Shown: positions 1 through 64,000 of the stretch, in pieces
Layout: the number at the start of each line of letters is the position of its first letter
How positions within the stretch are numbered: the stretch's first letter is position 1
Virus record (IMG/VR): IMGVR_UViG_3300030385_002649
Coordinates: 124,001 to 188,000 of that record
Direction: 5' to 3' (one strand)
DNA: 64,000 nt
Position numbers and translations under genes: made by a program
Notes under the pieces: model-generated
The model's input: only the letters and a program-made list of their open reading frames with translations
The model's database searches: none
What the model was told of the DNA's origin: nothing

Positions 1-3000
1 TTGCTCATGCCCTTCGCGAGATACCAATTACTACCAATTCCGATGTACAGTTCTTGATTCAAGTTCGGCCCGGCTTGGACGTGGTCTCCTAGAGCGATGC
101 TAACATTGTTTGAAGTTGGGAGACCTTCTTCCATGGTGATGACCGTATTAGCAGCCAGACCGTTAGCGTCACCAAATGAGGTGTTGCGAATCAAGCTGTT
201 GGACGCCAAGAATGAAATGATGGTTCCTGCTGGGCCGTCTACAATATAGACAACGCCGTGATCATCTACTGCCATGCAATCGCCTGAAACCGAACCACTA
301 ACTGTGTTTAATACTCGGTTGTCATTGTTCACCAAGTCATTAAAACCGCTGCTCACATTCAGGTGAGTGACACGTTGGTTGCCTGCTTCATTGAACAAGA
401 AATGATTATTGCCGTTGAAATTGATTCCACGTTTTAGTACGGTGTCGAATCCCTCGTAATCGCCATAATAAGAGCCTAGGCTGCTATAAAGAAGACCAGT
501 GTTTAAGCTATCAGTGCCAACTTTGGTACCAACCACTCTCTTGATTCTACCTAGTACAAAGTTCTCACCTTGCGCTAAGCCAGTCTGAGGCAGATTGAAA
601 TCATCAATTATTACTTCTATGGACGACCCTGGAATTCCGATTGTTGCGGTGATCACGCCAATGGCTACCGTGCCAATAGGAGCGTTTTGATACTCTATTT
701 CGATGTCGGTCATCACTCGGCCGCTAGCGGCTTTTTCAACAGGAGTCCCAAGAAGACCCTGGACGTAAGTTAGCCTAGCAATGCCTTCTAGTCGGATCGC
801 TCTTCTGAGTTGATTCGCCGTTAAAGAACTCTTGATAGCCGATTCTTCAATAGTCTTTTGTGCTATGACGGTCTCGGTGAAGATGTCAGGAGGTGAAAGA
901 ACCTGCACTGGCATACCGAGAGACAAAGAACTTAAAACCCCAACGCTCTCCGGGCCCACTGTATGAAACGCCGAGTAGTATTTGTTTCCAGAAATATCAG
1001 TAAGAATATATCGAAGGCTAACAGAGCTTGATGATTGAATGCTGATACTAATATCTAGAATACATGGGTCTTGAGGCGATCCTGGTGTACCTCTTGGAAG
1101 CATCGAAGCTTCTTCTGAAACAATCGGAACGCCTGGGATGACGATTAAACCGCCCTTTACGGTGGTCGGAACGTCTTCTGGATCGTCACCGTCGTCCTCT
1201 GGAACGTCTTTTGGATCGTCTCCATCAGGAACGTCTCTAGGATCATCTCCGTCAGGAGGTGTAAGACCCTCTGGAATAGGAGCAGGAATGATCGTTTCTT
1301 CTGGAGTGGACCCAGGAACCGCTGCAGGAACTTCAATGTTGATCGGTCGGGTTACAGTATAGTTCTGGCCAGCTACGTTGTTTTCTGATTCAATAGCGAA
1401 TTCGTTTCCGCCACCATAACGAGATTCATCTTCTGAACTAGAACCAACCGTAACGTCATAAAGCGCTACCGATACCACATCGCGCACTTGAGAGGTCTGA
1501 GGGCCAAGTCCTTCAGTTCCACCTTGCGCCAGGAGGATTTCACCCTGATCAGGGTCGGCTACCAGCCAACTTCTCATAGTATCTAGGTTAAGCGGATCGA
1601 AGACAATAGACCAGTTAAGTCCATCTAGTTCTCCAATAGCGAACCCGGAAGAGCTAGCAATGTTTACGCCGCCTTCAAAGGCGGTCTCACTAGACTGAAG
1701 AATGGTGCTTCCAGGGCTTTGAGCTGCTATAGATGTCGAAAGGGCGTTATCGTTAACTTCTAAGGCCACTTGCATATTGGCAGTGAAGTCAGCTTCGTCG
1801 TTCCCAGTACCAGGAACTGCGCCGCCAACAAAGAAGAAACTAAGACCATCAGTTCCCAAGTGGAAGAAGTTTTGAGCAGTGGTTTCTACTAGGGTTAGGC
1901 CAGACGGGTTAACGTTTCCGTCTCCATCAACGGCCAAATAATCCGCAGCGGTTCCTCCGCTCACGAATGGGACAACTCTAGCTACGAAACTATCTGTTGA
2001 AATTTCGTTTCGATATGCGTAGACAAATCCGGAAGAAGGAGGTGTAGAAGAGGATGTCAAGGCAGAAACGTTAGTGATTGTTATTGTCGCGCCACCCTCA
2101 TTGTTCTCAACAAAACCATCAGGATCTAACAGCCAAGCGCTAACATCGCCTCCAGCATGTTCGAAAGAAATCGTGATACCCTGATAAGCGTTTCTTGCGG
2201 CTGAGATGCTTGCGAACGTTCCTAGATCAGGAAAAGCTGCAGCACTAGACGTAATATTCTGCTTGAAGTTGATTTCGCCCTCTATACCAATAGATGTTAG
2301 AGCTTGATATAAAATCCCCGAACGACCCGAGTATTGGCTTCCGGCAGCGCTATGATTAAAGTCTGCACAACAATCAGTGATTTCAGCGACATAGGACCCA
2401 GCTGGGAGATAAGCTGTCAATGATTGGACGTCATTTCCCGAGCGTGGGTCTAGAATGTGAATCTTGCCTTCTAGCCTAAAGATAACTCCGTCATCCGTGA
2501 TTGTAACAGCGGTTGGTTGCGCTTGTTCAACTGGGCACTTCTTAAAAGCGTCCATGTTGATTTTGTTCTTGCTATCATTACTGCTGCTGATCTGCAGTTT
2601 AAAGTCAGCAGCGGCTGCGGCAATTCGTTGCGTTTCGATATACTGTTTAGTTCTCTCGTTGCGCTGTCTGGACTTGCAGTTTTCAAGAGCGCAACATAGA
2701 GCGCCTTTTTGTTGATTGAATAGTTCAATCATGCCCCCAACCCAGACGTCAACTAGTGCTTCTTTATCAGACTTTAATCTCTGAATACGTCTCTTGAATT
2801 GCAGGACGAGATCGTCCATTATAGATTCAATATTAAGGTGGTGAATTGAACTTGAACATATACGGCAAATTAAGGAGCAGTCCCCTGAACTGTTCTGAAC
2901 GACCTGGTTCTTTACCAATTTTCCGCCCACAATCGTGTTGAGAGCTAGGATTAGTTGGCTTTCAAAATCTTTAGGAACCACAAGCGACGGGCAAGCGTCA

Positions 3001-3701
3001 GGGTTTCCAATATTAGCTCTGGTAGCAACCAACTTGTATTCATTCTCATCGGTTACTTCAGCGACTAAGTCTACGATTGCTCGGTTAGAGTTAGAATCGA
3101 CGCTTTCTAGAGGAATAACTTCTGATGCGATCGATCCGTCGAATGGAGAGTTAGCGCCAGTTACTCCGGTTGATCCAACAGGGCCTGTGTCTACTCTGTC
3201 TTCTCCAGGGTCGCCTTTTTCTCCTGTTGGGCCTTGGTCTCCTTGAAGCTGAACTTTTCTAAGGATGCCTCTAGCGGTTATCTCTTGCAACAATTGGTTG
3301 ATATTAACTCTGAAATCGAACCCAGCAGTGTTACGGTGCAAGGACCATTCTTGAGGACCCCCAACAACTTGTCCGTTCACGGTGTTAATGACATCTGGAG
3401 TTGCTGTGACTTTTAGAGAATCGTCTGTAGAGTAGAGCGCAACCTTACCAGACGAGAACTTAGACCCGCAGTCTTCTCCTTGCAATGAAGTCTGGGGCGG
3501 AGGGATTAGAAGATCATTGAGTTTAATTAAGTCTTCTTTTGGCATCAGACCATCAGCTAATGCTGTGGCCGGGGAAAGGGAATCGAACCCGTCTAGGCGT
3601 CCCCAACAGTTCTGACTGGCGTCATAAATGTAATATAAGCCCGGAATGATTTCGAATATCATTCCGTCTTCTGGATTAGATGGGAATCCAATTTGCGTCA
3701 T
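1..3701 (-). CDS. Large fibre/virion structural protein with short collagen segment (>1230 aa, runs off window start)
   Basis: Not in ORF track because it is open at the edge. ATG at 3701 overlaps the TGA of the upstream gene (ATGA). Reads MTQIGFPSNPEDGMIFEIIPGLYYIYDASQNCW..., GDQGPTGEKGDPGED collagen triplets and PDGDDP repeats; the frame read by eye stays open to position 1. Confidence 0.75.
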   Translation of the reverse strand, partial: MTQIGFPSNPEDGMIFEIIPGLYYIYDASQNCWGRLDGFDSLSPATALADGLMPKEDLIKLNDLLIPPPQTSLQGEDCGSKFSSGKVALYSTDDSLKVTATPDVINTVNGQVVGGPQEWSLHRNTAGFDFRVNINQLLQEITARGILRKVQLQGDQGPTGEKGDPGEDRVDTGPVGSTGVTGANSPFDGSIASEVIPLESVDSNSNRAIVDLVAEVTDENEYKLVATRANIGNPDACPSLVVPKDFESQLILALNTIVGGKLVKNQVVQNSSGDCSLICRICSSSIHHLNIESIMDDLVLQFKRRIQRLKSDKEALVDVWVGGMIELFNQQKGALCCALENCKSRQRNERTKQYIETQRIAAAAADFKLQISSSNDSKNKINMDAFKKCPVEQAQPTAVTITDDGVIFRLEGKIHILDPRSGNDVQSLTAYLPAGSYVAEITDCCADFNHSAAGSQYSGRSGILYQALTSIGIEGEINFKQNITSSAAAFPDLGTFASISAARNAYQGITISFEHAGGDVSAWLLDPDGFVENNEGGATITITNVSALTSSSTPPSSGFVYAYRNEISTDSFVARVVPFVSGGTAADYLAVDGDGNVNPSGLTLVETTAQNFFHLGTDGLSFFFVGGAVPGTGNDEADFTANMQVALEVNDNALSTSIAAQSPGSTILQSSETAFEGGVNIASSSGFAIGELDGLNWSIVFDPLNLDTMRSWLVADPDQGEILLAQGGTEGLGPQTSQVRDVVSVALYDVTVGSSSEDESRYGGGNEFAIESENNVAGQNYTVTRPINIEVPAAVPGSTPEETIIPAPIPEGLTPPDGDDPRDVPDGDDPKDVPEDDGDDPEDVPTTVKGGLIVIPGVPIVSEEASMLPRGTPGSPQDPCILDISISIQSSSSVSLRYILTDISGNKYYSAFHTVGPESVGVLSSLSLGMPVQVLSPPDIFTETVIAQKTIEESAIKSSLTANQLRRAIRLEGIARLTYVQGLLGTPVEKAASGRVMTDIEIEYQNAPIGTVAIGVITATIGIPGSSIEVIIDDFNLPQTGLAQGENFVLGRIKRVVGTKVGTDSLNTGLLYSSLGSYYGDYEGFDTVLKRGINFNGNNHFLFNEAGNQRVTHLNVSSGFNDLVNNDNRVLNTVSGSVSGDCMAVDDHGVVYIVDGPAGTIISFLASNSLIRNTSFGDANGLAANTVITMEEGLPTSNNVSIALGDHVQAGPNLNQELYIGIGSNWYLAKGMS
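1170..1257 (-). repeat. Imperfect intragenic repeat encoding PDGDDPRDV-PDGDDPKDV-PEDDGDDPEDV
   Basis: Three ggaacgtc...ggatc(g/a)tc units on the + strand. Confidence 0.8.
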
Positions 3702-5635
3702 ACAGTAATATCTACCTGGAACACTCTAACTTTAATTTCTCCTTGACCCTGTATTCCAGGTAGAGGAGCTTCTAGAGCGATTTGCCCACCAGCTGCGTCC
3801 GTTATTTCTATCACTATTACTTTTTCTGAGATTGGCGCTTCTTTATGAACTAACTCTACGGATGATCTCTCGCTAGCGTTATAAACCGCACTAGGAACAG
3901 GCATAGAAAACTGGACGACCGCAGCGCCCCCATCTTTCACCCTAGCTTTAAAACCCGTGCTTAAGTCAGTGTCGCCAACTATCCAATCGGTCATGCTAGA
4001 CTTGATAGCTCCGCTCTCATATTGGATAACGTAGCCACCTGGTGGTAACGTTGCGGTCGCTAAACTAGATTGCTGGCTAGGGAACATTACAGAATGAACG
4101 TCTGTGACGCCTGACGCCAGATTGGTTACTCCCAGAACTGTGTAGACCCCAAGATCAATAGCCGTGCTTGGCCCAGTTGTTCCAAACAACACCGAAGAAT
4201 AAGGGAAAATAAAAGACTGGTTATCATAGCCAGAAGCGGCCCCTCCCGCTCCTCCCGCGCCAGAGCTAGGGTGACAATCGCCAGGAGAAATGCCTAGACA
4301 GAATTCAATAGGCAATTCCCATTCGCAGGCTGCTACTTCTTGGGCCAGATTAGCCAAAATTGTCCGCGCTGACTCATCCTTGCTCTCGATGTAAGTCTTG
4401 ATTTGCTGGTTGTATTTGTCGTTTAGTTCAGAAAGTTGATCTTCGAACGCTTCTGAGGCTCTAGTAATAAAGTCACTCAATTTAACCTTGTTAACGTTGG
4501 TTGCTTGCTCAGCTTGTTCCCTGGTAAATTGTCTCGGATATTTTAGGATATCAATATCAGCGGTTCCGATGGGGTCTCCATTTGGTGGCATTAAAATTTC
4601 GAAATCGAAGCTGGTATCGTCTTGGAAAACGATAGACCTATCAATGGGGGTCGAGATAACCTGAGTGGCCGGGGTATCATTGTCAGGAGTTCTAACCTTA
4701 GCCCTGATTATGTTGAGCTGTCCAGCTGCGGCGTCCAGCTCGGCTGCAACAATCGCAGTATCAAAAATGTCGTCAATATCTATTATTTCGATGTTTGTGA
4801 GATCACTTCCTACGGCAGGCCCGGAGAAGCCCGGGTCTCCTTGTTCTCCTGCCGGACCGTCGCCTGTGCCGTCTGGACCTTTTTCGCCCTTTTCGCCCCT
4901 CTTTCCTCGCGGCCCCTTGCATCCGGGAACAACCACACACAGGTTCTCTAGAAAATCCTGGTTGATTGTCAGATTCAAGCCTGGCGGATTATCAACATTA
5001 TCACACCTAATGATATCGAGATTGCAAGCTTCATTATTATTGTTGATTGTTACCCCATCGCCGTCGACACAAGTGATGTCCAAGCTATCGCTGATGAGCA
5101 TGATGTCGCCAAGAAGGACTCCGCTCGGATTCAGTTCGGATAGATCTGCAATTTGAAAGGAATCTTCTCTAGCCGCTTCAGTGGCGTCACCCTCTACCGA
5201 GATTGTCTCGTCAGTGTTCGAAAAGATTAAGAAAGCCTTTTTCTTTAGGACCCCTGAAGTGAAGATCAACGCTTTACCATTGAAAGTGTTTGGAGTAAGA
5301 GAACGATCTTCTACAGAAGTTGGCCTAATGCTTGTCCCAGCCTCTATCGTAATTGATCTTCTGACCTTGTCTTTGTGAACAACATTAGGATTGTTTGGAA
5401 CTAGACTTAGAAGTGGCTTTGCGATAATCCCAAAGTGCCCTCCCTTATTTGGGATGCCATCAATAAGTCTCTTGAATTCAGCCGTCAACAATCCTGGTTG
5501 AAACTCGGATGCTGCTGGGATATCAGGAACTGTCCCGCTTTTTCTCCAACAGTGAGTGGACCCATCGAAGGTCCACTTGCGCCTAAAAGAATCAACAAAT
5601 ATCTGGCCATCAAATGGTTGTGGAGGCAATGACAT
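3698..5635 (-). CDS. Collagen-containing fibre/virion structural protein, paralogue of downstream gene
   Basis: N-terminus LPPQPFDGQIF...WTFDG...W typical of phage fibre proteins; GxY run GCKGPRGKRGEKGEKGPDG...GPAGEQGDPG followed by coiled coil. Confidence 0.65.
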   Translation of the reverse strand: MSLPPQPFDGQIFVDSFRRKWTFDGSTHCWRKSGTVPDIPAASEFQPGLLTAEFKRLIDGIPNKGGHFGIIAKPLLSLVPNNPNVVHKDKVRRSITIEAGTSIRPTSVEDRSLTPNTFNGKALIFTSGVLKKKAFLIFSNTDETISVEGDATEAAREDSFQIADLSELNPSGVLLGDIMLISDSLDITCVDGDGVTINNNNEACNLDIIRCDNVDNPPGLNLTINQDFLENLCVVVPGCKGPRGKRGEKGEKGPDGTGDGPAGEQGDPGFSGPAVGSDLTNIEIIDIDDIFDTAIVAAELDAAAGQLNIIRAKVRTPDNDTPATQVISTPIDRSIVFQDDTSFDFEILMPPNGDPIGTADIDILKYPRQFTREQAEQATNVNKVKLSDFITRASEAFEDQLSELNDKYNQQIKTYIESKDESARTILANLAQEVAACEWELPIEFCLGISPGDCHPSSGAGGAGGAASGYDNQSFIFPYSSVLFGTTGPSTAIDLGVYTVLGVTNLASGVTDVHSVMFPSQQSSLATATLPPGGYVIQYESGAIKSSMTDWIVGDTDLSTGFKARVKDGGAAVVQFSMPVPSAVYNASERSSVELVHKEAPISEKVIVIEITDAAGGQIALEAPLPGIQGQGEIKVRVFQVDITV

Positions 5636-5904
5636 TATTTTACCTGGTCAATCTTATAATAATTAAACTGATATGCTGTTTTAATTCTATGGCAATTGGA
5701 ACAAAGTACATTATCATTTAAATAATTAACAATTTTTAATCTAGTCTTCTCTTTTCTTAATTTTCTATTAAGATTTTTAACTTTTAATTTATGCGTTCGA
5801 TTTTTAGCGTAATACTTTTTTTGATGTTCATTATAACAAATGCGACATTTGCCACTCTTAGACACATTATTGTTAATTACGCCACATTCGTTACAACTTT
5901 TCAT
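5635..5904 (-). pseudogene. Degenerate HNH endonuclease (Zn-finger N-terminus, catalytic core apparently deleted)
   Basis: CNEC/CRIC, basic helix, then YLNDN joined directly to VLCSNCHRIKTA; the usual CxxC...DFDH segment is absent; very AT-rich. Confidence 0.55.
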
Positions 5905-6529
5905 ATCTTTTTTCTACTGCCTCCCAATCAATGTCTCTTAATAAATTGTCGATATATTCTTGTTTATCACTTTTATAATCAATATAATATGAATGCTCGA
6001 ACATATCTAGCGCTAATATTGGGTACCACATAGGCGATTGATTGTTGTGAGAATCTACCAAACTAACATTAAGGCTGTTATCCAACAGGTCTAAACCGAC
6101 TATCGCCCACCCGCGAGATGCTATACAAGTCGCTTTTAAAATAGCGAAAAAATCTTCTTTAGATCTAAAAAATTTATTTATAATTTCTTCAAATTTTTTA
6201 GACATATCTTTTTTGCCCAAACAATCAAAATAAATTTCATGCAGCAACACTGCATTATAATTAAAATTGATGTCTAAACATGCACTTCGATATTCTCCAC
6301 CATTAGAATCAGCGTTAGCTACAGAAACAGAGTCTAGTTCTCTTTTAGCTTTCTTATAAGCATCTAGATATTCTTTGTAGTGCTTATCGTAATGTTCTGA
6401 CATCTGTTCTGGAGATAAGAAGCAATCGGGTTGCTTCGCAGCATTGTCTTCATCTTCCATGAGCATATCTAGTTGGAGTTCGATCTTATCTAGGAATTTT
6501 TTAGTGGGGTCGTAACGCATAGTGCTCAT
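5891..6529 (-). CDS. sod: Fe/Mn superoxide dismutase
   Basis: EHYDKHYKEY, NAVLLHEIYF, GWA, PILALDMFEHSYYIDY and IDWEAVEKRY motifs; all four metal ligands present. Confidence 0.93.
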   Translation of the reverse strand: MSTMRYDPTKKFLDKIELQLDMLMEDEDNAAKQPDCFLSPEQMSEHYDKHYKEYLDAYKKAKRELDSVSVANADSNGGEYRSACLDINFNYNAVLLHEIYFDCLGKKDMSKKFEEIINKFFRSKEDFFAILKATCIASRGWAIVGLDLLDNSLNVSLVDSHNNQSPMWYPILALDMFEHSYYIDYKSDKQEYIDNLLRDIDWEAVEKRYEKL

Positions 6530-6545
6530 ACCTTATATTTTCATG

Positions 6546-9158
6546 TTAAATTACAGCTAGTTTTCTAACCTTGGTGTTTTCGATGCGCCTAAGTAATGTC
6601 TTAATTACTTCATTAATCTGATTTACTGGAAGCATTTCTTTCATGCACTTGTGCTCATAAGGGCAAGGAGGTTTCTTATGAACCGCAATTTTGTTATCTT
6701 CACGATAACAAGGAGAGCATTCTAAACCAGCCCACATGTTTTCATGGTCTTCATACCCACTTCCATCTGGGCTAGTAGACCCAAATAGCACCACTGCTGG
6801 CACTTTGAGGGCATTAGCGGCATGCTGGAAAACACTGTCTAACCCAACGAATATCACCGATTGCCGCATGACTGCAAAAGACTCTCTCAAAGTCAATTTA
6901 CCCATCATATGGTGCGCACCAGGAATTTTAGTTTCCTCTTTAGCGCCCAACTGAATAAACTGATGACCTGGGAACAATTTGATCAGTTCTTTCCATTTTT
7001 CTAGAGGCCATTCCTTATATCTCGACCATCCAGTTCGAACGGCAAAAGTTATGATTGGCCTATCATACTCTAATGCTATCTGCCCATCCGTAGTGAGGTT
7101 TAACACGTTGCGCCAGTTTTTCGACAGTTTAACACCAGCACAGTCAGCAAAATAGTGCGCTAAATGCTTCTTCAGCGGCACATCAGGATATCCCTCCTGC
7201 ATTGGGTAATCGAAAGAGATCCTTTTATCAGCGTGCTTACCTGGTTCTGTGACGATTTCGTTAATATCCGGATTGCAGTCTAGAATCTGTTTCGAAGACG
7301 GGTGAGTAACATATCTTATGTGGGCCTTAGGATGCTTTTTTCGTAGTTCTCGGACCGCTGGTGTGGTACACAAGACATCACCAAGGGCTCCTTGCCTTGA
7401 AACTTCAATGACGAAGGTTTTATTGTTTAAGTGATCGATACGTTCTTGAGTAATCGCAAATCTCTTAGCAGTCTCGAAATCTCCCAAAGCCTCCCAGCAC
7501 AATGAAATCCAATGTTTTGGAACCGGGCCATACATCTCGTTACGAACGAACATGTCTGTCTTAGGCGGTTTCAAATTCATGGCGATGTTGAGGAAATTGA
7601 TCGCCTTATAATAATCCGCTAAATAATAATAGGACTCGCCTATGCAACAATATAGTTCTGCCCATCTATCGTCCATAGCCAACCCGGTATAGGCGGTCTT
7701 GATAGAGTTTTTCCAGTCGTTTTTGAGATAATAGCAGACGGACTTATAATAATGCGTTAACAATAATTCATCTTGAAAATTTCCGCCTGTAGCGATATAC
7801 CGGTTGTATGCTTGAATTGCCTCATTTGTTTTACCAGCCTCTCTATAAGCATTTCCAAGGTAGAAGATTGCTCTTTTGTTATTAGGCTCGTCTTTTGCCT
7901 CTTTTTCTAAAATCTTTAGATTGCGCTCGACCCGCCCTGGTTTATCCTGAGAAATATGGGTGACGTGAGCGTTTGGCATTACCCCCATCCTGCATTGATG
8001 AATTACTGGATATTCGTGAATCGCTCCTTTAAAATGGACACCCCAGCCATTTCTGAACATTCTAGCGTGCTGGAAACGCATGTCCCCATATTGTATCCCA
8101 ACGTGCCAGCCGTCTAAATCGGCGGGAAGGTCGAGCTTTTCTGGTCCCTCGAATCTATCGTCAGCGTCCATCCATATGACCCAATCACCTGTGGCTTTAG
8201 CTAACGATTCATTTCTGGCTTTAGCGAAGTGGAAGTCTTCAAATTCAGTAAACTCATCAAAATGATCGGAAACATAAACGTCAGCGCCTGCGGCAGTCGC
8301 TAGCTTAATAGTGTTGTCCGTTGAACCCGTATCCACGATTATGACTTCATTAGGATAGTTCTTAACAGTCGCCAAGCAATCTAGAATGTTCTTTTCTTCG
8401 TTTTTTACGATCATGCACAGGCTCACTGTTGGAGATCTCTTTTTGAAAACCCAGGAGGTCTGCCCGTAGCCCATTGCGTGTTCGTACCAGATTAAATGAA
8501 AACCAGCTTGGATGGCTGCATATTTTAGCGATTCTGTTCCGAAAATGTTCGGATGAATTTGAGCGTGCCCTTCGGTATGGTCTCGCTCTATTCCTGGAAC
8601 GTCTTTGTTGGGGGATCTTAAATAAAGAACTCCTTCCTCGGAAAGATTGTCATAGGCACGCTTAAGAGCGGTTATGGGATCCATAAAATGCTCAAAAGAG
8701 TGGATCATTGTTATAAGATCGACTCCGTCACCTTCAGCAAGATAATAGTCTTTCGAGTCATAATTTTCCCAGTCTTGAGAAAGAGTTTCAACTTCCAAGT
8801 CATTGTTAATGGCCCCGTCTTTAAAAGAACCGTCAATAGCTAAAGCGTCAACTCCGATTCTTGAAAAACAATGTGCTAAGTAAGGATATCCACAGCCAAT
8901 ATCAAATGAAGTTTTTGGCTGATATCGCTGGAAAATCCATGATGCTAAATAAGCGTTTGAATTTTTCTCTTGGTCACCCATTATAGCGCCTTCGAACCCA
9001 TTACAATCGCCCGTCAATGGGTTCATCCACACTTTGGACTCTGGTGGCTTAGGCTGATAAGTATGGTGGCATGTCAAACAATTGACATAGCTTTTATAAA
9101 CGTAGTTCTGGAAGTTTCCATCTCCACAAAGAGGGCATTTCCGCATATTCATCTCCAA
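6546..9158 (-). CDS. Multidomain class I SAM methyltransferase - GT2 glycosyltransferase - TPR - GT9 (heptosyltransferase-like) fusion
   Basis: CPLC/CLTC, DIGCG, HSFEH (MTase); SLCMIVKNEE, VDTGSTD, FAKARN, WMDADD, GAIHE (GT2); TPR helices; GALGDVLCTTPAVRELRK, KEWP, VGLDS, VVLFGST, CSPC (GT9). Confidence 0.9.
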   Translation of the reverse strand: MEMNMRKCPLCGDGNFQNYVYKSYVNCLTCHHTYQPKPPESKVWMNPLTGDCNGFEGAIMGDQEKNSNAYLASWIFQRYQPKTSFDIGCGYPYLAHCFSRIGVDALAIDGSFKDGAINNDLEVETLSQDWENYDSKDYYLAEGDGVDLITMIHSFEHFMDPITALKRAYDNLSEEGVLYLRSPNKDVPGIERDHTEGHAQIHPNIFGTESLKYAAIQAGFHLIWYEHAMGYGQTSWVFKKRSPTVSLCMIVKNEEKNILDCLATVKNYPNEVIIVDTGSTDNTIKLATAAGADVYVSDHFDEFTEFEDFHFAKARNESLAKATGDWVIWMDADDRFEGPEKLDLPADLDGWHVGIQYGDMRFQHARMFRNGWGVHFKGAIHEYPVIHQCRMGVMPNAHVTHISQDKPGRVERNLKILEKEAKDEPNNKRAIFYLGNAYREAGKTNEAIQAYNRYIATGGNFQDELLLTHYYKSVCYYLKNDWKNSIKTAYTGLAMDDRWAELYCCIGESYYYLADYYKAINFLNIAMNLKPPKTDMFVRNEMYGPVPKHWISLCWEALGDFETAKRFAITQERIDHLNNKTFVIEVSRQGALGDVLCTTPAVRELRKKHPKAHIRYVTHPSSKQILDCNPDINEIVTEPGKHADKRISFDYPMQEGYPDVPLKKHLAHYFADCAGVKLSKNWRNVLNLTTDGQIALEYDRPIITFAVRTGWSRYKEWPLEKWKELIKLFPGHQFIQLGAKEETKIPGAHHMMGKLTLRESFAVMRQSVIFVGLDSVFQHAANALKVPAVVLFGSTSPDGSGYEDHENMWAGLECSPCYREDNKIAVHKKPPCPYEHKCMKEMLPVNQINEVIKTLLRRIENTKVRKLAVI

Positions 9159-9181
9159 ACATATCCAAAAAGGATTTCACC

Positions 9182-9397
9182 ATGCTCTCTTTATTTACTA
9201 GGCACCCTAATGATTATGGAATGACTTACTGGGAACATTTTAAGTGTGCCGCATGGATCGGCTCTAAATTAGCCCTAGCCGCAGTTGCCATCTCAATACA
9301 CCTTGTATTGCCTTTCTTGTTTAAGAAAGTAGCAAGTAACACGATTAAGGAATTATATGAATTCCTTGATTCTAGAGACGCTCTAAATATTAAGTAA
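9182..9397 (+). CDS. Small membrane protein, DUF6356-like
   Basis: FTRHP...TYWEHF...IHLVLPFLF...AS pattern; hydrophobic helix; CAAACATA motif upstream. Confidence 0.65.
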   Translation: MLSLFTRHPNDYGMTYWEHFKCAAWIGSKLALAAVAISIHLVLPFLFKKVASNTIKELYEFLDSRDALNIK

Positions 9398-10187
9398 TAC
9401 TAAAGGTAAAGTACTCTGAGACACGAGATTCACCGTTCGGGAGTTCCATCGTTATCTTATACCTGTACTTTCCCTTTAGGAAAGAACTAGTGTCAAGAGG
9501 ACATTGAACAACGTACGGATTAGATCTATACGTTCCTTGTCTAAGACCTAGCTTGCATGGCGCTTTTTCAAGACCTTCTAGAATTTCACATTCCATAGTC
9601 TCAACGGTAATGAAAGGGCAAATCTGCGGGATCATTGGCCCAAAACGGTTCATGTCCCAGTCGTAAAGAGGAAGAGGCATGATACCAACTTCAAGGCTTC
9701 GGACTTCGCCTTTTCTAAATCTGCTGTCTAGTGGTTCAAATGCGAATCGTGGGGTCAACAGGCCATCATCGAGGAACCAACCGTCGCAGAATACCCAAAA
9801 CTTGTTGCATTGGCAAATCCATTGGTCTTCGTCGTCATAATCAAAGTCTGACAAAGATTCTGGAGTGTTCCCAACGAATTTCCATACATCGAAGTAGATG
9901 CCTTCTTTAAAATCGATAGGGACTTCAAACAAGACTTCAAAAACTCCAGGTCTGGCTGGGTCCACAATGGCTGGATAAGGATAACCGGTTCCGTCTGGAG
10001 TTCCGAAAAGAACTTGAGCTACTAGGTTTTCTTCTTTTACTGAACCTTTATAAATGTCCACACGGCGAAGTGCGAATGGGTCGTTGGGAACGCCATTGTT
10101 ATTAAACGTAGCATTTAGAGCCACAGTGTTCCCAGACCTTGCTGAAAGTCTTGAAAAAATTCCGTCTGCTGGTCCTGTGCCTGCCAT
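9390..10187 (-). CDS. Hypothetical protein, probably virion structural (beta-rich)
   Basis: 265-aa ORF translationally coupled to neighbours. Confidence 0.55.
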   Translation of the reverse strand: MAGTGPADGIFSRLSARSGNTVALNATFNNNGVPNDPFALRRVDIYKGSVKEENLVAQVLFGTPDGTGYPYPAIVDPARPGVFEVLFEVPIDFKEGIYFDVWKFVGNTPESLSDFDYDDEDQWICQCNKFWVFCDGWFLDDGLLTPRFAFEPLDSRFRKGEVRSLEVGIMPLPLYDWDMNRFGPMIPQICPFITVETMECEILEGLEKAPCKLGLRQGTYRSNPYVVQCPLDTSSFLKGKYRYKITMELPNGESRVSEYFTFSIT

Positions 10188-10969
10188 TATATCCCTAACG
10201 AATCATCTAAGGCTTGTAAAAAGCCTTCATTTATACTTTTGGACCTATCGATATCTTCTTTTGCCCCTTTGCGTTTCCCCTGAGTCGGACGCTTATATCT
10301 CCTCCTAGGAGGTTGTCTGAGATTTTTCTTCTCAATTTTGGCGCGCTCTTTTCGATCTTGTTTTTTATCCGCGATCCTCTGAGCCATGCTCTTGACCATA
10401 GTCGGATCAGTGATCGAAGCGGCAGGGGGCTCAGAGGACTGCTTAGGGCCGGTTTTCTGTTTAGGAGGACGATTGCTAGTGACTCTTTTTCCACTAGGAG
10501 TCATCATCATGCGTTTTTGGCCTTTTAACCTAGACCTAACATCGCTGCCTTCTCCGTCTTTCCATTTTGCTTCACGGTTAGGAGCAGATCTGCGGTCCCT
10601 GTTTCGCATCGCATCCCAAGTATAGGCTTGATCAGGAAGTTCGCCGTATCTTGGAGCGAGCCCCGACGACGCATCCCCCGCATATTTCTGAAGCATTTTT
10701 CTTGCTTCAGCTGGTTCAATCGGATCATGCATCTTTCCGCCAGCCCCGACTAGCTTCCCATTTGGATTCTCATCAGATGGTTCTCCACGAAGCGCTCTTT
10801 GTTGTCCATATCGGCTCGAAAGAGGGCTGCTTTTCATTTTAGCAGTACCATCTTGGTTTACTTTAGGGTTTCCTTTATTGCTATAGGCTTGCTGGTCTGA
10901 CCTAGCGGCTTTATATAGCAGATTTAGTTGGCTCTTGGTCCAGGTGTTGTTGATCTCATCAAGTCTCAT
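10187..10969 (-). CDS. Basic low-complexity protein, possible head-internal protein
   Basis: Starts MRLDEI; K/R/P-rich; C-terminal SINE resembles a prohead-protease site. Confidence 0.5.
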   Translation of the reverse strand: MRLDEINNTWTKSQLNLLYKAARSDQQAYSNKGNPKVNQDGTAKMKSSPLSSRYGQQRALRGEPSDENPNGKLVGAGGKMHDPIEPAEARKMLQKYAGDASSGLAPRYGELPDQAYTWDAMRNRDRRSAPNREAKWKDGEGSDVRSRLKGQKRMMMTPSGKRVTSNRPPKQKTGPKQSSEPPAASITDPTMVKSMAQRIADKKQDRKERAKIEKKNLRQPPRRRYKRPTQGKRKGAKEDIDRSKSINEGFLQALDDSLGI

Positions 10970-11220
10970 GCTTGGCGATCCTCAACATTGGCGTCTGGAA
11001 AAGCAGCCCTCCCTTGCGCTTTAGCTCGAATGCGACCTAGAATATTAGCCTCGGCCTGCGGTGAGCGTGCCCCGTCCGGCCTCAATTGAGTTGGCAATTT
11101 GAAATTCTCTGGATCCTTGATTTCTAAGTCCTCAAACGTTCCGAGAAAAGGAGAATTGCCAATATACCTTCCGGTAGGTGGATAAGCGCATCTTTTTTGT
11201 TTTCTGGCACGAATTTTCAC
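10966..11220 (-). CDS. Hypothetical protein
   Basis: 84-aa ORF with ATGA overlap to the next gene. Confidence 0.5.
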   Translation of the reverse strand: MKIRARKQKRCAYPPTGRYIGNSPFLGTFEDLEIKDPENFKLPTQLRPDGARSPQAEANILGRIRAKAQGRAAFPDANVEDRQA

Positions 11221-11223
11221 AAT

Positions 11224-11664
11224 TTAGATTTGTGAGTCAGTTCTACCGTAATCATCCTCAATTCGAACAATATCATCCTCGCCAAAATAAAATCCAGTTT
11301 GGATCTCAATGAATACTAAGTCTTTATCGCCACGGTTTTCGATTCTATGTTTTTTGCCAGCATCAATAGACCAAAGAGATCCTGGCATTGCCTCGCCCAC
11401 TTTGTCTTGAATCGTAACGAAGCCTCTGCCGGAGATCACTTTCCAGAGTTCGTCTCGTTTGAGATGGTATTGATAACTAAGTCTTCCTCCGGGTTTGACA
11501 GTAATCCTTTTAACTTTACAATCAGGACCATCGTAAAGATTAATATAATGGCCCCAGGGACGAACGCCGCAAACACGATCTTGAGAACTAATAAACTCTT
11601 TGCCATAATCCTCTTCTTTGTGATCCGCTGAGTCTTCAATTTCTTGTCGCACTTCTCTAGTCAT
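11224..11664 (-). CDS. Mannose-6-phosphate isomerase type II cupin domain (stand-alone)
   Basis: RPWG, KVKRITVKPGGRLSYQYH, HRIEN, IEIQTG.YFGEDDIVRIEDDYGR; likely start MTREV overlapping the upstream TGA. Confidence 0.88.
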   Translation of the reverse strand: MTREVRQEIEDSADHKEEDYGKEFISSQDRVCGVRPWGHYINLYDGPDCKVKRITVKPGGRLSYQYHLKRDELWKVISGRGFVTIQDKVGEAMPGSLWSIDAGKKHRIENRGDKDLVFIEIQTGFYFGEDDIVRIEDDYGRTDSQI

Positions 11665-11837
11665 AGCACACACAGTTGGTCGCTGGTGATCAGTTCGCCA
11701 CCTGTCATACCATCGTCGAGATCGCTAAAGGCGGCCCATAGAATATAATCTTCTTCGATGATGATTTTACGCAACGCATTGAGGCGCCCTTGTAATTCGA
11801 TGCGCCTATCTTCCCTTACCTCTAAATTTTCACTCAC
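11661..11837 (-). CDS. Small hypothetical protein (~58 aa)
   Basis: GTG overlapping the UvrD stop; MSENLEVREDRRIELQGRL...; its stop overlaps the cupin ATG. Confidence 0.45.
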   Translation of the reverse strand: MSENLEVREDRRIELQGRLNALRKIIIEEDYILWAAFSDLDDGMTGGELITSDQLCVL

Positions 11838-14731
11838 GTTTCACTGACTTGGCTCCAATCAATCTCGATCAACCCCATGTCTTCAAGAAACCGAGAAGGA
11901 ACATTTCCCTTAGCGTGTCGCATGGCGCTCATCGAAAGATGTAAGAAATCCTTCGCCCTAGTAATAGCAACATAAGCCACCCGGCGTTCTTCCTCAATGC
12001 TTCCATCAGCAAGCGATCTCTTGTGAGGAAAAACTTCCTCTTCCATTCCTGGAATAAACACAACATCAAATTCTAAGCCCTTAGCGGCGTGACAAGTCAT
12101 AAGACTGACCGAATCAGTATCAACTTCTTTATCTGATGAAGACATTAGCATTACTTCTTGTAGATACTGGTCGAGCGACGGGTTAGCTCGCTTGGTCGCA
12201 TAATGGTTAAAGGCCCTAAGAAGCTCCTGAACATTATCCTCCCTATGCTCATCCTTCGCGCGATCCGTAGTGCGCAAGTGTTCTAAAAAGCCAGATTCCT
12301 CGAAAATGTGCTTCAAAGAATCGTGTGGTCTATTCTTGTCATAAGTGTTCAAAATCTCCACAAAATGAGAAATAGACGACTTCACCTTACGAGTGATGTC
12401 TTTAACACCGTCAATATCCTGACACACATCCAAGAAGCCACGATTGTGCTCTACAGCGTGCTCTAGAATCTTCACAAGAGTAACCGGACCGATCCCCCTA
12501 GACGGCGTGTTGATGATCTCTTCAAAAGAAAGAGCGTCTTCACTATTCGCAAGGAATTTCATAAAACTAATCGCAGTCTTAACCTCCTTGCGGTCATAAA
12601 ATCCAAAAGCTCCGATCAGGACGTAAGGAATCCTGCGCCTCCTGAAAGTCTCTTCAAAAACACGTGTTAATGCATTTGTTCGGCACAATACTGCCATTTC
12701 CTTAAAAGGAGTCCCATCATACTTGTGAACATTTATGAGGTTGGCAACTTCTTCAGCTTCATTTTCTGGGACTGCGTGAGATTGGAAGTCAACTTTGTTC
12801 CCAGATTCTCTGAACGCCTTCAATTTAATCTGCTTGGAGTCCCTGTTTTTAGCGATTAGGCTTTGCGCCGCCTGCAGGATCTCTGGTGTACACCTATAGC
12901 TAATCCCTAATTCAGTTACTTGCGCGCCTTCGAAATGGTTCTCAAACCCCATGATGTTTTCTATACAAGCGCCACGCCAACCATAAATTGAGTTGTGGAC
13001 CAAAACACCATCAGCAAAATAATTGTGCGTCCTAAAAACATTTAAATCATAAACAATCTGCGAGCGTTGCACAAATTCAATTTTATTAACTTTTTTACGA
13101 TCAATTTTATTGTTTGCTTCACAATAAACTATTGAACCTGGAAGCAAGTTTGCAACAGGTTGACATCTAAGAGGTTTATCGTCATCCGCTTTAATACTCA
13201 GCCAAATTGATAATCTATCACCAAATGTTTCAGATGCTTTGCTCACAAAACTGTCGATAAATTCAGCGGATTTTGTTGAGTTTTCTATCCTCCAGTTTTT
13301 ATGTTTGGATTTTCTTGGGGTCCCAAATTCTTCTAAAATTTCTTTATTATTTGTGCACATAGAGTACCTGTGCATTCCACGATCAGCGCACAGTGAAATA
13401 TTTAATATTATTCTTTCCTTTCTTGCTTGATTCATTCTAGGCATGTGGTGCGGTATCGAAAAATCTAAATGTTTGTCATCTAATAACCGTTTGCCACCAT
13501 GAACAGTATTGATGTTATCAAATAACCATTTTATTTGTTTCTCGGTTATTACCATTTTCCGACCAGAATTATGATAAACAATTGTAGGCAGCCCGTACTT
13601 AATCGAATAAAATTGCTCCTTAATAAAAGCTTCAGATTTTGTAGAAGTAGAGTCTATTACCCATATAGCATCAGCTCCCTCTTGTGACGCCCTTCCAGAT
13701 AACCATCCTTGTCTAGAGGTTTTGCACATTCCAATTCTAAAGCCTAATTCTCTTTTGTACATCAAATAAATTGTATAATCATCGTTTAATTTAACGTCCA
13801 TTGGGATCAAGTGATTTGGAGTACACTCTATGATAGAGCCATCATCAAAATAAATTTTAGCAATCGATTTGCTGACTTTAGTAATAACTTTAGTCACTTC
13901 GGAAGGGCCAATAATTCCAGGCTTTATCAAAGTGCTGATCTTATCCCCCTTTTTAAAATCTTCAATGCATTTTGTACCAGTAGGAGTTTTAATTTTAGTC
14001 CCTGCTGGAAAGCACTGCGCGACATCTCCGACACACATGATGTTGTTATGGACGCTAGCTAGATATTTTACCATTTCCAGCTGGGCTTTATTAGTATCCT
14101 GCATCTCGTCTACAAGAATGTATCGATATTTCCTAGCATAGGCTTCACAAATCTTTGGGTTATTCTGAAAGAGCTTGACAACATTATAAATTAGATCGCT
14201 GAAGTCCATTGAGTTAGACGCTTTAAGCATCTTGCCGTATTCTCTAAATATGGCGACTAGTTCTGGATCTAGGTGCAACTCGAATTTCTCGTCTGAGGTT
14301 AGCTGGTTTTTCTTATCTTCAAGGTGCTTGACGATAATCTTAGGATCATATTGTGGCGATTTAGGGTCGAAGCCTTGGCTTTTCACCACTTTCCGTAGAA
14401 GAGACAATTGGCCTGATTGGTCTACGATAGTGAAGTTGCTCTTATATCCTAATAATTTACCGCATTTTCGTAGGATTCTAACGCCTAAGGCGTGGAACGT
14501 GCAGAGTAGAACCCCGTCGTGACCATGCTGTTTGAGGCGCTCTCCCATCTCTTTCGCGGCTTTGTTGGTGAAGGTGACTCCCAGGATCGCGCTGGATTTT
14601 TCGCCATTTTCGATAAGCCTCGCGATGCGTTCTGTGACGCACCTAGTTTTTCCACTACCTGGGCAGGCTAATACTAGAAGAGGTCCGTCGTCATGGTTGA
14701 CAACTCTTATTTGTTGTTCGTTCAAGCTCAT
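11834..14731 (-). CDS. uvrD: UvrD/PcrA superfamily 1 DNA helicase with one intein
   Basis: LACPGSGKT, TFTNKAAKEM, VDEMQDTN, VGD..Q|SIYGWRGA, LMTCHAAKGLEF, EEERRVAYVAITRA. Confidence 0.95.
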   Translation of the reverse strand: MSLNEQQIRVVNHDDGPLLVLACPGSGKTRCVTERIARLIENGEKSSAILGVTFTNKAAKEMGERLKQHGHDGVLLCTFHALGVRILRKCGKLLGYKSNFTIVDQSGQLSLLRKVVKSQGFDPKSPQYDPKIIVKHLEDKKNQLTSDEKFELHLDPELVAIFREYGKMLKASNSMDFSDLIYNVVKLFQNNPKICEAYARKYRYILVDEMQDTNKAQLEMVKYLASVHNNIMCVGDVAQCFPAGTKIKTPTGTKCIEDFKKGDKISTLIKPGIIGPSEVTKVITKVSKSIAKIYFDDGSIIECTPNHLIPMDVKLNDDYTIYLMYKRELGFRIGMCKTSRQGWLSGRASQEGADAIWVIDSTSTKSEAFIKEQFYSIKYGLPTIVYHNSGRKMVITEKQIKWLFDNINTVHGGKRLLDDKHLDFSIPHHMPRMNQARKERIILNISLCADRGMHRYSMCTNNKEILEEFGTPRKSKHKNWRIENSTKSAEFIDSFVSKASETFGDRLSIWLSIKADDDKPLRCQPVANLLPGSIVYCEANNKIDRKKVNKIEFVQRSQIVYDLNVFRTHNYFADGVLVHNSIYGWRGACIENIMGFENHFEGAQVTELGISYRCTPEILQAAQSLIAKNRDSKQIKLKAFRESGNKVDFQSHAVPENEAEEVANLINVHKYDGTPFKEMAVLCRTNALTRVFEETFRRRRIPYVLIGAFGFYDRKEVKTAISFMKFLANSEDALSFEEIINTPSRGIGPVTLVKILEHAVEHNRGFLDVCQDIDGVKDITRKVKSSISHFVEILNTYDKNRPHDSLKHIFEESGFLEHLRTTDRAKDEHREDNVQELLRAFNHYATKRANPSLDQYLQEVMLMSSSDKEVDTDSVSLMTCHAAKGLEFDVVFIPGMEEEVFPHKRSLADGSIEEERRVAYVAITRAKDFLHLSMSAMRHAKGNVPSRFLEDMGLIEIDWSQVSET
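12992..14014 (-). mobile_element. Intein (341 aa) in UvrD motif III
   Basis: Starts CFPAGTKI, block B IECTPNH, ends VYDLNV..THNYFADGVLVHN|S; removal restores VGDVAQSIYGWRGA; AT-rich. Confidence 0.93.
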
Positions 14732-14750
14732 GCACTTGAGATACTGAGTG

Positions 14751-15020
14751 TTAGCAGATTTTCCTATTAATGGTTGAGAAGTGGAACTTTACTTGGTCCC
14801 TAGTAAGTCTTCTAACTTCTTGGAAATGTAATGTTCGAAGGGGCTTAACCTCAATATAAGTGTCTGTCACTTTAGTAATTTGCCATTCTGAGAAAATCTT
14901 CTGAGCGCTGCAGAATTTCCGGACATATTGAAGCCTCCTTCCTACCTCAAACCCTAAGTCGGCTTCAGATAGGCTAATTATTGAAAGGGGTAGGTCAAAT
15001 CCGGATGTTGCAGCGCTCAT
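14751..15020 (-). CDS. Hypothetical protein
   Basis: 89-aa ORF filling the gap upstream of uvrD. Confidence 0.5.
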   Translation of the reverse strand: MSAATSGFDLPLSIISLSEADLGFEVGRRLQYVRKFCSAQKIFSEWQITKVTDTYIEVKPLRTLHFQEVRRLTRDQVKFHFSTINRKIC

Positions 15021-15074
15021 AATCTTATATTTACCTTCCTAGCAAAGATAGTACAGAAATTAGGAGAAGCTAAA

Positions 15075-15578
15075 ATGTCTTTGAGCGACTTCACGGTTAG
15101 AATAAGCGGCACTGTAGCTTACAGCGATAGATCACATGGTTCCTTTGAGGCATCTGCTATCTGGAAAGGCAACCTTGGTGGTGTAGTCGCTCAACACAGC
15201 AACCCGGACTCACTAGAACACTTTAGAAGATTGGCAGAGAGCAAGAGCGTCGAATTAGCTGACACGCTCGCAGTTCTCGCACCAGCCGGATCGCCACAAG
15301 GAATCGTAACTTTTGCGACCTTACCAGCTCCTGTAACTTCTAAAACAGTAACTAGTTTTGTAATGGAAGTCTCTGGTCTCATCACTGATGACGATAACTC
15401 TAAAGATGGTTTCAGCGCCCAATGGGTGAATGGAGCAGTCAACCTGTTTCCTGACGACACCGAAGTTGTGTGGCAGACTCTTACAGATCCAGCGTCCAAC
15501 CCACTAGGCGACCAAAGAAGTTTCCTAGTCATGGTTTTCGATGCGGTAGCCGGATCTGGCGAGACCACTTTATCTTAA
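15075..15578 (+). CDS. Hypothetical protein, likely virion component
   Basis: AGGAG RBS, CAAAGATA motif upstream, S/T/A/G-rich. Confidence 0.6.
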   Translation: MSLSDFTVRISGTVAYSDRSHGSFEASAIWKGNLGGVVAQHSNPDSLEHFRRLAESKSVELADTLAVLAPAGSPQGIVTFATLPAPVTSKTVTSFVMEVSGLITDDDNSKDGFSAQWVNGAVNLFPDDTEVVWQTLTDPASNPLGDQRSFLVMVFDAVAGSGETTLS

Positions 15579-16015
15579 TGAAATTATCAGCTCTTTATGA
15601 AGATTCTAGAGCCGATACTAAGGTTGCCAGAAAGAGTTACGCCGTAGACTGGGGAGACCCAGCTGCTTCTAGCGACAGCCGTGTAAGCCCTTGGGCTAAA
15701 CAAGCTGACCAAGAAGACTTTCAAAGAACAGGAACCTCAAAAGAAGAAAAACCTTCTAACCACAGTCAGATGTCTAAAAGACTTACTCCTTTCCCGTATG
15801 ATCCAAATGGTAGACATATCACAAGCCTTCAGACTCAATTGTACTACATAATCAAATCTGAAGATTCTAATTTTGTAAATGCTTTCAAAAAAGCCCAATC
15901 TTATTCTAAACAAATAAGAGCTCAAAGCACTCAAGCTGATTATGTCAACGCCTTAAAAGTTCTCCTTAAAAAAGGCGTCATTCAAAAAATCGGCAAGCTC
16001 TACAGAGCGGTCTAA
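15578..16015 (+). CDS. Hypothetical protein (MKLSALYE start; possible head-internal protein)
   Basis: Real start probably the ATG at 15578 overlapping the upstream TAA rather than 15470. Confidence 0.55.
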   Translation: MKLSALYEDSRADTKVARKSYAVDWGDPAASSDSRVSPWAKQADQEDFQRTGTSKEEKPSNHSQMSKRLTPFPYDPNGRHITSLQTQLYYIIKSEDSNFVNAFKKAQSYSKQIRAQSTQADYVNALKVLLKKGVIQKIGKLYRAV

Positions 16016-16581
16016 AGAACCCTAATAATCCAAGCCATCTCAACAAATGGCGGCTGGCTAGAACCCGCTACGATATTAAGCGTGTGATTATGGTCGCCGT
16101 CAGAACTTATAGCATGAACGTGGCTGCCGACTGTGTGGTCGTGGCTTAAAGCGACCGTGTCAGACCCACCAGTAATGGACGACAAGTCAAGGGCGCCCTG
16201 GTTAGAACTTTCTGTGCTAGACGTTGTAGCTCCACCAGAAGCGACAGCGCCAGTATGAGCATGACTTCCGTCCGTGCTCGTATTACCCGTATGAGTGTGG
16301 GTACTAGCGCCTCCTGAAACCAAAGCTGTTGCTCCGCCATAGGCCGTTCCAGTATCAGCTCCTTTAATGAAACTTGCGGTTGTTCCCGTATTTTCAACTG
16401 TTTTCATCAGCGCTGGTTTGTTCAGCCCTAAAATTAGTGATCCTAACGTTGATACCGCACCGCCATCTGCGTATTCCCACCCTGCTGGAAGGTCTGGTTG
16501 TGGCGCTCCTAAAGTAGGAGACATCCATGGGATACATGCCCCAACTGGAATTTCGCCTACGGGCGTTACTGATCTGGTCAT
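16012..16581 (-). CDS. Tail collar / short fibre needle protein with HxH metal-binding repeats
   Basis: IPVGACIPW...LPAGWEYADG collar; HTH, HAH, HDH, HVH, HNH motifs; C-terminal PPFVEMAWIIRV. Confidence 0.8.
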   Translation of the reverse strand: MTRSVTPVGEIPVGACIPWMSPTLGAPQPDLPAGWEYADGGAVSTLGSLILGLNKPALMKTVENTGTTASFIKGADTGTAYGGATALVSGGASTHTHTGNTSTDGSHAHTGAVASGGATTSSTESSNQGALDLSSITGGSDTVALSHDHTVGSHVHAISSDGDHNHTLNIVAGSSQPPFVEMAWIIRVL

Positions 16582-16982
16582 TTAAATCTCACGTCTCTAA
16601 CGTTATAGTCAGTGGTGATGAATATGCCTTCTTTGTTAACAAAGACAAATTGTTCAAAATTTCGAAAAACTTGCGGGACGCCAAGAGAAGCCCATTCGCT
16701 TTTTGGGACTATACTGCTAGCCTCGTGGGTGATGTTTTCTTGCAATCTGATTCTAACTGTTTTGAAAGAGCCGTCTGGGACTCTGGTTCTGCCAGTTTTC
16801 AAATGTATCAAGATTATTTGATAATCAGGCAGAATGTATTTGCCATCTTTGCATGTGAACACTATTTGAGAGTCTTCGAATAGGTCTGGAAGACCTAAGT
16901 GGCCTTGTTCTTCAAGTGGAAGAATCGAGACATTCTCATAAGACAAGTTGCCGTGTAACACTAATCTAACTGCTTTAATCAT
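16578..16982 (-). CDS. Hypothetical protein with tandemly duplicated ~60-aa domain
   Basis: KAVRLVLHGNL...DYQI..IHLK aligns with KTVRIRLQENI...DYNV..VRFK. Confidence 0.6.
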   Translation of the reverse strand: MIKAVRLVLHGNLSYENVSILPLEEQGHLGLPDLFEDSQIVFTCKDGKYILPDYQIILIHLKTGRTRVPDGSFKTVRIRLQENITHEASSIVPKSEWASLGVPQVFRNFEQFVFVNKEGIFITTDYNVRDVRFK

Positions 16983-17167
16983 AAGTCGATACCTGGGTGT
17001 TGTTTCCGAATCATTGATTTCACAGTGTTTTGAAAGATGTTTCTCTTATTTTCTAACCTGAGATTCAATTTTTCCTTGGCTTTTTCTGGATCTAAACGAT
17101 GCCATTCGTCAAATTCTTGGCACAATTGTCTAGTGCGTAGGATCTTTTTAAACCGGTAAGATGACAT
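16979..17167 (-). CDS. Hypothetical protein
   Basis: 62-aa ORF coupled (ATGA) to the next gene. Confidence 0.5.
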   Translation of the reverse strand: MSSYRFKKILRTRQLCQEFDEWHRLDPEKAKEKLNLRLENKRNIFQNTVKSMIRKQHPGIDL

Positions 17168-17170
17168 GCT

Positions 17171-17464
17171 CTATGTTTGAGAGTCTTCTTTTTTAATTGG
17201 TCCGCGAATATATCTAACGTAACGTTCGATGAGTTTACCAGATCCTGAGTCGAACAAACAAACTTTCAAAGATGCTTCTTCTTTTCTCCAGGTGAAATAA
17301 TCAGCAAAGAAAACGATCTCTAGGGACTTATATCCAACATTGATAATATCATCCCTGTTCTTTAAGAAGATAGAGCCAGATCCATCTGTGTAATTAGGAT
17401 CGAACTCCCATTCTAGTCCATGATCATCTAAGATTGCGCAGATAAGAGCTAATGCGTCAATCAC
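17171..17464 (-). CDS. Hypothetical protein
   Basis: 97-aa ORF, GAGG RBS. Confidence 0.5.
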   Translation of the reverse strand: MIDALALICAILDDHGLEWEFDPNYTDGSGSIFLKNRDDIINVGYKSLEIVFFADYFTWRKEEASLKVCLFDSGSGKLIERYVRYIRGPIKKEDSQT

Positions 17465-17528
17465 GTCGCCTCTTCTATTCTTACGTTTAAGCTCCGACTA
17501 TTAGACTACTGTCGATTGTATCTGAAGA

Positions 17529-19190
17529 GTGTCTGACAAACGTACCATTGTCCCGGAGATAGGATCATTAATGAAACCAAGACCGTTACAAGATCAAGTA
17601 TGGAAACATGGCTCAGTCCACTACAAGATCGTGAAAATTCTCGCAAGCGGCTCAATTGAAGCCCATGTAAGAAACGGAAACAGAGGGCGATGGGCTTCAA
17701 AACTAACAACCCTCACTTCAGGAGAAATGAACTACCTAGAATTCGTCAAAGGGCCCGGATTCATCAAAAAGAAAAAAGGAGACAAAAACGACACCCCAGA
17801 GATCCCAAAGACAAGCTTTAAATTAGCGATCAAGAAATCCAAAAGATACGTCGTAACTTACGCCCAAAACGCAACACCAGTAAACCCGGATTTCCTAAAA
17901 TCATTGCTGACTTACTGCAAAGAAAACTCAGCCGAGCTTGTCATCATTCCAGGACGTTATCGCAACGCCACTAGTATTTGGTCAAGAAACAACAAACACG
18001 ACGAATGGTGGGACGAGTCCACTCACCCCTACCTTATTTCTAAAAGGATTTGCTTAGCGCCGGGCTTAACAGTTTATGGCGACATTTCTATCCAACCAAC
18101 CGCCACGAGGCCGTTGACCGGAATGGAAGTCTTCACTGGAAAAAGCAGCGCCATCTTCGGACACCCAAAGATGCAATTGCTCACGGTCGCTACCAATTCT
18201 AGAAGACCAAAAATGATGACAACCACAGGTTGCGTCACAGTTCAGAATTATACCAATTCTAAGGCAGGCAAAAAAGGAGAAGCTCACCACATTTTCGGAG
18301 CCATTGTGGTCGAAACCAACAGAAGTGGCGGTTTTCACATCAGACAGATCAACGCCAAGAGTGAAGACGGAAGCTTTATCGACCTGGAATGGGAATACGC
18401 AGGTGAGTCTAAAAAGGCTGCTCCGCCAGCTGAAGCGCTCGTTTTGGGTGACGTACACGCTGAGAGCGTAGAAGAGATCGCTCTAGCGGCTTCCTTCGAA
18501 ATGATTAAAGCCCTGAAATGCAAAAGAGCGATCTACCATGACGTTTTAGACTTCAATGTTAGAAATCACCACTCAATCGACGATTTCTGCAACCGTTACT
18601 ACAGAGCAACGTCTACAGGGAACGACTCGGTAGAGGCCGAGCTAGTCTCCACTATCGACATTTTGGAGTCCACGCCTAAATGCGCTCAACCAATTGTCAT
18701 TCAGTCTAATCACGACGAGGCTTTCGACAGATGGATGGACACTATCAACCCTAAAAACGATCCGGTAAATGCGCTCCTTTTCCACAAGATGTGGGTTGCT
18801 AAGTTAGAAGAGTTCGAACAGACAGGGTCGTGGCGAACTGCGTTCAATCTTTACTATGACCTCAATGGGCATTCTAGAGCCAAGTTCATCAACCGAAAAG
18901 ATGATTATACAATCTTAGACATCGTATGCGGATACCATGGCGACAAGGGGACTAACGGATCTAGAGGTTCATCAGCTTCTTACGCTAAGTTAGGTGTTAA
19001 GACCGTTGTGGGTCACAGGCATACTCCGTCCATCATGGATGGTTGTTATACAGTTGGAGTTATTGGTAAGCTAGACCAAGGTTATAATGACTTACCGTCT
19101 AGTTGGGCCCATGCTAACTGTGCGATTTATGCCAACGGCAAGAGAAGCCTTATCTTCATCCACCCAAATTCTGGCGAGTGGAGGTCTTAA
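17529..19190 (+). CDS. T5 A1-like metallophosphoesterase-fold nuclease
   Basis: YVVTYAQNATP, NY..SKAGKKGEAHHIFGAIVVE, LGDVHAE, HDVLDF..RNHH, SNHD, HGDKGTNGSRG, GHRHT, SSW...YANGKRSLI match the recalled T5 A1 motifs; similar length. Confidence 0.82.
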   Translation: MSDKRTIVPEIGSLMKPRPLQDQVWKHGSVHYKIVKILASGSIEAHVRNGNRGRWASKLTTLTSGEMNYLEFVKGPGFIKKKKGDKNDTPEIPKTSFKLAIKKSKRYVVTYAQNATPVNPDFLKSLLTYCKENSAELVIIPGRYRNATSIWSRNNKHDEWWDESTHPYLISKRICLAPGLTVYGDISIQPTATRPLTGMEVFTGKSSAIFGHPKMQLLTVATNSRRPKMMTTTGCVTVQNYTNSKAGKKGEAHHIFGAIVVETNRSGGFHIRQINAKSEDGSFIDLEWEYAGESKKAAPPAEALVLGDVHAESVEEIALAASFEMIKALKCKRAIYHDVLDFNVRNHHSIDDFCNRYYRATSTGNDSVEAELVSTIDILESTPKCAQPIVIQSNHDEAFDRWMDTINPKNDPVNALLFHKMWVAKLEEFEQTGSWRTAFNLYYDLNGHSRAKFINRKDDYTILDIVCGYHGDKGTNGSRGSSASYAKLGVKTVVGHRHTPSIMDGCYTVGVIGKLDQGYNDLPSSWAHANCAIYANGKRSLIFIHPNSGEWRS

Positions 19191-19514
19191 TTGGGAGATT
19201 CGAAAGTTGTATTTTGGATAGCAGAGCATGTAAAAGACTGCGGGTTCCATATACGGACTTATCACAACAAGATTAGTATCCTAGACTCTAACAATATCGC
19301 TATTTATCAGGTCAAGATCGAGAAGAAAGATGGCGATATTTTTGTACATGCATTATCAGTAAGTAAACCTAAACCGAAAAGAAACTACGGATTGGGTTCT
19401 CCGTTTATTCATCATTCTCAGAATAAGAAATTGTTCACAGTTGCATTGCATGATGATACAAGCATAAATAGAATTGACGAGTGGCTTAAAGAAATACAAT
19501 CAAAACTAAGATAG
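19191..19514 (+). CDS. Hypothetical protein
   Basis: 107-aa ORF abutting the A1-like gene. Confidence 0.45.
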   Translation: MGDSKVVFWIAEHVKDCGFHIRTYHNKISILDSNNIAIYQVKIEKKDGDIFVHALSVSKPKPKRNYGLGSPFIHHSQNKKLFTVALHDDTSINRIDEWLKEIQSKLR

Positions 19515-19526
19515 CCTGAGGGGCCC

Positions 19527-20576
19527 ATGGCTAAACTATCAGTAAACGATCACTATAAAGAGTACAAAGGCGAAATCGAATTCGTCTATAAGGATAGAGC
19601 GGGCAACGTTGTCCGTCGCCATGTTGAACCCAACATCGTCAAAATCTATGCGAAAGAGACTCTTGCACACCGAATTAGTCACTCCAAAGTGTGGGACCCA
19701 AACGCTGATAGTGGAACAGGAGCATGGGTCGCCTCACCAGTCGACCCTAACGAAGACTTCGCTGTTAAGTATATCCTGTTTGGTGCGTCTTTTGATGATA
19801 ACGGAGTGCCCCTAGACACAGACGACGCTAGGTTCTATCAGATTGATCCGATCACCCAGATTCCAGTCCCATTAAGGTTGCAGCCTGGGGCCGATTATGA
19901 CGGTGGCCTCATCAACGCTGTGCCGTTAGCTGAACCTGATCGTCCATTGAAGAGGATTGAAAACATTGCCTTCGAAGCGACATATCAACCGGCTGGAACC
20001 CCTCAGCTTCAAGATGATGTCCGCCCCATGAACAATATTGTTCTGCTCGAAACCACTCTAAGGCAAGACGAGTACAACGGATTTGGCCTTTCAGGTACAA
20101 ATGGTGATTTCTTCACGATCTCTGAAGTAGCTCTTGTGGCCGGAAGAGAACTTGACGCGGTCGGAGCTTGCGAATGCGACCCGAAGAAATTGTTCCTAGA
20201 AGGTGACGACGGAGGGATCGCCCTTCCGGCCACTACCAATGGTACTGACACAATTACTCTCGATGCTACGACTGCCGATCTCGACCTTATCGAAGAAGGT
20301 GATAGCATTAAAATCGTCGCTCTAGGCGGCACAGCTGCTGGCGAGGACACTTTAGATCAGGTTAGTCCATTTTACCTAGTAGTTGGAAAAATCCCTGGTG
20401 GCCGAGACATACAACTCGACAGAGTCCCATCAGACTCGAACCAGACTCCGTTAAGCGGCCAAGTTGGTGTTTTCAAGAACACCATGAGAATTTTTTCCCA
20501 CAGAATTCTATCCACTCCCGTCAAGAAGACAAGTGATTTTGAGATTCTGGTTCGTTGGAGAATCATCTTTAACTAA
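19527..20576 (+). CDS. Probable baseplate/fibre-attachment structural protein
   Basis: KGEIEFV...NIV N-terminus and ISEVAL...FSHR...KKTSDFEILVRWRIIF C-terminus typical of phage tail/baseplate proteins. Confidence 0.6.
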   Translation: MAKLSVNDHYKEYKGEIEFVYKDRAGNVVRRHVEPNIVKIYAKETLAHRISHSKVWDPNADSGTGAWVASPVDPNEDFAVKYILFGASFDDNGVPLDTDDARFYQIDPITQIPVPLRLQPGADYDGGLINAVPLAEPDRPLKRIENIAFEATYQPAGTPQLQDDVRPMNNIVLLETTLRQDEYNGFGLSGTNGDFFTISEVALVAGRELDAVGACECDPKKLFLEGDDGGIALPATTNGTDTITLDATTADLDLIEEGDSIKIVALGGTAAGEDTLDQVSPFYLVVGKIPGGRDIQLDRVPSDSNQTPLSGQVGVFKNTMRIFSHRILSTPVKKTSDFEILVRWRIIFN

Positions 20577-20645
20577 TGGTTTTTAACGCGCGTTCGGATC
20601 TCATAACCAAAAATATGAAGGTAAATACCATCGAAAGGGCAGACT

Positions 20646-22379
20646 ATGCCAGTCATTAATCCTGATCTAGTGCCCTGCATTGCTCCTGGATCACTCTTTA
20701 GCCGCTTTACTGACGACCAATCGATCAACATTCGGTGGTTCGTACCAGTAGATCCTGTAGTTTGGTCGGTCATGAACCGCCCGATTGCCGACGTCGGACT
20801 AAGGCAATTAATCCTCGCAAAAACACTTGACAACCTGACGCTAAGGTTAGGGCACCAGGCTCTATTCCCATTTATAGTGCAGCCACAGGTTAACAACGGT
20901 ACCCAAAACGTTGATATCCCACCGTCATGGATTTGGGATATGCAAGGATCGCTCCCAAAGAAATGGGAAAGACTAAGACTCGCTAGAGTTAAAAGAATTA
21001 GCGGTAGAAACGCCGACACTTCAGACCCTTCTTACACAGGAATCCTAAGACTCGTATTTACAGCACAAGAAGAAGGCTCCTCATCGGAAGTATCCATTTT
21101 CCAAATTGATTATCAAATCGATAGTACACTAACTTTCCAAGAAGGAAAACGCCTACAGGTTCCAACGTCTAACTACGAATCCTTGCCATTAAACCCAAGC
21201 GAAGTTGAAACAGTAGGCGGTTTTGCCACTTTCCTAACCCTCGACACAAGCGATGTGGGTGTCCAAGCGTTCCTTTCGGTCGCCGCACCACCAGATAACG
21301 CTACCGAAGTTGATTCTAGTGGTTATTTCCTAAATCCAACGATTGTAGAAGTTAACGACTCGCTCCCAGGCGGATCCGGAATTACTGGCGACTTCAATTT
21401 CTCGGCTGTATCGCACGGAACTGGCGTTCTAACACTTAGCGCTTATAACCCAATCCCATCTGCGGATTCAACAGTCACTACTTGGCTGAACACTTTCAAC
21501 TACCCGTACGATTCTAAGGCTTCCTTGCAAGCTTCTAATAGTGTAGGGGTCACGATTCCAAAGGGATTATTCAGAGAATTCGACTTGGCAGCCCCAAGCA
21601 GCGATGAAGCCACCGGAGACGTTTCCGGCAATTTCTTCCCATCTTACGTTAGCAGAATTGAAAGAGTGGACGTCGGATCAGACACGTTAAGATTCTACTT
21701 TGCAACGTTCAACGTAGAAGCCGCAAGCATCGTTCCTGTAGAATTCGCAAGCCTCGACTTGGCTAGAACCGATGTAGCAGATACAATTCTGTCAATCGTA
21801 CCAACAGACAATCTTTTCCCAACCAAAACCGGAAACGCCCTTTGGGAACAAGGATTCGGCAAGGGTCACGTTGTGTTGTCTGATTTGTGGACCGGAACCT
21901 CAGACGTTATCGAAACATTCTTCGATTCATTCGTTCCAATTATCGATAGCCCAGCTCAAGCGGTCTTCACCAAAGAAGCTACCAGGTTGTCATCCTTCGG
22001 GCTGAGCAGAATTCCAGAATACACACCAACTGCCGGACAATCTGCGGCCCTTCGTGGAAGCAGAGACGGCACAACTGACGGCGATCCTTCTTCAGCTAAC
22101 AGATATGTTGTAGAAGCCGACCAAGGTTTGGGCGACCAAATTGATCTCGTCGCCTCTATCAGTGAAAACCCTGACATCGAGAGATTCGGATTTACCGGTT
22201 CTCTAACACACAAGCTGGTCAAACTAGTCGTCAACTCTTCTGGAACCGATCATGGTTACGAAGACGACATCCTCCCACGATTAAGGCTCCTCCTAGGAAG
22301 AGACCCAGTCTTTGGAGACGAATGGTGGGACGGAACCCGCTTTAAGAAGTTCGACGGAGACAAGTGGATCGCTCCGTGA
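20646..22379 (+). CDS. Probable virion structural protein
   Basis: 577 aa, acidic S/T/G-rich, ends WWDGTRFKKFDGDKW; CAAAAATA upstream. Confidence 0.55.
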   Translation: MPVINPDLVPCIAPGSLFSRFTDDQSINIRWFVPVDPVVWSVMNRPIADVGLRQLILAKTLDNLTLRLGHQALFPFIVQPQVNNGTQNVDIPPSWIWDMQGSLPKKWERLRLARVKRISGRNADTSDPSYTGILRLVFTAQEEGSSSEVSIFQIDYQIDSTLTFQEGKRLQVPTSNYESLPLNPSEVETVGGFATFLTLDTSDVGVQAFLSVAAPPDNATEVDSSGYFLNPTIVEVNDSLPGGSGITGDFNFSAVSHGTGVLTLSAYNPIPSADSTVTTWLNTFNYPYDSKASLQASNSVGVTIPKGLFREFDLAAPSSDEATGDVSGNFFPSYVSRIERVDVGSDTLRFYFATFNVEAASIVPVEFASLDLARTDVADTILSIVPTDNLFPTKTGNALWEQGFGKGHVVLSDLWTGTSDVIETFFDSFVPIIDSPAQAVFTKEATRLSSFGLSRIPEYTPTAGQSAALRGSRDGTTDGDPSSANRYVVEADQGLGDQIDLVASISENPDIERFGFTGSLTHKLVKLVVNSSGTDHGYEDDILPRLRLLLGRDPVFGDEWWDGTRFKKFDGDKWIAP

Positions 22380-22382
22380 TCC

Positions 22383-22502
22383 TCAGCTAGCTCCAATGTA
22401 GTAACCTACAAAAGCTGCCAAGAAAATCAAACTAACTACAATCGCTGCCGCACAACAAGCGGCTGTTTGTAGTATAGAATATACTTCATCAGCGTCAAAC
22501 AT
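22383..22502 (-). CDS. Small single-pass membrane peptide (39 aa)
   Basis: MFDADEVYSILQTAACCAAAIVVSLIFLAAFVGYYIGAS; overlaps the GIY-YIG stop. Confidence 0.45.
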   Translation of the reverse strand: MFDADEVYSILQTAACCAAAIVVSLIFLAAFVGYYIGAS

Positions 22503-22785
22503 CGATATATTTCTCCTCAAAGAGTGTTACGTCATTGCCGTTAAAGCGTTTAGCTCTGAATTTCTTAATCCGACGTTCTTCTCTTAACGCTTCACTTTGA
22601 GTTTCAATGGGGCCGACAATACGAACCAAGTTCCAAGGCCCGCGACCCCTAGTGTTCTTAGCCCCACCTTTAATCTCACCATTATGTTGGCGTAATCTAC
22701 GCTGAGCGTCTGTTGTAGCCCCGACATAAGTCCGACCAGTCACCGACCTAATGACATAAACGTACCAACAGTTTTTCTTAGGCAT
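22495..22785 (-). CDS. GIY-YIG nuclease (SLX1/YhbQ-like)
   Basis: WYVYVIRS, TYVGATTD..RRLRQHNGEIKGGAK.T..RGPW, EALREERRIK. Confidence 0.9.
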   Translation of the reverse strand: MPKKNCWYVYVIRSVTGRTYVGATTDAQRRLRQHNGEIKGGAKNTRGRGPWNLVRIVGPIETQSEALREERRIKKFRAKRFNGNDVTLFEEKYIDV

Positions 22786-22898
22786 TATTCATCCAGCGCG
22801 GTTTTGGGCTATGATGAAAAAGATTGCTAAAAATTTCGTCATGTTGTCTCCATCTTACTCAAATACAAGTCCAAAAATAATTTAAATACGAGAACACA

Positions 22899-24365
22899 AT
22901 GCCCAATTTGATAATAACCAGAACTAGAGCGACCGCACCAACAGTGTTTAGGTTGAACGGGGCCGCAATTGAAGAACTTGGTGCGGCAGGTTCTTTGGGG
23001 ACAGCCGGAGCCGTAATTGAAACCAGTGGAACCGCACAGGATCAATATCCAATAAATAGGTCTATCGTAGTCAGAGAGACAATTTACACTTTACAAAAGA
23101 AAACCAGCACCAATAGGCCAGCGATTTACAAGTTAGAAGCACCATATACAGACAACTGGTCAGAAATTGCCTCGCTAACATCAGCATCAACTCTGACTTA
23201 TCTGGCTACTGGGATTTATTCAACAATCATTGGAAACGTTCCATATATTTTTGGATTTTATTCAAGTTCAGGTGTCACTCTAGGAGGTTGGAGAATAAAT
23301 GTGCAAACCGAGGCATTAGAGTTATCAAGCACTTGGGTTACACAAACAGCACCAACGAGACTTTGCGACTGTATCATGTTCGACAATCTCTTATTCTCAA
23401 TGTCATACTCGCCAACAAGCAGAGTAAGCGCATACGACCCAACAGCCCTTAGCGGAACAGATATCATCAGCCCCGGTTTTACAGCCGAATCAGCGTCAAC
23501 AAAATTCGTAGAATGGGAAAACGAATTGTATGCTTGCGGATTAGTTAGCTCGGGCATCAGCCATTTAACACGTTATGAAGGAGGGGCTTTTGTTAGCGTA
23601 TTAAGCCTTGGCGCATCAGTGGGAGGTGCCAGCGATGATGCGAGATTCACAACTTGGGTAACGCCAGAGGATCCAAACACCAACGGGACAACAACCCTCT
23701 ACATTTTATTTTATTCATCAACTGACACTGCAACGTGGAAAGTGTGGAAATGTTCCAAAGAAACAACAGGGGGAATAACCGCAATAGACGTTTCTGACCC
23801 AGTGCTGCCAGCCGTGTTTAGAACACCAACTGTTCCAAACCTAAGAGGACGCTGGATGACATATAAGCAACAGCAAGCTGGTTTCGACCCAAGAATCTTA
23901 ATTTATCAAGCAACCGATGGAGACATTGGAGAAATCGTAAGAGAATACGAATTTATCGACGATATTACTGAGTTACAAGACAACGGTGTGGTCGGAGGAG
24001 ATGCATCATATGGATGGTCTGTAGACTCAACAGGCGGAGGAGACCGCGAAGTCACTATTGATCAACCAAGAATATCAATGGAAGGTATCCAAAGAGTGGA
24101 CGGGGCGATACAAATCTTATATCGCGCCTATGGAGGAGACATAACATCTCCATTATCTATAGAAGGTTACTGGTCTGATCTTGGGCACACACCTAAGAAC
24201 TTGATGACAATCTCCGGAGTGTCCGAGGGCACATTGGGCATGACTGGCGATGTCGTAGAAGACATCGTTGGCGATGGCACTTTAAATTCATTCAATTGGG
24301 ATTTCGCGGCAGACGGATTTATCATTGGGGAAGCGCCAACGGTTGTGCTGCGAATATTTGAATGA
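22899..24365 (+). CDS. Probable virion structural protein (beta-propeller-like)
   Basis: 488 aa, T/S/G/aromatic-rich beta pattern; CAAAAATA upstream. Confidence 0.5.
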   Translation: MPNLIITRTRATAPTVFRLNGAAIEELGAAGSLGTAGAVIETSGTAQDQYPINRSIVVRETIYTLQKKTSTNRPAIYKLEAPYTDNWSEIASLTSASTLTYLATGIYSTIIGNVPYIFGFYSSSGVTLGGWRINVQTEALELSSTWVTQTAPTRLCDCIMFDNLLFSMSYSPTSRVSAYDPTALSGTDIISPGFTAESASTKFVEWENELYACGLVSSGISHLTRYEGGAFVSVLSLGASVGGASDDARFTTWVTPEDPNTNGTTTLYILFYSSTDTATWKVWKCSKETTGGITAIDVSDPVLPAVFRTPTVPNLRGRWMTYKQQQAGFDPRILIYQATDGDIGEIVREYEFIDDITELQDNGVVGGDASYGWSVDSTGGGDREVTIDQPRISMEGIQRVDGAIQILYRAYGGDITSPLSIEGYWSDLGHTPKNLMTISGVSEGTLGMTGDVVEDIVGDGTLNSFNWDFAADGFIIGEAPTVVLRIFE

Positions 24366-25453
24366 GCACTATCGCCAATGAAAGCTTTAGTAGTGCACTC
24401 ACTCTTCCGATTGACTCACCGGTTAACGAAAGCTTTAGTAGTGCACTCACTCTTCCGATTGACTCACCGGCCAACGAAAGCTTTAGTTCTATAGCAACAT
24501 TTGTTGTCGAAGACGTAAATTCAAGTCGTCTAGAATTTACAACAACAGCTGCTTTCAATCTCAGTTCCACATACCCGGTCGCTTCAGGTTTAGACTTAAA
24601 TGTCACCGCCCAAGTTAACAAAACAGTTACGCTATCAGAGCCCGAAGGAATAGATTTCAGCGTTCTAGCTCAACTAAACATCACAAAGCTTCTGACGGCA
24701 GGAAATACATTAGAATTAGATAGCACGTCGTCCGAAGTGTCGACAAAGTCTATATCAGCCCAAAGCGACATGGACTTTGATGGAGTCTCAGTTAAAAACG
24801 TCACAGCATTTCCGATTACTGCAAGTCAGATTGATTTCGATAACGACGTTATTTCAGAAATTAAGAAGCTCATTTCTATACCAGATCTAGCTGCGTCCTT
24901 CGATCTTTCTGTAACTTCACAAATAAATATCGTAAAATTGCTGGCGGCAGAAACAACTATAGAATTTGATAATGATGGGGAAGTAACGGCCAGAGGGATT
25001 CAAGTTGTTTCAGAAAACACTATAGATCTGAGCGTCATAACAACCAATACTCCGCCTACAGAAGTGAACGCTTCAAGCGCTATCGAATTATCAAACCCCG
25101 TAGCCTCTGTGGTCGGACAGTACCACCCAGTGACGGCTCAAACAGATATCGACCTATTAAGCCGTTACCCAAACACAAAAATGGCCGACTCTAGTAACGG
25201 CTTCAACCTTAGGGACAGAATATTCGACCCTGTAAAGATAAAAGCGAAATCAGCTAACAAAAGCACCCTTATCAGGGTCAAGAATATTTCTTCTCAGTTA
25301 CTGAGAATAGGTCAAACAAACGGGCAATCTATTACCCTTGGGCCTAACAAGTTCATTGTGGTTCCTCAATCGTCCATCAGCAGTTCACAATTAAACAGGT
25401 TGATTAAACTTAAATTCATTGAAGTAATTGGCTCTAACATCAGGAATCTCTAA
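24362..25453 (+). CDS. Repetitive S/T-rich structural protein
   Basis: N-terminal NESFSSALTLPIDSP repeats followed by periodic ~25-30 aa beta repeats. Confidence 0.55.
   Translation: MSTIANESFSSALTLPIDSPVNESFSSALTLPIDSPANESFSSIATFVVEDVNSSRLEFTTTAAFNLSSTYPVASGLDLNVTAQVNKTVTLSEPEGIDFSVLAQLNITKLLTAGNTLELDSTSSEVSTKSISAQSDMDFDGVSVKNVTAFPITASQIDFDNDVISEIKKLISIPDLAASFDLSVTSQINIVKLLAAETTIEFDNDGEVTARGIQVVSENTIDLSVITTNTPPTEVNASSAIELSNPVASVVGQYHPVTAQTDIDLLSRYPNTKMADSSNGFNLRDRIFDPVKIKAKSANKSTLIRVKNISSQLLRIGQTNGQSITLGPNKFIVVPQSSISSSQLNRLIKLKFIEVIGSNIRNL
24374..24487 (+). repeat. 48-bp tandem repeat, ~2.3 copies, in frame
   Basis: gaaagctttagtagtgcactcactcttccgattgactcaccgg occurs twice identically, plus a partial third copy. 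Confidence 0.95.
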
Positions 25454-26343
25454 TGAAACACATACTAGCAATTTTTCTAGCTTTATTGCTAGTATGTCCC
25501 GTCTTCTCAGACGAAGTGACCGGTCATTCCTTTGTAAATCCAGACCATCTTAACCTCTATTCTATTGATCTGCCGATAATCAAGAGAGATGAAGATAACT
25601 TATTATCACAAGTCACTTTCAACAACAACGTCTGTGGTTCCGTAAAAGCAAAATACGTCGGATTTTATGGCATAATAACTGGAGAAGCCGAAAAAAGGTT
25701 GAAACGATACTCTAGGCGTCAAACTCGAATCATGTTCAACAACAGTAACATGAGTTTCGCCGAGGCCGGAGCTAGAATGGCCGCTCTGGGCCAAAAACAC
25801 AACCCGTACGGAGATTGGTGGGATCGTTCTTGGTTCCATAGCCTTCCGCCTGAAAAAGGAGGTGCCTCACTTAAACAGACAGAAGTTCAAATCGGACAAG
25901 AGTTCAACGCTCCCAATTGGCAGATCGTGAACTGGGGTAAGCACCAAATCGAAAGGCTAGGGGACGTCTGGCTTACTAATGATCAAGCATATGAAGGGAC
26001 TGAAGATGGAGACGTCCTCACAGTTCCTGGAGAACAGCCAATTCAGTCTAATGGGAAAAGATTAAACAAATACAATGGTCGCGACGAAGCTGACGTGGTC
26101 ATCGACCAAACTCCTTGGTTTCTAGGAGACTTTTATCATTTCAGATTTAAGCCTTCATTAAGAATCAGAGGTGGTCCAAACATCGACGATATGATTGATG
26201 AATTATCTCTCAGATTTGTCGTCGAACTTTACACATCAGACAAGCTAAGAAATCACTTCGGCAATGTTTCATTCTTTGCAAGATATAATATCCCAGACAA
26301 TGAATATCTTACAAGTATTACGTTCGATCTTGTGACCTGGTAA
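25453..26343 (+). CDS. Secreted/envelope protein with Sec signal peptide
   Basis: MKHILAIFLALLLVCPVFS signal; C-terminal amphipathic beta strands ending in W. Confidence 0.6.
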   Translation: MKHILAIFLALLLVCPVFSDEVTGHSFVNPDHLNLYSIDLPIIKRDEDNLLSQVTFNNNVCGSVKAKYVGFYGIITGEAEKRLKRYSRRQTRIMFNNSNMSFAEAGARMAALGQKHNPYGDWWDRSWFHSLPPEKGGASLKQTEVQIGQEFNAPNWQIVNWGKHQIERLGDVWLTNDQAYEGTEDGDVLTVPGEQPIQSNGKRLNKYNGRDEADVVIDQTPWFLGDFYHFRFKPSLRIRGGPNIDDMIDELSLRFVVELYTSDKLRNHFGNVSFFARYNIPDNEYLTSITFDLVTW

Positions 26344-26830
26344 TCGCCACTTTCAAAATTTCAGAGCACTTGTGTGCATAGCTAATCTTAGGATAAGGGT
26401 GTTTCGTCCTAACCCACTGATCTAAGACGCTTTGTCGGGGACCCGCAACATTAAGCACCCTAGCCTTAGTCTTCTCTAGCCATTTCGATATTTTTTCGAT
26501 GTTCTCCTCAAATCCGTCACATGCGTCGATAACCTCATAAGGGACGTCATGTCGCTGACAAAGCTTGATAGTTAAAGAAGTCCCACGAGAATAATGCATA
26601 GCGGGCTTAAAAATGAGCGTTGCATCGGAGTCTAAAATATTCTGTTCAGTTCGCATAGCGTACCCAGGAGCCGGATATTCCTTCAACTCATATAGTCCTG
26701 GAACGTGACCATCCTCAGCCGTGAAGTATTTAGGAGCCCAGCCACCAATTTTGAGCCCCAAGAAAATCCCTACATTTAAACCGACTCTATCAATGCCAGT
26801 CTGTCCACCTGAAATAATTTTAGTAATCAT
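26318..26830 (-). CDS. SLOG-superfamily protein (putative molybdenum carrier family)
   Basis: KIISGGQTGIDR.GL, GGWAPK...AEDG, Y..RTEQNILDSDATLIF, GT.LT, VLNVAGPR.S. Confidence 0.88.
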   Translation of the reverse strand: MITKIISGGQTGIDRVGLNVGIFLGLKIGGWAPKYFTAEDGHVPGLYELKEYPAPGYAMRTEQNILDSDATLIFKPAMHYSRGTSLTIKLCQRHDVPYEVIDACDGFEENIEKISKWLEKTKARVLNVAGPRQSVLDQWVRTKHPYPKISYAHKCSEILKVAITRSQDRT

Positions 26831-26857
26831 GATAAGCCTTATCTTTATAAAATACAG

Positions 26858-26886
26858 AAACGCCCCCGAGGGATTAGCTCGGGGGT
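26858..26886 (-). terminator. Rho-independent terminator after the TROVE gene
   Basis: CCCCCGAG-ctaatcc-CTCGGGGG stem followed by cgtttctgtatttt on the minus strand. Confidence 0.8.
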
Positions 26887-26894
26887 GATCTGAC

Positions 26895-28544
26895 TTACTG
26901 TTGGGTTTGCGTATAAATGCTGTTCATAGCGCCCGCGAAGCGCAGCAAGTTCGCGCTCCAGCCTCCAAAGATGAAGGTCTTGTCGTAGAACTCAGGAACA
27001 ATGGTGTCACGGTATCCCGCGATTTGTACCAAGTAAACCATGACGTTCGGGTTGACCTTAGTACGGTAGTCCGCGATCAACTTTGGAACATCGACATATG
27101 CCATAGCGTGGTTCTTCTTGTTCATATAGGCGTAGTTTCCTAGGCCATTCTTGTTATAACCGTATAGCCCGCCATGACCGGCTTGCATGTCAGAGTAAAC
27201 GAACACGTGGTCCCAATGCTCCTTCTGCTTGATAGCCTTGTCCCAGAATACCCAAACGCCGTTCTCTGTGCCATTCCCGATTGTCCGAGCAGCTATTTCC
27301 GCTTCCTTTAGCTGATCGAAGATAGAAGAACGCTTACGGATTCTGTTTTCCTTCAACTTGTCACCGAAGACACCAAGGTAGCCCTCATCTGCCCTCATTC
27401 CAGTAATTACACCAGTAAGGTTTCCGATTGTAGAGATTTTCATCTCGCCAAGTTCAGAAGTAGAAGTGCCCTGAGCCGAGGCGCTGTTGTCACACAACGA
27501 CATAACACGACCCTTAAAGCGAGGCAAGTTGCCGAGCGATACGATCATGCATTCTTCGATAGCGTCAAGCAACGACGGATCCGCCATGTCCTGAATAGCC
27601 TTATAAGCGCTGTAATACCTGAAAGGAAGTTGCCTACCCTTGTCAGCGCCCTTTACCAACTTATCCTTATAAGTGTCCACAGAAACTCCATGCTTGATGA
27701 AGTTACGAAGGTTCCTAAGTAGAGCCATGTGACCCATAACCTTAGCCGACTCTTCCCAGGACTTCTGGTTAGAACCCTTTTCAGAAGTGATAGACTCCCA
27801 GGTCTTGCCAGTTGACTTCAAGTTACCCTTCATCAACTTATCGATAGCCTCGCTCTTAGCGTGCACCAAGTTGATGACGTCTACAGTCTTAACACCACGG
27901 TTTTCCAGGCGATACTTACCAAGTTGATACTCATCGTATCCTTCCAAAGAGTCCTTAAGAGCACGCTTCAAACGAGTAGGAATTGGCTTCCCAAAAGCAG
28001 ACAACTGATAAGCTAGACAGGTTGCCGGTTCATCCGCACGACGGATGATCTTCTTAGCATAAGCACGGATAAGGTTTGTTCCCTTAGAACCAGCATGGTT
28101 AGCTGCTCTAACTAGGATGACCTGAGGAGTAGCGCGAATGTTATCGCTGTTACGCAACGACACTGCTACTTGAAGAGTACGCTCAACATCAGCGTCTAGT
28201 GCCGAATCGATTACGCCCTCCATCAACTCCTTAGAAGTCTTGCCACGCCACTCTGGGGGATCGAGAGCCGTAAGAGAGCTACGAATGTGCTTAGCCTCTG
28301 CCGCTGCCAACGAGCTGATGCTAGTGTACTTCTGTCCGAAAGCGCCCACACTAGCTGCGGCCGCACGCTTGTTTCTTTTCTCGTCAGTTTCATGATAAAA
28401 CTTCGGCTCACCGAAGAAACACGAAGCCGCAGCGATGTGCAGACGGAGAAATGGATCATTGATGTCGTAAGATGGAGCACCCATTTCGTTCATATGCGCT
28501 CGTGCGCGGACCTTAGGCAGGGTCTTAGTGTTGATCTTGCTCAT
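26895..28544 (-). CDS. TROVE-domain (Ro60/Rsr, TEP1-like subgroup) RNA-binding protein with vWA domain
   Basis: NEMGAPSY, FFGEPKFY, IRRADE, DEYQLGKY, TWE, MGHMALLRNLRN, QLPFRYYSAY; vWA MIDAS-like DNSASA...T...SDMQ; strong RBS. Confidence 0.9.
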   Translation of the reverse strand: MSKINTKTLPKVRARAHMNEMGAPSYDINDPFLRLHIAAASCFFGEPKFYHETDEKRNKRAAAASVGAFGQKYTSISSLAAAEAKHIRSSLTALDPPEWRGKTSKELMEGVIDSALDADVERTLQVAVSLRNSDNIRATPQVILVRAANHAGSKGTNLIRAYAKKIIRRADEPATCLAYQLSAFGKPIPTRLKRALKDSLEGYDEYQLGKYRLENRGVKTVDVINLVHAKSEAIDKLMKGNLKSTGKTWESITSEKGSNQKSWEESAKVMGHMALLRNLRNFIKHGVSVDTYKDKLVKGADKGRQLPFRYYSAYKAIQDMADPSLLDAIEECMIVSLGNLPRFKGRVMSLCDNSASAQGTSTSELGEMKISTIGNLTGVITGMRADEGYLGVFGDKLKENRIRKRSSIFDQLKEAEIAARTIGNGTENGVWVFWDKAIKQKEHWDHVFVYSDMQAGHGGLYGYNKNGLGNYAYMNKKNHAMAYVDVPKLIADYRTKVNPNVMVYLVQIAGYRDTIVPEFYDKTFIFGGWSANLLRFAGAMNSIYTQTQQ

Positions 28545-28554
28545 GATTTACTTC

Positions 28555-28652
28555 CTTTTCGGAGATAAGAGGCTCGGCCTCAATACCAAATAGACGGGAC
28601 AAGTCATTCAGCCTGTCGCGTTCGTCTCAGATACGGTCATCGCCGTTTCCGA
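28555..28652 (-). ncRNA. Candidate Y-RNA-like / Ro-binding structured RNA directly upstream of the TROVE gene
   Basis: Consecutive hairpins (ACGG-cgauga-CCGU; AGACG..GACAGG-cugaauga-CUUGUC..CGUCU; GAGGC-cga-GCCUC) and GACGAACG = GNCGAANG. Confidence 0.4.
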
Positions 28653-28681
28653 AGACAATTTTTTCAAAAATAACTGTAGGC

Positions 28682-29032
28682 GTGTTAAACATGGTATTAG
28701 CTAACCAAGACTTGAGTGTTCTCCAAATTCTGCTAGATGGCGGAGTCCCACTTCTATTGTTGATTGCACTGATCGTAGTAAGTAAATTATACTACGCAGA
28801 ACGCAATATTCGTACAGCAGAAATGGGAAATTACAGAGATGAAGTTAGCGCGCTAAAGACGGATTACTCCAATAAAGTTGAGTCACTGCTAAGAGAAAGA
28901 CTCGAATCGGAAACCGAAAATACAAAAGTTATTTTGCGGGCGACCGAAGCGATGAGTTCAGTTAATGGCACTCTAGAGCATACCAACACAACACTAAAAC
29001 GATTTATAGAGGCTACCGATGCAACATCCTGA
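28682..29032 (+). CDS. Holin-like single-TM protein with coiled coil
   Basis: GGVPLLLLIALIVVSKLYY TM followed by coiled coil; CAAAAATA upstream; start may be the ATG at 28691. Confidence 0.45.
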   Translation: MLNMVLANQDLSVLQILLDGGVPLLLLIALIVVSKLYYAERNIRTAEMGNYRDEVSALKTDYSNKVESLLRERLESETENTKVILRATEAMSSVNGTLEHTNTTLKRFIEATDATS

Positions 29033-29270
29033 TCTAGAACAGGCGCTCAAAGACTTAAAAAGTAAGAAGCGCGCCACTATAGTAGAATTCACCAGGAAAA
29101 CGATAGACGCAATCAACCTGAGTGAGGAAGCAACCCTCACTCATCTTAGCATAACAGACAGTAAATGCGACGCACTCTGTAGAACTAAGAAATTTGAAAA
29201 AAGCAGGATTTTAGATGAGGAAGTGCCTGTAGAAGCCTCCGTCGATTCTTCTGCAGAAGACGCGGCCTAG
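29019..29270 (+). CDS. Hypothetical protein
   Basis: 83-aa ORF overlapping the holin-like gene. Confidence 0.5.
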   Translation: MQHPDLEQALKDLKSKKRATIVEFTRKTIDAINLSEEATLTHLSITDSKCDALCRTKKFEKSRILDEEVPVEASVDSSAEDAA

Positions 29271-29331
29271 ACTTAATTCGCACCATTTTCGGCATTCTCA
29301 CACACGTAACGTTGCATCACCTGCATATAAT

Positions 29332-29478
29332 TCATCGTGTGATCGCAATCCCAGCGGCCCATTCTACCAGATTGATAAATCCAGTAAAAAGCAACGCTCC
29401 GCCGATTACCGCAGCGCCAACAAAAGCGATTTCAATAGCAAGATTCGCATAATAGTTCCTGTTATCAAGTTTCTTCAT
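29332..29478 (-). CDS. Small membrane protein (48 aa)
   Basis: MKKLDNRNYYANLAIEIAFVGAAVIGGALLFTGFINLVEWAAGIAITR. Confidence 0.45.
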   Translation of the reverse strand: MKKLDNRNYYANLAIEIAFVGAAVIGGALLFTGFINLVEWAAGIAITR

Positions 29479-29542
29479 GGTATCGTCCAAACAACAGTGG
29501 GAGCCCATTTATTTGCAATTTTCATATCAATTATATACATAC

Positions 29543-29583
29543 AACGAGACCCCCAAGGTATTTCTATCTTGAGGGTCTCGCTG
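29543..29583 (-). terminator. Strong hairpin, probable terminator
   Basis: CGAGACCCUCAAG-loop-CUUGGGGGUCUCG followed by uuguauguauau. Confidence 0.65.
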
Positions 29584-29585
29584 TA

Positions 29586-29641
29586 AGACGGGGACTCAGG
29601 GGTCCTTTATTCAACTGAAGGGCTGAGTATAAGTCGCGTCT
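29586..29641 (-). ncRNA. Second structured RNA candidate related to the TROVE-upstream element
   Basis: AGACG/CGUCU outer stem, ACUCAG/CUGAGU and CCUU/AAGG inner stems, UUGAAUA loop; shares AGAC..GCGAC...UGAAU...GUCCC(C)GUCU with 28592-28627. Confidence 0.35.
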
Positions 29642-29655
29642 ATTATAAATTTGCC

Positions 29656-30924
<1,269 letters not shown>

Positions 30925-30949
30925 TACTCGTTCCTCCCGAATTACAACC

Positions 30950-31294
30950 TTAAATACGATTTGATAACAAAATTGCTTTACGAAACAATTTAATTAAAGG
31001 CTCATAAATCTTCAATCTCCTCTTAGCCTCGTTAAGTTTTGGGTCTTGCGCTTTTTTGACGCCTGCCATTCTATCGCTTTCGAATTTAACCAAAATTTGG
31101 CTACCTTCTTCATCCGTTTCTGCAGCTCTGACCAATTTAGCTAATTTAAGATGATTGCCAGTGCCACCAGTATCAAGATGCACAGCCTTTTGCGCATCGA
31201 CGAGCAATTCGCTGATCGTCTTATGCTTCAATTTATTTATCAATTTATTTATCAATTTGCCAATTTGTTTTTGTTTGCCACAACGACCTCGCAA
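30950..31294 (-). CDS. Hypothetical protein (true start probably near 31231)
   Basis: Annotated 5' end spans AAATTGATAAAT direct repeats that look non-coding. Confidence 0.45.
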   Translation of the reverse strand: MRGRCGKQKQIGKLINKLINKLKHKTISELLVDAQKAVHLDTGGTGNHLKLAKLVRAAETDEEGSQILVKFESDRMAGVKKAQDPKLNEAKRRLKIYEPLIKLFRKAILLSNRI

Positions 31295-31318
31295 AGTGTT
31301 GATATTTAAAATACCAAC

Positions 31319-33160
31319 CTAAGAACCGCGTTTAAACGTCAGGATTGGCTCATAAGTCTTATCTCGACCCATAAATGATGCAGTTTTCATCTCCAGCTTC
31401 TCAAATAATTCAAATCCATAATTTTTAGCAACTTCGACACACATATTTTCTTGTCTTCTAGGAAGATTTATGACGACAATTCCCTCAAATTTGTTAAAAA
31501 TATTTTCTAATATTGGTCTAGTTGTAGTCTTAAACGAATCGATGCCAGAATATAATTCACAATCGTCATAAGGGGGAGATGTAAACAGCAAATCCCCTTT
31601 TTCGAAGTCAACTTCCGAAGAGTCGGCCAAAGAAAATTTAGGCTCTATTTCCATCCTAGACCCTATGAATTTTCTTAACTTCTGGTGAGATTTTATAGAG
31701 TTTGGATTTAAATCATATCCGATATATTTGTATGTTGAGTCTAATGTGGCCAGTAGTCTTCCGCCCCAACCCATACACGGATCTACAATTGTTCCACCAT
31801 CGGGAAGATACCGCTCATAAATATATCGTGCTACCCATGGTTTAAAAATTGATACTACAGCAAAATCTTTATAATGCCTTTTAATTATGTCAACAAGTCC
31901 ATAAATATTAAAATTACGTTTCTGAACCCATAGTTTTTCAACAGCTGCCCTCAAAATCGAAAGATTTCCGTCTTCAAAAGTTTCTTTTATTGTGCAGTAT
32001 TTATTATGTGTAGAATCCCAGAAATGCTGGCTAAAGTGTTTTATCAGATCGACTGTGGATTTATTTGGGTGGTTTGCGTTTAGACTTTTACCAGGTTTCA
32101 TTACGTTATTCAAACCAAGAAGCAACTTGTCCTTGTGCCATTTTAATGGCTTAAACCCATAAGCCATTAAAAATTCAAAACAATCATTTGGATTATTAAA
32201 CACCAGTTTCCAGTTAAGACAAAAGTATCTGTCTTCATCGTTTAATGGTTCATATTCATAGTACTTTCCGCGATACCAACATCTTAAATCTATGCCATTC
32301 GCTTTAGCTATTAACCATTGTTTTATAAATCTTTGTCTGTTTATGCCGGGATTTCTAGCATATTCAGGTGGTTTGATCTCAACATAATTGCCATCAATTT
32401 TAAAATCGGGGACATATTCTGATCCACATGCTTCAAAAGTCACAGAGCCGTTTTCAACCGACGACACAGTCGTTGCGTCTAATGACATGACAAAATCATG
32501 TTCAGCCTGACTCTGAAGATTAAAAATCCCCCATTTTGTTTTTGCTTTTCTTCTAGTGGCTGTTTTTCTTCTCTGGTTCCTAAGATATACATCTTTAGAT
32601 TTCAAAGGAATGTCATGTCTTTTTAGATGATGAGAAATAGTTCCGACATTAGCACCAAGCATCCTAGATATTTCGCCCATTGATTTGTTTTTGTTTAAAT
32701 AATTTTCTTCTAGCCAAGATTTATCGTTTAGTTCAGCAATCTCAGACCCGCTAATAGCTCTGCGTTTTTCGTCGGTCCATGCCTTTTTCATTTTTAGGCT
32801 TTGAATTTCGGAAAACAATTCTCTATTTAGCTCAATATTGTGCTTAATACAAGTTCTTTGTACTGAACCGCGCGACCCGTCTACTTCACTAGCTATCTGA
32901 TCTAAAGTGTGGGTGTTTCGCATTTCTCGAATTTTACTTATCGTCCTTGGATTGTCAAGTTTGCTTTTGTTTTTTATTTTACCAGCCTGTTTATGAGTTC
33001 TTTTTAGGCCCAAATAATTGAACAATTTCATCATAGTCCTGCGAGGAACGTCAAATTTTTTAGCTATTTCAGCTTGCGTTAAATTCTGTTCAAAAAGTTT
33101 AACAACTTCTTCTTTTTGTTCTTGAGTAAATCTGTCTTGCGCTGGGATGGGCTTAACCAT
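31319..33160 (-). CDS. Fusion of multiple HTH domains, PD-(D/E)XK (TnsA-like) endonuclease and amino-DNA methyltransferase
   Basis: HTHs (TQAEIAKKF, TLDQIASEV, SMGEISRML); S..E...YVPDFKIDGNYVEIKP; FKPWVA, DPCMGWGGRL, YIGYDLN, FTSPPY; AT-rich. Confidence 0.8.
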   Translation of the reverse strand: MVKPIPAQDRFTQEQKEEVVKLFEQNLTQAEIAKKFDVPRRTMMKLFNYLGLKRTHKQAGKIKNKSKLDNPRTISKIREMRNTHTLDQIASEVDGSRGSVQRTCIKHNIELNRELFSEIQSLKMKKAWTDEKRRAISGSEIAELNDKSWLEENYLNKNKSMGEISRMLGANVGTISHHLKRHDIPLKSKDVYLRNQRRKTATRRKAKTKWGIFNLQSQAEHDFVMSLDATTVSSVENGSVTFEACGSEYVPDFKIDGNYVEIKPPEYARNPGINRQRFIKQWLIAKANGIDLRCWYRGKYYEYEPLNDEDRYFCLNWKLVFNNPNDCFEFLMAYGFKPLKWHKDKLLLGLNNVMKPGKSLNANHPNKSTVDLIKHFSQHFWDSTHNKYCTIKETFEDGNLSILRAAVEKLWVQKRNFNIYGLVDIIKRHYKDFAVVSIFKPWVARYIYERYLPDGGTIVDPCMGWGGRLLATLDSTYKYIGYDLNPNSIKSHQKLRKFIGSRMEIEPKFSLADSSEVDFEKGDLLFTSPPYDDCELYSGIDSFKTTTRPILENIFNKFEGIVVINLPRRQENMCVEVAKNYGFELFEKLEMKTASFMGRDKTYEPILTFKRGS

Positions 33161-33215
33161 GACTCATATCTCCTTAAAAATATTTAGTATATATCGCGTC
33201 ACTTTATATACATTG

Positions 33216-33244
33216 AAAAACCCGGTCCATTAAGACCGGGTTTT
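33216..33244 (-). terminator. Rho-independent terminator after the major capsid gene
   Basis: AAAACCCGGTC-loop-GACCGGGTTTT with a U tract. Confidence 0.9.
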
Positions 33245-33268
33245 CCTTAGTGTTTCAGCTATGACCTG

Positions 33269-34804
33269 TTATAGGTTCGAAACTGTAACGACACCGTAGT
33301 AGAGGCCACCGTCTTCGATCAGCTTTTTACCATAACGAGTCATGATTCCCTTGTTCGGGGTGAACGAGTTAGGATCTAGTACGGTTGGTGTGCTGAGAAG
33401 TGGGATGTATGGAGCGTAGAAGTAACCACTGTCTAGGACACTGTTACCCTTGAAGCCCATGAGGATCTTGCAGTTAGGGAAGAGTGGATCCTTGTAGAGC
33501 TTGAGCTTTCCTTGGATCGTTCCTGCGGTGGTGATTCCGACGTCGATTCCGTCTTGTGCGAGGGCGTCTGAACCACGGAAGTCGTTCAGTTGCTCGAACT
33601 TGGAGGCGATATCAGCACTTGTAACCATCCAGTTAGCTGGGCCACGGAGGGTCAAGCGGTGGATGACGTTTGCAACTTCAAGAGTCTTGTAGAGCAAAGC
33701 GATGTTACGGTCGGTGAAGTTGACGGATGCACCTGCGCCTGTGGCGAAGTTGTGCGTCGCGCGGACTGCGGAAGCGATGATGAGGTCGTTGATGATCTCA
33801 CGGTCGATTTCTGCAACCATTTCGTCAGCCATAAGATCCGTTAGCGTCGACTCGGCGTCGATGTTGTGGACGGACTTGAGGTCCTGAGCAGCTTCAAGGG
33901 ACCAAGAGGTCTTGAGCTTACGAGTGATAGCGGCAACCGAATCACTGTCGATGCTGAGGGTCACTTCTGGCTGGAACGGGTTGTTCTCAAGGTCGAACTC
34001 GTAATCAGCTCTAGCTATAGCGCCCGCTGGGAGCACGCCTGCTGCTAGAGTGATGGTCACAGTACCGGTCGAGTGATCGAACTGTGTAGCACCAGTCGTG
34101 CTGTCGTCAACTGCGACACCCGTTGCATCACCGACTAGGATGAGGTCTGGGTTTCCGTCGCTGTCGAAACCAACTTGGAGAATTGGCGTTGGATCTTCGC
34201 AGGTGTCAACATCTTCACGGAAGACGTTGACTACAACCGTACCAGCGAGAACTGGGCGGTGTGCGAGGGTTCCGCTGACAACCGTTCCGGTTCCGTCAAC
34301 TGTTAGGTCTTCACCCTTGACCTCTTGCGAGGAGTAATAAGGATCAAGTGCCCAACCGTTTTGGCGAGCAAACTGCTGTGCAGTGTTCTGACGCATGATT
34401 TGCGTACCGGCAACTGTTTGGCCCTTAGAAAGAGCGTAACGGTACCTGATGTAGAAAATCAAGCTGGCAGGCTGACTCATTGGCTGAACACCAACGAGGT
34501 TGTCAGCAATTAGCTTCGGATAACTCTTACGAATAAGAGGCAACGCGAATCTGGTGAAGTCAGCGATGTCGCCGGTTGTGGTTGAATCCTCAAGAAGTAC
34601 GCTGCGTCCCTTTGGGTCCCAGTGGTTCAACTGGTTCTCTAGAATTGCGGACATTAGGCCGAATTTTTGAGATGGGATTTCCTTGCATTTCTTAAGAACT
34701 GGCGACCACTTGCGGATCATCTGGTTCTTCTTAGATTCGCGAATCAGTGTTTGTTCGCGAAGCTTGCTAGCTTCAGCTAGCATTTGGTTTTGGGAAAAAT
34801 TCAT
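33269..34804 (-). CDS. gp23: Major capsid protein, T4 gp23-like
   Basis: KWSPVL, ILENQ, LVGVQPMSQP..LIF, RKLKTSWSLEAAQDL..H.IDAE, EIDREII, GYFYAPYIPL, DPNSFTP.KGIMTRYG. Confidence 0.97.
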   Translation of the reverse strand: MNFSQNQMLAEASKLREQTLIRESKKNQMIRKWSPVLKKCKEIPSQKFGLMSAILENQLNHWDPKGRSVLLEDSTTTGDIADFTRFALPLIRKSYPKLIADNLVGVQPMSQPASLIFYIRYRYALSKGQTVAGTQIMRQNTAQQFARQNGWALDPYYSSQEVKGEDLTVDGTGTVVSGTLAHRPVLAGTVVVNVFREDVDTCEDPTPILQVGFDSDGNPDLILVGDATGVAVDDSTTGATQFDHSTGTVTITLAAGVLPAGAIARADYEFDLENNPFQPEVTLSIDSDSVAAITRKLKTSWSLEAAQDLKSVHNIDAESTLTDLMADEMVAEIDREIINDLIIASAVRATHNFATGAGASVNFTDRNIALLYKTLEVANVIHRLTLRGPANWMVTSADIASKFEQLNDFRGSDALAQDGIDVGITTAGTIQGKLKLYKDPLFPNCKILMGFKGNSVLDSGYFYAPYIPLLSTPTVLDPNSFTPNKGIMTRYGKKLIEDGGLYYGVVTVSNL

Positions 34805-34821
34805 TGTTTTTTAAGCCTTTC

Positions 34822-35577
34822 TTAGTCTTCCATAGAGGCGGCAATGTTGGAAATGTGCTTACTTCCAGGTTTGGCATTGCTCTTGCCTCTACGTTGCGAT
34901 TCGTCAAGAACGCGTCTTGTCGAACTAGGTTGGTTTGGAACTCGCCTGTTCTCGTCCAGTCTTGGACGGGATCGACGTGGTTTCTTGCTGGACTCAGCAA
35001 GAACGGTCCTGGTCGAAGGTTTTTTGTTCTTTGGTGCAGAAGGACCACCCTTCTTGGATTCACTAACAACATTAGATTTCTTGACTTTTCCTTCAAGTAA
35101 TCTATTCTTCTTTAGGACGTCCTTAGCGATTTGATTGGCTTTGTTAGCCTTTGTAACCGCTAAGTTACGCTCTTCTCTGAGAGAACCAACAGCTTGCTGC
35201 AACCTCGCAACTTGACGACGAGCGACCTGGAGATCCTGACTTTGTCCGTCTTCAATCTGTACTCCTTCTAAGAGAGCTTTAGTTCTCTTCAGGAGATTGA
35301 CGGACTCAGATTCTTCATTTAGCCTCTGCTTTTCAGCTGCCCTCTCGAAATGATCAGTTTTAGATTCTAGGTAGATGGACAGTTTCCTGGCCATCTTAGC
35401 TTTTTCCTTATTAACTTCTTCAAGGCAAATAGCCCTAGCTTTTCTGACGTGTTTATCTAACTTGACTTTGTACTGTTCCCTAATGGTGTCAGCATACGCA
35501 GCAAATTCTTCTGCGATAGCCTCGATTAGGTCTTCGCTTCCGCCAAGCTCTTTAAGCAATCCTCGTAGCTTATCCAT
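34822..35577 (-). CDS. gp22: Prohead core scaffold protein, gp22-like
   Basis: Coiled coil between protease and capsid genes; multiple L/V-x-E-S cleavage-like sites. Confidence 0.7.
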   Translation of the reverse strand: MDKLRGLLKELGGSEDLIEAIAEEFAAYADTIREQYKVKLDKHVRKARAICLEEVNKEKAKMARKLSIYLESKTDHFERAAEKQRLNEESESVNLLKRTKALLEGVQIEDGQSQDLQVARRQVARLQQAVGSLREERNLAVTKANKANQIAKDVLKKNRLLEGKVKKSNVVSESKKGGPSAPKNKKPSTRTVLAESSKKPRRSRPRLDENRRVPNQPSSTRRVLDESQRRGKSNAKPGSKHISNIAASMED

Positions 35578-35609
35578 TTAAGCAACTCCGGTTAGTATAT
35601 GTTTGTTTG

Positions 35610-35680
35610 GAATCTTAGCAATTGAAAAACTTCTTTGATTGTAAGCCGACGCAGCATACAACCTCAAAGGTGTAAGATTC
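35610..35680 (-). other. Long imperfect stem-loop between protease and scaffold genes
   Basis: GAAUCUUA/UAAGAUUC outer stem enclosing CUUUGA..UUGUA/UACAAUCAAAG. Confidence 0.55.
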
Positions 35681-35710
35681 ATTAGTTTATTTACGACGAT
35701 ATTCATATAT

Positions 35711-36406
35711 CTAGCGCAGCAAATCCTTAAGCAGATCACGAGTTTCAACTACAATGAGCTTCTCTTGGTCTGTTTTAGTTTTGATGATTGACTTCGGACG
35801 TCTTTCAACGCTCTCAGCCACACTTAGCCTTACACCGCTCCTAGAAGACGGACTGTTAAGTACCGACATATAAGAACCATGTACACTAGGCTCAGCAACC
35901 ATATCAAAAGTTACGAAAGAATAACCAGGCAAAACCTGGTAATATTCCTCGTTTTCAAACATGGTTGTTTCCATATCACCGACTCCTCTAGAAGAGATGC
36001 CGATTTGAACGTCATGTTCAATAAGAGCCTTAAGTTGGGCTCCCAATATCGTGTTTTCTAAGATCTCAGCTTCGCCGAAGACAACATCGCCTTCCATCCA
36101 CAACTTAGTGATAAGGTGGGAAACTCGATCTAGGTGAATTTTAGCGTCAGGTGGGTGATCATATTCACCAAGTACGCCACGTGCCCTGATAGCATCCTGA
36201 GCACGGCTTACAGCCTCTCCAAGGACTTCACGGGGATAAATACGGCCATTAGCATTAGGCTTGTCGGCTCTTTGGAACTGACCGCCGATAGTGAGAACGG
36301 AGACTTTCTTGCCTCTGCTCTCACTAAAGATCCGTTCTTTTCGAAGGACCGTAAATGGCATTGTTTCTTGTAAAAATTGTTGTGACATTTGTTTCACCTT
36401 TAGCAA
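35711..36406 (-). CDS. gp21: Prohead core protease, T4 gp21-like
   Basis: FQRAD..NANGRIYP, GEYDHP, RVSH.IT, IGISSRGVG, FDMVAEPS. Confidence 0.95.
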   Translation of the reverse strand: MLKVKQMSQQFLQETMPFTVLRKERIFSESRGKKVSVLTIGGQFQRADKPNANGRIYPREVLGEAVSRAQDAIRARGVLGEYDHPPDAKIHLDRVSHLITKLWMEGDVVFGEAEILENTILGAQLKALIEHDVQIGISSRGVGDMETTMFENEEYYQVLPGYSFVTFDMVAEPSVHGSYMSVLNSPSSRSGVRLSVAESVERRPKSIIKTKTDQEKLIVVETRDLLKDLLR

Positions 36407-36427
36407 CTGCTGAAGAACTTAAATTCC

Positions 36428-39400
36428 TCAGCCCTCGCTAGCAATTTCCTCTTCGGCTGACTCTTCGTCTGATTCGAAGTCACTTGACTCTTCTTCATCA
36501 TCGTCGCCGTCGCCGTCGCCTGCGAAAGGATTATCAGATTCTTCTCCAAGACCTAAACCGGAATCTAATTCGCCTTCGAAGTCTTCTTCGTTCTCAGGCT
36601 CTTCCATTCCCATTTCTAGGTCATCGTCATCGCCCATTTCAAGGCCAGCGTCCATGCTGTCTTCCTCAGGCTCCAACATGCCCTCGTCAGTTTCTAGCTC
36701 TGGTGGAGACATGTCGTCCATGTCTCCGCCGCCGCCGCCATTTAGAACGCTGTCTACCGCTGAGGCAACATCCCCTGAATCACCCTTAAAGACTACGGCT
36801 GTAACGTCTTCGGCAATTGTATCAGCAATTCGCTGCATCGACTCCATTGGATTAACAGAAGACTTCTTTAACCCACTCTTTTTCATCGATGCGCTTTTGT
36901 ATTGATCTTCAGACTTAGCGAATGGGTTTCCGCCGCCGTCATCGTCCCCGCCATCAGGCTTGCAACTGCAGTCATCACACCCTGGGGCGCACTTGCAGGC
37001 AGCATCCTCATCATCGCAGCAAGAACAGGATTTAGATGACTTGTCGTCGCTATCTCCGTCCTTCTTCTTGTCCTTAATGAAATCTGGGAGCTCGCCTTCT
37101 TCGAGAGCTTCCCATTCAGCAATCATAGACGCAATATTTTCAGGTGTCAGAGATTCTGCGACCCCGCCAGACCCTTGAAGATCTGCCATTTCGCCATTTT
37201 TACCGGCTTTCTTGAGGCCGCCATCGGAGCCAACTTTGCCTTGGCCCTTTGTTCCGTCACTGTCACAACCGTCATCCTCAACGCCTTCGCGTCCTTGGAA
37301 TTCGCTCATATCAAGCCCAGCGTCTGAAGGCCCACCGGAAGCTGTGTATTTCTTAGCTCCGCTGGCTCCGTCTCCGCTAGCGCCATCTGCCTTGTGAGGA
37401 GCATATTTCTTTTCAACTCCACCACGGCCTTGGAAGTCGCCTCCCATGCTGGTTCCAGTTGAGGAGAAACCACCCTTAGCTAGGGCTGGATCGCCACCGG
37501 CCTTAGGTTTTACGCTGCTCTCGGAAGGAGTAGCCGATTGACCAACTTTCCCTTTTCTTCCGTCAGAACTGCTTAGTGACTTAGACTGAACGCCTCCAGC
37601 GCCTTGCTGATCGTCCATTCTGAGGTCGCCACCGGCTGAGCCAGATGTGCTGTGCTCACCTTTACGTCCGTCAGCGCTCTTTAGGCTCTTGCTTTGTATT
37701 CCTGAGCCGCGCTGTGGTGCGTGTTGTCCAGCGGCACTTCCACCGGCACTACGACCATCAGACTTGCGAGCGCTCTTGTCCGAGATTCCGCCGCTTCCAC
37801 GAATGTCATCCATTCTTAGAGCGTCTGGCGAAGCGTGCATGTCTCCACCTGGCACGTGTGCCTGGGAGTATGGTTGTTCTGATTCTAGGTAAGTGTGACG
37901 ATAGCCAGGATTGATTCTACCGCTTTGAGGTTTCTTACCTTCTAGGAAAGCTGGATCGCTGCTTGGGTCACGACGGTTTCTGCTAGTAAGGTTCGAGTCT
38001 GGACCATTAAAGGCAGCACTAACGCTGTTGGAGTAAGGGTCGCTGTCGCCTTGCACGTCTTCTAGAATGTCGCCACCTGTCACCATTCGGTCGCGCATTC
38101 CTTCGAATGATTCACGAACAATGTTAGTGCTTGGTCCTAGCTCGATACAGCGCTTGATGTAACCTTCCATTTGGGCGTAACAGTCATCATAACCGTCTTC
38201 GCTCAAGTAGGCATCACCGTTTAACCTCCAAGACTCTAGTTCTTCTAGAAGATCGGAGGTACTCATCTCGTCAATTCTGACGCCGCCTGGTGTTGGGGCG
38301 CTTTCAGGCATTCCCATTCCACCCATTTCTGGGCCACCGGCTCCTGCCATCGCCATGTCGTCGCCCATTCCTAGGTCGTCGCCTTGGCCAACTTCAGGAA
38401 GAGACATTAACTCAGAGCCAGCGCCATCGCCGCTCTGGTCGTCATAAGTCTCAACTCCTGGTTCCATATCGAAGTTCGATAGGTTGTCAATGTTGTTAGT
38501 CAGGTTGTCGTTGATTGTGTGGAAGATCTCTTCCGCTTGGATTAGCGAGTAAGAGTCTGGTTCCGTGCGGGACAGCTTGTCGATGATATCGCCGAGCTTG
38601 TCCTTAGCAATGACGGAGTCGTCACTGTCTTCTTGATCTGGGAGCCTATCTTGGATATATTCTAGAGCCAACTTGTACATCGAGGCAACGGTGTTGTTGC
38701 GATCTTCACTGAAAACGTGGCCTAGGAACTTGTGATAATCTTGCTCGAAATCGTCAGATTCTGCGAGCAGGTTAGCCTTAGACATGAGGTCGGCGCTTTG
38801 GGAACGCTGTGCTGTCTTAGTCCAGGATTCAATGATGTCTTGTCTGTTATACTTGGCGTTTACCTTATACATCAACTTGGAGACGTCGCTGGTCAACATG
38901 CTGTTGAACTCACCTCTAGTTGCTAGAGTGTTTTCAACAAGTTGCCTCATATAATTCTTGTCTAGAAGGGAGAATTCTTGTTCTTCCTTGAAGAACTTAG
39001 CTGTTAGTTTGCAGGCGTCAGCGATTCTTCCTTCACAAACGAGGGAGGCCGTTTCTACAACCAGGCTTTGGAAAGGAGTGCTAGCGTAAGCTTCGCTCGC
39101 AATGTCGCGCATCTTGCGAGCGATCAGTTTTCTTTTTGTGCTTTCGTTTACTGGCAGTTTGAAGTCAGGGTCCTCCTTGAACAGCGTGCCTTCAACGATT
39201 CGGCCATTTTGAACAACAATGTTGTCGCTGACAGCTTCGCAAAACAAGTTTGAGATAGTTGCGACAACGTCTTCATCCATCTTTCTAGATGCAATATTAA
39301 CTTGTCTTGAGACACCGTCTTTTGCGGTGATCCATCCGCTGCTTGGGACGACACTTGAACGATAACGTTGGCCTTCGATTCGGCTAAACGTCTTGTCCGC

Positions 39401-39748
39401 ACCCTTGTAGTCACCTAAACAGATGTTCTCAACTAGATCCAAAAGGTTCTTTTTGAATTGTGTAGCTTTTTCCTCTTCAATAACCTGAATGGGACTAACG
39501 TTCTCAATTTTAACTCTTCCTTTACCAACCTGCTTGACATCAGCACGGTAATAAATCCCAGAGTCCACATCCTCATACATGAGGTGGTTTGTTTGTAGAG
39601 ATGTAAGTCTTAGATTCTGGCCAGCTTCTTTGCCAAGGCGAGAAACAGCCTCTTCAAAGTACCTGAGAGTAGCAGCCGCACCATTGTTGATCTCGCGCAC
39701 GAACTTACGTGCGTCCATAACGATTGGGGCCTTGTTATTTTGAGCCAT
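36428..39748 (-). CDS. Large acidic prohead/internal head protein (1106 aa)
   Basis: Between portal and protease; helical N-half, disordered G/S/D/E-rich C-half, many xxE-S sites; CAAAAATA upstream. Confidence 0.6.
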   Translation of the reverse strand: MAQNNKAPIVMDARKFVREINNGAAATLRYFEEAVSRLGKEAGQNLRLTSLQTNHLMYEDVDSGIYYRADVKQVGKGRVKIENVSPIQVIEEEKATQFKKNLLDLVENICLGDYKGADKTFSRIEGQRYRSSVVPSSGWITAKDGVSRQVNIASRKMDEDVVATISNLFCEAVSDNIVVQNGRIVEGTLFKEDPDFKLPVNESTKRKLIARKMRDIASEAYASTPFQSLVVETASLVCEGRIADACKLTAKFFKEEQEFSLLDKNYMRQLVENTLATRGEFNSMLTSDVSKLMYKVNAKYNRQDIIESWTKTAQRSQSADLMSKANLLAESDDFEQDYHKFLGHVFSEDRNNTVASMYKLALEYIQDRLPDQEDSDDSVIAKDKLGDIIDKLSRTEPDSYSLIQAEEIFHTINDNLTNNIDNLSNFDMEPGVETYDDQSGDGAGSELMSLPEVGQGDDLGMGDDMAMAGAGGPEMGGMGMPESAPTPGGVRIDEMSTSDLLEELESWRLNGDAYLSEDGYDDCYAQMEGYIKRCIELGPSTNIVRESFEGMRDRMVTGGDILEDVQGDSDPYSNSVSAAFNGPDSNLTSRNRRDPSSDPAFLEGKKPQSGRINPGYRHTYLESEQPYSQAHVPGGDMHASPDALRMDDIRGSGGISDKSARKSDGRSAGGSAAGQHAPQRGSGIQSKSLKSADGRKGEHSTSGSAGGDLRMDDQQGAGGVQSKSLSSSDGRKGKVGQSATPSESSVKPKAGGDPALAKGGFSSTGTSMGGDFQGRGGVEKKYAPHKADGASGDGASGAKKYTASGGPSDAGLDMSEFQGREGVEDDGCDSDGTKGQGKVGSDGGLKKAGKNGEMADLQGSGGVAESLTPENIASMIAEWEALEEGELPDFIKDKKKDGDSDDKSSKSCSCCDDEDAACKCAPGCDDCSCKPDGGDDDGGGNPFAKSEDQYKSASMKKSGLKKSSVNPMESMQRIADTIAEDVTAVVFKGDSGDVASAVDSVLNGGGGGDMDDMSPPELETDEGMLEPEEDSMDAGLEMGDDDDLEMGMEEPENEEDFEGELDSGLGLGEESDNPFAGDGDGDDDEEESSDFESDEESAEEEIASEG

Positions 39749-39770
39749 GCTCGTACCTCGTAATCATAAG

Positions 39771-39778
39771 TATTTTTG
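39771..39778 (-). promoter_or_regulatory. Candidate late promoter CAAANATA (representative copy)
   Basis: Also at 9156(+), 15043(+), 20608(+), 22872(+), 28665(+) and 35598(-), each ~18-30 nt before a start codon. Confidence 0.6.
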
Positions 39779-39786
39779 AAATGAAG

Positions 39787-41739
39787 TTATTCAACGAAAA
39801 TCATCCTAGACGGTAAGTCGTTTGCAGTGATTTCATCGTCGTCATCAGCTAATTCTGGGCTAAAGCCCTCCACTAATAAGATCTTTGTATCAGCGATTGT
39901 TCGCGTTCTAAGATCATCGCTAATCAGTGGTTTTACCAAATCAGCTTGATAAGGGTCATCAACATTTAGTCTCGACAGTCCATCAAGTTCACAATTGTTC
40001 ATCATATTCTCAAAGCCGCTGTTTAGAACTAGCTTGCTTGAATTAGAAGAGAACAAACCATGATTATGGATCGTCTGTATTTTCTCTAGGTCTTCATTAA
40101 TAGACTTACGGCGCTCAAACTCGTGGAGTTCCATAAGGACCTCGCGCTCAAGACTATCATCATAACCTTCTGGCATCTGAGGAGCGCCACCAGCAGCTGG
40201 GTCGGCACCAAAACCACCCTCACCGCCTAGACCTTCTTCAGCGCCGATGCCGCTAGGAGCGGGCTCGCCAGGCATTTCCATGCCTCCCATGCCCATATCT
40301 CCCATTCCGCCGCCCATTCCGCCGCCGCCCATGCCTCCCATGCCGCCCATTTGAGACGCAGCCTGGTCCTGGACCATGCGCATCTTTTCGTCATTTTGGG
40401 CGATTTCGTCTTTGGTCATATCAGTGAATCGTTCGAGGATCCACTCCTTAGGGAACATCTCTGTCGCCCTAAGCGCATCGATGACGTTTGCTCTAGATTG
40501 CCAAACTTCAATCCTATACAGTTCATCGATAGCCGACGAAGCAGTCATATGGATGTCGAAATCTCGCATGTCCTGAGCGTTATACCCTTGAAGAGCCAAA
40601 TGGACGATAGCCACTTTCTTAAGGCCCATAGCGATCTCGCGCTGGATCCACTGGATAGCCTTAGCAAATTCAGGGCTAACCTGAGACAGCGATCTTTCGT
40701 TGCTCCCGGATGATTCGCCAAGCCCAACACGATCAAAAGGAATCTTCAGGCCAGAGACCATGCTCTTCTTGAAGTACTCGATGTCCTTGATATCATCGAG
40801 GTTCTCAGCACCAGGAAGGGTTGTAATGGTAGGGCCGGTTCCGTCGGCGCGTTGTGGGAGCCAGAAGTCGTCCTCCTGGATCAGCGGGTGCCAACGTTCA
40901 TTGACGTCTCCGGTCGAAGGATCGAAGAATTGTTTTTTCTTAAACTGCCTAGCAATATTAGCGATATATCCTGGAACTTCCGGGGTTGGGATATTGCCAA
41001 CAGGAATTGTGAAGACTCTTTTTTCCGGCGCTCTAGTAATTCTATAAATCAGAGCGGCGTCTTCCATCAACCTTAGCTGCTTAAAGTGCTTCCTGGCTCC
41101 GTCTAGAATTGATCGACCGTATGGGTGATAAATGTTCTCTAACGAAGTAAGCCTCATATGAGAGACTTGCCAAGGGTGCAAGAAGACTGGCTCCGACGTG
41201 TTCTGGTCCTGGAAGAAAAATCCAACCAAGTCGCCATAACGTGTTTCAATTCTTGTGAAATTGTACACGTTCATGTGTTTGAGGTTGATGACTCCGGTTC
41301 GGTTCTTATCAACAATGATTTCGAACGGACAATCTCCGTATTTGACCAAGTAACGAACCCAAGTGCGCAAGTGACTATCGACGAGAAGAGTGTTATAGAA
41401 GAAATCTTCCAACTCTTCCTTTACTCTATCGCTCTTGGCTTTAATAGTGAGAACGTGTTTCAATTCAGGGTCTACAAGGCTTGATTCGTCAGCGTAAAGG
41501 TCAAGAGCTAGAGTAATAGCACCAACCTCATCCATCTGGTCGAAGTCTTTGTAACGTTCTAATCTGTTGATTTGTAGGTTGGTCTGCTCAAGTAGGACGT
41601 TTTGTTGACCGAAATTGAGGAAGTTGCCGCCTGCGGTGACTTTGTCTAGACGGTGCTGATCGCGAAAAGTAGTTTCATTACGATAGATGCTTTGAGCCTT
41701 GAATAAGGCAGACAGTCTATCAAATAATTGGAAACTCAT
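39787..41739 (-). CDS. gp20: Portal protein, T4 gp20-like
   Basis: ALDLYADES, KQLRLMEDAALIYRITRAPEKRVF, EDDFWLP.R.DG..TTITTLPG.ENL..I.DIEYF. Confidence 0.96.
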   Translation of the reverse strand: MSFQLFDRLSALFKAQSIYRNETTFRDQHRLDKVTAGGNFLNFGQQNVLLEQTNLQINRLERYKDFDQMDEVGAITLALDLYADESSLVDPELKHVLTIKAKSDRVKEELEDFFYNTLLVDSHLRTWVRYLVKYGDCPFEIIVDKNRTGVINLKHMNVYNFTRIETRYGDLVGFFFQDQNTSEPVFLHPWQVSHMRLTSLENIYHPYGRSILDGARKHFKQLRLMEDAALIYRITRAPEKRVFTIPVGNIPTPEVPGYIANIARQFKKKQFFDPSTGDVNERWHPLIQEDDFWLPQRADGTGPTITTLPGAENLDDIKDIEYFKKSMVSGLKIPFDRVGLGESSGSNERSLSQVSPEFAKAIQWIQREIAMGLKKVAIVHLALQGYNAQDMRDFDIHMTASSAIDELYRIEVWQSRANVIDALRATEMFPKEWILERFTDMTKDEIAQNDEKMRMVQDQAASQMGGMGGMGGGGMGGGMGDMGMGGMEMPGEPAPSGIGAEEGLGGEGGFGADPAAGGAPQMPEGYDDSLEREVLMELHEFERRKSINEDLEKIQTIHNHGLFSSNSSKLVLNSGFENMMNNCELDGLSRLNVDDPYQADLVKPLISDDLRTRTIADTKILLVEGFSPELADDDDEITANDLPSRMIFVE

Positions 41740-41746
41740 ATTGTAT

Positions 41747-44700
41747 TTATCGCTTGAAGTACTTTAACACGTGTTTCTTAAAAGAAACACTATCGTTAGG
41801 TTTTCCGCTACTGGTATTTTTACCCAACGGGTGACTACCCAATTGAGATGCAAATCTAGCCACTTCACTAGTGGCATCAACCTTACCTACCCATCCTTCA
41901 GATGACAAATTTACAGGAGCCAACGCATCCCTACCACCTTTAATTAACAGAGCCCTATGCTTGTCAGGATGAATAACCGGTTCCAACATTCTACTAGAGA
42001 TGTCCATATTGTGCAGAGGGGCCAAATTGTACCCCTGTGTCAAAATCGCTTCAGGTATACCAATAAGAGCAAAACACGCGGCCAACACGAGGTCATCAGT
42101 GTTTCCAGTGCCTGGTTCGTTTCCATATCGACCACCACCAAGATGGATGAAGATACACAATTCTCTATAAAGCCTAGGCGACTTGATTGTCCATCCGTCG
42201 ATTCCAACATTATCTTTCAGACATTTTACGAGAATGTGCTTCGTGGTATTAGATGTTGGAAATCCGGTCTTGTTATACTTCATCTTAAGGTTAGTCGTCT
42301 GAGTCTTGTGGCGGTATAACGTTGGGTACATCAATTCGTACTCAAGTTCTTGGCACAACGTAGCACCAATGCCGGTCCTCTCAGGGACGATTAACGCATT
42401 ATTATACAACCTGCCAACATAATCAGCCATTCTAGCGAACATCTTAGGCAGAACTCTCATCCTAAGTTCTGCCACTTGTTCTTGAGTGTCTACATCGAAG
42501 ATTTCCAACGTAGAATAATCATCCGCTTCTCCTGTAGACGGGTCAGCGCCAACAATATAGAGGTGAGCGCGTTTAGCGTGTTCAGGCAACGAATCTAGTG
42601 TGCCATCACGGCGAGCCTTAGCCATTTCCCGGTCTGCATCAGCCTGAGTGAACGGTTCGTCCCAAATCCAAAATTGCTCCTGGAAATCAAGAACTGTGCG
42701 AACATCCTGAGAAGGATTTATGTATTCTACAGAATCTAGTACCTTATACTTGTCTCCGTACTCGGCAACCATTCTTTCTAATTCAAACAGCGCGTTACGG
42801 TTTAGAACAGTGTGACCAGAGCCTAAGAATTCAGCCAACACTTCTTGTCTAAAAGCGCTATCATCACCCTTAGTAGAGAGGTCGTCATATTGAGTTTCTA
42901 GCCATGGGCTCCAATAAGGGCCATATTTCTCAATGTCCTCTTTTTTCTCTAGTTTTTTCATTTCTCTTGTTGGAGAAATAACGGTTTTGTTACCAGAAAG
43001 CTCATCTACGAAGTCTAGGCTCCAGTCCATATTCCACCAGTTGATGAGAATAGGATTAAAATTATTTTCTTTATCAACAGCCGCTGACCAGGTCTTATAA
43101 TACCAGTTGCCAACACCCTTTGGAGTGCTAATAACAATACAAGAGCCACCCGTCTGCATAGTATTATGAGAGACAAAACCATTAGCAACATAAGTATTAT
43201 TGCCAGGAACACTAATGTCGACCGTAAAAGATTTAGATTTCACAACCGAAACAACCTCATCTATAAAAATCCCATCCTTCACAACATATTTAATAGGATC
43301 CCTCCGAGAAGCTACGCGAACTATGTCGCATTTTTTCCTTTCAGAAATAAACCCAATATCGCTCATAAATTTAATGCGGTTGTCAAGATTTAAAATCTCT
43401 AACCGATAAGATTCTTTACTATTTTCAAATCCTCCTTTTTTAATTGTTTTTCTAGAAATGATCCCTAAATTGAGGAGCATTACTTGAACTAGCCTGGCCA
43501 ATTTTTCAGAAATTGACGAAAACCCAATACTATAAATTATAGAATTGGGCCTATACTTATCATCATATTGATAACACCATCCATCAGCTTCGAACAGTCC
43601 TCTCAGAAACGCTTTATGAATCTTTTGGCTAGATTTCATAATCATCTCTGGTATAGTCGCATTATGCGCATGTGTTTTGCAATGAAAATGCTTTTCAAAC
43701 CACTTCACAAAAGGAGAACTATTAACCCTAAATTCCCCAGCGCCATTAGAAATCCTATCACTGTGATCTAAGCCAATTGAATTAAAGTAACTACCAAAGT
43801 GCCCTGAAACGTCAGAATCTTGAGGATCATAAGATAGCAAAAACCTATGCGGTCTCTTATTAACAATGCAGCCATCACCAACATAATAACCAATAAGTTC
43901 AGCAAGCCTTTCGTCCAATATCTTGGGCTTATTGAAGCCCTTACCCATCTTTAAAACCGGAGCGCAATCAAAACATATAAACTTATTGCTATTTCTTTTA
44001 AAATTGCGCTTATAAGTTCTATAATTCACAGAAACTGTTTTGCTACAATTAAAACAAATTGGGCTTACAGTATCAGCATTTTTTGCCTCAATAAAAAGAG
44101 TAGGGAACTGGTCGACATTATTGATATAAGTGTCAAATTCGACATCAAAATCAGAGCCGCACTTTAACGAAAGTTTCTGGCTAAGATCGACATCTTTAGA
44201 ATAGACCCATTCATATTGATCATCCTTAAGCCTATGATTGCCAGTGCATTCTATTTCATACCCCAGCTTAGTAGTTATAATGTTGGTAGAAGCAATGCCA
44301 TTTATATAAAACTTGTCAGAGTTCTTTATACAAAAGTCAGATTGTACCTCAACATCGATATCCTGCCATTGACCTCCATTTAAATCCCCTAAAGACCCTA
44401 TCTCCACCAAAGACCCTTCAGATGATATGAGAGAGTCTGGTCTTATGCATGAGAAGCCGCCCTTCCACATATCATCCATGTGTTGAATAAACGCGGCCTC
44501 ATCGATAATGTTTAGCGAAGAAGCGTTGGATCGGAGAGTGTCAGGGTTGGATGTTAGAGACCGAATCATCGATCCATTTTGGAAACCTAGGGAGTGCTCG
44601 TTCATAACGTCTGGTTTCCATAAGTCCTTCATCCACTTTGGAAGGTGCTTATAGACGAACTTGATGTTACGATCTAGGTAGTTCTTAGCGTCAGGGTCAG

Positions 44701-45439
44701 TACGCGATACGATGAGGACAGTCTTGTTGTTGAAGAACATCGCGTACCACAAAGCGAAAGCACCAGAAAGCGTGGAAATGCCAACCTGTCTACAATTATG
44801 AACGACTGAGCCGTCAACTATAAAATTGCTATGTGGAGGCACTTCTAAGTCGTACGTCTTAACTTTCTTGTGCGGTTTTATAGATAGGACTTGACCCTTT
44901 TCGCGATTGAAGAAGAAGCCCTTTTTTGTGGTGTCTTGGCATTTTGGCTCTTTTCCAAAAGTGCCGATTTCTGAATCATAAATTTCTACAAGCACATCAT
45001 TTTGTGTTAAATCTCCTACTTCGACCCAGCCTCTTCTTGTGAGATATTCATGATCGGCTGTAGCATACGATTTGTGACCAGTTTTTGTTCTAACCTCGAA
45101 TGTATCTTTCATACCATTTTCTAAAGTAGAAAGAACTGGGGCGGTCTCTACAGTTCCTGATTGCTCATTATATGTATAGACCAGATCTCCGATTTTAATG
45201 TTTTCGATATTTATGGGCCCTTTTGGAGTCCATACAGGGCTCCCTTCGGCCAGACACTTTCTGAAAATGTTAAAACGATGGGTTGTGAAGTCCTTTAGAC
45301 ATTTCTTCTGATAGCCGAACAACTTGAATTTAATGATTCCAAGCTTTGGATGCTTTACTTTACAAAAGTTGTTGATGAAGAACTCTGGGTCCTGTTGGCA
45401 TCTTTTGATGATTTTAGCTAGGGTTGGGTGTACAGCCAC
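41747..45439 (-). CDS. gp17: Terminase large subunit, T4 gp17-like, with two inteins
   Basis: F.LFGYQ, K|CRQVGIST Walker A, IIDEAAFI Walker B, VISTPKG, FRQEV.AEF, GADPSTG, DDLVLA. Confidence 0.96.
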   Translation of the reverse strand: MAVHPTLAKIIKRCQQDPEFFINNFCKVKHPKLGIIKFKLFGYQKKCLKDFTTHRFNIFRKCLAEGSPVWTPKGPINIENIKIGDLVYTYNEQSGTVETAPVLSTLENGMKDTFEVRTKTGHKSYATADHEYLTRRGWVEVGDLTQNDVLVEIYDSEIGTFGKEPKCQDTTKKGFFFNREKGQVLSIKPHKKVKTYDLEVPPHSNFIVDGSVVHNCRQVGISTLSGAFALWYAMFFNNKTVLIVSRTDPDAKNYLDRNIKFVYKHLPKWMKDLWKPDVMNEHSLGFQNGSMIRSLTSNPDTLRSNASSLNIIDEAAFIQHMDDMWKGGFSCIRPDSLISSEGSLVEIGSLGDLNGGQWQDIDVEVQSDFCIKNSDKFYINGIASTNIITTKLGYEIECTGNHRLKDDQYEWVYSKDVDLSQKLSLKCGSDFDVEFDTYINNVDQFPTLFIEAKNADTVSPICFNCSKTVSVNYRTYKRNFKRNSNKFICFDCAPVLKMGKGFNKPKILDERLAELIGYYVGDGCIVNKRPHRFLLSYDPQDSDVSGHFGSYFNSIGLDHSDRISNGAGEFRVNSSPFVKWFEKHFHCKTHAHNATIPEMIMKSSQKIHKAFLRGLFEADGWCYQYDDKYRPNSIIYSIGFSSISEKLARLVQVMLLNLGIISRKTIKKGGFENSKESYRLEILNLDNRIKFMSDIGFISERKKCDIVRVASRRDPIKYVVKDGIFIDEVVSVVKSKSFTVDISVPGNNTYVANGFVSHNTMQTGGSCIVISTPKGVGNWYYKTWSAAVDKENNFNPILINWWNMDWSLDFVDELSGNKTVISPTREMKKLEKKEDIEKYGPYWSPWLETQYDDLSTKGDDSAFRQEVLAEFLGSGHTVLNRNALFELERMVAEYGDKYKVLDSVEYINPSQDVRTVLDFQEQFWIWDEPFTQADADREMAKARRDGTLDSLPEHAKRAHLYIVGADPSTGEADDYSTLEIFDVDTQEQVAELRMRVLPKMFARMADYVGRLYNNALIVPERTGIGATLCQELEYELMYPTLYRHKTQTTNLKMKYNKTGFPTSNTTKHILVKCLKDNVGIDGWTIKSPRLYRELCIFIHLGGGRYGNEPGTGNTDDLVLAACFALIGIPEAILTQGYNLAPLHNMDISSRMLEPVIHPDKHRALLIKGGRDALAPVNLSSEGWVGKVDATSEVARFASQLGSHPLGKNTSSGKPNDSVSFKKHVLKYFKR
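43163..44449 (-). mobile_element. Intein (429 aa) with LAGLIDADG homing endonuclease in terminase
   Basis: CIRPDSLI start, IECTGNH, LAELIGYYVGDG and FLRGLFEADG, TVDISV..NTYVANGFVSHN|T end. Confidence 0.93.
44795..45256 (-). mobile_element. Mini-intein (154 aa) in terminase Walker A
   Basis: CLAEGSPV start, ATADH, TYDLEV..HSNFIVDGSVVHN|C end; too short for an endonuclease. Confidence 0.93.
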
Positions 45440-45996
45440 TATTCATCATCTTCTTGTTTATCTTCTGCAGCTTGTAGAAGTGCCTCTAATGAATCCGCAT
45501 CGAAGTTGACATTTACCGTATTGAGAATTTCACTTCCCTTAGTGGCAGATACTAGCTTGCTAAACGAGTCCATAGCCCTGATTGTTGTAGTGGCGATGTC
45601 GTTTTTAGTCTTGAGCAACTCTGGGAACTTCTCAATATAAATCGTCGGGATTTTTACATTGTTGGCCAATGTCTCAAAGAAGTGATCGATAAGGTCTTGG
45701 ACCTGAGTACGGTCGTTTCGACAATTTTCTACTACCTCTTCGAAAACGAGACGGTATTTGCCCATCATAGACTTCATGTCTAGACTAGCGTCTTCGGCAT
45801 CTGAATTTGTTAGTTTCTCAACTTTAGTTCGTTCAACCTTCATCGGAGTGATGCTCATGACATCACTCTCCTTCTTTTTAGTCTCTTTCGGATCTTCCGA
45901 TTTGGCTAAAATTCTAGGGAGTTGAGGGCCCGGGAGAGGATCTGAGTCATCCATCTCATTAAGGATCGATTGTAGCTCTTCGTCGTCTTCAGTCAA
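45439..45996 (-). CDS. Probable terminase small subunit
   Basis: Helical 185-aa protein immediately upstream of and coupled to the large terminase. Confidence 0.45.
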   Translation of the reverse strand: MTEDDEELQSILNEMDDSDPLPGPQLPRILAKSEDPKETKKKESDVMSITPMKVERTKVEKLTNSDAEDASLDMKSMMGKYRLVFEEVVENCRNDRTQVQDLIDHFFETLANNVKIPTIYIEKFPELLKTKNDIATTTIRAMDSFSKLVSATKGSEILNTVNVNFDADSLEALLQAAEDKQEDDE

Positions 45997-46954
45997 GGTT
46001 CAATCTCCCAAGGATAAGCTTATTGAACATCTCTGCCTCCTCAGGATTATTACCTACTTGTGGGACTGTAGATTCTTCGATCTTATCTGGTTGTCCTAAA
46101 ACCTGTAAAGCTTCATAGATAAGATCGAAGTCATACTTCTTTCCGCCCTTATGACTGATAAAGTTGCCTTCTAGCAACCACGCTTCAGGATCGGCACTAT
46201 ATCCTTCTCCATTAACAAGAAGCCCGTCTTTCATTGACCATCCGCCGAAACATCTGGCTTTCATAACCTTCAAGGCTTCAACCATCAGGTCTCTCCCTGG
46301 AATGCCGGAAATTTCAGAGCTTGACAAGTCATTATCCTTGATGCGCATCAAGACTTTACAAACCGAGTTCACAAATGGGTTGGCCGTGGACCCAGCCTTT
46401 TTGGCCCGTCTCTCGGCCCCTCGTTGACTGTTCAATTGGTCAATCTTGCGGTGGCTCTGGTCTTTATTATCTCCGCCCTTTTTAATCTTGCCAACTTTAC
46501 CCTTTTTACCCTTTAGTTTGTTAGCTGGATCGACGCCAACTTTGTTAGCACCTTTGGCGTACAGTTCGTTTCGGTTTTGTCGCTTAGCCTTGATTTGGGT
46601 TGATTGGTTCAGTTTTCTGGCTGGCGAATCTCCTCCGTGTCCTCTCATCTGGTTGGTGGCGAACTCGTTTAGTTCTTGTCCATCAACGTCGGGGGCGGAA
46701 GGGTCTTTTTCTCCATCGTTTTCATCAGACGGCATAATAATAAGCTTCCTAAGAGTAGCGTCATCATACTGAGCCATGATCTTGAAGGAAGGGCTATCAA
46801 TATTTGTTTTGAGGGGTACGAAAATAGCTTGATCGGCCATCGGAACGTTTTTCAACGCTTTAATGACGGACGCGTCGACAATAGCGAATTCTTTGTCGGT
46901 AAACGTTACTATTTTGGAAAAGTTTTCTGGTTCTTTATTCTTCATCGGCGTCAT
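45989..46954 (-). CDS. Hypothetical protein (basic central region)
   Basis: 321-aa ORF in the packaging operon; TAAACATA upstream. Confidence 0.55.
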   Translation of the reverse strand: MTPMKNKEPENFSKIVTFTDKEFAIVDASVIKALKNVPMADQAIFVPLKTNIDSPSFKIMAQYDDATLRKLIIMPSDENDGEKDPSAPDVDGQELNEFATNQMRGHGGDSPARKLNQSTQIKAKRQNRNELYAKGANKVGVDPANKLKGKKGKVGKIKKGGDNKDQSHRKIDQLNSQRGAERRAKKAGSTANPFVNSVCKVLMRIKDNDLSSSEISGIPGRDLMVEALKVMKARCFGGWSMKDGLLVNGEGYSADPEAWLLEGNFISHKGGKKYDFDLIYEALQVLGQPDKIEESTVPQVGNNPEEAEMFNKLILGRLNLD

Positions 46955-47768
46955 AGTTTGCGTGAGTTACCCTATGTTTATTTTCAGGTTTCATTAGCTC
47001 CTCGTTGATAGGAGCGTCAGTAAATTCATGCATTCTAAGTCTGATCGTTCGAATAAAGTTCGAAATTACAGTTCGTGATAAACCAGTCTTTTTAACCAAT
47101 TTGTCGATGAGGCCATCGTAAGGTCGGTCATCCTTACCAACAAGTTCTTTCAAGGCAGTTATAATCTTCAAGTGATTGACATTGAACTTACACAAATCCG
47201 ATGCTTCCTCAATAAATCTGTCGAACTTATAATTGTTAGGACTTCTCTTTAGATCTAAGTGATCCTTATAAGCGCCGCCATTCCGCTTGTCCCTAGATTC
47301 CTTCTTGATGTGGGCCAACATGACCGTCTTAGCCACTTGGCTCCACATGTTGAAAACCTTAGTGTGGCCTGGGCGATGGTCGAACTTATAAAGAGACGAC
47401 TCAATCTGACACCAAGCGATCTGATAAAGTTCTCCAAATGCAGAGCCCTCTTTACCAGTCCCTAGCATGTGGAGATTGTGCGTTCTGATTATCTGACGAA
47501 TAAGCTCCGAAGCATTCGCCATAATCCTATTCCGCAAGATGATGTCAGTACAACCGCCTTTAACGTACTCAGTTAACAAGCTTTCGACATATAAATTATC
47601 GAAGTAATGATTTTTAGGGAGATTCGGATTTACCGGGCGTTCAACGTCTTCGAACTTAATCGGGTCGACATCGAACCTTTGTTTCTTACCCTTGGTATTC
47701 TTAGTATGCTTTTTGATTACTTCGACAGGGGGTTTCTCCGCTGCCTTCTTATCTTTAGATTCTCCCAT
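46935..47768 (-). CDS. Phage sigma factor, gp55-like
   Basis: HYFDN..VE, ELYQ.AW......LYKFD.....KVFNMWSQVAK region-2-like pattern, C-terminal HTH-like segment. Confidence 0.6.
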   Translation of the reverse strand: MGESKDKKAAEKPPVEVIKKHTKNTKGKKQRFDVDPIKFEDVERPVNPNLPKNHYFDNLYVESLLTEYVKGGCTDIILRNRIMANASELIRQIIRTHNLHMLGTGKEGSAFGELYQIAWCQIESSLYKFDHRPGHTKVFNMWSQVAKTVMLAHIKKESRDKRNGGAYKDHLDLKRSPNNYKFDRFIEEASDLCKFNVNHLKIITALKELVGKDDRPYDGLIDKLVKKTGLSRTVISNFIRTIRLRMHEFTDAPINEELMKPENKHRVTHANYDADEE

Positions 47769-47810
47769 TGAAAAAGCCTCACTTGCAATATTTACTTACT
47801 TGCAATGTGA

Positions 47811-49328
47811 TTACTTTCTCTTAGGGAGCCTAAACTTCGACTTAACAAGCTGTTCGCCGTCGATTGTCTGTCCGTTTACAAGGACTTTGGCCTTATAACC
47901 CATAGCGATAATACTTTTCAGTTGCTCCTTGCTATGACGATAGAGGTAATAGTTGTTAAGATGCAAAAAGAAGAATAACCTAGCAAACCCTTTATCGTTT
48001 TGTCGGACCGCTCTACCAGTCTTCTGGTTAAAATCAGAGTGCAGCTTGCCGCCACCACAGATTATCAAATTATGGACGCCGCCTTTAATATCTAGACCAC
48101 GCTTCAGAATCTTGCCACCAATAAGACATCTTAACTTCCCAGACTTGAAGTCCTCGATAGCTTCATTCCTCTTCTTTTTGGAAGTCTTACCATAAATAAA
48201 CACCGAGTCTTCAATTTTCTCAGCTAGAGCCTTGCCCAGAATCTCAACATTATTAGTGTCTACCAACACCAAGTTCCTATCATGAGGAAAAGCGTCGATA
48301 ATCTTCTTGATGGCTTTGTGATAAGTGTCGTTCTCTACGATGTGTTCTTTCTCAGCAATATCGTAAGCCATCCGGTCGCCTTTGTCGCCATCCTCTCCGA
48401 TAGCAATCATATACGGCCTGATCGGGATGATTCTACCGATTCCTTCCAAGTATTTCCTGTCTATCTCGAAGATGATAGATCCAAGGTGTTCCTTTAGGAC
48501 CAACGCCTCCACTGGTTTGGCAGGGTCGAAGCATGTTCCGCTAAAGCCATACCTATACCGACCTTTAAAGTGCTTCAAAAACAGCTTACGATAACGTTTG
48601 TCAGTTGCCTTATCACATTCGTCGACGAGCAATAACTCAGCCTTGTTCACAATCTCTTGAAAAGCTTTAGCGTTCCGGACTCTGGACTTCCACTGGTTAA
48701 AATTCTTTTTCTTAAGACTCAATGGAGGACTCGTCATCGATTGAATAGAGCCAACTACAACCATTTGTCCATTTGGCGTCTCTCCTCCGTAGAAAAGTCC
48801 CGCGCCGCCTTCTACTACATCTCTAAGCTCAAGTCGTTCCTTGATCTGTTCGATTACAATACGTTGATCCGCGATGACTACAGTAAGCATGTTGAAGTGC
48901 TTGATGATGCCAGCCGCAACTTCAGTCTTGCCGCCTCCTGTAGGGATAGAAATCATCCCTACTTCCTCACCGCAAATTGTTTTGATTGCATTAAGTTGGT
49001 GAGGTTCTAACGTGATGCCTCTCAGCATCTCTGGGTCGACCTCCTTCGCGTCCTTAATGACTTTTTCTGGAGCTTCCCGCAGATCTTCGACTTCTAATGG
49101 AATGCCATGCTTGGCGCACAACACTATGAGTTCATTCAACAAAGGTCTAGCTATACGGCTATTTTTCCTGTCGTATTTGCGAAACCAGCCGTCCCAAGAT
49201 TGCTGTTTAGTGTCAATAAACTGAATCCTAGGGTGTTTTGCAGAAAAATGGTCATTGAGAACACTGTCATAAGCCCCGATCACTTGATCAAGGTAGACCC
49301 ATTTGTTGTTTGCTATGAGAGCGCGCAA
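47811..49328 (-). CDS. uvsW: UvsW-like superfamily 2 helicase
   Basis: PHQ, IPTGGGKT, LVDECD, YGFSGT, FIYG, ILKRGLDI, QKTGRAVR. Confidence 0.85.
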   Translation of the reverse strand: MRALIANNKWVYLDQVIGAYDSVLNDHFSAKHPRIQFIDTKQQSWDGWFRKYDRKNSRIARPLLNELIVLCAKHGIPLEVEDLREAPEKVIKDAKEVDPEMLRGITLEPHQLNAIKTICGEEVGMISIPTGGGKTEVAAGIIKHFNMLTVVIADQRIVIEQIKERLELRDVVEGGAGLFYGGETPNGQMVVVGSIQSMTSPPLSLKKKNFNQWKSRVRNAKAFQEIVNKAELLLVDECDKATDKRYRKLFLKHFKGRYRYGFSGTCFDPAKPVEALVLKEHLGSIIFEIDRKYLEGIGRIIPIRPYMIAIGEDGDKGDRMAYDIAEKEHIVENDTYHKAIKKIIDAFPHDRNLVLVDTNNVEILGKALAEKIEDSVFIYGKTSKKKRNEAIEDFKSGKLRCLIGGKILKRGLDIKGGVHNLIICGGGKLHSDFNQKTGRAVRQNDKGFARLFFFLHLNNYYLYRHSKEQLKSIIAMGYKAKVLVNGQTIDGEQLVKSKFRLPKRK

Positions 49329-49365
49329 AATTTTGATACCCTTTCACATTTCTTAAGAGCCATAT

Positions 49366-49395
49366 GTCTAAAATACTCCGCTTAAGTATTTAGAC
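49366..49395. promoter_or_regulatory. Inverted repeat upstream of the helicase
   Basis: GTCTAAAATACT-ccgctta-AGTATTTAGAC. Confidence 0.5.
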
Positions 49396-49716
49396 CTAAT
49401 TATGAGCTATAAAGCTCTTGTCAACCTCAACACTAATGGTTCCGCCAGGACTTTCACAAGTGATGATAGGTCGTTGCTCATAAGGAGGATCTCCTATATA
49501 AGGCATCGGCCAAGTAGGAGTAACAACAGGAGGCGTTATTGCCGGAATGGCGATTTTGTTAGCCAACTTCTCTACCAAGCGCCTTAGGAAATCAATCTCA
49601 TCCTGTTGCACTTTTCTATCCGCTTTTAAGTCTTTAACTTCTTGTAAAAGATCTGATTTGGTCTTACTCATTATTTCCTCTGTGAGAAATCTTCTTCGCA
49701 GGCTCCGCCAGCGCAA
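49396..49716 (-). CDS. Hypothetical protein (likely start MSKTK at 49671)
   Basis: Coiled coil plus Pro-rich tail; GAGG RBS before the ATG overlapping the RNR stop. Confidence 0.55.
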   Translation of the reverse strand: MRWRSLRRRFLTEEIMSKTKSDLLQEVKDLKADRKVQQDEIDFLRRLVEKLANKIAIPAITPPVVTPTWPMPYIGDPPYEQRPIITCESPGGTISVEVDKSFIAHN

Positions 49717-51779
49717 GCCACGATAGACTTGAAATTAGTGTAGTCATCAGCTTCGCTCAACTGATCCCACTGAACTTTGTTAAAGTTGGACACCAGACTG
49801 TTCCATCTTTCAACGTCAGCTTCGGTTTCTACGCGCTCCATCGGAGCTTGGTCGTAAATCTTGTCTCCCTTTTTGGGCAGGAGACTAACACCCGAAAACC
49901 AGTTGCGATTATCGAAGATGTACTTTGCCACGTCACCCCACTCGTCGTCCGCAACCTGAACGGTATTGCTAACGTTGTGAGTTAAGTTAGGGCTAGAGTC
50001 TGGTCTAGCAGTTCCTGGTAGAACCCAATTTTCATAAGTGCTTTTCACTTTTTCTAAGAACTGCAGAGCTGACAGATCGTTTTTGAAGATGGCCGTCTCT
50101 GGCACTTCAATGCAGAAGGTGATAACATCATCGTTTTCTCCCCACATTGATCTTTCTACAGCCTGAGGATTCCAAAGTTTAAAGAACTGTAGAGGCTGCT
50201 CGATTGTATTGCTTTGAATCCTGCGGAAATAGCGCTGGGCGTGGTGAGGGTGAATGCCAGAAGCTGTTTCTAGGATAACTGACGAGTTTCCAGAGGGCTT
50301 GGTGCACGTTACTCTTGCGGCTTGTTCGATTCCGAGTTTTACTGCGAACTCTTTGTTGACCTGAACAGCATATTCTGCCATTTCTCTCTGTAGCGCTGGG
50401 TTTAGCAAGACGTCAGGGTTTTCCATCCATCCAGTAATAGAAACACCGAGAAGACGTTCACGCCTAATAATGCGGCGACTCGTGTCTGTTAGATAATGAA
50501 AATAGGAGAACCCAGCTTGCAGCGTGCCAATAATCGTGGCGGCTTTCACAGCGTTCTTCCAATCCTTCTTATCCTTGATCTTCCCGCCATTGATTTCTGT
50601 TAGGTTACAAACCTGCCAACCAGTCTCCCCGGTCTCTTCATCAATTGGGTTTAGACCAATCTCAACGCAAGGATTGTGGCCGTAGTTCAGATCGTCTAGG
50701 AACACGAATCCGGGCTCGCCAAAGTTTTTGGCAGCGTCAATAATCTGTTGGAACTGCTCTTCTTTACAATCAGCCCTCAGTAGCGCTACGCTGTTATTAG
50801 ACCGAGCGCGCCAAGGCATAATGTTGAACCACGAAATGTAGACTTCTTCACCCTGGGCCGGTTCTTCTTTTTCGGCATTTTTGAGATTTACAGCTACGCC
50901 AAATTCAGTAAGCCAAGTACCGTCTTTTCTCTTGCTAGAAAGGACCTTGCCCTTAGAACAGAAAGTCTTAGACGACATCATTTCTTCATCATCAAAAGAG
51001 AAGATAGCAATTGTAGCGGAGCGTCTTATTCCTCCAGCTAACACAGCGTCTGCTGCCATCATGATTGTATCGTAAACTTGGATTGGGCGGAGTTTTGTCT
51101 GACCAGCTTCTACCGCTTCTCTCAGCAATTTCTTGATCCGCTTTAAAGCAATCCTTAGTGGTCTGGCTCCTGGCGCTCTTCCACCTGATGTTTTAAGCCA
51201 TGAGCCTTTACGTCGAATCCGGGAGAAGTCGAAAAAGACTTCCTTACCAGAAATGGGAGAGCCTTTAAAGAAAGAGTTCGTTAGAATATCTAAGGCGTCA
51301 GCCCATCCTTCAATCGTATCTCCTACTGTATAAGTGAAAACCTCTTTCTCGTCTGGGGTTTGGTGTTCGATTAATTGTGGCAGGTTGGCGATGTGTTGTT
51401 TTTGTACGCTGAATCCAACTCCGATGCCGGATAGGAGCATCCATAGTGATTCACTGAAAAACCTTTGGCGGTCTGCTAGAGTGTACGCGCAATTGTACAT
51501 TCTTGCGTCGTTTACTAGGATAGCTTCTCCACCGAATTGCATCGATCGCATCGATGGGAGGCAGATTTTTTCTCTTACTTGGCTAAAAGCCCATTCGATT
51601 TCTTCTTCTACTCCTTTAGCGGCATACCTGAAAAGGTGCATATCTTTAACACGGTCGATTGTCTCGTCCCAAGTCTCTCTGCGTTTCTTCTTGTGGTCGT
51701 ATCTTGCATACCTAGTAATGAAATTGTACTCGCTCATGTCTTGGATTTGGTTAGACTTGAGTAGTTTCATTGCGCCCAT
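49671..51779 (-). CDS. nrdJ: Class II (adenosylcobalamin-dependent) ribonucleotide reductase, monomeric RTPR-type
   Basis: RETW, PSMRSMQFGG, NCA, GIGVGFS, RRSA, NPCVEI, CNLTEIN, KPSG, C-terminal ACAGGACE. Confidence 0.9.
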   Translation of the reverse strand: MGAMKLLKSNQIQDMSEYNFITRYARYDHKKKRRETWDETIDRVKDMHLFRYAAKGVEEEIEWAFSQVREKICLPSMRSMQFGGEAILVNDARMYNCAYTLADRQRFFSESLWMLLSGIGVGFSVQKQHIANLPQLIEHQTPDEKEVFTYTVGDTIEGWADALDILTNSFFKGSPISGKEVFFDFSRIRRKGSWLKTSGGRAPGARPLRIALKRIKKLLREAVEAGQTKLRPIQVYDTIMMAADAVLAGGIRRSATIAIFSFDDEEMMSSKTFCSKGKVLSSKRKDGTWLTEFGVAVNLKNAEKEEPAQGEEVYISWFNIMPWRARSNNSVALLRADCKEEQFQQIIDAAKNFGEPGFVFLDDLNYGHNPCVEIGLNPIDEETGETGWQVCNLTEINGGKIKDKKDWKNAVKAATIIGTLQAGFSYFHYLTDTSRRIIRRERLLGVSITGWMENPDVLLNPALQREMAEYAVQVNKEFAVKLGIEQAARVTCTKPSGNSSVILETASGIHPHHAQRYFRRIQSNTIEQPLQFFKLWNPQAVERSMWGENDDVITFCIEVPETAIFKNDLSALQFLEKVKSTYENWVLPGTARPDSSPNLTHNVSNTVQVADDEWGDVAKYIFDNRNWFSGVSLLPKKGDKIYDQAPMERVETEADVERWNSLVSNFNKVQWDQLSEADDYTNFKSIVACAGGACEEDFSQRK

Positions 51780-51782
51780 ACT

Positions 51783-52454
51783 TTATTTCCTTAATGTCTT
51801 TAGCATTCTTAAGTTATTGCCCATAATCTCTTTAGCGACGGGTGCTATGTCAGGATCCATGAGAACATGAGTGCAAATCCTGAGAAGTTCGAAGTTAGTT
51901 GGTAGATCAGACCTGAATTCGGGTGGTATTCTATTAATGGCTTTGATGCAGGGCGCGCTCAAAGCCATGTATACCTCAGTTATGTAGTCTAGATTGTACC
52001 AATATACGACGTTGGGTATTCCGTTTAACTCGTTTGGGTTTTTAAGAATGTGAATAGAGATATCTTTGCCGCCTACCTGGTCTAGTAAAAACTGATGACA
52101 AGATCGTATTTCTCTAATTACAGAAGATTCATCGTTCATCATGTTGACAATGCTATGATGGCAGATATCTGCAATATTCGAAAGAGAAAGGATCTGAGTG
52201 CCTTTATTTAACAAGTCCTCGCGTTTAGCGTAGGCGACCATGTCATATACTAAAGCTTTCATGACTTTATCGTCAATCTCTAACTCGTTGGTGCAACGAG
52301 TGACAAAAGCTTTAGTCCATCTGAATTGATAAGTCTTTGTCGGATCTGAACATCTTGGAAAATTAGTCTTCCTACCAGCAATTTTCATCGCGGCTTGAAA
52401 CCATTCATAGACAGTAAATACCTGAGAGTCGGCGATTTCAAGTTTATCAGACAT
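51783..52454 (-). CDS. Hypothetical protein
   Basis: 223-aa ORF upstream of nrdJ. Confidence 0.55.
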   Translation of the reverse strand: MSDKLEIADSQVFTVYEWFQAAMKIAGRKTNFPRCSDPTKTYQFRWTKAFVTRCTNELEIDDKVMKALVYDMVAYAKREDLLNKGTQILSLSNIADICHHSIVNMMNDESSVIREIRSCHQFLLDQVGGKDISIHILKNPNELNGIPNVVYWYNLDYITEVYMALSAPCIKAINRIPPEFRSDLPTNFELLRICTHVLMDPDIAPVAKEIMGNNLRMLKTLRK

Positions 52455-52477
52455 GCCCGCTCACATACTGAGGAAAA

Positions 52478-52783
52478 ATGAGTTTAACTGCTGAGCCTAT
52501 GATCAATGAAGAAGAAGTTGTCGAGCCTAAAGACCGCGATGTCGAGTTGGTAGATGATTTCGAAGACGAGTCAGGCAACGTCCAACTAAGCCTAGAAGAC
52601 TTGACTGGCATGATGTTAAGTCACCCTTCTGTAAAACAAGCTATGGTCATCCTGATTTCCGATGACCACGACGTAGTAGAGTTTAAGGGACACTTCTATG
52701 ACAATGCTGCCCTTTTGTCAGGGATTATGAAAGACTACAAAGCCAAGATCTACTCAGAAATCTTCTCAGACAGAGAAGACTAA
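52478..52783 (+). CDS. Small acidic hypothetical protein
   Basis: GAGG RBS, 101 aa. Confidence 0.55.
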   Translation: MSLTAEPMINEEEVVEPKDRDVELVDDFEDESGNVQLSLEDLTGMMLSHPSVKQAMVILISDDHDVVEFKGHFYDNAALLSGIMKDYKAKIYSEIFSDRED

Positions 52784-54426
52784 GTCTTAGGCTTATCGCC
52801 GTAGATTTTAATCTGCAGGTCACCCAAAGTAATCAGTTCGTCGAAACCAACCTGATTGTCAGGAGCGGTTATAGAGCCTTCGCTAGATTGAAGGATGTCG
52901 TCCACTGGTTCCTTGATATTGATATACTTAACGCCATCTAGCGACTGCAACAAATCGTTGAGTTGCGACAAGTATAATGGCTGGCCAAGATCGAAACTGG
53001 ACTGGCTAAAGAACTCATCGACAGCCACGTTCACTCGGTCTCTAATCAACGATGGATCATAGCTGCGATCAACAATCACATTAGCTTTAAATGTGATAGG
53101 CTTGATCGCAGCGTCCACAACTCTAACTTCATCAGTCAGAACATTAATATCTTCCAAAGAAGACTGCAGGGCTTGCTTGAGACCAAGGCTTGACAGCACT
53201 GGGATGTCATCCGGCCCAGCGGCCAAAATGTGAGTAAACACAATATTAGCATTTAGGGATGTCTTGACAGTCGCCACCGATTTTAGGACGCTACCAAACA
53301 CTGGGTGAGAGAATTCTCTCGAAAGAATAGCATAGTCTTCACCACTAGTCGCGGACCCTAGAGTTGCTGATTCTTTAGGCGCTCTAACCTTAGCTTCTTG
53401 AATTGTTTCCTTGTTGGTTCCGCCGTTAGAAGCGGACGGATTTCTAAACAAGACCTCCACAGCCGCCGAAGCTGGAGCCTCAGGGGTGATCGGCCTAGTC
53501 TCGTTGATGGTCTTTGGAGAGATCCGTCCTCTGACGCCGCCCCCGAACCTATAATTGAGATTTCCAATTTGTCCGGCTAGCAACGCTTTCCCGGCTTTAT
53601 CGTCTCCGAATCTGACAGTCATCCTGTCTTCTGAGAATCTTACTTCGAAGACCTCATCATTAGGACCTGATTTCTCAAGAGTGTCGACTTTTTTCCATCT
53701 AGTGGTCTGAGCACCAGTTTGGACGTCGAGAGTGATTGGGTCACTGAGGATGGTCGTACCGAGCACTTCTACTGACTGATTTGGCCCTCCTGCCGATTCG
53801 AACACGAATGGCGTGGCAAATTGGCCTTCGATGCCAAACCCGATGATCCCTCGTGATCCCGGAAATATCGAAATCGGGCTAGTAAAGTCATTGGGCGCTC
53901 TGAACAGCTCGTAGATCAGAGGGTTGCCGTCTGCGCCGAGGATATTAAACCTTACGCCAGACGGGATGTTTACTGTGGTAGCGACTTCCGAGCCTAGAGA
54001 CACTTCAATATCAACGACAGCTGGAGTCTGCCTTTGGAATTCGTTGTTGATAAGTTCTAGGTGTTGACTGACTGCTGTTTCTGTTTGTGCGGTTGGCAAG
54101 AACGCCTCATCCGCTATAATATCGCTTCTTTGGGACAACAAGTCGGCCAGATAACTAACAAGTTCAACGAGCATGATGACGCCGTTGCTGCTAATAAAAT
54201 CGTTGAATAATTCTGGGAAGTAAGTTCTGATATATTCAATTAACGCTCGACGCATCTCTTCGAACTCTAGAGCGCTAAAATCGATTCTTCTAAGGTTAGG
54301 CGGATCTAGAACAACGCCGAACTCGTCTGGATCAATTGGAAGATTGAAGAACGTGTTGACAGGCGCTGTGTTCCCACTTGGAACTCTTACAGTTTCTTGT
54401 GTAGTAATGCTGCTAGCCATTATCAA
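52780..54426 (-). CDS. gp6: Baseplate wedge protein, T4 gp6 / Baseplate J-like
   Basis: IDFSALEFEE.R..LI.YI, NDF..S..G.MLVEL, EAFL.TA, VRFGDD..G, GG...ETI.E.K..AP, EDY. Confidence 0.9.
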   Translation of the reverse strand: MIMASSITTQETVRVPSGNTAPVNTFFNLPIDPDEFGVVLDPPNLRRIDFSALEFEEMRRALIEYIRTYFPELFNDFISSNGVIMLVELVSYLADLLSQRSDIIADEAFLPTAQTETAVSQHLELINNEFQRQTPAVVDIEVSLGSEVATTVNIPSGVRFNILGADGNPLIYELFRAPNDFTSPISIFPGSRGIIGFGIEGQFATPFVFESAGGPNQSVEVLGTTILSDPITLDVQTGAQTTRWKKVDTLEKSGPNDEVFEVRFSEDRMTVRFGDDKAGKALLAGQIGNLNYRFGGGVRGRISPKTINETRPITPEAPASAAVEVLFRNPSASNGGTNKETIQEAKVRAPKESATLGSATSGEDYAILSREFSHPVFGSVLKSVATVKTSLNANIVFTHILAAGPDDIPVLSSLGLKQALQSSLEDINVLTDEVRVVDAAIKPITFKANVIVDRSYDPSLIRDRVNVAVDEFFSQSSFDLGQPLYLSQLNDLLQSLDGVKYINIKEPVDDILQSSEGSITAPDNQVGFDELITLGDLQIKIYGDKPKT

Positions 54427-54847
54427 CTCCTAATGATCTAATTGGTGTAGAACCAAAGTTTCCCTTCGGAGCCACAAATTCAGCTTCAATCGGGAACACA
54501 GTTCGATTTGGGTCGCTCCTAAGATAAACTAGGACAGTAACTGTCATGTTGTTAGAGTCTGGATTAGAGTTAATGATGACATCCCTTACCCCTACTCTAG
54601 ACTCACTGGTCTCTATTGCTTGAAAGACCTGATTTCTCAAGTTTCCCGCCGTGAAACTATCATCCGGCTCGAACGGAGTGGTCCGAATGGGCGTGCCAAA
54701 GTTTGGACGCATCACTCTTTCCTTTAACCCAGTCAATAAAAGCTGCAAAATATCGTTCTTTATCAGTCTAATATCCGTCTGGGGAGGCAGAACTTCCGAT
54801 TCTGTAAGAAAAGGTGGGTTGAACCCGAACCATTGTGTAATTCTCAT
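54413..54847 (-). CDS. gp25: Baseplate protein gp25-like
   Basis: IKNDILQLLLT..KERVMRPNFGT......FEP, E.RV. Confidence 0.9.
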   Translation of the reverse strand: MRITQWFGFNPPFLTESEVLPPQTDIRLIKNDILQLLLTGLKERVMRPNFGTPIRTTPFEPDDSFTAGNLRNQVFQAIETSESRVGVRDVIINSNPDSNNMTVTVLVYLRSDPNRTVFPIEAEFVAPKGNFGSTPIRSLGVDNG

Positions 54848-55578
54848 CGTACAAACTCCGAGACGCGCCTGATAGACTCCGTGATGCTCTTCAGATCGTC
54901 ACGGATGGCGTTGCGATCCGAAATAAGTTGTTCACGGTCCGTCTCAAGAACTACCAAAGTCTCTAACAACTTCTGATAAATCTCGTTTGGATCTGTTAGG
55001 TCTCCGTCGCTGATTCCAAAGACGGTCCGCGTTGCTTTGATAGCCTTGTTAGTCTCGTTAATCTTTTTCTGATTCTCAACAATCGATGTTTCAAGGTCGC
55101 TGGCTTCAGTGTTTTTCTGATTGAACTCGCCTTCTAATTCAACTTGTTTATCTTCCGATCCTTCGACTAAGGAGTTAATTTCATCCTCGTCTAAACCCAA
55201 AGATTCAAGATCCAAGATGTTAGTGTTGTGTTGGATATCTAACGACTTTGGAGATTGTAATGGCAGGATTTCTTGTTCTGGCGGGTTAACGTCGAACGTC
55301 AATGTTTCACCTAGCTCAAATTGCTTGATATTAGAACCTGGGTTCGACCTACTGTTTTTGGTTACAGTATAAACAAGCTCTCCGAACTGTTCCCTACGTT
55401 CTCTATCAGTAAAAACACGTTCTGGATTTGGTTGCAGTTCTTCCGCTACTGGCAATTGTGTCAATCTAACAGGAGACCTTGGAGGATCTTCTGTAGAAAT
55501 CAACCAAGTAATATCTCCTGATTGGGTGCCGGTTGGGATTACCGGCTTATACAATCCAGTTGGAAAACGTATGATCAT
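54844..55578 (-). CDS. Hypothetical baseplate-region protein with C-terminal coiled coil
   Basis: Between gp5 and gp25. Confidence 0.55.
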   Translation of the reverse strand: MIIRFPTGLYKPVIPTGTQSGDITWLISTEDPPRSPVRLTQLPVAEELQPNPERVFTDRERREQFGELVYTVTKNSRSNPGSNIKQFELGETLTFDVNPPEQEILPLQSPKSLDIQHNTNILDLESLGLDEDEINSLVEGSEDKQVELEGEFNQKNTEASDLETSIVENQKKINETNKAIKATRTVFGISDGDLTDPNEIYQKLLETLVVLETDREQLISDRNAIRDDLKSITESIRRVSEFVR

Positions 55579-55587
55579 TCTTTATTT

Positions 55588-58185
55588 TTAAACGCCGGGG
55601 AATAGAGGAGGTGTAGTGAATTCGGCAGTTCCTATCTCAAACAATTCAATATTTCCATTAAATTCAAGATCCTCACTATAAGACAATACAGTGTCATCCC
55701 CTTCTACTGGTAATAACAGATCTGGGTTAGTGACGTTTCGGATTCTATAAATCGCTGCTACGTCACCGTATCTTCTCTGAGACAATACCGCTTGTTGGTT
55801 GCCGCGTGCCGTTTCTAGAGTTTTAGACAACCTTATTTCTGTAGCATCAACATTAGGAGGAAGGTTCAAAAGGTTAGCAAAAGAGTCTAGCTGCAACCCA
55901 AATTCTTCGATTTCAGCCTTAAACTTGTTCGAAACTCCAAACCAAAGCACTCCTCCTCCGCCTGGGTTAGCATCCTCAATCGGATCGATTGGTGGCGCTG
56001 GGATCGGAGGAACTGGTGCGCCTGGGCCATCCGGTGCGTTCGGAGATGGATCTGGTGGGTTCGAAGGCGTTTGGCCTCCGCCACCGCCTCCTCCGCCGCC
56101 GCCCGGAGGACTAATAATAACTTCGGTAGGAACATCGCCCTTCTGATCCTTAACATCGTCGCACCCGCGCTCTTTGTCAAAATCATCAGGCTTCTTACGA
56201 GTGATCTCCTTTTCTTTTGGCTTACATGGGTTGCCGGGCTTGGTCGCGTTGGCTCCTGCGCCTGAGCCTGCGAAAGCTCCGCCAGGTTGGTACGCGCAAC
56301 CCATTTGAGGGTGGAACCCCTCTAGCCTTGCGCCTTGAATGGTTTTGGATGTTCCGATTCCGCTAGCATCGATTTTATGAGTAGCCCCGTTAGTCGACAT
56401 CTCAATAGTTTTAGAAGTTAGACCGATTTGGCCTTTCTCCGCTTTTAGGCAGATGTCGCCATCGTCAGATATTAATTCAATACTCTTTTTAGCTCTGATT
56501 TGGATCTTGCCGATTTCATTTCTCAGGACGATAACGTCATCGTTATCATCAAGAAGGAGCCATTTAGCGCCTTTCTTGCCTCGGAGAACAGTGAAGTTGT
56601 CTTTGGCGGAGAACCACAAGGCCCTATTTTCACGATCCCTAGTCTCAACCCATTCTCCGCATGGAGCGTCTTGATCGCGCATCTCGATGCCAGCGCCCTC
56701 TGGAGTCTTCAATCTGACCATACAATTCTTCTTATCAAGAATCAAATGATACGTGTTGCTGGCGGGGTCGTGACGTTGACCACTGCTCTGAGTATAAATT
56801 GACTTAGTTCTCTCCATACTCTTAAGAGATTTAGGGTTAGGCTCTGTGTGAAGTTCGCCAGCGGATTGAGTCGCCATCATGCAATAATCGAAACGATCAT
56901 TTAATTCGAAAACTTGATCCTTTGGTGTAACAAAAAGCATGTGATCGAGTTCTGTCTTATCAACAGCTTGAATTGCAAATCCCTTACGCGTTCTGAGTAA
57001 CCACCCATTTCCATGAGGCGTGGCTTTACCTTCAGCGTCAATTGGATCAGAGCCTCTGTCATCTAGAATTAAAGTGTTACCATGACGTGTCTGGAGACGG
57101 ATCATCCGGCGATCTTCACCAAGTTCTTCTTCCTCGTCCATCTCCTCGCCGAATTCAGATTTGTTCAATCTCTTATAGAAGAGGTCTTTCTCAGCGTCGA
57201 AGCCAACATCCAGCATTTGGAATAAATGGCCGCCCTTACTCCGAATCTTAATCCAACGCTCGTCTCGATCTTTTGAATCTCCGATAGTCTTAACTGGGCC
57301 GTATTCTCCTGCTCTAGACTTATCCCAACCGACGTCTCGCATTTCCATCATGTGGCCAGCGCGAGTTCTGATTTCGATTCTTCTTTGGTCTCTTTCTTTG
57401 GCTTCTTGTTCGTTAAAGGCTTTTAGAAGGTATTTGTATCTGTCTACTTCAAAGTCTTTATCGTCTTCGAAGTTTCCTTTAAATTCTTCAAACCATTTAT
57501 AACCTTGGTCTCCCATGAAGAAATAATTGCCATATTTCGAACCCATAGTCACGTACTTGGTGTCAGGCTCGTTGTCTTTGGGTTGTGCTTCTGAGGCGTT
57601 GAAGGCTGACTTGGATAATGCATCAGTACCGACCGGGGCTGGTTTTACCTTGTGTTGCTTAGGAGAGAACCCAACAGAATTGAAATTGAACCAGTTGCCA
57701 TAACGATCACTAAATCCTGTGCTCTGTGGCCTACCGTCCTTTGGGAGATAGTCCTCTTCAAAGTCTTGAGGAGTTTCTGCTGGGGTTCCATCTTCTTTTA
57801 CAGCTTGCGGCGAGCGAGTATAAGTACTCCATAGGGAGTAAGACCTTCTTCTGGTCGGGTCGGCTGCCGCTGTCCAGATCGGTCCGTATGCATGATTCTT
57901 TTCGAAATTGATGAAGATGATATCGTCAATTTCTGGGTGCGTCCAGGACCCTGCGTTTCTACCGCCCATCCAAGGAGCCGGAACGGCCCAAGGAAGGTCT
58001 TCTGTTTTGACGTTGCTATCATGCAACTCTGGCATGCGAAATCTTACGCGTCTAAAGTTTAGAGGATCGTTAGTCTCTACGACTTCAGCGCGCCACCAGC
58101 CTGGGAATCGCTTCCACAGATCGTTGTTTCTGATTTCTTTGAATTTTCTAAAGGTTTTGAAGTTATTGTTTTCTAATTCACGCAT
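55588..58185 (-). CDS. gp5: Baseplate central spike gp5/VgrG-like with C-terminal extension
   Basis: OB fold RAEVVETNDPL...RVRFR.PELH..LPWA.P; beta repeats (IRTRAGH.MEM.D); Pro/Gly linker and an extra domain; no lysozyme motif seen. Confidence 0.85.
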   Translation of the reverse strand: MRELENNNFKTFRKFKEIRNNDLWKRFPGWWRAEVVETNDPLNFRRVRFRMPELHDSNVKTEDLPWAVPAPWMGGRNAGSWTHPEIDDIIFINFEKNHAYGPIWTAAADPTRRRSYSLWSTYTRSPQAVKEDGTPAETPQDFEEDYLPKDGRPQSTGFSDRYGNWFNFNSVGFSPKQHKVKPAPVGTDALSKSAFNASEAQPKDNEPDTKYVTMGSKYGNYFFMGDQGYKWFEEFKGNFEDDKDFEVDRYKYLLKAFNEQEAKERDQRRIEIRTRAGHMMEMRDVGWDKSRAGEYGPVKTIGDSKDRDERWIKIRSKGGHLFQMLDVGFDAEKDLFYKRLNKSEFGEEMDEEEELGEDRRMIRLQTRHGNTLILDDRGSDPIDAEGKATPHGNGWLLRTRKGFAIQAVDKTELDHMLFVTPKDQVFELNDRFDYCMMATQSAGELHTEPNPKSLKSMERTKSIYTQSSGQRHDPASNTYHLILDKKNCMVRLKTPEGAGIEMRDQDAPCGEWVETRDRENRALWFSAKDNFTVLRGKKGAKWLLLDDNDDVIVLRNEIGKIQIRAKKSIELISDDGDICLKAEKGQIGLTSKTIEMSTNGATHKIDASGIGTSKTIQGARLEGFHPQMGCAYQPGGAFAGSGAGANATKPGNPCKPKEKEITRKKPDDFDKERGCDDVKDQKGDVPTEVIISPPGGGGGGGGGGQTPSNPPDPSPNAPDGPGAPVPPIPAPPIDPIEDANPGGGGVLWFGVSNKFKAEIEEFGLQLDSFANLLNLPPNVDATEIRLSKTLETARGNQQAVLSQRRYGDVAAIYRIRNVTNPDLLLPVEGDDTVLSYSEDLEFNGNIELFEIGTAEFTTPPLFPGV

Positions 58186-58505
58186 TACAACTCAGCAAAG
58201 ACTACTGACGGTATTGGAAATTCAACTACTTGATTGTTTGTAGGCCAATTTAGAGGATTCTGCACATTGTTGAAAATGACTGCTATCCACATTAAGTCTA
58301 CATTACCATAAATTTCGTCTGCCAATAAATCAGGACGACCGGCCAGGTCCGGATTAATTACTATTTGTCCTATTTCGTCGCTTTTTAAATTATCTCTGCT
58401 TAAAAAGTCGTACTTTGTTGCAATACCATAAGTTTCACGACCATCCCGCGATAGGATTGGTACCGAATCAGAAAATCTCGAATTTGCTCTTGGGTCTACA
58501 GGCAT
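58185..58505 (-). CDS. Baseplate wedge gp53-like (LysM-type) protein
   Basis: GRPDLLADEIYG..LMWI...FN....P. Confidence 0.8.
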   Translation of the reverse strand: MPVDPRANSRFSDSVPILSRDGRETYGIATKYDFLSRDNLKSDEIGQIVINPDLAGRPDLLADEIYGNVDLMWIAVIFNNVQNPLNWPTNNQVVEFPIPSVVFAEL

Positions 58506-58508
58506 GTG

Positions 58509-59120
58509 TTAGTACCATTTTGGGGAAGGGAATTCTTTAAGATTAGAGAACTCATAATATGGGCTGTCTTGTTTCTTAACGTTCGTGACTAGTTCTAGGC
58601 TTAGAGAAATTTCAGTCACGAACGAATAAACAACATCATCTATAGTGATGTAAGTATCGCCAGGTTTTTCGGCCATGCTTATCCCGCGAAATGTGGCACC
58701 AACGCCAACAGCTGGAATATGTTCAAACATTTCTATCCTAAAAATTGGCATCTGAGAAGTGCTAGTTCCTTCTTTAAGATTAGCCGGATAGAAATAACCT
58801 CTAATATCCTTTACAATGTCAGAAATATTCTGAGTGTCCCATTTCACGCCATTTGAGGTGTGACCGGTTGCAACATATTGAAGTTTCAAGCTAACTTGAC
58901 GTACCGTAGAATCGAACCCAGCGACGATAGATTCATAGCCGAATGGGATAGCTTCATTGATAGTCCAATTTAGATTCTTAGAATCGTTGGTGATAAAAGG
59001 AGGAAATTGGAGAGGGATCTCCCCCCCGCGAAAATTGAACCCTGTGATTGGTTCAGACTCAACTTTAATCTTTACTCTCCGCACCAGATCATCATCGTTT
59101 GGTGTTAAACTAAAACTCAT
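58509..59120 (-). CDS. Probable tail tube initiator / gp48-gp54-like protein
   Basis: LQFPP.I.DSK..NW, RQVSLKL; lies between tape measure and gp53. Confidence 0.55.
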   Translation of the reverse strand: MSFSLTPNDDDLVRRVKIKVESEPITGFNFRGGEIPLQFPPFITNDSKNLNWTINEAIPFGYESIVAGFDSTVRQVSLKLQYVATGHTSNGVKWDTQNISDIVKDIRGYFYPANLKEGTSTSQMPIFRIEMFEHIPAVGVGATFRGISMAEKPGDTYITIDDVVYSFVTEISLSLELVTNVKKQDSPYYEFSNLKEFPSPKWY

Positions 59121-62026
59121 GATACCCAGTCCTTCATAGCTTCACCAGAACCCTGCTGCAATCTGCGGGATCTTCTTTCTTTAGGCTTAGGTTTTTTCTG
59201 GTGAACGTGCATTTGTTCAAGGGCGTCGGCTGTACGAGCGTTGTCAGGGTCTCGTTTCTCAACAAGTTCCTTCATGTGGGCAGCCATAGTGCCAAGTCTG
59301 TTTAGCATTCTGATATCCCTATCACTAGCGGTATCTTTTCCAAACTGTACTGTATAAACCGGGACAGCGTCTTTCTTGTCACGCTTCTTATCTTTAGCAT
59401 AAGTGACGCTGCGGGCTTTAGACTCAACCCCGATCTTGTCTTGTAAGCTCGGCTTTGAGAAACGCTCCATTAGCGCTTTTTGTCCTACTTGATTTACTCC
59501 AATTTTTTCTTTTTGTCCGGCGATGCGCAATTTAGCCCTAGCGGCTGCAGCTTTTCTTTCATCATCGCTCATGCCATCGGCGCGTTTAGGTTTCAAACCG
59601 CCTTCCTTCTGTCCGCTCCACCAGTCACTAATTTTTTGCATTCCTTCGATAATGAGTCCAATTGGGTTCAATATCGCGAACAAGATCTTCTTAAAGGTTG
59701 CTAGTGGCCCAGAAGCTTTCTTAATTCCTTTAGAAACACCAAACATATCATCTTTAGAATCAGTCAAGCCAAATGCCGATGCGATTTTTTTCACAACAAA
59801 CCATACTGCAGCAAGCGGCGGAGACAACATCGATAACAACGAACCGACAGGCCCAAGAGCGGTTGCTATCTTAACAAAGACCCCAAGAACTGATCCGGCA
59901 ACCTTAAAGACTGTTTTGATAGCAGGAATAATCGTCTTTTTCATCATTGGACGCATAGACTTAAACCACGCGGCCAAGTCTTTAGCTAGAGGAGCTACAG
60001 CTTCTGCGATTACCGGCATGATTTCGCCCATCAGCTGATTCCATGACTGGGTGAGAGTGGCCATTGACTTATCGTAAGATTCTTTTTGTGTAGCTTCTTT
60101 CTGTTTACTGACGAGCATGCTTTGCATCATCGCTTCTCGCTCAGCACCTACCAGGCCCTTCAATTTAGTTTTATAAAGGTTTTGCATGTCTTCATTGATA
60201 CCAAAACGTTTGTACATTCTTTGTTGGATCAGTGCCCCTGCGCCTTCGAAATCTTGCATGACTTTCATTGCGCCTCTAAGCCCTCCTTCTAAGATCTTAG
60301 TCTGATCTCCGTCTACCTTAAATGCTTCATTCAGAGCGCCGCCATAGGCTAACAGCATGACCGTACTAGAACTAGTAAGGTCATTCATGTTTTCAACGAA
60401 TTCTAGTACTCCATCCAAGTCGACTTTAGCTTCACGAGCGGCCCCGGCCAATCCGGCGACGGCCCCGGCGTATTCCTTAGGCTTAGTAGAAGAGAACAAA
60501 GCGCGTTGCTTTTTCAAGCTCTTTGTCAATGTGTTAGTTACTTTATCTAATTGAGCGCCAGACAGCCCGTAAGCTTCTGAAGCCCCAGTAAGCATGCCCA
60601 AAATGGCGGACTGTTTTTCTCCCGTTACGCCAAGTTGGTTCAATTGCATTTGATACTCAGCTGTTGCAGCCGAGCTTGCGCCAGTGGTATGAGCGAACAT
60701 GATGTTCTGTCTACTCAATTCTTTTAGGGCGTCTTGACCTTTGAGCATCTCTCCATTAGCCATCTTGACAGCATCGCCCATACCCTTCACACCAAGACCT
60801 GCAGCCCCGAGCGCATGGACGGCGGCCCTCGCCTTTTCTCCAGTAACTCCTAGTTCGCCAGACAACCTGAATGTAGAACTAGACAATTCCTCAATAGATC
60901 CATTGGTCCGATGAGCGGATTCTCTATAATTCTCCATCATATCAACATTCATCTGGAGTCCTTTCATAACTCCAGCTAACACAACCAATATGATAGCAGC
61001 CGCCGCTACAAATGCCGCCGCCGCCGCTCCTGCTGCTACTCCGCCCGCTGCTCCAAAAGCACTCATAGCAGATGAAGCGCCTTGGGCGCCTCTAGTCGCT
61101 CCACCAAGAGACTTAGTCATATTTCCAATCCCAGAGGCCGCCCCTTTAGTGCTACCCGCAGTGGTTTTTAAAGCCTTGTTCATCTTTCCGGAGATTTTTA
61201 GGTCCTTACCTCTAGCGCCGCCCAGTTTCTTAGTAACTTTCAAAAGATTTTGCGTGTTTTTGATGGAATTGATGTCTATACCATCACCGTCGGACATCCC
61301 TCCTTTTTTGCCCATCGCTGCGAATTTACCGCTTAATTGGCTAGCAGCAGAGTCTAATGCTCCTGATGACTTGCGCGCCATCAGTTCAGCTAGATTCTGT
61401 TTAGCTTTGTCAACAACTGGATTGACAAATGGTTTGATGAATGCGTCGAACCCCCTTTTCATAAGGGCGAAGCCTTCATTGGCTTCTGTAGACCCCATTT
61501 TTAGTGATCCAAACAATCCGTCGAAACCAGTTTTTGCTTTTTGCGTCTTCTCGTTTATCTTAGCGAGGTTTTGTTCATAAGCGCCATAGGTTTGAGAAAC
61601 CCTAGAAACTCCATCTCTAAGGTCGCCATACTGTTTAACTTGCTCCTCGGTGAGAATGTTATCTTCACGGTGACGCTTCAATAAATCGTCAATAGACGTT
61701 CCCAACTGACCGTACTGCTTCATTTGGTCTGCAGTGATGTCAGAAAGACTAGTCTGGCCGTCAGCAGCTGCTCTAACAGCTTTAGCATAATGGTCATATG
61801 TATATTGATTATTCAGAACGGCTTTTTGGTTCGCATCAAGGCCAGCCGCATAACTCATGTTAGCTCTACCTAGCACTTCAAAGGCGCTCACATTACCAGC
61901 GTAGACTTTTTGAGCCTGCCGCATAGTGTCTGTGGCTGAAGTTATAGAGGACTTAACTTTATCGAATCCAGTCGAAGTAGCGGCAAACACCACTTCAGCC
62001 ATCATGTTTCGTTTTTTCTTAGCCAT
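59117..62026 (-). CDS. Tape measure protein
   Basis: 969 aa, A/G/K/M-rich helical with hydrophobic segments, upstream of baseplate genes. Confidence 0.8.
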   Translation of the reverse strand: MAKKKRNMMAEVVFAATSTGFDKVKSSITSATDTMRQAQKVYAGNVSAFEVLGRANMSYAAGLDANQKAVLNNQYTYDHYAKAVRAAADGQTSLSDITADQMKQYGQLGTSIDDLLKRHREDNILTEEQVKQYGDLRDGVSRVSQTYGAYEQNLAKINEKTQKAKTGFDGLFGSLKMGSTEANEGFALMKRGFDAFIKPFVNPVVDKAKQNLAELMARKSSGALDSAASQLSGKFAAMGKKGGMSDGDGIDINSIKNTQNLLKVTKKLGGARGKDLKISGKMNKALKTTAGSTKGAASGIGNMTKSLGGATRGAQGASSAMSAFGAAGGVAAGAAAAAFVAAAAIILVVLAGVMKGLQMNVDMMENYRESAHRTNGSIEELSSSTFRLSGELGVTGEKARAAVHALGAAGLGVKGMGDAVKMANGEMLKGQDALKELSRQNIMFAHTTGASSAATAEYQMQLNQLGVTGEKQSAILGMLTGASEAYGLSGAQLDKVTNTLTKSLKKQRALFSSTKPKEYAGAVAGLAGAAREAKVDLDGVLEFVENMNDLTSSSTVMLLAYGGALNEAFKVDGDQTKILEGGLRGAMKVMQDFEGAGALIQQRMYKRFGINEDMQNLYKTKLKGLVGAEREAMMQSMLVSKQKEATQKESYDKSMATLTQSWNQLMGEIMPVIAEAVAPLAKDLAAWFKSMRPMMKKTIIPAIKTVFKVAGSVLGVFVKIATALGPVGSLLSMLSPPLAAVWFVVKKIASAFGLTDSKDDMFGVSKGIKKASGPLATFKKILFAILNPIGLIIEGMQKISDWWSGQKEGGLKPKRADGMSDDERKAAAARAKLRIAGQKEKIGVNQVGQKALMERFSKPSLQDKIGVESKARSVTYAKDKKRDKKDAVPVYTVQFGKDTASDRDIRMLNRLGTMAAHMKELVEKRDPDNARTADALEQMHVHQKKPKPKERRSRRLQQGSGEAMKDWVS

Positions 62027-63261
62027 TAAACTATTTGCGCCTTAGCATTATAATCGTAACGATACAAATAAAGATCGGTGTACCAGCTGTCAGTTTCCAT
62101 TCTATGGTTGAACCCATTGACTAGCCATTTTCCGCTTAAGAAAAAGTTTTCGTCGTCCAAGTCCTTCCATTCTAGATTTATATAGCCAACCCCTAACTTA
62201 GTTGGATCATCAAACCGATGGTCTCCCAACACGCTAATTCTCATAGCCATAACCATAGGGAGCATATTCAAGTACATGTTTCTAGCTCGTCCGTCTATCC
62301 ATTCATCATATTTCATGCCTATTTCACCAGCACTAAATTCAGGGATAGCAACTATAGATGTGGAGTATTCAGAATCAGACTTTGCAAACCCTCTTTTCTG
62401 ATCGATGCCAACGTTCACTTTTTCGCTTGTGTTTAAGTCTTTTACAACCGTATTCTTAGGATCGGTCTTTTTGTCGATGAATTTACCAGATACGGTTGAA
62501 ATGCCCTGCGTTACAACTTGATTTTGCAGAGCGGTAATATAAGTCGATGATAACATATTCCAGTCTTTAACATCGTTTTTCCCTTTCCCAAACGATGTTG
62601 TATAACATGCTAATAGCTCTGGTTTTAGATCATGTTGCTGCTTGATGACCAATTTTCTGTCAACACTGAAAGTCATCCAGTTCGTTTTTTTCTGCCTAGA
62701 CAGAGATGAGGACCATTCTAACAATGATTGGATAAAAGTTCTAGGATCCTGGCGCATCATGCCCCATTTCCCCTTATCATTATCATCAGTCTTCGTGATT
62801 TCTAGCTTAATCTGGCCTCCAGTGTATTCTTTAACAACTTGAGTTATAACATCGCTAACATTACCGGTATAGACTTTCCCGCTACTGTCGCCAGCATTTA
62901 AAAACCAAGTGGGCGGATCGATCGCAACGAACTCGAACATCCCCTCTGCTGGAGGGCCGAACACGTCCAAGTCGGTGATAAAGGCTACGCGCCTTTTGGC
63001 GACGCTCTTTGGGTTTCCAGCCCAAAATAGTTGAAATGTTACGGGGGTCGGTTCTTTCCGCGCGCTTTGTAGGAAGCTTCCGATTACTCCCGCTTTCTTT
63101 AAAATAGTGAAGTACGGGTCGTACATCCTAGCCTTTAAGACGTATCCGCCGTTTACAGTCGCTTTCCATTCCAATTGTTCAATCGATTTGATCCCTATTT
63201 CAGCGCTAGCTCCGATTGTCATCTTGCACGCTGGTGCCATTGAAATGGTGCGTTCGGACAT
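62026..63261 (-). CDS. Baseplate hub protein (gp27/gpD-like)
   Basis: VSDVI..V, Q....FI..L, ISVLGD, FLSGKWLVNGFNH. Confidence 0.65.
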   Translation of the reverse strand: MSERTISMAPACKMTIGASAEIGIKSIEQLEWKATVNGGYVLKARMYDPYFTILKKAGVIGSFLQSARKEPTPVTFQLFWAGNPKSVAKRRVAFITDLDVFGPPAEGMFEFVAIDPPTWFLNAGDSSGKVYTGNVSDVITQVVKEYTGGQIKLEITKTDDNDKGKWGMMRQDPRTFIQSLLEWSSSLSRQKKTNWMTFSVDRKLVIKQQHDLKPELLACYTTSFGKGKNDVKDWNMLSSTYITALQNQVVTQGISTVSGKFIDKKTDPKNTVVKDLNTSEKVNVGIDQKRGFAKSDSEYSTSIVAIPEFSAGEIGMKYDEWIDGRARNMYLNMLPMVMAMRISVLGDHRFDDPTKLGVGYINLEWKDLDDENFFLSGKWLVNGFNHRMETDSWYTDLYLYRYDYNAKAQIV

Positions 63262-63629
63262 TATTTATTCCATTTCAGTTCAAAAGATCCAGTGGCGGTA
63301 ACGTTTCTGTCTGGTCCCTCGGTTTTGCCAAGACCACTTATAACATTTTCAGAAATGAAAATTGGCCTAATTCCTGGGTATTGTTCTTTAAACCACTTGA
63401 CTCTCTCGTCAACGCCTCGGCTTTCCAGATCGGTAACGTGCCTTTGGACTTTGCTGGTGTCTTGGATTTTAGAGGAGTCGACGCCAACTCTACATTGTTC
63501 TCCAGCGTGGTTCTTTACTCCAAGATCTAAAAATGTGAGACTGCCCGCAGCCAGAGATTTCCAGCTCTGACCTTCGTCCTTGTATTTCTGAGCTTTTTTA
63601 ATTCTCAATTGTATAATTCGGAGTTTCAT
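63261..63629 (-). CDS. Hypothetical protein
   Basis: 122-aa ORF coupled to the hub gene. Confidence 0.5.
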   Translation of the reverse strand: MKLRIIQLRIKKAQKYKDEGQSWKSLAAGSLTFLDLGVKNHAGEQCRVGVDSSKIQDTSKVQRHVTDLESRGVDERVKWFKEQYPGIRPIFISENVISGLGKTEGPDRNVTATGSFELKWNK

Positions 63630-63678
63630 GTTTTATTTTTCATTTATTTATGGCTGGTATTTTACCATTGGTTTCTCT

Positions 63679-64000
63679 ATGAAAAAATTCAGACCAATAA
63701 AATTATCTCCCGAGCAAATCGAAGACTGGGTTGCCAGACATTTCGATTACAAAAAACGGCGAGGAGGCGAAGAGCTATTAATCAACAACCCTTTTATACC
63801 AGGAGATTCAGGGTTTAAGTTTAACATCTCAATGTACCCCAAAGAGAACAAGCACAAAACAACAGGACACTGGGTCCACGATTGGCGTCCTAGTGCCTCG
63901 ATGTACAACGGTAGTTTTATCAAGTTTGTGATGAATTATCGAGGTCTAGACTTCCGATCAGCCCTGAAAGAGGTTTGTGGAGACGACATCGATTTGAAGG
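63679..64000 (+). CDS. Probable DNA primase N-terminus (runs off window end)
   Basis: MKKFRPIK...INNPF..D...FNI...VHDW....GSFIKFVMNYRGLDFRSALKEV resembles the DnaG zinc-binding-domain layout. Confidence 0.55.
   Translation, partial: MKKFRPIKLSPEQIEDWVARHFDYKKRRGGEELLINNPFIPGDSGFKFNISMYPKENKHKTTGHWVHDWRPSASMYNGSFIKFVMNYRGLDFRSALKEVCGDDIDLK

What the first reader, a model, noticed from the sequence alone, without database searches (positions are those of the whole stretch)
26318..29655. Phage Ro60/TROVE locus with two related candidate Y-like RNAs
Seen: a full TROVE+vWA gene with its own terminator. Directly upstream lies a run of hairpins; the central one (28592-28627, minus strand AGACGAACGCGACAGG-CUGAAUGA-CUUGUCCCGUCU) contains GACGAACG opposite CUUGUC. 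About 1 kb further upstream, a second intergenic stem-loop (29586-29641), followed by a strong hairpin, shares AGAC..GCGAC, a UGAAU loop and GUCCC(C)GUCU. Established: Ro60/Rsr proteins bind Y RNAs encoded nearby, bacterial Y RNAs carry a GNCGAAN(0-1)G 5'-strand motif, and Ro RNPs act in RNA decay/repair; some phages are known to carry Ro. Inference: this is a phage Ro ribonucleoprotein using short non-tRNA-like partner RNAs (no T-arm seen, so not YrlA-like), possibly countering host RNA-damage defences. The proximal element may instead be an autoregulatory leader.
Basis: partly seen in the sequence, partly recalled or inferred. Interest (0 to 1): 0.85.

Follow-up and report, generated by a model that had tools for sequence, protein, structure and literature searches.

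The report
Phage Ro60 gene, unsupported Y-RNA candidates
A marine giant phage carries a genuine Ro60-type RNA-binding ring protein, but the two small hairpins proposed as its partner RNAs show no conservation, no significant similarity to each other, and no match to the partner RNAs found beside most related genes.

Summary
The gene is real. ORF 26895-28544(-) is a full-length Ro60/Rsr orthologue with a TROVE ring, a vWA domain, an intact MIDAS motif and its own terminator. It sits in a T4-like jumbo phage that was also assembled from Tara Oceans data. Both hairpins exist exactly as written, but they are weak.

- **Stability:** their folding z-scores are about -1.9.
- **Mutual similarity:** it is no better than chance (330 of 2000 shuffles score as well).
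- **Motif:** GNCGAAN0-1G occurs 53 times in the window and is not enriched upstream of homologues.
- **Known families:** Rfam finds no Y RNA, YrlA or tRNA-like element anywhere in the 64 kb.

Comparison with 230+ homologous loci shows what the partner RNAs of this TROVE clade look like. They are 1-6 tandem copies of a covarying element with the signature AGUGA / GG-UUACUUC / UUCUC. The short form is YrlB-like and the long form carries a YrlA-like tRNA mimic. They were found upstream in 103 of 153 loci searched, always on the gene's strand.

A covariance model of this element finds nothing in the window (best E = 1.9) and nothing in its two closest relatives. Synteny suggests the upstream region was remodelled in this lineage.

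The proximal hairpin is most likely part of the TROVE mRNA leader. The distal hairpin is most likely the 3'-UTR and terminator region of the upstream gene.

The parts
26895..28544 (-). Ro60/Rsr orthologue (TROVE HEAT-repeat ring plus vWA domain with MIDAS), 549 aa
   Evidence: Pfam TROVE 2.7e-13. phrog_850 3e-38. Nearest solved sequence is Thermus phage phiLo Ro60, 9l5y/9kop, E = 3e-17. The AF2 model has pLDDT 78 and pTM 0.73. Its 13 best Foldseek PDB hits are all Ro60/Rsr: 9kop, 9l5y, 1yvp, 2nvo, 9nen, with E from 1e-9 to 4e-16. The MIDAS residues D352-x-S354-x-S356, T426 and D452 are invariant in 24 homologues.
26863..26885 (-). Intrinsic terminator after the Ro60 gene
   Evidence: 8-bp stem (7 G-C), 7-nt loop, T-rich tail. 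It lies between the TROVE stop codon and the cpYpsA start codon.
26318..26830 (-). cpYpsA (circularly permuted YpsA, SLOG) gene downstream of Ro60
   Evidence: Pfam PF12694, 1.8e-40. It has no counterpart in any of the related loci tested, so it is an insertion specific to this phage.
28545..28681 (-). 137-nt divergent spacer between Ro60 (-) and a 116-aa ORF (+). It probably holds the promoter and 5' leader of the Ro60 mRNA and contains three hairpins.
   Evidence: ORF map. Fold -38.7 kcal/mol, z = -2.6 on the minus strand against -1.7 on the plus strand. No sigma-70-like promoter was called in it.
28592..28627 (-). Proximal candidate hairpin: 5-bp outer stem, AACGC/C internal loop, 6-bp inner stem, 8-nt loop. 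It carries GACGAACG.
   Evidence: Sequence and fold: -10.3 kcal/mol, z = -1.96. No Rfam match. No match to model R1. Not conserved in L162 or L163.
28545..28576 (-). Shine-Dalgarno region of Ro60 (UUAUCUCC-GAAAA-GGAAGUAA-AUC before the AUG). It is a degenerate look-alike of a leader motif seen in some relatives.
   Evidence: for the sequences. for the motif in relatives: 14 of 178 leaders against 0.86 in shuffles. The window has AGUAA where relatives have AGUGA, so it fails the pattern.
28682..29270 (+). Two small opposite-strand ORFs (116 aa with a TM helix; 83 aa). They are part of a ~1.1-kb segment absent from the closest relatives.
   Evidence: ORF list. Only a weak FtsL_2 match. No PHROG match. 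No homologue in related loci.
29332..29508 (-). 58-aa ORF (hydrophobic C-terminal half), part of the same inserted segment
   Evidence: No family match.
29586..29641 (-). Distal candidate hairpin, in the 3' untranslated region of the upstream gene. It has no CGAA motif.
   Evidence: Sequence and fold: -12.3 kcal/mol, z = -1.84. No Rfam or R1 match.
29540..29585 (-). Strong hairpin followed by a U-rich tract: the intrinsic terminator of the upstream PPC/collagen-like gene
   Evidence: Fold. L162 and L163 have a strong terminator hairpin in the same position after the homologous gene.
29656..30924 (-). Secreted-looking protein with an N-terminal PPC-like domain, a collagen repeat and a long poly-Asp tail. 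Its homologue lies directly upstream of Ro60 in the closest relatives.
   Evidence: Pfam Collagen 2.9e-8. 31-34% identity over the N-terminal 140-150 aa to the genes upstream of TROVE in L162 and L163. L162's copy carries Pfam PPC.

Best explanation
The locus is an ordinary, intact phage Ro60/Rsr gene: a ring-shaped TROVE protein with a vWA/MIDAS domain. By homology it binds structured or misfolded RNAs and probably modulates host RNA decay. In this phage lineage it has lost the adjacent partner-RNA genes that accompany most close homologues.

The two hairpins are most likely not Ro partner RNAs. The proximal one lies in the short divergent spacer that must hold the Ro60 promoter and 5' leader, so it is probably leader structure. 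The distal one is 3'-UTR structure just before the intrinsic terminator of the upstream PPC/collagen-like gene.

Shown: gene identity, fold, terminators, synteny, absence of any known or clade-typical Y-like RNA in the 64 kb, and lack of conservation of the hairpins. Inferred: the roles of the hairpins, and the loss (rather than relocation) of the RNA genes.
For: **Protein.**

**Partner RNAs of the clade.**
- A 62-75-nt element has this layout: stem P1, an AGUGA/UUCUC internal loop, stem P2, then a loop starting UUACUUC. A 127-148-nt form carries a permuted tRNA-like insert.
- P2 shows compensatory changes at 8 of 8 pairs, although I did not select for it.
- Among 126 model matches, P1 is 96% paired and P2 81% paired, against about 60% in shuffles.
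- 69 hits fall in 41 of 73 viral loci and 79 hits in 62 of 80 genome loci. All are on the TROVE strand, and nearly all lie within about 600 nt upstream.
- Long forms align end to end with Rfam YrlA at 26-42 bits, E down to 8e-6.

**Window.**
- Model R1 with filters off gives at best 9.7 bits, E = 1.9, and nothing near the gene.
- Rfam in gathering and E-value modes finds no Y_RNA, YrlA or tRNA. ARAGORN finds none.

**Hairpins.**
- They are only marginally stable.
- They are not similar to each other above chance.
- The motif is at chance level and is not enriched upstream of homologues: 13 sense against 12 antisense occurrences in 88 loci without the R1 signature motif upstream.
- blastn, nhmmer and a profile of the L162/L163 spacers detect no conservation.

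**Synteny.** L162 and L163 have the order PPC gene, terminator, TROVE, then a convergent 296-aa-family gene. The window has this order plus a 1.1-kb insert and the cpYpsA gene. L164 belongs to the same lineage (61% identity, same downstream gene) and still has R1 elements.
Against: - The proximal hairpin does place GACGAACG at a stem/internal-loop junction on the 5' strand, as in the Ro-binding module of canonical YrlA (Rfam consensus cggCgaAUGC).
- Only 4 of the 53 motif copies in the window sit in so compact a stem context. The joint chance is therefore roughly 0.5-3%, although this was computed after the fact.
- Thermus phage phiLo Ro60 binds two short CGAA-bearing hairpin RNAs encoded upstream of its gene (PMC12135203), so there is a precedent for short non-tRNA-like partners.
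- The minus-strand spacer is more structured than its shuffles (z = -2.6).
- Only 64 kb of a 370.8-kb genome could be searched, so relocation of the RNA genes cannot be told apart from loss.
- No expression or binding data exist.
Confidence: 0.6

Rival explanations
1. The proximal hairpin, possibly with the distal one, is a minimal YrlB- or phiLo-Yrl-like partner RNA. It would be processed from the Ro60 leader, bound by the phage Ro60 through the GNCGAANG/CGAA element, and would replace the lost YrlA/YrlB-type genes in this subclade.
For: - The motif and its stem-bulge-stem context fit.
- It lies immediately upstream on the gene's strand, where relatives keep their RNAs, often with no terminator in between. 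In L010, for example, the element ends at the start codon.
- phiLo provides a precedent (PMC12135203).
- The subclade lacks the canonical element, so something else could serve.
Against: - It is not conserved in L162 or L163.
- The motif is not enriched upstream of homologues.
- In this clade the position equivalent to CGAA reads CGG[U/A]UAC.
- The distal element has no CGAA, and the two are not significantly alike.
- Stability is marginal.
- The phiLo criteria are loose: CGAA occurs 4.3 times per kb per strand here.
Confidence: 0.12
2. The proximal spacer is an autoregulatory leader. The Ro60 protein, or an R1-type RNA made elsewhere, binds the 5' UTR or Shine-Dalgarno region and controls translation of its own mRNA.
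For: - In relatives, 14 of 178 leaders carry a permuted copy of the R1 protein-binding module (UUCUC, short stem, N-AGUGA) abutting the Shine-Dalgarno sequence. Shuffles give 0.86 +/- 0.9, the reverse complement gives 1, and a stretch inside the gene gives 0.
- The window has the near-cognate UUAUCUCC-GAAAA-GGAAGUAA at the same place.
- GGAAGUAA is fully complementary to the invariant R1 loop UUACUUCC.
Against: - The window's version fails the pattern: it has AGUAA rather than the invariant AGUGA, and only a 2-3-bp stem.
- The purine run is what any Shine-Dalgarno sequence looks like.
- Only a minority of relatives show the motif.
Confidence: 0.13
3. The cognate YrlA/YrlB-type RNAs of this phage exist but are encoded outside the 64-kb window, for example in a tRNA cluster elsewhere in the 370.8-kb genome. 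The hairpins here would then be irrelevant. This reading is compatible with the best explanation apart from loss versus relocation.
For: - In some relatives the elements lie downstream of the gene or several kb from it (L105, L141, L015, L030, L197).
- They often sit inside phage tRNA arrays.
- The window holds no tRNA at all, which is unusual for a jumbo phage and suggests its tRNA region lies elsewhere.
- The protein is highly conserved: 55-70% identity to homologues, most of which have R1 elements nearby.
Against: Most hits lie within 600 nt of the gene. The two closest relatives also lack them on their contigs, although those contigs are short at 5.8 and 6.7 kb. This was not testable here.
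Confidence: 0.3

Closest known systems
Bacterial and phage Ro60 (Rsr) with YrlA/YrlB Y RNAs (Chen et al. 2014, PMC4201824; Rfam RF02553)
   Same: The domain architecture and fold are the same. Close homologues of this very gene are flanked on the same strand by YrlA-like tRNA-mimic RNAs and by short YrlB-like RNAs.
   Different: This window has no YrlA-like, YrlB-like or tRNA-like RNA within 64 kb. In the clade the conserved 5' motif reads CGG[U/A]UACUUC instead of GNCGAAN0-1G. There is also an extra basal module, P1 plus an AGUGA/UUCUC loop, that the Rfam model does not cover. The clade's long forms score only 26-42 bits against Rfam's cut-off of 69.
Thermus phage phiLo Ro60 with Yrl1/Yrl2 (PMC12135203; PDB 9L5Y, 9KOP)
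   Same: It is the nearest solved structure by sequence (E = 3e-17) and by fold (TM 0.60-0.71).
   Different: Identity is only about 21-28%. The phiLo RNAs were bound in vitro (EMSA, cryo-EM), whereas nothing is known for the window's hairpins. phiLo has no R1-type element. In the window only the proximal hairpin has CGAA.
Bacillus phage G gp540 (TROVE) locus
   Same: It is the best cultured-phage relative (37.7% identity). It is a jumbo phage, the gene lies near tRNA genes, and three significant variant R1 copies plus a weaker fourth lie upstream.
   Different: The window lacks those RNA copies and has no tRNAs.
Metazoan Ro60-Y RNA and D. radiodurans Rsr-Yrn1-PNPase (RYPER)
   Same: The ring fold is the same (1yvp, 2nvo, 9nen). 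The expected mode of action is a Y RNA that gates the ring and tethers an exonuclease. This is established knowledge, not tested here.
   Different: Sequence identity is 14-15%. There is no Rfam Y_RNA match. No PNPase, RtcB or other RNA-repair gene is present in the window.

Membership tests
Ro60/Rsr protein family | TROVE domain detectable by sequence | tested here: met
   Pfam PF05731, 2.7e-13, 50 bits against a cut-off of 23. The match is partial, covering residues 245-321. phrog_850 covers residues 84-537.
Ro60/Rsr protein family | Ring of HEAT-like repeats closed by a C-terminal vWA domain | tested here: met
   AF2 model with pLDDT 78. Foldseek finds whole-length matches only to Ro60/Rsr structures, E from 4e-16 to 1e-9, with 483-558 aligned columns.
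Ro60/Rsr protein family | MIDAS motif (DxSxS ... T ... D) in the vWA domain | tested here: met
   D352, S354, S356, T426 and D452 are invariant across 24 homologues.
Ro60/Rsr protein family | Binds Y RNA or misfolded RNA | not testable with these tools
   Needs EMSA or RIP.
YrlA (Rfam RF02553) | Covariance-model score at or above the gathering score | tested here: not met
   No match in gathering mode, and none even at E <= 5-10.
YrlA (Rfam RF02553) | tRNA-like domain (T arm, D arm, capped acceptor stem) | tested here: not met
   ARAGORN finds 0 genes. There are no tRNA-clan Rfam hits.
YrlA/YrlB | GNCGAAN0-1G near the 5' end, within 4 kb of Ro60 and on its strand | tested here: inconclusive
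   The proximal hairpin has GACGAACG and the distal has none. The chance expectation is 5.5% per 137 nt. The motif is not enriched upstream of homologues.
Clade-specific Y-like element (model R1; short form and YrlA-like long form) | P1, AGUGA/UUCUC internal loop, P2, then a loop starting UUACUUC, upstream of TROVE on its strand | tested here: not met
   Best hit in the window is 9.7 bits, E = 1.9, far from the gene. Within 28500-29700 the best is 4.2 bits or less. Relatives score 20-74 bits.
phiLo-type Yrl RNAs | Stem-bulge-stem hairpin with CGAA, upstream of a phage Ro60 gene | tested here: inconclusive
   The proximal hairpin fits this loose description and the distal does not. The description has little discriminating power, because CGAA occurs 4.3 times per kb per strand.
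phiLo-type Yrl RNAs | Bound by the cognate Ro60 in vitro | not testable with these tools
   Not applicable.
Metazoan-type Y RNA (Rfam RF00019) | Covariance-model match | tested here: not met
   No match.

The most novel reading that the evidence does not exclude
The window/L162/L163 subclade of jumbo-phage Ro60 proteins has abandoned the YrlA/YrlB-type RNAs of its relatives. It now uses a very short (about 36 nt) leader-derived hairpin with a canonical GNCGAANG bulge as a minimal Y RNA. This would be the smallest Ro partner known, and a natural experiment in partner-RNA replacement.
Probability: 0.1. Interest if true: 0.55.

Novelty: new member of a known kind. Interest (0 to 1): 0.3.

Why it matters
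As given, the finding adds one more phage Ro60 gene to a known class. Phage Ro60 genes have been recorded since 2014, and one was characterised structurally in 2025. The proposed RNAs do not survive comparative testing.

The comparison itself is useful. It defines what the partner RNAs of this large TROVE clade look like, in jumbo phages, Myxococcota and Chloroflexota. It also shows that this phage and its two closest relatives are exceptions that lack them next to the gene. That makes them a test case for whether a phage Ro60 can work without a dedicated Y RNA, with a host RNA, or with a minimal substitute.

Tried and rejected
1. I searched both spacers by blastn-short and nhmmer against 162 homologous loci. 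Only chance-level hits came back.
2. I saw by eye a shared pattern G[CU]GACAG-N16-CGUC-N-AU between the proximal hairpin and the first hairpin of L162 and L163. MAFFT preferred a different register. An nhmmer profile of the L162/L163 spacers did not find either window element among its top hits. I therefore rejected the pattern as unsupported.
3. I tried reading the whole proximal spacer as a degenerate R1 element (GAUGA ... UUAUCUCC). The model gives 4 bits or less, so I rejected it.
4. A weak R1 fragment at 15335-15384(-) is antisense inside a plus-strand ORF, so it is noise. The two GGTTACTTC copies in the window are not near the Ro60 gene. The one at 3051 has no AGUGA upstream, and the one at 33419 lies within the major head gene.
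5. I scanned IMG/VR for AGTGA-N5-10-GGTTACTTC to look for the element elsewhere in this phage's contig. It was uninformative for this genome.
6. A TATAAT at 29642-29647 could be a promoter for the distal element. However, a start 6-8 nt downstream would fall inside the outer stem, and there is no -35 element. This does not support an independent sRNA gene.
7. I considered building a covariance model from the two window hairpins. Their alignment is structurally inconsistent, so I abandoned it.
8. The supplementary tables of Chen et al. 2014 are not held. I could not check whether they had already listed Sorangium or phage G RNAs.

Full report
**What is there.** The window is part of a 370.8-kb IMG/VR viral contig. 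A Tara Oceans scaffold is 100% identical over window 23898-29683. The surrounding genes mark a T4-like jumbo phage:
- T4-type portal;
- intein-bearing large terminase;
- major head protein and head protease;
- an intein-bearing UvrD helicase, ribonucleotide reductase and superoxide dismutase.

No similar cultured phage exists at the DNA level.

**The protein.** ORF 26895-28544(-) encodes 549 aa.
- It matches Pfam TROVE at 2.7e-13 and PHROG 850 'RNA-binding protein' at 3e-38.
- By sequence the nearest solved structure is the Ro60 of Thermus phage phiLo (E = 3e-17).
- An AlphaFold2 model (pLDDT 78, pTM 0.73) finds whole-length matches only to Ro60/Rsr structures: phiLo, Xenopus, human and Deinococcus (E from 4e-16 to 1e-9).
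- The MIDAS residues D352-x-S354-x-S356, T426 and D452 are invariant in 24 homologues.
- A G+C-rich hairpin with a T tail at 26863-26885 terminates the gene.

The finding's interval also holds a cpYpsA SLOG gene at 26318-26830 (1.8e-40). None of the related loci has this gene.

**The two hairpins.** Both sequences are exactly as quoted.
- *Position.* The proximal one lies in a 137-nt spacer between Ro60 (-) and a 116-aa ORF on the opposite strand. That spacer must hold two divergent promoters and leaders. The distal one lies between the stop codon of a PPC/collagen-like/poly-Asp gene (29656-30924) and a very stable terminator hairpin (29540-29585).
- *Stability.* Each hairpin is marginal on its own (z = -1.96 and -1.84). 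In the best fold CUUGUC pairs with GACAGG, not with the GACGAACG motif.
- *Motif.* GNCGAAN0-1G occurs 53 times in the window. The chance of one in the 137-nt spacer on the right strand is 5.5%. Only 4 of the 53 copies sit in as compact a stem context, so the configuration is mildly unusual, but this was assessed after the fact.
- *Mutual similarity.* It does not exceed chance. The best local alignment is a 7-mer. 330 of 2000 shuffles match it, and so do 20% of all tiles of the window.
- *Known families.* Rfam finds no Y RNA, YrlA or tRNA-like RNA in gathering mode over the whole window, or in E-value mode over the locus and over the whole window. ARAGORN finds no tRNA.

**What relatives show.** The protein has thousands of homologues at 35-70% identity in large phage contigs and in chromosomes of Sorangium, Polyangium, other Myxococcota, Chloroflexota and others.

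Reading their upstream regions revealed a recurring element on the gene's strand. It has this layout:
- a basal stem P1;
- an internal loop with invariant AGUGA on the 5' side and UUCUC on the 3' side;
- a second stem P2 ending in GG/CC;
- a loop that starts UUACUUC.

Short forms are 62-75 nt. Long forms (127-148 nt) carry a T arm, a capped acceptor-like hairpin and a D arm in the loop.

The evidence that this element is real is as follows.
- P1 complementarity was part of my extraction rule, so it is not independent evidence in the seed alignment. P2 was not selected, and it shows compensatory changes at 8 of 8 pairs.
- A covariance model (R1) then found 69 hits in 41 of 73 viral loci and 79 hits in 62 of 80 genome loci. 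Every hit was on the TROVE strand, and nearly all were within about 600 nt upstream.
- In 126 aligned matches P1 is 96% paired and P2 81% paired, against about 60% in shuffles and 42-55% with slid partners.
- The long forms align over the whole Rfam YrlA model at 26-42 bits (cut-off 69), with E down to 8e-6. The clade's CGG[U/A]UACUU aligns to YrlA's CGAAUGCUU.
- Bacillus phage G has three significant variant copies, and a weaker fourth, upstream of gp540. phiLo has none.

These are therefore divergent YrlA-like and YrlB-like RNAs, and they are the expected partners of this TROVE clade.

**The window lacks them.** R1 with filters off over all 64 kb gives at best 9.7 bits (E = 1.9), away from the gene. 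Inside 28500-29700 nothing exceeds 4.2 bits.

The two closest relatives lack them too on their short contigs. These are L162 (69% identity) and L163 (67%), which are 83% identical to each other.

Synteny explains the layout.
- In L162 and L163 the homologue of the PPC/poly-Asp gene sits directly upstream of TROVE, followed by a small hairpin and a strong terminator. A homologue of window ORF 25453-26343 converges downstream.
- The window has the same order, plus a 1.1-kb insert of three small ORFs between that terminator and Ro60, plus the cpYpsA gene.
- L164 (61% identity, same downstream gene) still has R1 elements, a tRNA-like sequence and a tmRNA gene nearby.

So the subclade's upstream region was remodelled and the RNA genes were lost or moved.

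Neither window hairpin is conserved in L162 or L163 by blastn, nhmmer or profile search. A resemblance I saw by eye did not survive testing. The canonical motif is also not enriched upstream of homologues: in the 88 loci without the R1 signature motif upstream, it occurs 13 times on the sense strand, 12 times on the antisense strand and 17 times inside the gene.

**Most likely reading.** This is a functional phage Ro60 whose adjacent Y-like RNA genes are missing from this stretch. The proximal hairpin is leader or promoter-region structure of the Ro60 mRNA. The distal hairpin is 3'-UTR structure ahead of the upstream gene's terminator. I put this at about 0.6.

The alternatives are:
- A minimal phiLo-like partner RNA. 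It is supported only by the motif's context and the phiLo precedent (PMC12135203). About 0.12.
- An autoregulatory leader. About 0.13. In relatives a permuted copy of the P1 + UUCUC/AGUGA module abuts the Shine-Dalgarno sequence in 14 of 178 leaders, against 0.86 expected. The window has only a degenerate version with AGUAA.
- Relocation of the RNA genes elsewhere in the 370-kb genome. This stays open, because only 64 kb could be searched. About 0.3, and not exclusive of the main reading.

**Comparison and novelty.** The protein is a new member of a known kind. Phage Ro60 genes were noted in 2014 (PMC4201824), and one was characterised with two upstream Y-like RNAs in 2025 (PMC12135203). The RNA claim is not supported. 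The absence of clade-typical RNAs next to a well-conserved Ro60 is the only unusual point.

**Limits.** There are no expression or binding data. The subclade has only three members, two of them on short contigs. E-values from R1 are rough because of the shortened calibration. The alignment used for the large pair count was fitted to the model.

Noticed in passing
Related loci, e.g. L086:2829-2895, L092:2304-2978 (five copies, plus a sixth at 4979-5089), L016:2442-2966, L025:2587-2951, L164:1741-1810, L084:2623-2753 (long form): A conserved, covarying RNA family lies upstream of this TROVE clade, in 1-6 tandem copies on the gene's strand. Its layout is P1, an AGUGA/UUCUC loop, P2, then a loop starting UUACUUC. 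Long forms contain a permuted tRNA-like domain and match Rfam YrlA only below threshold (26-42 bits against 69). The short form and the basal P1/loop module are not covered by any Rfam model. I could not check whether Chen et al. 2014 already listed these RNAs.
   Followed up: yes
Leaders of TROVE genes in relatives, e.g. L171 about 2780-2821, L173 about 2960-3000, L170 about 825-865, L199 about 2950-2988, L183, L187, L191, L008, L176: Some TROVE mRNA leaders carry UUCUC, a short hairpin and N-AGUGA directly at the Shine-Dalgarno sequence or start codon. This is a circularly permuted copy of the RNA element's P1 plus internal loop. It occurs in 14 of 178 leaders against 0.86 in shuffles. It suggests autoregulation by the protein, but is untested.
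   Followed up: partly
window:28545-28560 (-) and relatives' Shine-Dalgarno regions: The Shine-Dalgarno stretch GGAAGU(G/A)A of many TROVE genes, including the window's GGAAGUAA, is complementary to the invariant loop UUACUUC(C) of the Y-like element. This could be coincidence with a purine-rich Shine-Dalgarno sequence, or it could be an antisense contact.
   Followed up: no
L016, L020, L031, L032, L035, L036, L039, L141, L092, L008:1902-2242, L164:4242-4656: In many phage (and some bacterial) loci the TROVE gene is embedded in tRNA gene arrays on the same strand, and in two cases lies next to a phage tmRNA gene. The window has no tRNA in 64 kb.
   Followed up: partly
window:26318-26830 (-): A cpYpsA (circularly permuted YpsA, SLOG) gene lies immediately downstream of Ro60, after the Ro60 terminator. 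None of the related loci tested has it.
   Followed up: partly
window:29656-30924 (-): This 422-aa protein has a signal-like N-terminus, a PPC-like domain, a collagen G-x-y repeat and a C-terminal run of about 40 Asp. Homologues with Asp/His-rich tails sit directly upstream of TROVE in L162 and L163.
   Followed up: partly
window:28682-29508: A segment of about 1.1 kb carries two plus-strand small ORFs (116 aa with a TM helix; 83 aa) and a 58-aa minus-strand ORF. It is absent from the syntenic loci L162 and L163 and has no family match, so it looks like a moron-like insertion.
   Followed up: partly
window:11834-14731 (-) and 41747-45439 (-): The UvrD-type helicase and the T4-type large terminase both carry inteins. 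The terminase intein includes a LAGLIDADG domain.
   Followed up: no
window:5891-6529 (-): Phage-encoded Fe/Mn superoxide dismutase.
   Followed up: no
window:23898-29683 = L165:1-5786: A Tara Oceans scaffold (TARA_R100001244_G_scaffold25113_4, 137 kb) is 100% identical over this stretch, so the phage is marine and was assembled independently twice.
   Followed up: yes

Follow-up and report, generated by a model that had tools for sequence, protein, structure and literature searches.

The giant T4-like phage genome represented by IMG/VR record IMGVR_UViG_3300030385_002649 carries, just after its capsid gene gp23, an AT-rich, apparently mobile gene whose product joins HTH DNA-binding modules, a predicted DNA-cutting domain and a predicted DNA-methylating domain in one protein. 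This protein probably cuts rival DNA while marking its own as safe, which would link homing endonucleases to restriction-modification (R-M) systems. We analyzed a stretch of 64,000 nucleotides of this record (positions 124,001 to 188,000; hereafter the window, to which all coordinates refer). The gene is a single ORF of 613 aa at exactly 31319..33160 on the minus strand (P0001), with a GC content of 35.7% in a 370.8-kb genome of 45.4% GC; among ORFs of 150 aa or more, whose genome mean is 45.8%, it is the 5th lowest of 256 (z = -2.2). The original prediction, made from the sequence alone, described three HTH modules, a TnsA-like PD-(D/E)XK core and a complete amino-methyltransferase in one AT-rich ORF after the gp23 terminator, and this observation is confirmed.

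The gene upstream on the same strand is gp23 (33269..34804, minus; Pfam Gp23, E 7e-79; phrog_138), the conserved left neighbor of the cassette. Its stop codon (33269-33271) is followed by a hairpin terminator at 33217..33244 (11-bp stem with six G-C pairs, flanked by A and T runs), a TATATAAA box, an AAGGAG ribosome-binding site and the ATG. Every related locus has a hairpin at this point, with a different sequence in each. The leader of the cassette (33161..33216, minus) comprises the GTATATAAA box (33203-33211), which resembles a T4 late promoter although promoter function is only inferred, a conserved TGACGCGATAT block (33191-33201), and the ribosome-binding site (33170-33175). The TGACnnGATAT block recurs upstream of the family members at two related loci (L002 and L011; L-numbers here denote the loci of relatives), and in looser form upstream of the Mom-type cassettes at L033, L062 and L075.

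Pfam, NCBIfam and single-sequence PDB searches with the whole protein recognized only the HTH parts, and family profiles and structure models were needed for the remainder. Pfam itself recognizes neither the nuclease nor the methyltransferase, the best hit being Methyltransf_15 with E 0.088. The AlphaFold2 model (mean pLDDT 93.3, pTM 0.74) shows four parts. The first (aa 1-199; 32564..33160, minus) contains three tri-helical HTH modules plus linker helices, with matches to Pfam HTH_38, Sigma70_r4 and HTH_23. The first module (aa 12-44) and the third in order along the chain (aa 153-182) pass Pfam's own cut-offs, whereas the remaining one (aa 71-106) is a three-helix unit in the model with only a weak NCBIfam hit. 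PHROG families annotated as 'HNH endonuclease' match only this HTH part, and aa 1-135 are shared with HTH-nuclease-Mom proteins. Across the family three to six HTH modules are present and vary in number.

The second part (aa 200-305; 32246..32563, minus) is a predicted TnsA/Bax1-like PD-(D/E)XK nuclease domain. Its YVPDF motif holds D252 and its VEIKP motif holds E261 and K263; together with E220 these residues are invariant in 57 homologues and align to the corresponding motifs of Bax1, which is hit in a profile search with E 3e-4. The domain model (pLDDT 92.5) matches the TnsA catalytic domain at Z 8.6, with an rmsd of 2.7 A over 100 of 113 residues, and shows the alpha-beta-beta-beta-alpha-beta core fold; the next hit scores 6.5, and Vsr, I-Bth0305I, VRR_NUC, Bax1 and Hjc follow TnsA in the ranking. 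Phage 'Endonuclease I', NUMOD3 and 'putative homing endonuclease' proteins are also matched in BFVD.

The third part (aa 306-440; 31841..32245, minus) is a conserved helical adaptor that always travels with the methyltransferase. It is conserved in all family members, including the LAGLIDADG-fused and nuclease-less ones, and it may be the DNA-recognition part. The fourth (aa 441-613; 31322..31840, minus) is a class I Rossmann amino-methyltransferase domain with DPCMGWGGR as motif I (460-468), D483 as motif II, D513 as motif III and TSPPY as motif IV (527-531), all invariant or nearly so in 62 homologues. The SPPY form is typical of N4-cytosine enzymes. The fold is matched at Z 14-17; however, the nearest solved structures are tRNA/rRNA m2G and m6A enzymes, and the assignment as a DNA methylase rests on weaker evidence, namely hits of the PADLOC mad2 and Type II MTase models, profile hits, and the alignment of the adaptor and Rossmann domain together to AFDB clusters automatically named 'cytosine-N(4)-specific DNA-methyltransferase'. 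P0001 has no hit to Pfam N6_N4_Mtase (PF01555): relatives score just under the cut-off, and the two halves of the profile match in swapped order. It is a permuted, divergent relative and not a PF01555 member.

The protein belongs to a sizeable family of 42 clusters (50% identity) at E<1e-30. Every member found by protein similarity whose context could be read lies downstream of gp23, in uncultured T4-like jumbo phages: this covers L002, L003 and L088-L091, as well as the HTH-sharing Mom fusions at L095-L098. The slot is a hotspot. Of 46 distinct relatives, eight loci carry only this family and three more carry it together with other classes; five carry only LAGLIDADG- or HNH/EndoVII-methylase fusions; four carry only nuclease-Mom fusions; nine carry a lone HNH/EndoVII gene; and 14 carry none of these classes. 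On a gp23 tree of 45 relatives the slot states require 20 changes, against a mean of 21.3 for shuffled labels, and very close pairs differ, for example L033 (Mom) versus L070, and L081 versus L066. DNA homology between loci with different occupants stops within 0-4 nt of the gp23 stop, whereas the window and L011 remain homologous through the whole cassette before homology stops. All four nuclease-modifier ORFs of this genome rank among its eight lowest-GC ORFs. On a tree of the methylase module the nuclease is lost or swapped repeatedly while the methylase is always kept, an asymmetry that R-M logic predicts, although some of the 'nuclease-less' members may be fragments from short contigs.

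The best explanation, to which we give a probability of about 0.55, is that the ORF is the cargo of a mobile, selfish cassette occupying a hypervariable slot that begins at the gp23 stop codon in an uncultured clade of T4-like jumbo phages. In this view the protein is a single-chain 'cut and protect' enzyme, part homing endonuclease and part R-M system: HTH modules of the kind used by phage homing endonucleases would bind DNA, the TnsA-like domain would cleave DNA lacking the modification, and the fused methyltransferase would use SAM to methylate the same sites in the carrier genome, most likely at N4-cytosine judging by the SPPY motif. In mixed infections the nuclease would break the DNA of related phages lacking the cassette, probably in or near the conserved 3' part of gp23, and recombinational repair would then copy gp23-linked DNA and the cassette into the rival genome (homing and marker exclusion). 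Our analysis itself establishes the architecture, the intact catalytic motifs, the AT-rich foreign composition, the address behind gp23, the patchy distribution and the interchange with other nuclease-plus-modifier fusions, whereas metal-dependent DNA cleavage, DNA methylation and the base modified, the coupling of the two activities, and the location and length of the target, be it one long site near gp23 or many short sites, are inferred without biochemical evidence of any kind.

Certain observations weigh against this scenario. No rise in gp23 similarity toward the cassette was seen among carriers (the window against L011, L007-L012, L002, L042 and L064), although at about 25% DNA divergence this comparison has little power. 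The right flank of the cassette shares no homology between carriers, so that a simple two-armed homing event is not documented, and a fixed address could also arise from vertical descent with frequent loss and replacement in a plastic region. The original prediction had proposed a selfish endonuclease carrying its own protective methylase, or a phage-versus-phage exclusion system, and this interpretation is partly supported: comparative evidence supports a selfish, mobile nuclease gene that travels with a DNA modifier, while cleavage and protection of the same sites remain inferences. Of the two findings that had been named as fatal to it, neither an inactivated nuclease nor a universally conserved ordinary orphan methylase is indicated, as the catalytic residues are invariant and the gene is patchy. 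Its premise that free-standing homing endonucleases sit beside conserved genes such as gp23 also holds, since T4 itself has segD between genes 23 and 24 (PMC2988022). The element is, however, less singular than initially thought, given its family and the parallel fusions considered next.

The closest precedent is the fusion of a restriction-endonuclease-fold nuclease to Mom in jumbo phages, already read as restriction plus protective modification (Iyer et al., 2021, Viruses 13:63; PMC7824862). This genome carries three such ORFs as separate genes, beside which no conserved core gene was recognized, and Mom fusions in relatives share aa 1-135 of P0001 and the slot behind gp23. P0001 is an analogue and not a member of this group: it has no hit to Mom (PF25680), its modifier is a SAM-dependent amino-methyltransferase in place of the Mom GNAT enzyme, and its nuclease is TnsA/Bax1-like and not MTES_1575/Vsr-like. 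The address behind gp23 and the cassette turnover were not found in the passages of that study that we retrieved. Likewise, literature searches found no description of HTH-PD-(D/E)XK-methylase or LAGLIDADG/HNH-methylase fusions, nor of the gp23 slot, which does not prove that none exists.

The free-standing seg and mob homing endonuclease genes of T4-like phages (Edgell et al., 2010; PMC2988022) are similarly AT-rich, sporadically distributed nuclease genes with modular DNA-binding domains wedged beside a conserved essential gene, and segD occupies the same slot; in P0001 the nuclease fold is PD-(D/E)XK rather than GIY-YIG or HNH, and a predicted DNA methyltransferase is covalently attached. 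Single-chain Type IIG/IIC R-M enzymes (BpuSI, MmeI, Eco57I) likewise combine an N-terminal PD-(D/E)XK nuclease, a helical linker and an amino-methyltransferase, but P0001 ends about 80 aa after motif IV without a C-terminal target-recognition domain, DNA binding appears delegated to the N-terminal HTH array, the gene is a phage-encoded mobile cassette, and BpuSI is only a low-ranking structural hit (Z 3.7 for the nuclease). TnsA of Tn7 and the archaeal Bax1 nuclease share the E...D...(E/Q)xK layout, but the similarity is at the level of the fold family only (about 12-20% identity), and no XPB helicase partner was found beside the gene. The PD-(D/E)XK homing endonucleases I-Bth0305I and I-Ssp6803I also join this catalytic fold to separate DNA-binding modules in phage mobile elements, and the I-Bth0305I catalytic domain is a structural hit (Z 5.2), but they are intron- or intein-associated and carry no methylase, and I-Bth0305I is Vsr-like rather than TnsA-like. 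Stand-alone phage methylases, such as NVP2058O_092 of Vibrio phage 2.058.O (annotated 'N-4 cytosine-specific DNA methylase') and those of Twort-like Staphylococcus phages, show about 28-31% identity over the helical-plus-Rossmann unit with the same motif order, but are orphan enzymes of roughly 330 aa at unrelated loci, with neither HTH array nor nuclease.

A more far-reaching version of the main reading, which we regard as tentative, is a homing endonuclease with epigenetic self-immunity. The HTH array would act as an 'address label' for a long site in or beside the 3' end of gp23, the nuclease would cut that site in cassette-free phages, and the methylase would mark the very same site in the carrier. 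The label (aa 1-135) would be portable, being shared with nuclease-Mom cassettes at the same address, with four nuclease folds and two modifier chemistries recombined on it. The family would then be a living intermediate between homing endonucleases and R-M systems, an idea raised on theoretical grounds by Dunin-Horkawicz et al., 2006 (PMC1564403). Free-standing homing endonucleases must avoid cutting their own genome, and the known ones do so through sequence differences at the target; an attached methylase would be a different and general solution, allowing a target inside an essential gene that cannot mutate. As the slot pairs four nuclease folds (TnsA-like, Vsr-like, LAGLIDADG, HNH/EndoVII) with two modifiers (methylase, Mom) or with none, it offers a natural combinatorial experiment that makes the old question of the relationship between homing endonucleases and R-M systems directly testable. 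HTH-addressed nuclease-methylase pairs could also yield rare-cutting enzymes with matched protecting methylases.

The strongest alternative, possible but less likely, is a general single-chain R-M weapon, which would recognize short, frequent sites, methylate the whole phage genome and degrade host or superinfecting-phage DNA, with the position behind gp23 reflecting a plastic 'moron' slot and not site-specific homing. It is favored by the published reading of the Mom fusions, by the fact that no Dam, Dcm or PF01555-type methylase was found elsewhere in the genome, so that this could be the phage's only methylase, by the stand-alone orphan nature of the closest cultured-phage methylases, and by the lack of observed co-conversion tracts. 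Against it, the protein has a multi-HTH array of the homing-endonuclease type rather than a target-recognition domain, every recovered family member sits behind gp23 whereas fusions with other N-termini sit elsewhere in the genome, the N-terminal HTH module is shared between methylase- and Mom-type cassettes at this address, and the slot also hosts a lone HNH gene and, in T4, segD.

An unlikely alternative is that the methylase is an ordinary anti-restriction gene parasitized by HTH-nuclease or LAGLIDADG homing modules fused in frame to its 5' end, which would target nuclease-free methylase alleles without being held off by the methylase. The methylase is indeed the constant module and the nuclease the variable one, nuclease-free versions exist, and in-frame homing insertions in phage methylase genes are documented, as with ShiLan/HNH in actinophages (PMC11855218). 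There, however, the nuclease is an internal parasite, whereas here it is N-terminal, and the pairing recurs with the unrelated modifier Mom and with at least four nuclease folds, which points to functional coupling. Moreover, nuclease-bearing forms dominate (58 of 75), nuclease-free forms are scattered tips, and many relatives have no methylase gene in the slot at all.

An RNA-directed enzyme modifying tRNA or rRNA (m2G or m6A type), with the nuclease and HTH parts serving another role, is very unlikely. The top solved-structure matches are Trm14, aTrm11, TrmN, METTL5, RsmC and TGS1, and the collinear profile hits are also to RNA m2G enzymes, but these matches reflect the shared collinear Rossmann core; sequence profiles match the halves of DNA N4/N6 methylases in permuted order, the PADLOC and AFDB matches favor a DNA methylase, and the domain is fused to a predicted DNA nuclease and HTH modules, with the parallel proteins carrying Mom, a DNA modifier. 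A remnant of a Tn7-like transposon, suggested by the TnsA match and by hits of Pfam Tn7_TnsA-like_N to relatives at L072 and L078, is rejected as the 370.8-kb genome has no rve/TnsB-type transposase, the protein lacks the TnsA C-terminal domain, and the cassette is a single gene without terminal repeats at a fixed address.

Directly downstream of the cassette lies an AT-rich (37% GC) ORFan of 114 aa (30950..31294, minus), which has no Pfam or PHROG hit and no homologue outside this genome; homology with L011 ends before it. It may be a passenger of the cassette or a separate insertion. Two HTH-array-plus-nuclease proteins without a methylase (P0156 and P0092) were also recovered, on contigs too short to provide context. 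In a search of reads and contigs only the source marine sample contained the sequence, and only as contigs, among which no presence/absence joints were seen; the one finding was a low-depth relative that diverges at the gp23 stop.

The gene at window 31319..33160 on the minus strand is a single open frame encoding a protein of 613 aa (hereafter P0001). Its GC content is 35.7%, as against 45.4% for the 370,804-bp phage genome, which has direct terminal repeats; among the 256 ORFs of at least 150 aa it is the fifth lowest (z = -2.2). The gene upstream on the same strand is the T4-type major capsid gene gp23 (33269..34804; Pfam Gp23 E 7e-79), which is itself preceded by a scaffold-like gene and the gp21 prohead protease. 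Directly upstream of the protease gene lies an extremely acidic, low-complexity protein of 1106 aa (36428-39748, minus strand), which, from its position, may be a giant scaffold or internal head protein. The gp23 stop is followed, in order, by a hairpin terminator (33217-33244), a GTATATAAA box, a conserved TGACGCGATAT block, an AAGGAG ribosome-binding site and the ATG. The original prediction of three HTH modules, a TnsA-like PD-(D/E)XK core and a complete amino-methyltransferase in one AT-rich ORF after the gp23 terminator is correct in both its coordinates and its motifs.

An AlphaFold2 model built on 64 homologues is confident (mean pLDDT 93.3, pTM 0.74) and shows four parts: three tri-helical HTH modules (aa 1-199), an α/β nuclease domain (aa 200-305), a helical domain (aa 306-440) and a Rossmann domain (aa 441-613). 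Of the HTH modules, the first and third pass the Pfam thresholds, and PHROG families annotated as ‘HNH endonuclease’ match only this HTH part of the protein; hence, these are DNA-binding modules of the kind that phage homing endonucleases use. In the nuclease domain, E220, D252, E261 and K263 are invariant in 57 sequences, and a family profile recovers the archaeal nuclease Bax1 (E 3e-4). When folded alone (pLDDT 92.5), this domain matches the TnsA catalytic domain with Z 8.6 and an rmsd of 2.7 Å over 100 of 113 residues, clearly above the next hit at 6.5; Vsr, the I-Bth0305I homing endonuclease, VRR_NUC, Bax1 and Hjc follow. Its neighbors in the viral structure library are phage proteins named Endonuclease I, NUMOD3, ‘putative homing endonuclease’ and head-completion nuclease.

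In the methyltransferase, motif I (DPCMGWGGR), D483, D513 and motif IV (TSPPY) are invariant or nearly so in 62 sequences. The nearest solved structures are collinear RNA amino-methyltransferases, namely Trm14, aTrm11, TrmN, METTL5 and RsmC, at Z 15-17. Several lines of evidence nevertheless point to DNA as the substrate: sequence profiles match the two halves of DNA N4/N6 methylases in swapped order; PADLOC models for Type II methylases and mad2 return hits; the helical-plus-Rossmann unit matches AlphaFold DB clusters automatically named cytosine-N4 DNA methyltransferase; and the closest relatives from cultured phages are orphan methylases of roughly 330 aa, one of which is annotated as N4-cytosine specific. 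We therefore interpret it as a permuted DNA amino-methyltransferase, probably acting on N4-cytosine because of the SPPY signature, with the DNA substrate being an inference from these relationships. It has no target-recognition domain of its own.

An exhaustive search recovered 42 representative clusters at E<1e-30, with the full-length relatives being 40-72% identical. The C-terminal 300 aa, comprising the helical domain and the methylase, form the constant core of the family, whereas the N-terminus is modular: the number of HTH modules varies, and the PD-(D/E)XK block is replaced by a LAGLIDADG domain in a few members and is missing in others. On a tree of the methylase module, 58 of 75 members carry the PD-(D/E)XK block, four LAGLIDADG forms fall in one or two nested clades, and 13 nuclease-free forms, some of which may be fragments, are scattered tips. 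So the methylase is never lost, while the nuclease is lost or swapped: this is the asymmetry expected if the nuclease is dangerous without the methylase.

Proteins sharing aa 1-135 of P0001 continue into a different PD-(D/E)XK nuclease (MTES_1575) and the DNA modifier Mom, and a LAGLIDADG-Mom fusion is also found at one related locus (L091). The genome carrying P0001 (G000) has three further AT-rich (35-37% GC) single-chain genes outside the window, at 32218-33885 (minus strand), 203126-204580 (plus strand) and 291482-292834 (minus strand), which combine Zn-ribbon-like CxxC repeats, an MTES_1575/Vsr-like nuclease and a Mom domain. PHROG assigns them to ‘homing endonuclease’ and ‘Mom-like’ families, and they are not next to gp23. 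All four nuclease-modifier genes rank among the eight lowest-GC ORFs of the genome. The lowest GC content (34%) among its ORFs of at least 150 aa belongs to a 212-aa ORF at window 5891-6529 (minus strand), which may be another foreign or selfish insertion. Directly beside one nuclease-Mom ORF lies a 375-aa adenylosuccinate-synthetase homolog (G000 33937-35064, plus strand; 6937-8061 of the retrieved locus L092) that matches PHROG 1211, ‘2-aminooxy adenylosuccinate synthetase’ (PurZ type), at E 9e-64. The phage may replace adenine with 2-aminoadenine, which would change which restriction and modification enzymes can act on its DNA. A phage-encoded adenosine deaminase (G000 295870-296883, plus strand; Pfam A_deaminase E 3e-70), which lies near one nuclease-Mom ORF, may be linked to the purine-replacement pathway suggested by the PurZ-like gene.

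Every relative that was found by protein similarity and whose context could be read lies downstream of gp23. This holds for the related loci L002, L003, L088, L089 (where the gene caller had missed gp23), L090 and L091, and also for the HTH-sharing Mom fusions in L095-L098. We then started independently from gp23 and retrieved 80 related loci (gp23 75-90% identical), of which 46 are distinct and have at least 2.2 kb of downstream sequence. The first 2.7 kb after gp23 in these 46 loci hold the following: the cluster with the P0001 family and its TnsA-like_N relatives alone in eight; LAGLIDADG- or HNH/EndoVII-methylase fusions, with a distant methylase, alone in five; nuclease-Mom fusions alone in four; combinations of these classes in six, three of which include the first class; a lone HNH/EndoVII-type gene in nine; and none of these classes in 14. 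A recurrent cluster of ORFs of 190-390 aa sits right after gp23 in 17 loci (among them L008, L012, L013, L019, L024, L035, L053, L059, L070 and L084), and the one member scanned (L008, 263 aa) matches the PHROG endonuclease VII and HNH families. So many apparently empty slots may in fact hold a plain free-standing homing endonuclease gene.

On the gp23 tree these states need 20 changes, against a mean of 21.3 for shuffled labels; they are therefore as scattered as chance, and very close gp23 pairs differ in state. DNA homology between loci with different occupants ends within 0-4 nt of the gp23 stop, whereas the window and the related locus L011 (cassette 72% identical) stay homologous through the cassette and diverge right after it. 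In the source sample, low-depth contigs of a related phage (about 88% identical; runs X1 and X2) match the 3' end of gp23 (window 33269-33388) and diverge exactly at the stop codon, with a loose end resembling the cassette-free type seen in the related loci L046 and L083; carriers and non-carriers may therefore co-occur in one sample. T4 itself has the free-standing homing endonuclease gene segD between genes 23 and 24 (PMC2988022). The structural-gene block of this clade holds several kinds of selfish element: in a related jumbo phage (L003:1-468 and L004, a 332-kb contig) the portal gene carries Intein_splicing and LAGLIDADG_3 hits, and a Mom-containing ORF of 486 aa is wedged right after the prohead protease gene. 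The phage clade is uncultured: the best GenBank capsid match is 40%, to a 595-kb metagenomic phage, and cyanophages reach about 30%.

The analysis shows the architecture, the intact active sites, the foreign composition, the fixed address, the patchy distribution and the exchange of modules. In contrast, it is by inference that we propose that the nuclease cuts DNA lacking the mark, that the methylase marks the carrier genome, and that double-strand-break repair in mixed infections spreads the cassette along with linked gp23 sequence. Three observations count against this model: no co-conversion signal was seen in gp23 between carriers, in a test that has little power at their DNA divergence of about 25%, the right flank is not shared, and the neighbors among solved structures are RNA enzymes. 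The 3' third of gp23 holds the most nucleotide-conserved 30-mers of the gene; long conserved candidate targets therefore exist next to the slot, although none has been identified as the target.

An alternative is that P0001 is a general restriction weapon recognizing short sites, which is the published interpretation of the REase-Mom fusions (PMC7824862). This fits the absence of any other Dam, Dcm or PF01555 methylase in the genome, but it explains less well the HTH arrays and the single-address rule. That it is a homing element parasitizing an orphan methylase gene, as with the ShiLan insertion (PMC11855218), is unlikely because the same pairing recurs with Mom and with four nuclease folds. 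An RNA-methylase and a Tn7-derived element, for which no rve gene was found in the genome, both rank low.

Single-chain nuclease-modifier fusions are already known in the form of the Type IIG/IIC enzymes and the REase-Mom fusions of jumbo phages. Our literature searches found no description of the HTH-TnsA-like-methylase family, of its LAGLIDADG and HNH counterparts, or of the cassette hotspot at the gp23 stop codon. Dunin-Horkawicz et al. (PMC1564403) speculated that homing endonucleases and restriction-modification systems are two versions of one strategy, and this family looks like the intermediate between them.

Two further genes of the window encode proteins of other kinds. The first (29656-30924, minus strand) codes for a 422-aa protein with a signal-peptide-like start, a collagen triple-helix repeat (Pfam Collagen E 3e-8) and a C-terminal run of about 45 aspartates, which on the opposite strand reads as a long (ATC/GTC)n-like repeat ORF. 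The second (26895-28544, minus strand) codes for a 549-aa TROVE/Ro60-like RNA-binding protein (Pfam TROVE E 3e-13; phrog_850 E 3e-38).

Follow-up and report, generated by a model that had tools for sequence, protein, structure and literature searches.

The central spike of an uncultured T4-like jumbo phage (371-kb genome) carries, on a Gly/Pro-rich tether beyond its β-helical repeats, a C-terminal domain (CTD) that is predicted to have an ADP-ribosyltransferase (ART) fold and in which the canonical catalytic residues are lost. The CTD is probably a spike-borne binding module and not an active toxin. Our fuller reading, that it is a catalytically degenerate pseudo-enzyme carried into the host in three copies per spike like the extra domain of an evolved VgrG, where it would bind a host or nucleotide-type ligand, has in our estimate a probability of about one half.

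The spike gene and its neighbourhood

Within the window, the 64,000-nucleotide stretch of DNA that was analysed, the minus-strand open reading frame at 55588-58185 is an uninterrupted frame of 865 residues in translation table 11, as given in the initial annotation, which had described the product as a gp5-type spike with a Pro/Gly linker (Table 1). Both parts of that description are borne out, the linker by a disordered Gly/Pro stretch and the spike by Pfam, PHROG and model matches. We identify the protein as the central spike, a trimer, of a T4-like jumbo myovirus, because its gp5-type OB fold (PF04717, Phage_base_V, residues 32-106) scores 38.6 bits against a Pfam cut-off of 23.8, its gene lies in gp53/spike/gp25/gp6 synteny, and its full-length model matches the spikes of contractile injection systems (CIS), phiKZ and P1. 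Foldseek probabilities were 0.99-1.00 against the AlgoCIS, Anabaena CIS and phiKZ spikes. PHROG 430 ('baseplate hub subunit and tail lysozyme') matches the N-terminal part only, NCBIfam VgrG_rel gives a weak match to residues 25-99, and PF10106/DUF2345 is found in homologues of the spike.

In the full-length AF2 model residues 269-612 form regular pairs of 5-residue strands, with pLDDT values of up to 94; from this monomer model they are presumed to be the needle-forming C-terminal β-helical repeats. Between these repeats and the linker sits a conserved segment of 80 residues, with the motifs H-x-x-x-G-C and then KP.DFD.ERGC..K..KG.VP..V, and homologues that lack the CTD stop exactly at the end of this segment (at about residue 692). 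Family models detected no lysozyme domain in the spike, and neither T4-type lysozyme (PF00959) nor PAAR (PF05488) was matched in the 371-kb genome, although divergent versions of either could escape these models.

The spike gene is part of a baseplate cluster: it lies downstream of a tape-measure-like gene, its neighbours are gp53-like, gp25-like and gp6/J-like, and the baseplate gene order is the same in relatives; in the CTD-bearing relative P0042 the gp53-like gene has the same place beside the spike. Also encoded in the genome are a gp23-type capsid protein, portal and terminase. A Macro-domain protein is encoded there too, and the Tpt1 model PF01885 has no match in the 371 kb. Comparison of CTD-bearing with CTD-less neighbourhoods found no CTD-specific partner gene. 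The 244-residue coiled-coil protein encoded downstream was considered as a CTD-specific immunity or chaperone partner and rejected, since it also adjoins CTD-less spikes; a protein of ~235 residues is encoded at the equivalent place in both CTD-bearing and CTD-less relatives.

Table 1. Features of the spike gene, its product and the adjoining baseplate genes (window coordinates).
Feature	Residues	Position	Strand	Basis or remark
gp6/Baseplate_J-like wedge protein		52780..54426	-	PF04865; PHROG 219
gp25-like baseplate wedge protein		54413..54847	-	PF04965, E 9e-14
Downstream neighbour, 244 aa, coiled-coil C-terminus		54844..55578	-	No family match
Central spike gene (P0001), gp5/VgrG type	865 aa	55588..58185	-	Intact ORF; Phage_base_V; PHROG 430
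C-terminal ART-fold domain (predicted), Tpt1/KptA NAD+-lobe-like, 122 aa	744-865	55591..55956	-	AF2, VIA-align, Foldseek, hhalign
R814 (CTD position 75)	814	55744..55746	-	Invariant Arg, 42/42, specific to the spike-borne family
R-R-Y-G	804-807	55765..55776	-	Equivalent to Tpt1 R-[HR]-G; low mact in hhalign; alignment A2
Motif 1, V-L-W-F-G-V-S	746-752	55930..55950	-	Equivalent to Tpt1 L-Y-H-G-T; F749 in place of His
Gly/Pro-rich disordered linker with Gly10 run	693-743	55957..56109	-	pLDDT, composition
Conserved post-helix segment	613-692	56110..56349	-	Common to CTD-less homologues
β-hairpin repeat region	269-612	56350..57381	-	Full-length AF2 model; presumed triple β-helix of the trimer
OB-fold domain	32-106	57868..58092	-	PF04717, E 1.4e-9
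gp53-like baseplate wedge protein, upstream neighbour		58185..58505	-	PF11246; PHROG 232/7145

The linker begins at residue 693 (position 56109) with two prolines followed by ten glycines, the latter encoded by an imperfect GGN tandem (56074-56103), and a Pro-rich stretch that includes PPIPAPPIDP comes after the Gly run. Residues 696-731 have pLDDT values below 50 in the full-length AF2 model. Where its limits could be set in homologues, the linker runs to 48-79 residues, of which 30-59% are Gly+Pro, and its sequence is unconserved except for a DPI[ED] motif at its end.

Fold and family of the CTD

The CTD was modelled by AF2 with a pLDDT of 93.7 and a pTM of 0.86. The best VIA-align match to this model is the C-lobe of TkoKptA, the NAD+ lobe of a Tpt1/KptA protein (Z 10.3, rmsd 2.2 Å over 87 residues), and nearly all of the top 50 matches, with Z from 10.3 down to 4.5, are ART-fold proteins. 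The top Foldseek matches are likewise Tpt1, with a probability of 1.00, while searches of BFVD and the ESM Atlas returned Tpt1-like and small phage ART-like proteins; standalone examples of the latter in BFVD are from Barnyard, phage G (gp251) and PBS1. The model appears to have the ART core of a split β-sheet with helices after the first two strands. An unrelated fold would have overturned the initial annotation, which had proposed an ART-like domain; instead the model matches the ART superfamily almost exclusively, with Tpt1/KptA, Arr, A subunits of the pertussis and cholera type, DarT and PARPs among the proteins recovered. Two other assignments, an intramolecular chaperone of the peptidase S74 type and a Tpt1-like role in RNA repair, were rejected, the first because the fold is that of an ART and there is no Pfam match, the second because the RNA lobe and the catalytic tetrad are missing. 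A prediction of the CTD as a homotrimer from three copies gave no answer (score 0.00), which counts neither way on trimerisation.

Family databases gave no such match. None of the 42 CTDs matched Pfam at E <= 1, and the CTD had no match in PHROG, in NCBIfam or in a profile search of PDB sequences; BLASTP against KptA gave a spurious 5-residue match only. The assignment therefore rests on the fold and on profile-profile alignment. In hhalign the CTD profile aligned with residues 97-156 of KptA at E 1.6e-4 to 2.8e-4, where the Tpt1 profile was shallow because a KptA scan of the genome contigs had yielded eight close relatives only. The first CTD motifs align with the HGT...I...GL...VHLS...A motifs of KptA. 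In this register F/Y10 of the CTD corresponds to H105 of E. coli KptA, A42 to R125, position 46 to H129 and R66-Y67-G68 to R143-H144-G145; W-F-G of the CTD thus falls on Y-H-G of KptA, reproducing the pairing of LW[F]G with LY[H]G that had been read from the sequence at the outset. The CTD is a new, unannotated domain family for which there is no Pfam, PHROG or NCBIfam model.

The closest structural match, the C-terminal NAD+ lobe of Tpt1/KptA (PF01885; PDB 9ld3, 6e3a, 8tg3, 7kw9), agrees with the CTD model in the order of its strands and helices, six and three respectively as described for Tpt1, and in a series of motifs: h-h-x-G-[TS], F, I, GL, h-x-L-[SA], A, and [RK]-x-G followed by a hydrophobic strand. 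Tpt1 has two lobes, whereas the CTD has the Gly/Pro linker directly upstream in place of an N-terminal winged-helix RNA lobe, and it is the C-lobe alone that aligns (CTD model residues 3-111 with residues 91-180 of the Tpt1 chain in VIA-align). The CTD also differs from Tpt1 in a family-specific insertion of 12 residues that contains the invariant N32, in falling below every Pfam and NCBIfam threshold, and in charge: the KptA C-lobe is basic (pI 8.7), but the CTD is acidic, with a median pI of 4.4 and a net charge of about -9.

Catalytic positions and conserved residues

Columns of the CTD were counted over 42 CTD-bearing sequences among the 120 homologues listed. The segment from L747 to V865 (119 residues) contains the strings LWFGVS, IEEFGLQ, IRLSKT, RRYG and AIYRI, in agreement with the initial annotation, and these are not chance resemblances because they are conserved motifs of the domain in the 42 sequences. 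G11, G24, N32, A54, Y67 and R75 are invariant, and E108 is nearly so. Position 66 (R805 in this phage) is Arg in 32 sequences and Lys in nine.

The motif-1 His of Tpt1 has been replaced by Phe in this phage, as first read, and no homologue retains it (Tyr in 30, Phe in 12). Across the family the motif becomes [YF]-G-[TLVI], of which the glycine alone is conserved (G750, 42/42). The His of the Tpt1 VHLS motif is variable in the CTD: at position 46, the second triad position, there is Pro in 13 sequences, His in nine, Gln in six, Arg and Glu in three each, and others. Three residues of Tpt1's Arg-His-Arg-Arg tetrad belong to the lobe that the CTD lacks; the fourth (Cth R121, Eco R125) corresponds to position 42. 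There, 31 of the 42 sequences have Ala and not one has Arg. The loop leading into the counterpart of the ART Glu strand contains no invariant acidic residue. The spike of this phage has F, R, N and T at all candidate catalytic positions. Judged from these columns, the CTD has none of the ART active-site triads (H-H-h, H-Y-[EDQ] or R-S-E). This adds weight to the early suggestion of a possibly inactive domain, as the loss extends to every homologue and to the other Tpt1 catalytic positions.

In Tpt1, the HGT motif binds the adenosine 2'-OH and the nicotinamide amide, the backbone of the glycine equivalent to G11 binds the nicotinamide amide, and R-[HR]-G binds the NAD+ phosphates (PMC6333775, PMC10622864). 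Relative to Tpt1, the CTD positions for the nicotinamide-riboside end of NAD+ and for the tetrad Arg are lost or unconserved, while those that are kept are F16, I20 and G24 at the adenosine end, G11 at the nicotinamide amide, and the phosphate-binding Arg/Lys at R66.

We consider it distinctly unlikely that the CTD is catalytically active, as an ART or NADase that uses NAD+ through a non-canonical site, is injected with the spike and, at the very outset of infection, modifies a host target or depletes or alters NAD+, as a phage counterpart of the ART-bearing evolved VgrG or of head-packaged T4 Alt. Some ART-fold enzymes do function with non-canonical residues, so the loss of H/H/R is no proof of inactivity, and N32, Y67, R75 and E108 could form an unrecognised active site. 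The high-confidence ART fold, the invariance of G11, the retention of R/K66, the (near) invariance of R75 and E108, and the Macro-domain protein of the same genome are all in keeping with activity, and virion-borne ARTs are common in myoviruses (PMC9503650). Against this, motif 1 lacks His or Arg in every member; the change from Tyr to Phe at position 10 arose at least three times on the tree, which argues that the hydroxyl can be dispensed with; the second motif position varies very widely and is often Pro; the acid at the ART catalytic Glu position is not invariant; and His-bearing outgroups mark the losses as derived. From what is established for T4 gp5, moreover, a spike that halts in the periplasm would meet little NAD+.

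Distribution and evolution of the CTD

The CTD is confined to one clade of metagenomic spike proteins, with 21 matches among 1.84 billion representatives, and tblastn with the whole spike or the CTD found no match in 50,697 cultured and deposited phage genomes. It is present in 42 of the 43 tips of this clade; the Gly/Pro tether and the 122-residue CTD were gained once. The identity of the CTD tracks that of the spike core (r = 0.87; 44% against 50%), which points to vertical inheritance with purifying selection acting on the domain.

Outside spikes, its closest relatives in sequence are the Tpt1-like repeats of the polyvalent protein P0136 and a small standalone phage ART-like protein, P0134. 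Both bear the motif-1 His and are weakly matched by the CTD profile (with E values of 9e-5 and 1.8e-4 for the two in a library-wide profile search); P0136 in turn weakly matches PF01885. P0136 combines NUDIX, ART-PolyVal and DarA_C domains with two Tpt1-like repeats, and polyvalent proteins, like the CTD, are predicted to be virion-borne and to enter the host early. This group shares with the CTD the insertion-bearing layout and a K-[HF]-G-G motif, and the first P0136 repeat also has V-P-D. In its members the motif-1 His persists (LLHGTS, YHGTS) and the second motif still has an aromatic residue, which is not so in the CTD; most lack R75 (V, Q, R or T in the outgroups), and none is on a spike. 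With these His-bearing outgroups, the loss of the catalytic residues in the CTD is the derived state.

There are two further explanations of the CTD. The CTD may be a virion-internal structural or assembly part with no host-directed function, such as an aid to folding or registration of the trimer, a plug or latch of the hub, or a substitute for a PAAR-type tip. It evolves in step with the core and at the same rate, a PAAR-motif gene was not detected in the genome, and R75 and E108, on the third and last strands, lie on neighbouring strands in the Tpt1 sheet order and could therefore form a structural salt bridge. A disordered and sequence-variable tether of 48-79 residues is, however, a poor device for holding a rigid helix in register or capping it, and relatives that share the neighbouring genes but lack the CTD assemble their spikes all the same; we think this explanation unlikely. 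The other, which we hold to be very unlikely, is that the three domains, extending on their tethers from beneath the baseplate, attach to a component of the host envelope and thereby position or trigger the spike. A long flexible tether and threefold copies are typical of avidity-based binders, and the CTD is terminal and exposed in the monomer model. Yet receptor-binding domains usually diversify fast and swap between lineages, whereas the CTD has diverged in parallel with the core, and no exchange of it is apparent. Known myoviruses keep the spike buried within the baseplate until contraction, and no phage receptor-binding protein with an ART fold is known to us.

Comparison with evolved VgrG, T4 gp5 and PARP13

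VgrG1 of the Aeromonas hydrophila type VI secretion system (T6SS) has a C-terminal VIP-2 ART domain (PMC13577199). Such evolved VgrGs and the phage spike share a homologous OB fold and β-helix followed by a linker and an ART-fold domain, which would give three copies to a spike, placed so as to travel with it into the target; the defining feature of an extra folded domain after the helix in the same polypeptide is found here, where linker and CTD are added past residue ~692. The T6SS context is not: evolved VgrG is encoded in a T6SS locus, the present spike in the baseplate cluster of a phage whose genome also encodes a gp23-type capsid protein, portal and terminase. Unlike evolved VgrG, the phage spike has no gp27-like N-terminal part, and the A. 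hydrophila ART belongs to the VIP-2/R-S-E branch whereas the CTD belongs to a Tpt1-like branch without the catalytic residues.

With T4 the phage shares the gene order gp53 / spike / ... / gp6 and the gp23-type capsid, and its spike shares with gp5 the N-terminal OB fold and C-terminal β repeats. T4 gp5 has a lysozyme between the OB fold and the helix and a gp5.4 PAAR tip, neither of which was detected here; conversely, the tethered post-helix domain of this spike has no equivalent in T4 gp5. The proposal in the initial annotation that the ART-fold domain stands 'in place of lysozyme' holds in so far as the spike lacks a lysozyme and the genome a PF00959 match, but not as to position, as the T4 gp5 lysozyme is upstream of the helix and not at the C-terminus. 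The location at the spike tip given in the same annotation is tentative, since 80 conserved residues lie between the β repeats and the linker.

The CTD matches also include PDB 4x52 (Z 6.1), which we take to be the catalytic domain of PARP13/ZAP. In that ART-fold domain the motif-1 His is Tyr and the domain is regarded as inactive. This eukaryotic domain of the PARP clade is not specifically akin to the CTD and serves only as a precedent for a conserved, non-catalytic ART fold.

Proposed role of the CTD

We propose that the CTD would be a pseudo-enzyme and not an active ART, NADase or Tpt1, and that three copies would hang from each spike. On tail contraction the spike would take them into the host envelope, in the manner of the C-terminal domains of evolved VgrGs. 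Their action there may be to bind a host ligand or one of nucleotide type, possibly a molecule containing adenosine or ADP-ribose. The conserved F16, I20, G11 and G24 may, on the other hand, be purely structural, the strong acidity of the CTD does not favour the binding of an anionic nucleotide, and the domain could be cleaved off during assembly and so never be delivered.

A more specific possibility, very doubtful in our judgement, is that the CTD is a pre-loaded counter-defence sponge or decoy, which sequesters an NAD+-derived or ADP-ribose molecule, for example the signal of an NAD+-based abortive-infection system, or blocks a host ART or NADase defence protein. Delivery by the spike would bring it in at penetration, ahead of any phage gene expression. 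If correct, this would be the first spike-borne immune 'sponge' or decoy.

Implications

Spikes of contractile injection systems with covalent effectors are well known in type VI secretion. In the literature searched, virion-borne NAD+/ADP-ribose enzymes of phages are described as head-packaged and not spike-borne, and neither of two comprehensive surveys, which treat viral ART systems and jumbo phages, mentions an ART of the spike or baseplate. Here, in a clade of uncultured T4-like phages (contigs up to about 395 kb), a predicted ART-fold domain is fixed on the first protein to touch the host interior, and its family links the spike to the Tpt1-like repeats of polyvalent phage proteins. Since it has been kept under purifying selection despite the loss of the canonical catalytic residues, the CTD offers a clean natural case in which to ask what an ART fold does without catalysis. 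Should the ligand of the CTD turn out to be NAD+-derived or to be a defence protein, the notion of injected anti-defence factors would come to include the tail tip.

Genomic setting and architecture of the spike

The source virus record is 370,804 bp long, has direct terminal repeats and is estimated to be complete. Its genes include those for a gp23-family major capsid protein, a portal, a large terminase and a ribonucleotide reductase, along with a T4-style baseplate block, which makes the phage a distant T4-like jumbo myovirus. No relatives of its spike were found among 50,697 deposited phage genomes. The spike gene lies downstream of a tape-measure-like gene, with a gp53-like gene on one side and 244-aa, gp25-like and gp6/J-like genes on the other; this baseplate neighbourhood, together with an OB fold scoring above its cut-off, bears out the gp5-type assignment made in the initial annotation. 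However, T4 gp5 has a lysozyme and T4 a PAAR protein; the present spike lacks a lysozyme, a PAAR gene was not detected in the genome, and the protein is therefore not T4 gp5 proper.

An AlphaFold2 model of the full-length spike (64-sequence alignment, mean pLDDT 75.7) has regular beta-hairpin repeats from residue ~269 to 612 and a confidently modelled terminal domain, with low confidence at residues 629-646 and 696-731. Foldseek matched it to the Algoriphagus and Anabaena contractile injection system spikes, the phiKZ central spike and the P1 baseplate, and its last domain to Tpt1, the RNA 2'-phosphotransferase also called KptA. Directly after the repeats most homologues, including those that end before this domain, carry a His-x-x-(x)-Gly-Cys or His-Arg-Gly motif and then a Gly-rich stretch, which may resemble the metal-binding apex of the P2 gpV and phi92 gp138 spikes.

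Locations of the spike features, related repeats and other genes
Feature	Location	Strand	Details
Window within record	bases 124001-188000
Spike ORF	window 55588-58185	-	865 aa, frame uninterrupted, table 11
gp5/VgrG-type OB fold	spike residues 32-106		PF04717, 38.6 bits vs cut-off 23.8
His-x-x-(x)-Gly-Cys-type motif	window 56270-56320		spike residues ~623-640
Gly10 run	window 56074-56103		imperfect GGN trinucleotide tandem
P0136 Tpt1-like repeats	residues ~1600-1715 and ~1928-2045		His-bearing
Macro-domain protein	G000:C1:331579-331929	-	locus L005 (this genome), outside window
Large terminase	window 41747-45439	-	1230 aa
UvrD/REP-type helicase	window 11834-14731	-	965 aa
TROVE-domain ORF	window 26895-28544	-	549 aa
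Glycosyltransferase fusion	window 6546-9158	-	870 aa
ORF, no Pfam or PHROG match	window 36428-39748	-	1106 aa
ORF, no Pfam or PHROG match	window 62026-63261	-	411 aa
ORF, no Pfam match	window 3698-5635	-	645 aa

Several other genes were noted. The Macro-domain protein scores 56 bits, above the cut-off, so the phage has at least one further component of an NAD+/ADP-ribose network. The terminase segments of the large terminase ORF are separated by matches to Intein_splicing (in two stretches), Hint-type and LAGLIDADG_3 models, so that one or two inteins, with a homing endonuclease, are probably present; in the helicase an Intein_splicing/Hint insertion (residues about 237-580) separates the N- and C-terminal helicase domains. 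The TROVE (Ro60-like) domain, unusual in a phage, hints at non-coding-RNA handling. The fusion protein joins a methyltransferase and a family 2 glycosyltransferase to TPR repeats and a second, heptosyltransferase-like glycosyltransferase of family 9. The three ORFs lacking Pfam matches lie inside or adjoining the structural module.

Fold of the C-terminal domain

The Pro/Gly linker and the ADP-ribosyltransferase (ART)-like C-terminal motif strings read by the initial annotation at window 55588-56110 are in place, with every quoted string in L747-V865. Modelled alone from a 42-sequence alignment, the C-terminal domain (CTD, residues 744-865) gave a mean pLDDT of 93.7 and a pTM of 0.86. In a VIA-align search of 48,161 representative chains its best match was the C-lobe of Thermococcus KptA (9ld3_A, chain residues 91-180; Z 10.3, rmsd 2.2 Å over 87 residues), followed by Arr, pertussis toxin S1, EcPltA, TreX, mouse and Runella Tpt1, DarT, Scabin, CARDS toxin, LT, PARPs and diphtheria toxin; almost the entire listing belongs to the ART superfamily. 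The top five Foldseek matches were five Tpt1 entries (E 3e-3, probability 1.00), while BFVD returned small phage proteins, some annotated as RNA 2'-phosphotransferase, DarT or ART, and the ESM Atlas returned a PF01885 cluster and unannotated viral clusters. AlphaFold2, VIA-align and Foldseek thus converge on the ART fold that had been proposed, not on an unrelated one.

Aligned with hhalign to KptA of E. coli K-12 (annotated record), the CTD profile gave E 1.6e-4 (CTD 6-55 to KptA 101-138), and a permissive alignment to five KptA sequences, a shallow Tpt1 profile, gave E 2.8e-4 (CTD 2-80 to KptA 97-156). The probabilities are modest (41-51%); the fold backs up the relationship, as do two weak matches of the CTD profile that align across the whole domain and serve as a bridge: P0134, a standalone protein of 145 aa, and P0136, a metagenomic polyvalent protein of 2220 aa. 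P0136 carries NUDIX, ART-PolyVal and DarA_C domains and then two tandem Tpt1-like repeats, the closest non-spike relatives of the CTD; it scores just below threshold against the PF01885 and NCBIfam Tpt1 models. The CTD itself was rejected as a Tpt1 because architecture, catalytic tetrad, HGT motif and family thresholds all fail.

Active-site positions

Contacts listed from Tpt1 structures were transferred to the CTD through KptA-to-PDB alignments, and residues were counted in the 42 CTD homologues.

Tpt1 contacts (PMC6333775, PMC10622864) and the corresponding CTD positions, numbered within the domain (Tpt1 residues carry Cth numbers unless Eco or Pho is given)
Tpt1 residue	Contact in Tpt1	CTD position	This phage	42 homologues
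HGT His (H101 Cth / H105 Eco)	adenosine 2'-OH; nicotinamide packing	10	Phe	Tyr 30, Phe 12, His 0
HGT Gly	nicotinamide amide	11	Gly	42/42
HGT Thr	ribose O2'/O3'	12	Val	T20, L12, V8, I2
F107	ribose and adenine	16	Phe	40/42
I111	adenine stacking	20	Ile	I32, V9
G115	adenine N6	24	Gly	42/42
Tetrad Arg (R121 Cth / R125 Eco)	NAD+ phosphates; RNA 3'-PO4	42	Ala	Ala 31, Arg 0
VHLS His (Pho H119)	NMN ribose; nicotinamide	46	Arg	P13, H9, Q6, R3, E3 and others
Pho T130	nicotinamide packing	53	Thr	variable
R139	phosphate	66	Arg	R32, K9
R140/H	phosphate	67	Tyr	42/42

The replacement of the canonical His by Phe, already noted for this phage, proved correct, and none of the 42 homologues keeps the His. Position 10 is His in all outgroups, so its loss from the spike CTDs is derived; Tyr has changed to Phe at least three times within the CTD clade, so the hydroxyl is dispensable. 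The Tpt1 RNA lobe, site of the other three tetrad residues, is absent. No invariant acid was found among the 42 CTDs in the acid-rich loop preceding the equivalent of the ART Glu strand, and the family consensus Asp is Asn and Thr in this phage. With a median pI of 4.4 and a net charge of about -9 the domain is acidic, compared with a pI of 8.7 for the KptA C-lobe. Its nicotinamide-side and catalytic positions are degenerate; it retains the adenosine-side positions and one basic phosphate ligand. This pattern of substitution disfavours an active enzyme with a non-canonical site, and we infer that the CTD is a pseudo-enzyme working through binding. Its family-specific invariants, N32 (within a 12-residue insertion), Y67, R75 and E108, point either to a ligand site that has been remodelled or to contacts that stabilise the fold.

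Distribution of the linker and CTD

The linker starts at residue 693 with PP and ten Gly, followed by Pro-rich sequence. Where it could be delimited in homologues it spans 48-79 aa with 30-59% Gly+Pro, and only the DPI[ED] motif that closes it is conserved in sequence. The Gly run and linker vary widely in length among homologues, a variation that suggests replication slippage within the GGN tract.

A word-index search found 209 homologous spikes, all metagenomic, on contigs of up to about 371 kb; 42 of the 120 among the matches listed have the CTD. Those without it (670-760 aa) end at a conserved ...V.E.VI.G motif equivalent to residue ~692 here, so linker and CTD have been added to a complete spike. 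Gene order is identical beside spikes with and without the CTD, and the module therefore has no partner gene. Among 1.84 billion representative proteins, a profile built from the 42 CTDs gave only 21 matches, the strong ones all being spikes or spike fragments. IMG/VR holds 14 loci with the CTD, which is C-terminal in every complete ORF (proteins of about 860-930 aa).

In the IMG/VR relative L013 (33.8-kb contig) the spike gene is split (101-3399) into a 742-aa ORF with an Ala/Glu/Lys-rich end and, beginning 2 nt later in another frame, a 355-aa ORF that carries on the Ala/Glu/Lys-rich stretch before its ERGC-like motif, Gly/Pro linker and CTD (with CLWYGTT). The split may reflect a frameshift, a mistake in assembly or two genuine genes.

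A tree built on core residues 1-690 places the CTD-bearing spikes in a single clade of 43 tips, whose sole CTD-less member, a 697-aa protein with a linker-like end, looks truncated. Pairwise identity averages 44% in the CTD and 50% in the core, and the first follows the second (r = 0.87, slope 0.86). The module was thus gained a single time, has been passed on vertically under purifying selection, and is not a shuffled tip domain. Such slow, vertical evolution disfavours a receptor-binding role. A structural or assembly role inside the virion would fit the co-evolution of CTD and core, but a tether this long and floppy, and spikes that do without the CTD, speak against it.

Discussion

The protein is the central spike of a phage, to which a disordered tether and an ART-fold domain resembling the NAD+ lobe of Tpt1 have been added. 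The evidence is computational throughout. In surveys of viral NAD+/ADP-ribose systems and of jumbo phages the ARTs described are packaged in the head, polyvalent proteins are covered too, and no ART on a spike or baseplate is mentioned; a full-text literature search for an ART on a phage central spike or baseplate returned only T6SS papers. In architecture the protein resembles evolved VgrGs, in which a C-terminal domain on the spike is carried into the target, as with the C-terminal VIP-2 ART domain of Aeromonas VgrG1 (PMC13577199). By this analogy the CTD, as a binding pseudo-enzyme, would be present in three copies per virion and would enter the host envelope along with the spike. The CTDs form an ART-fold family that lacks annotation and has become fixed on the spike of a phage.
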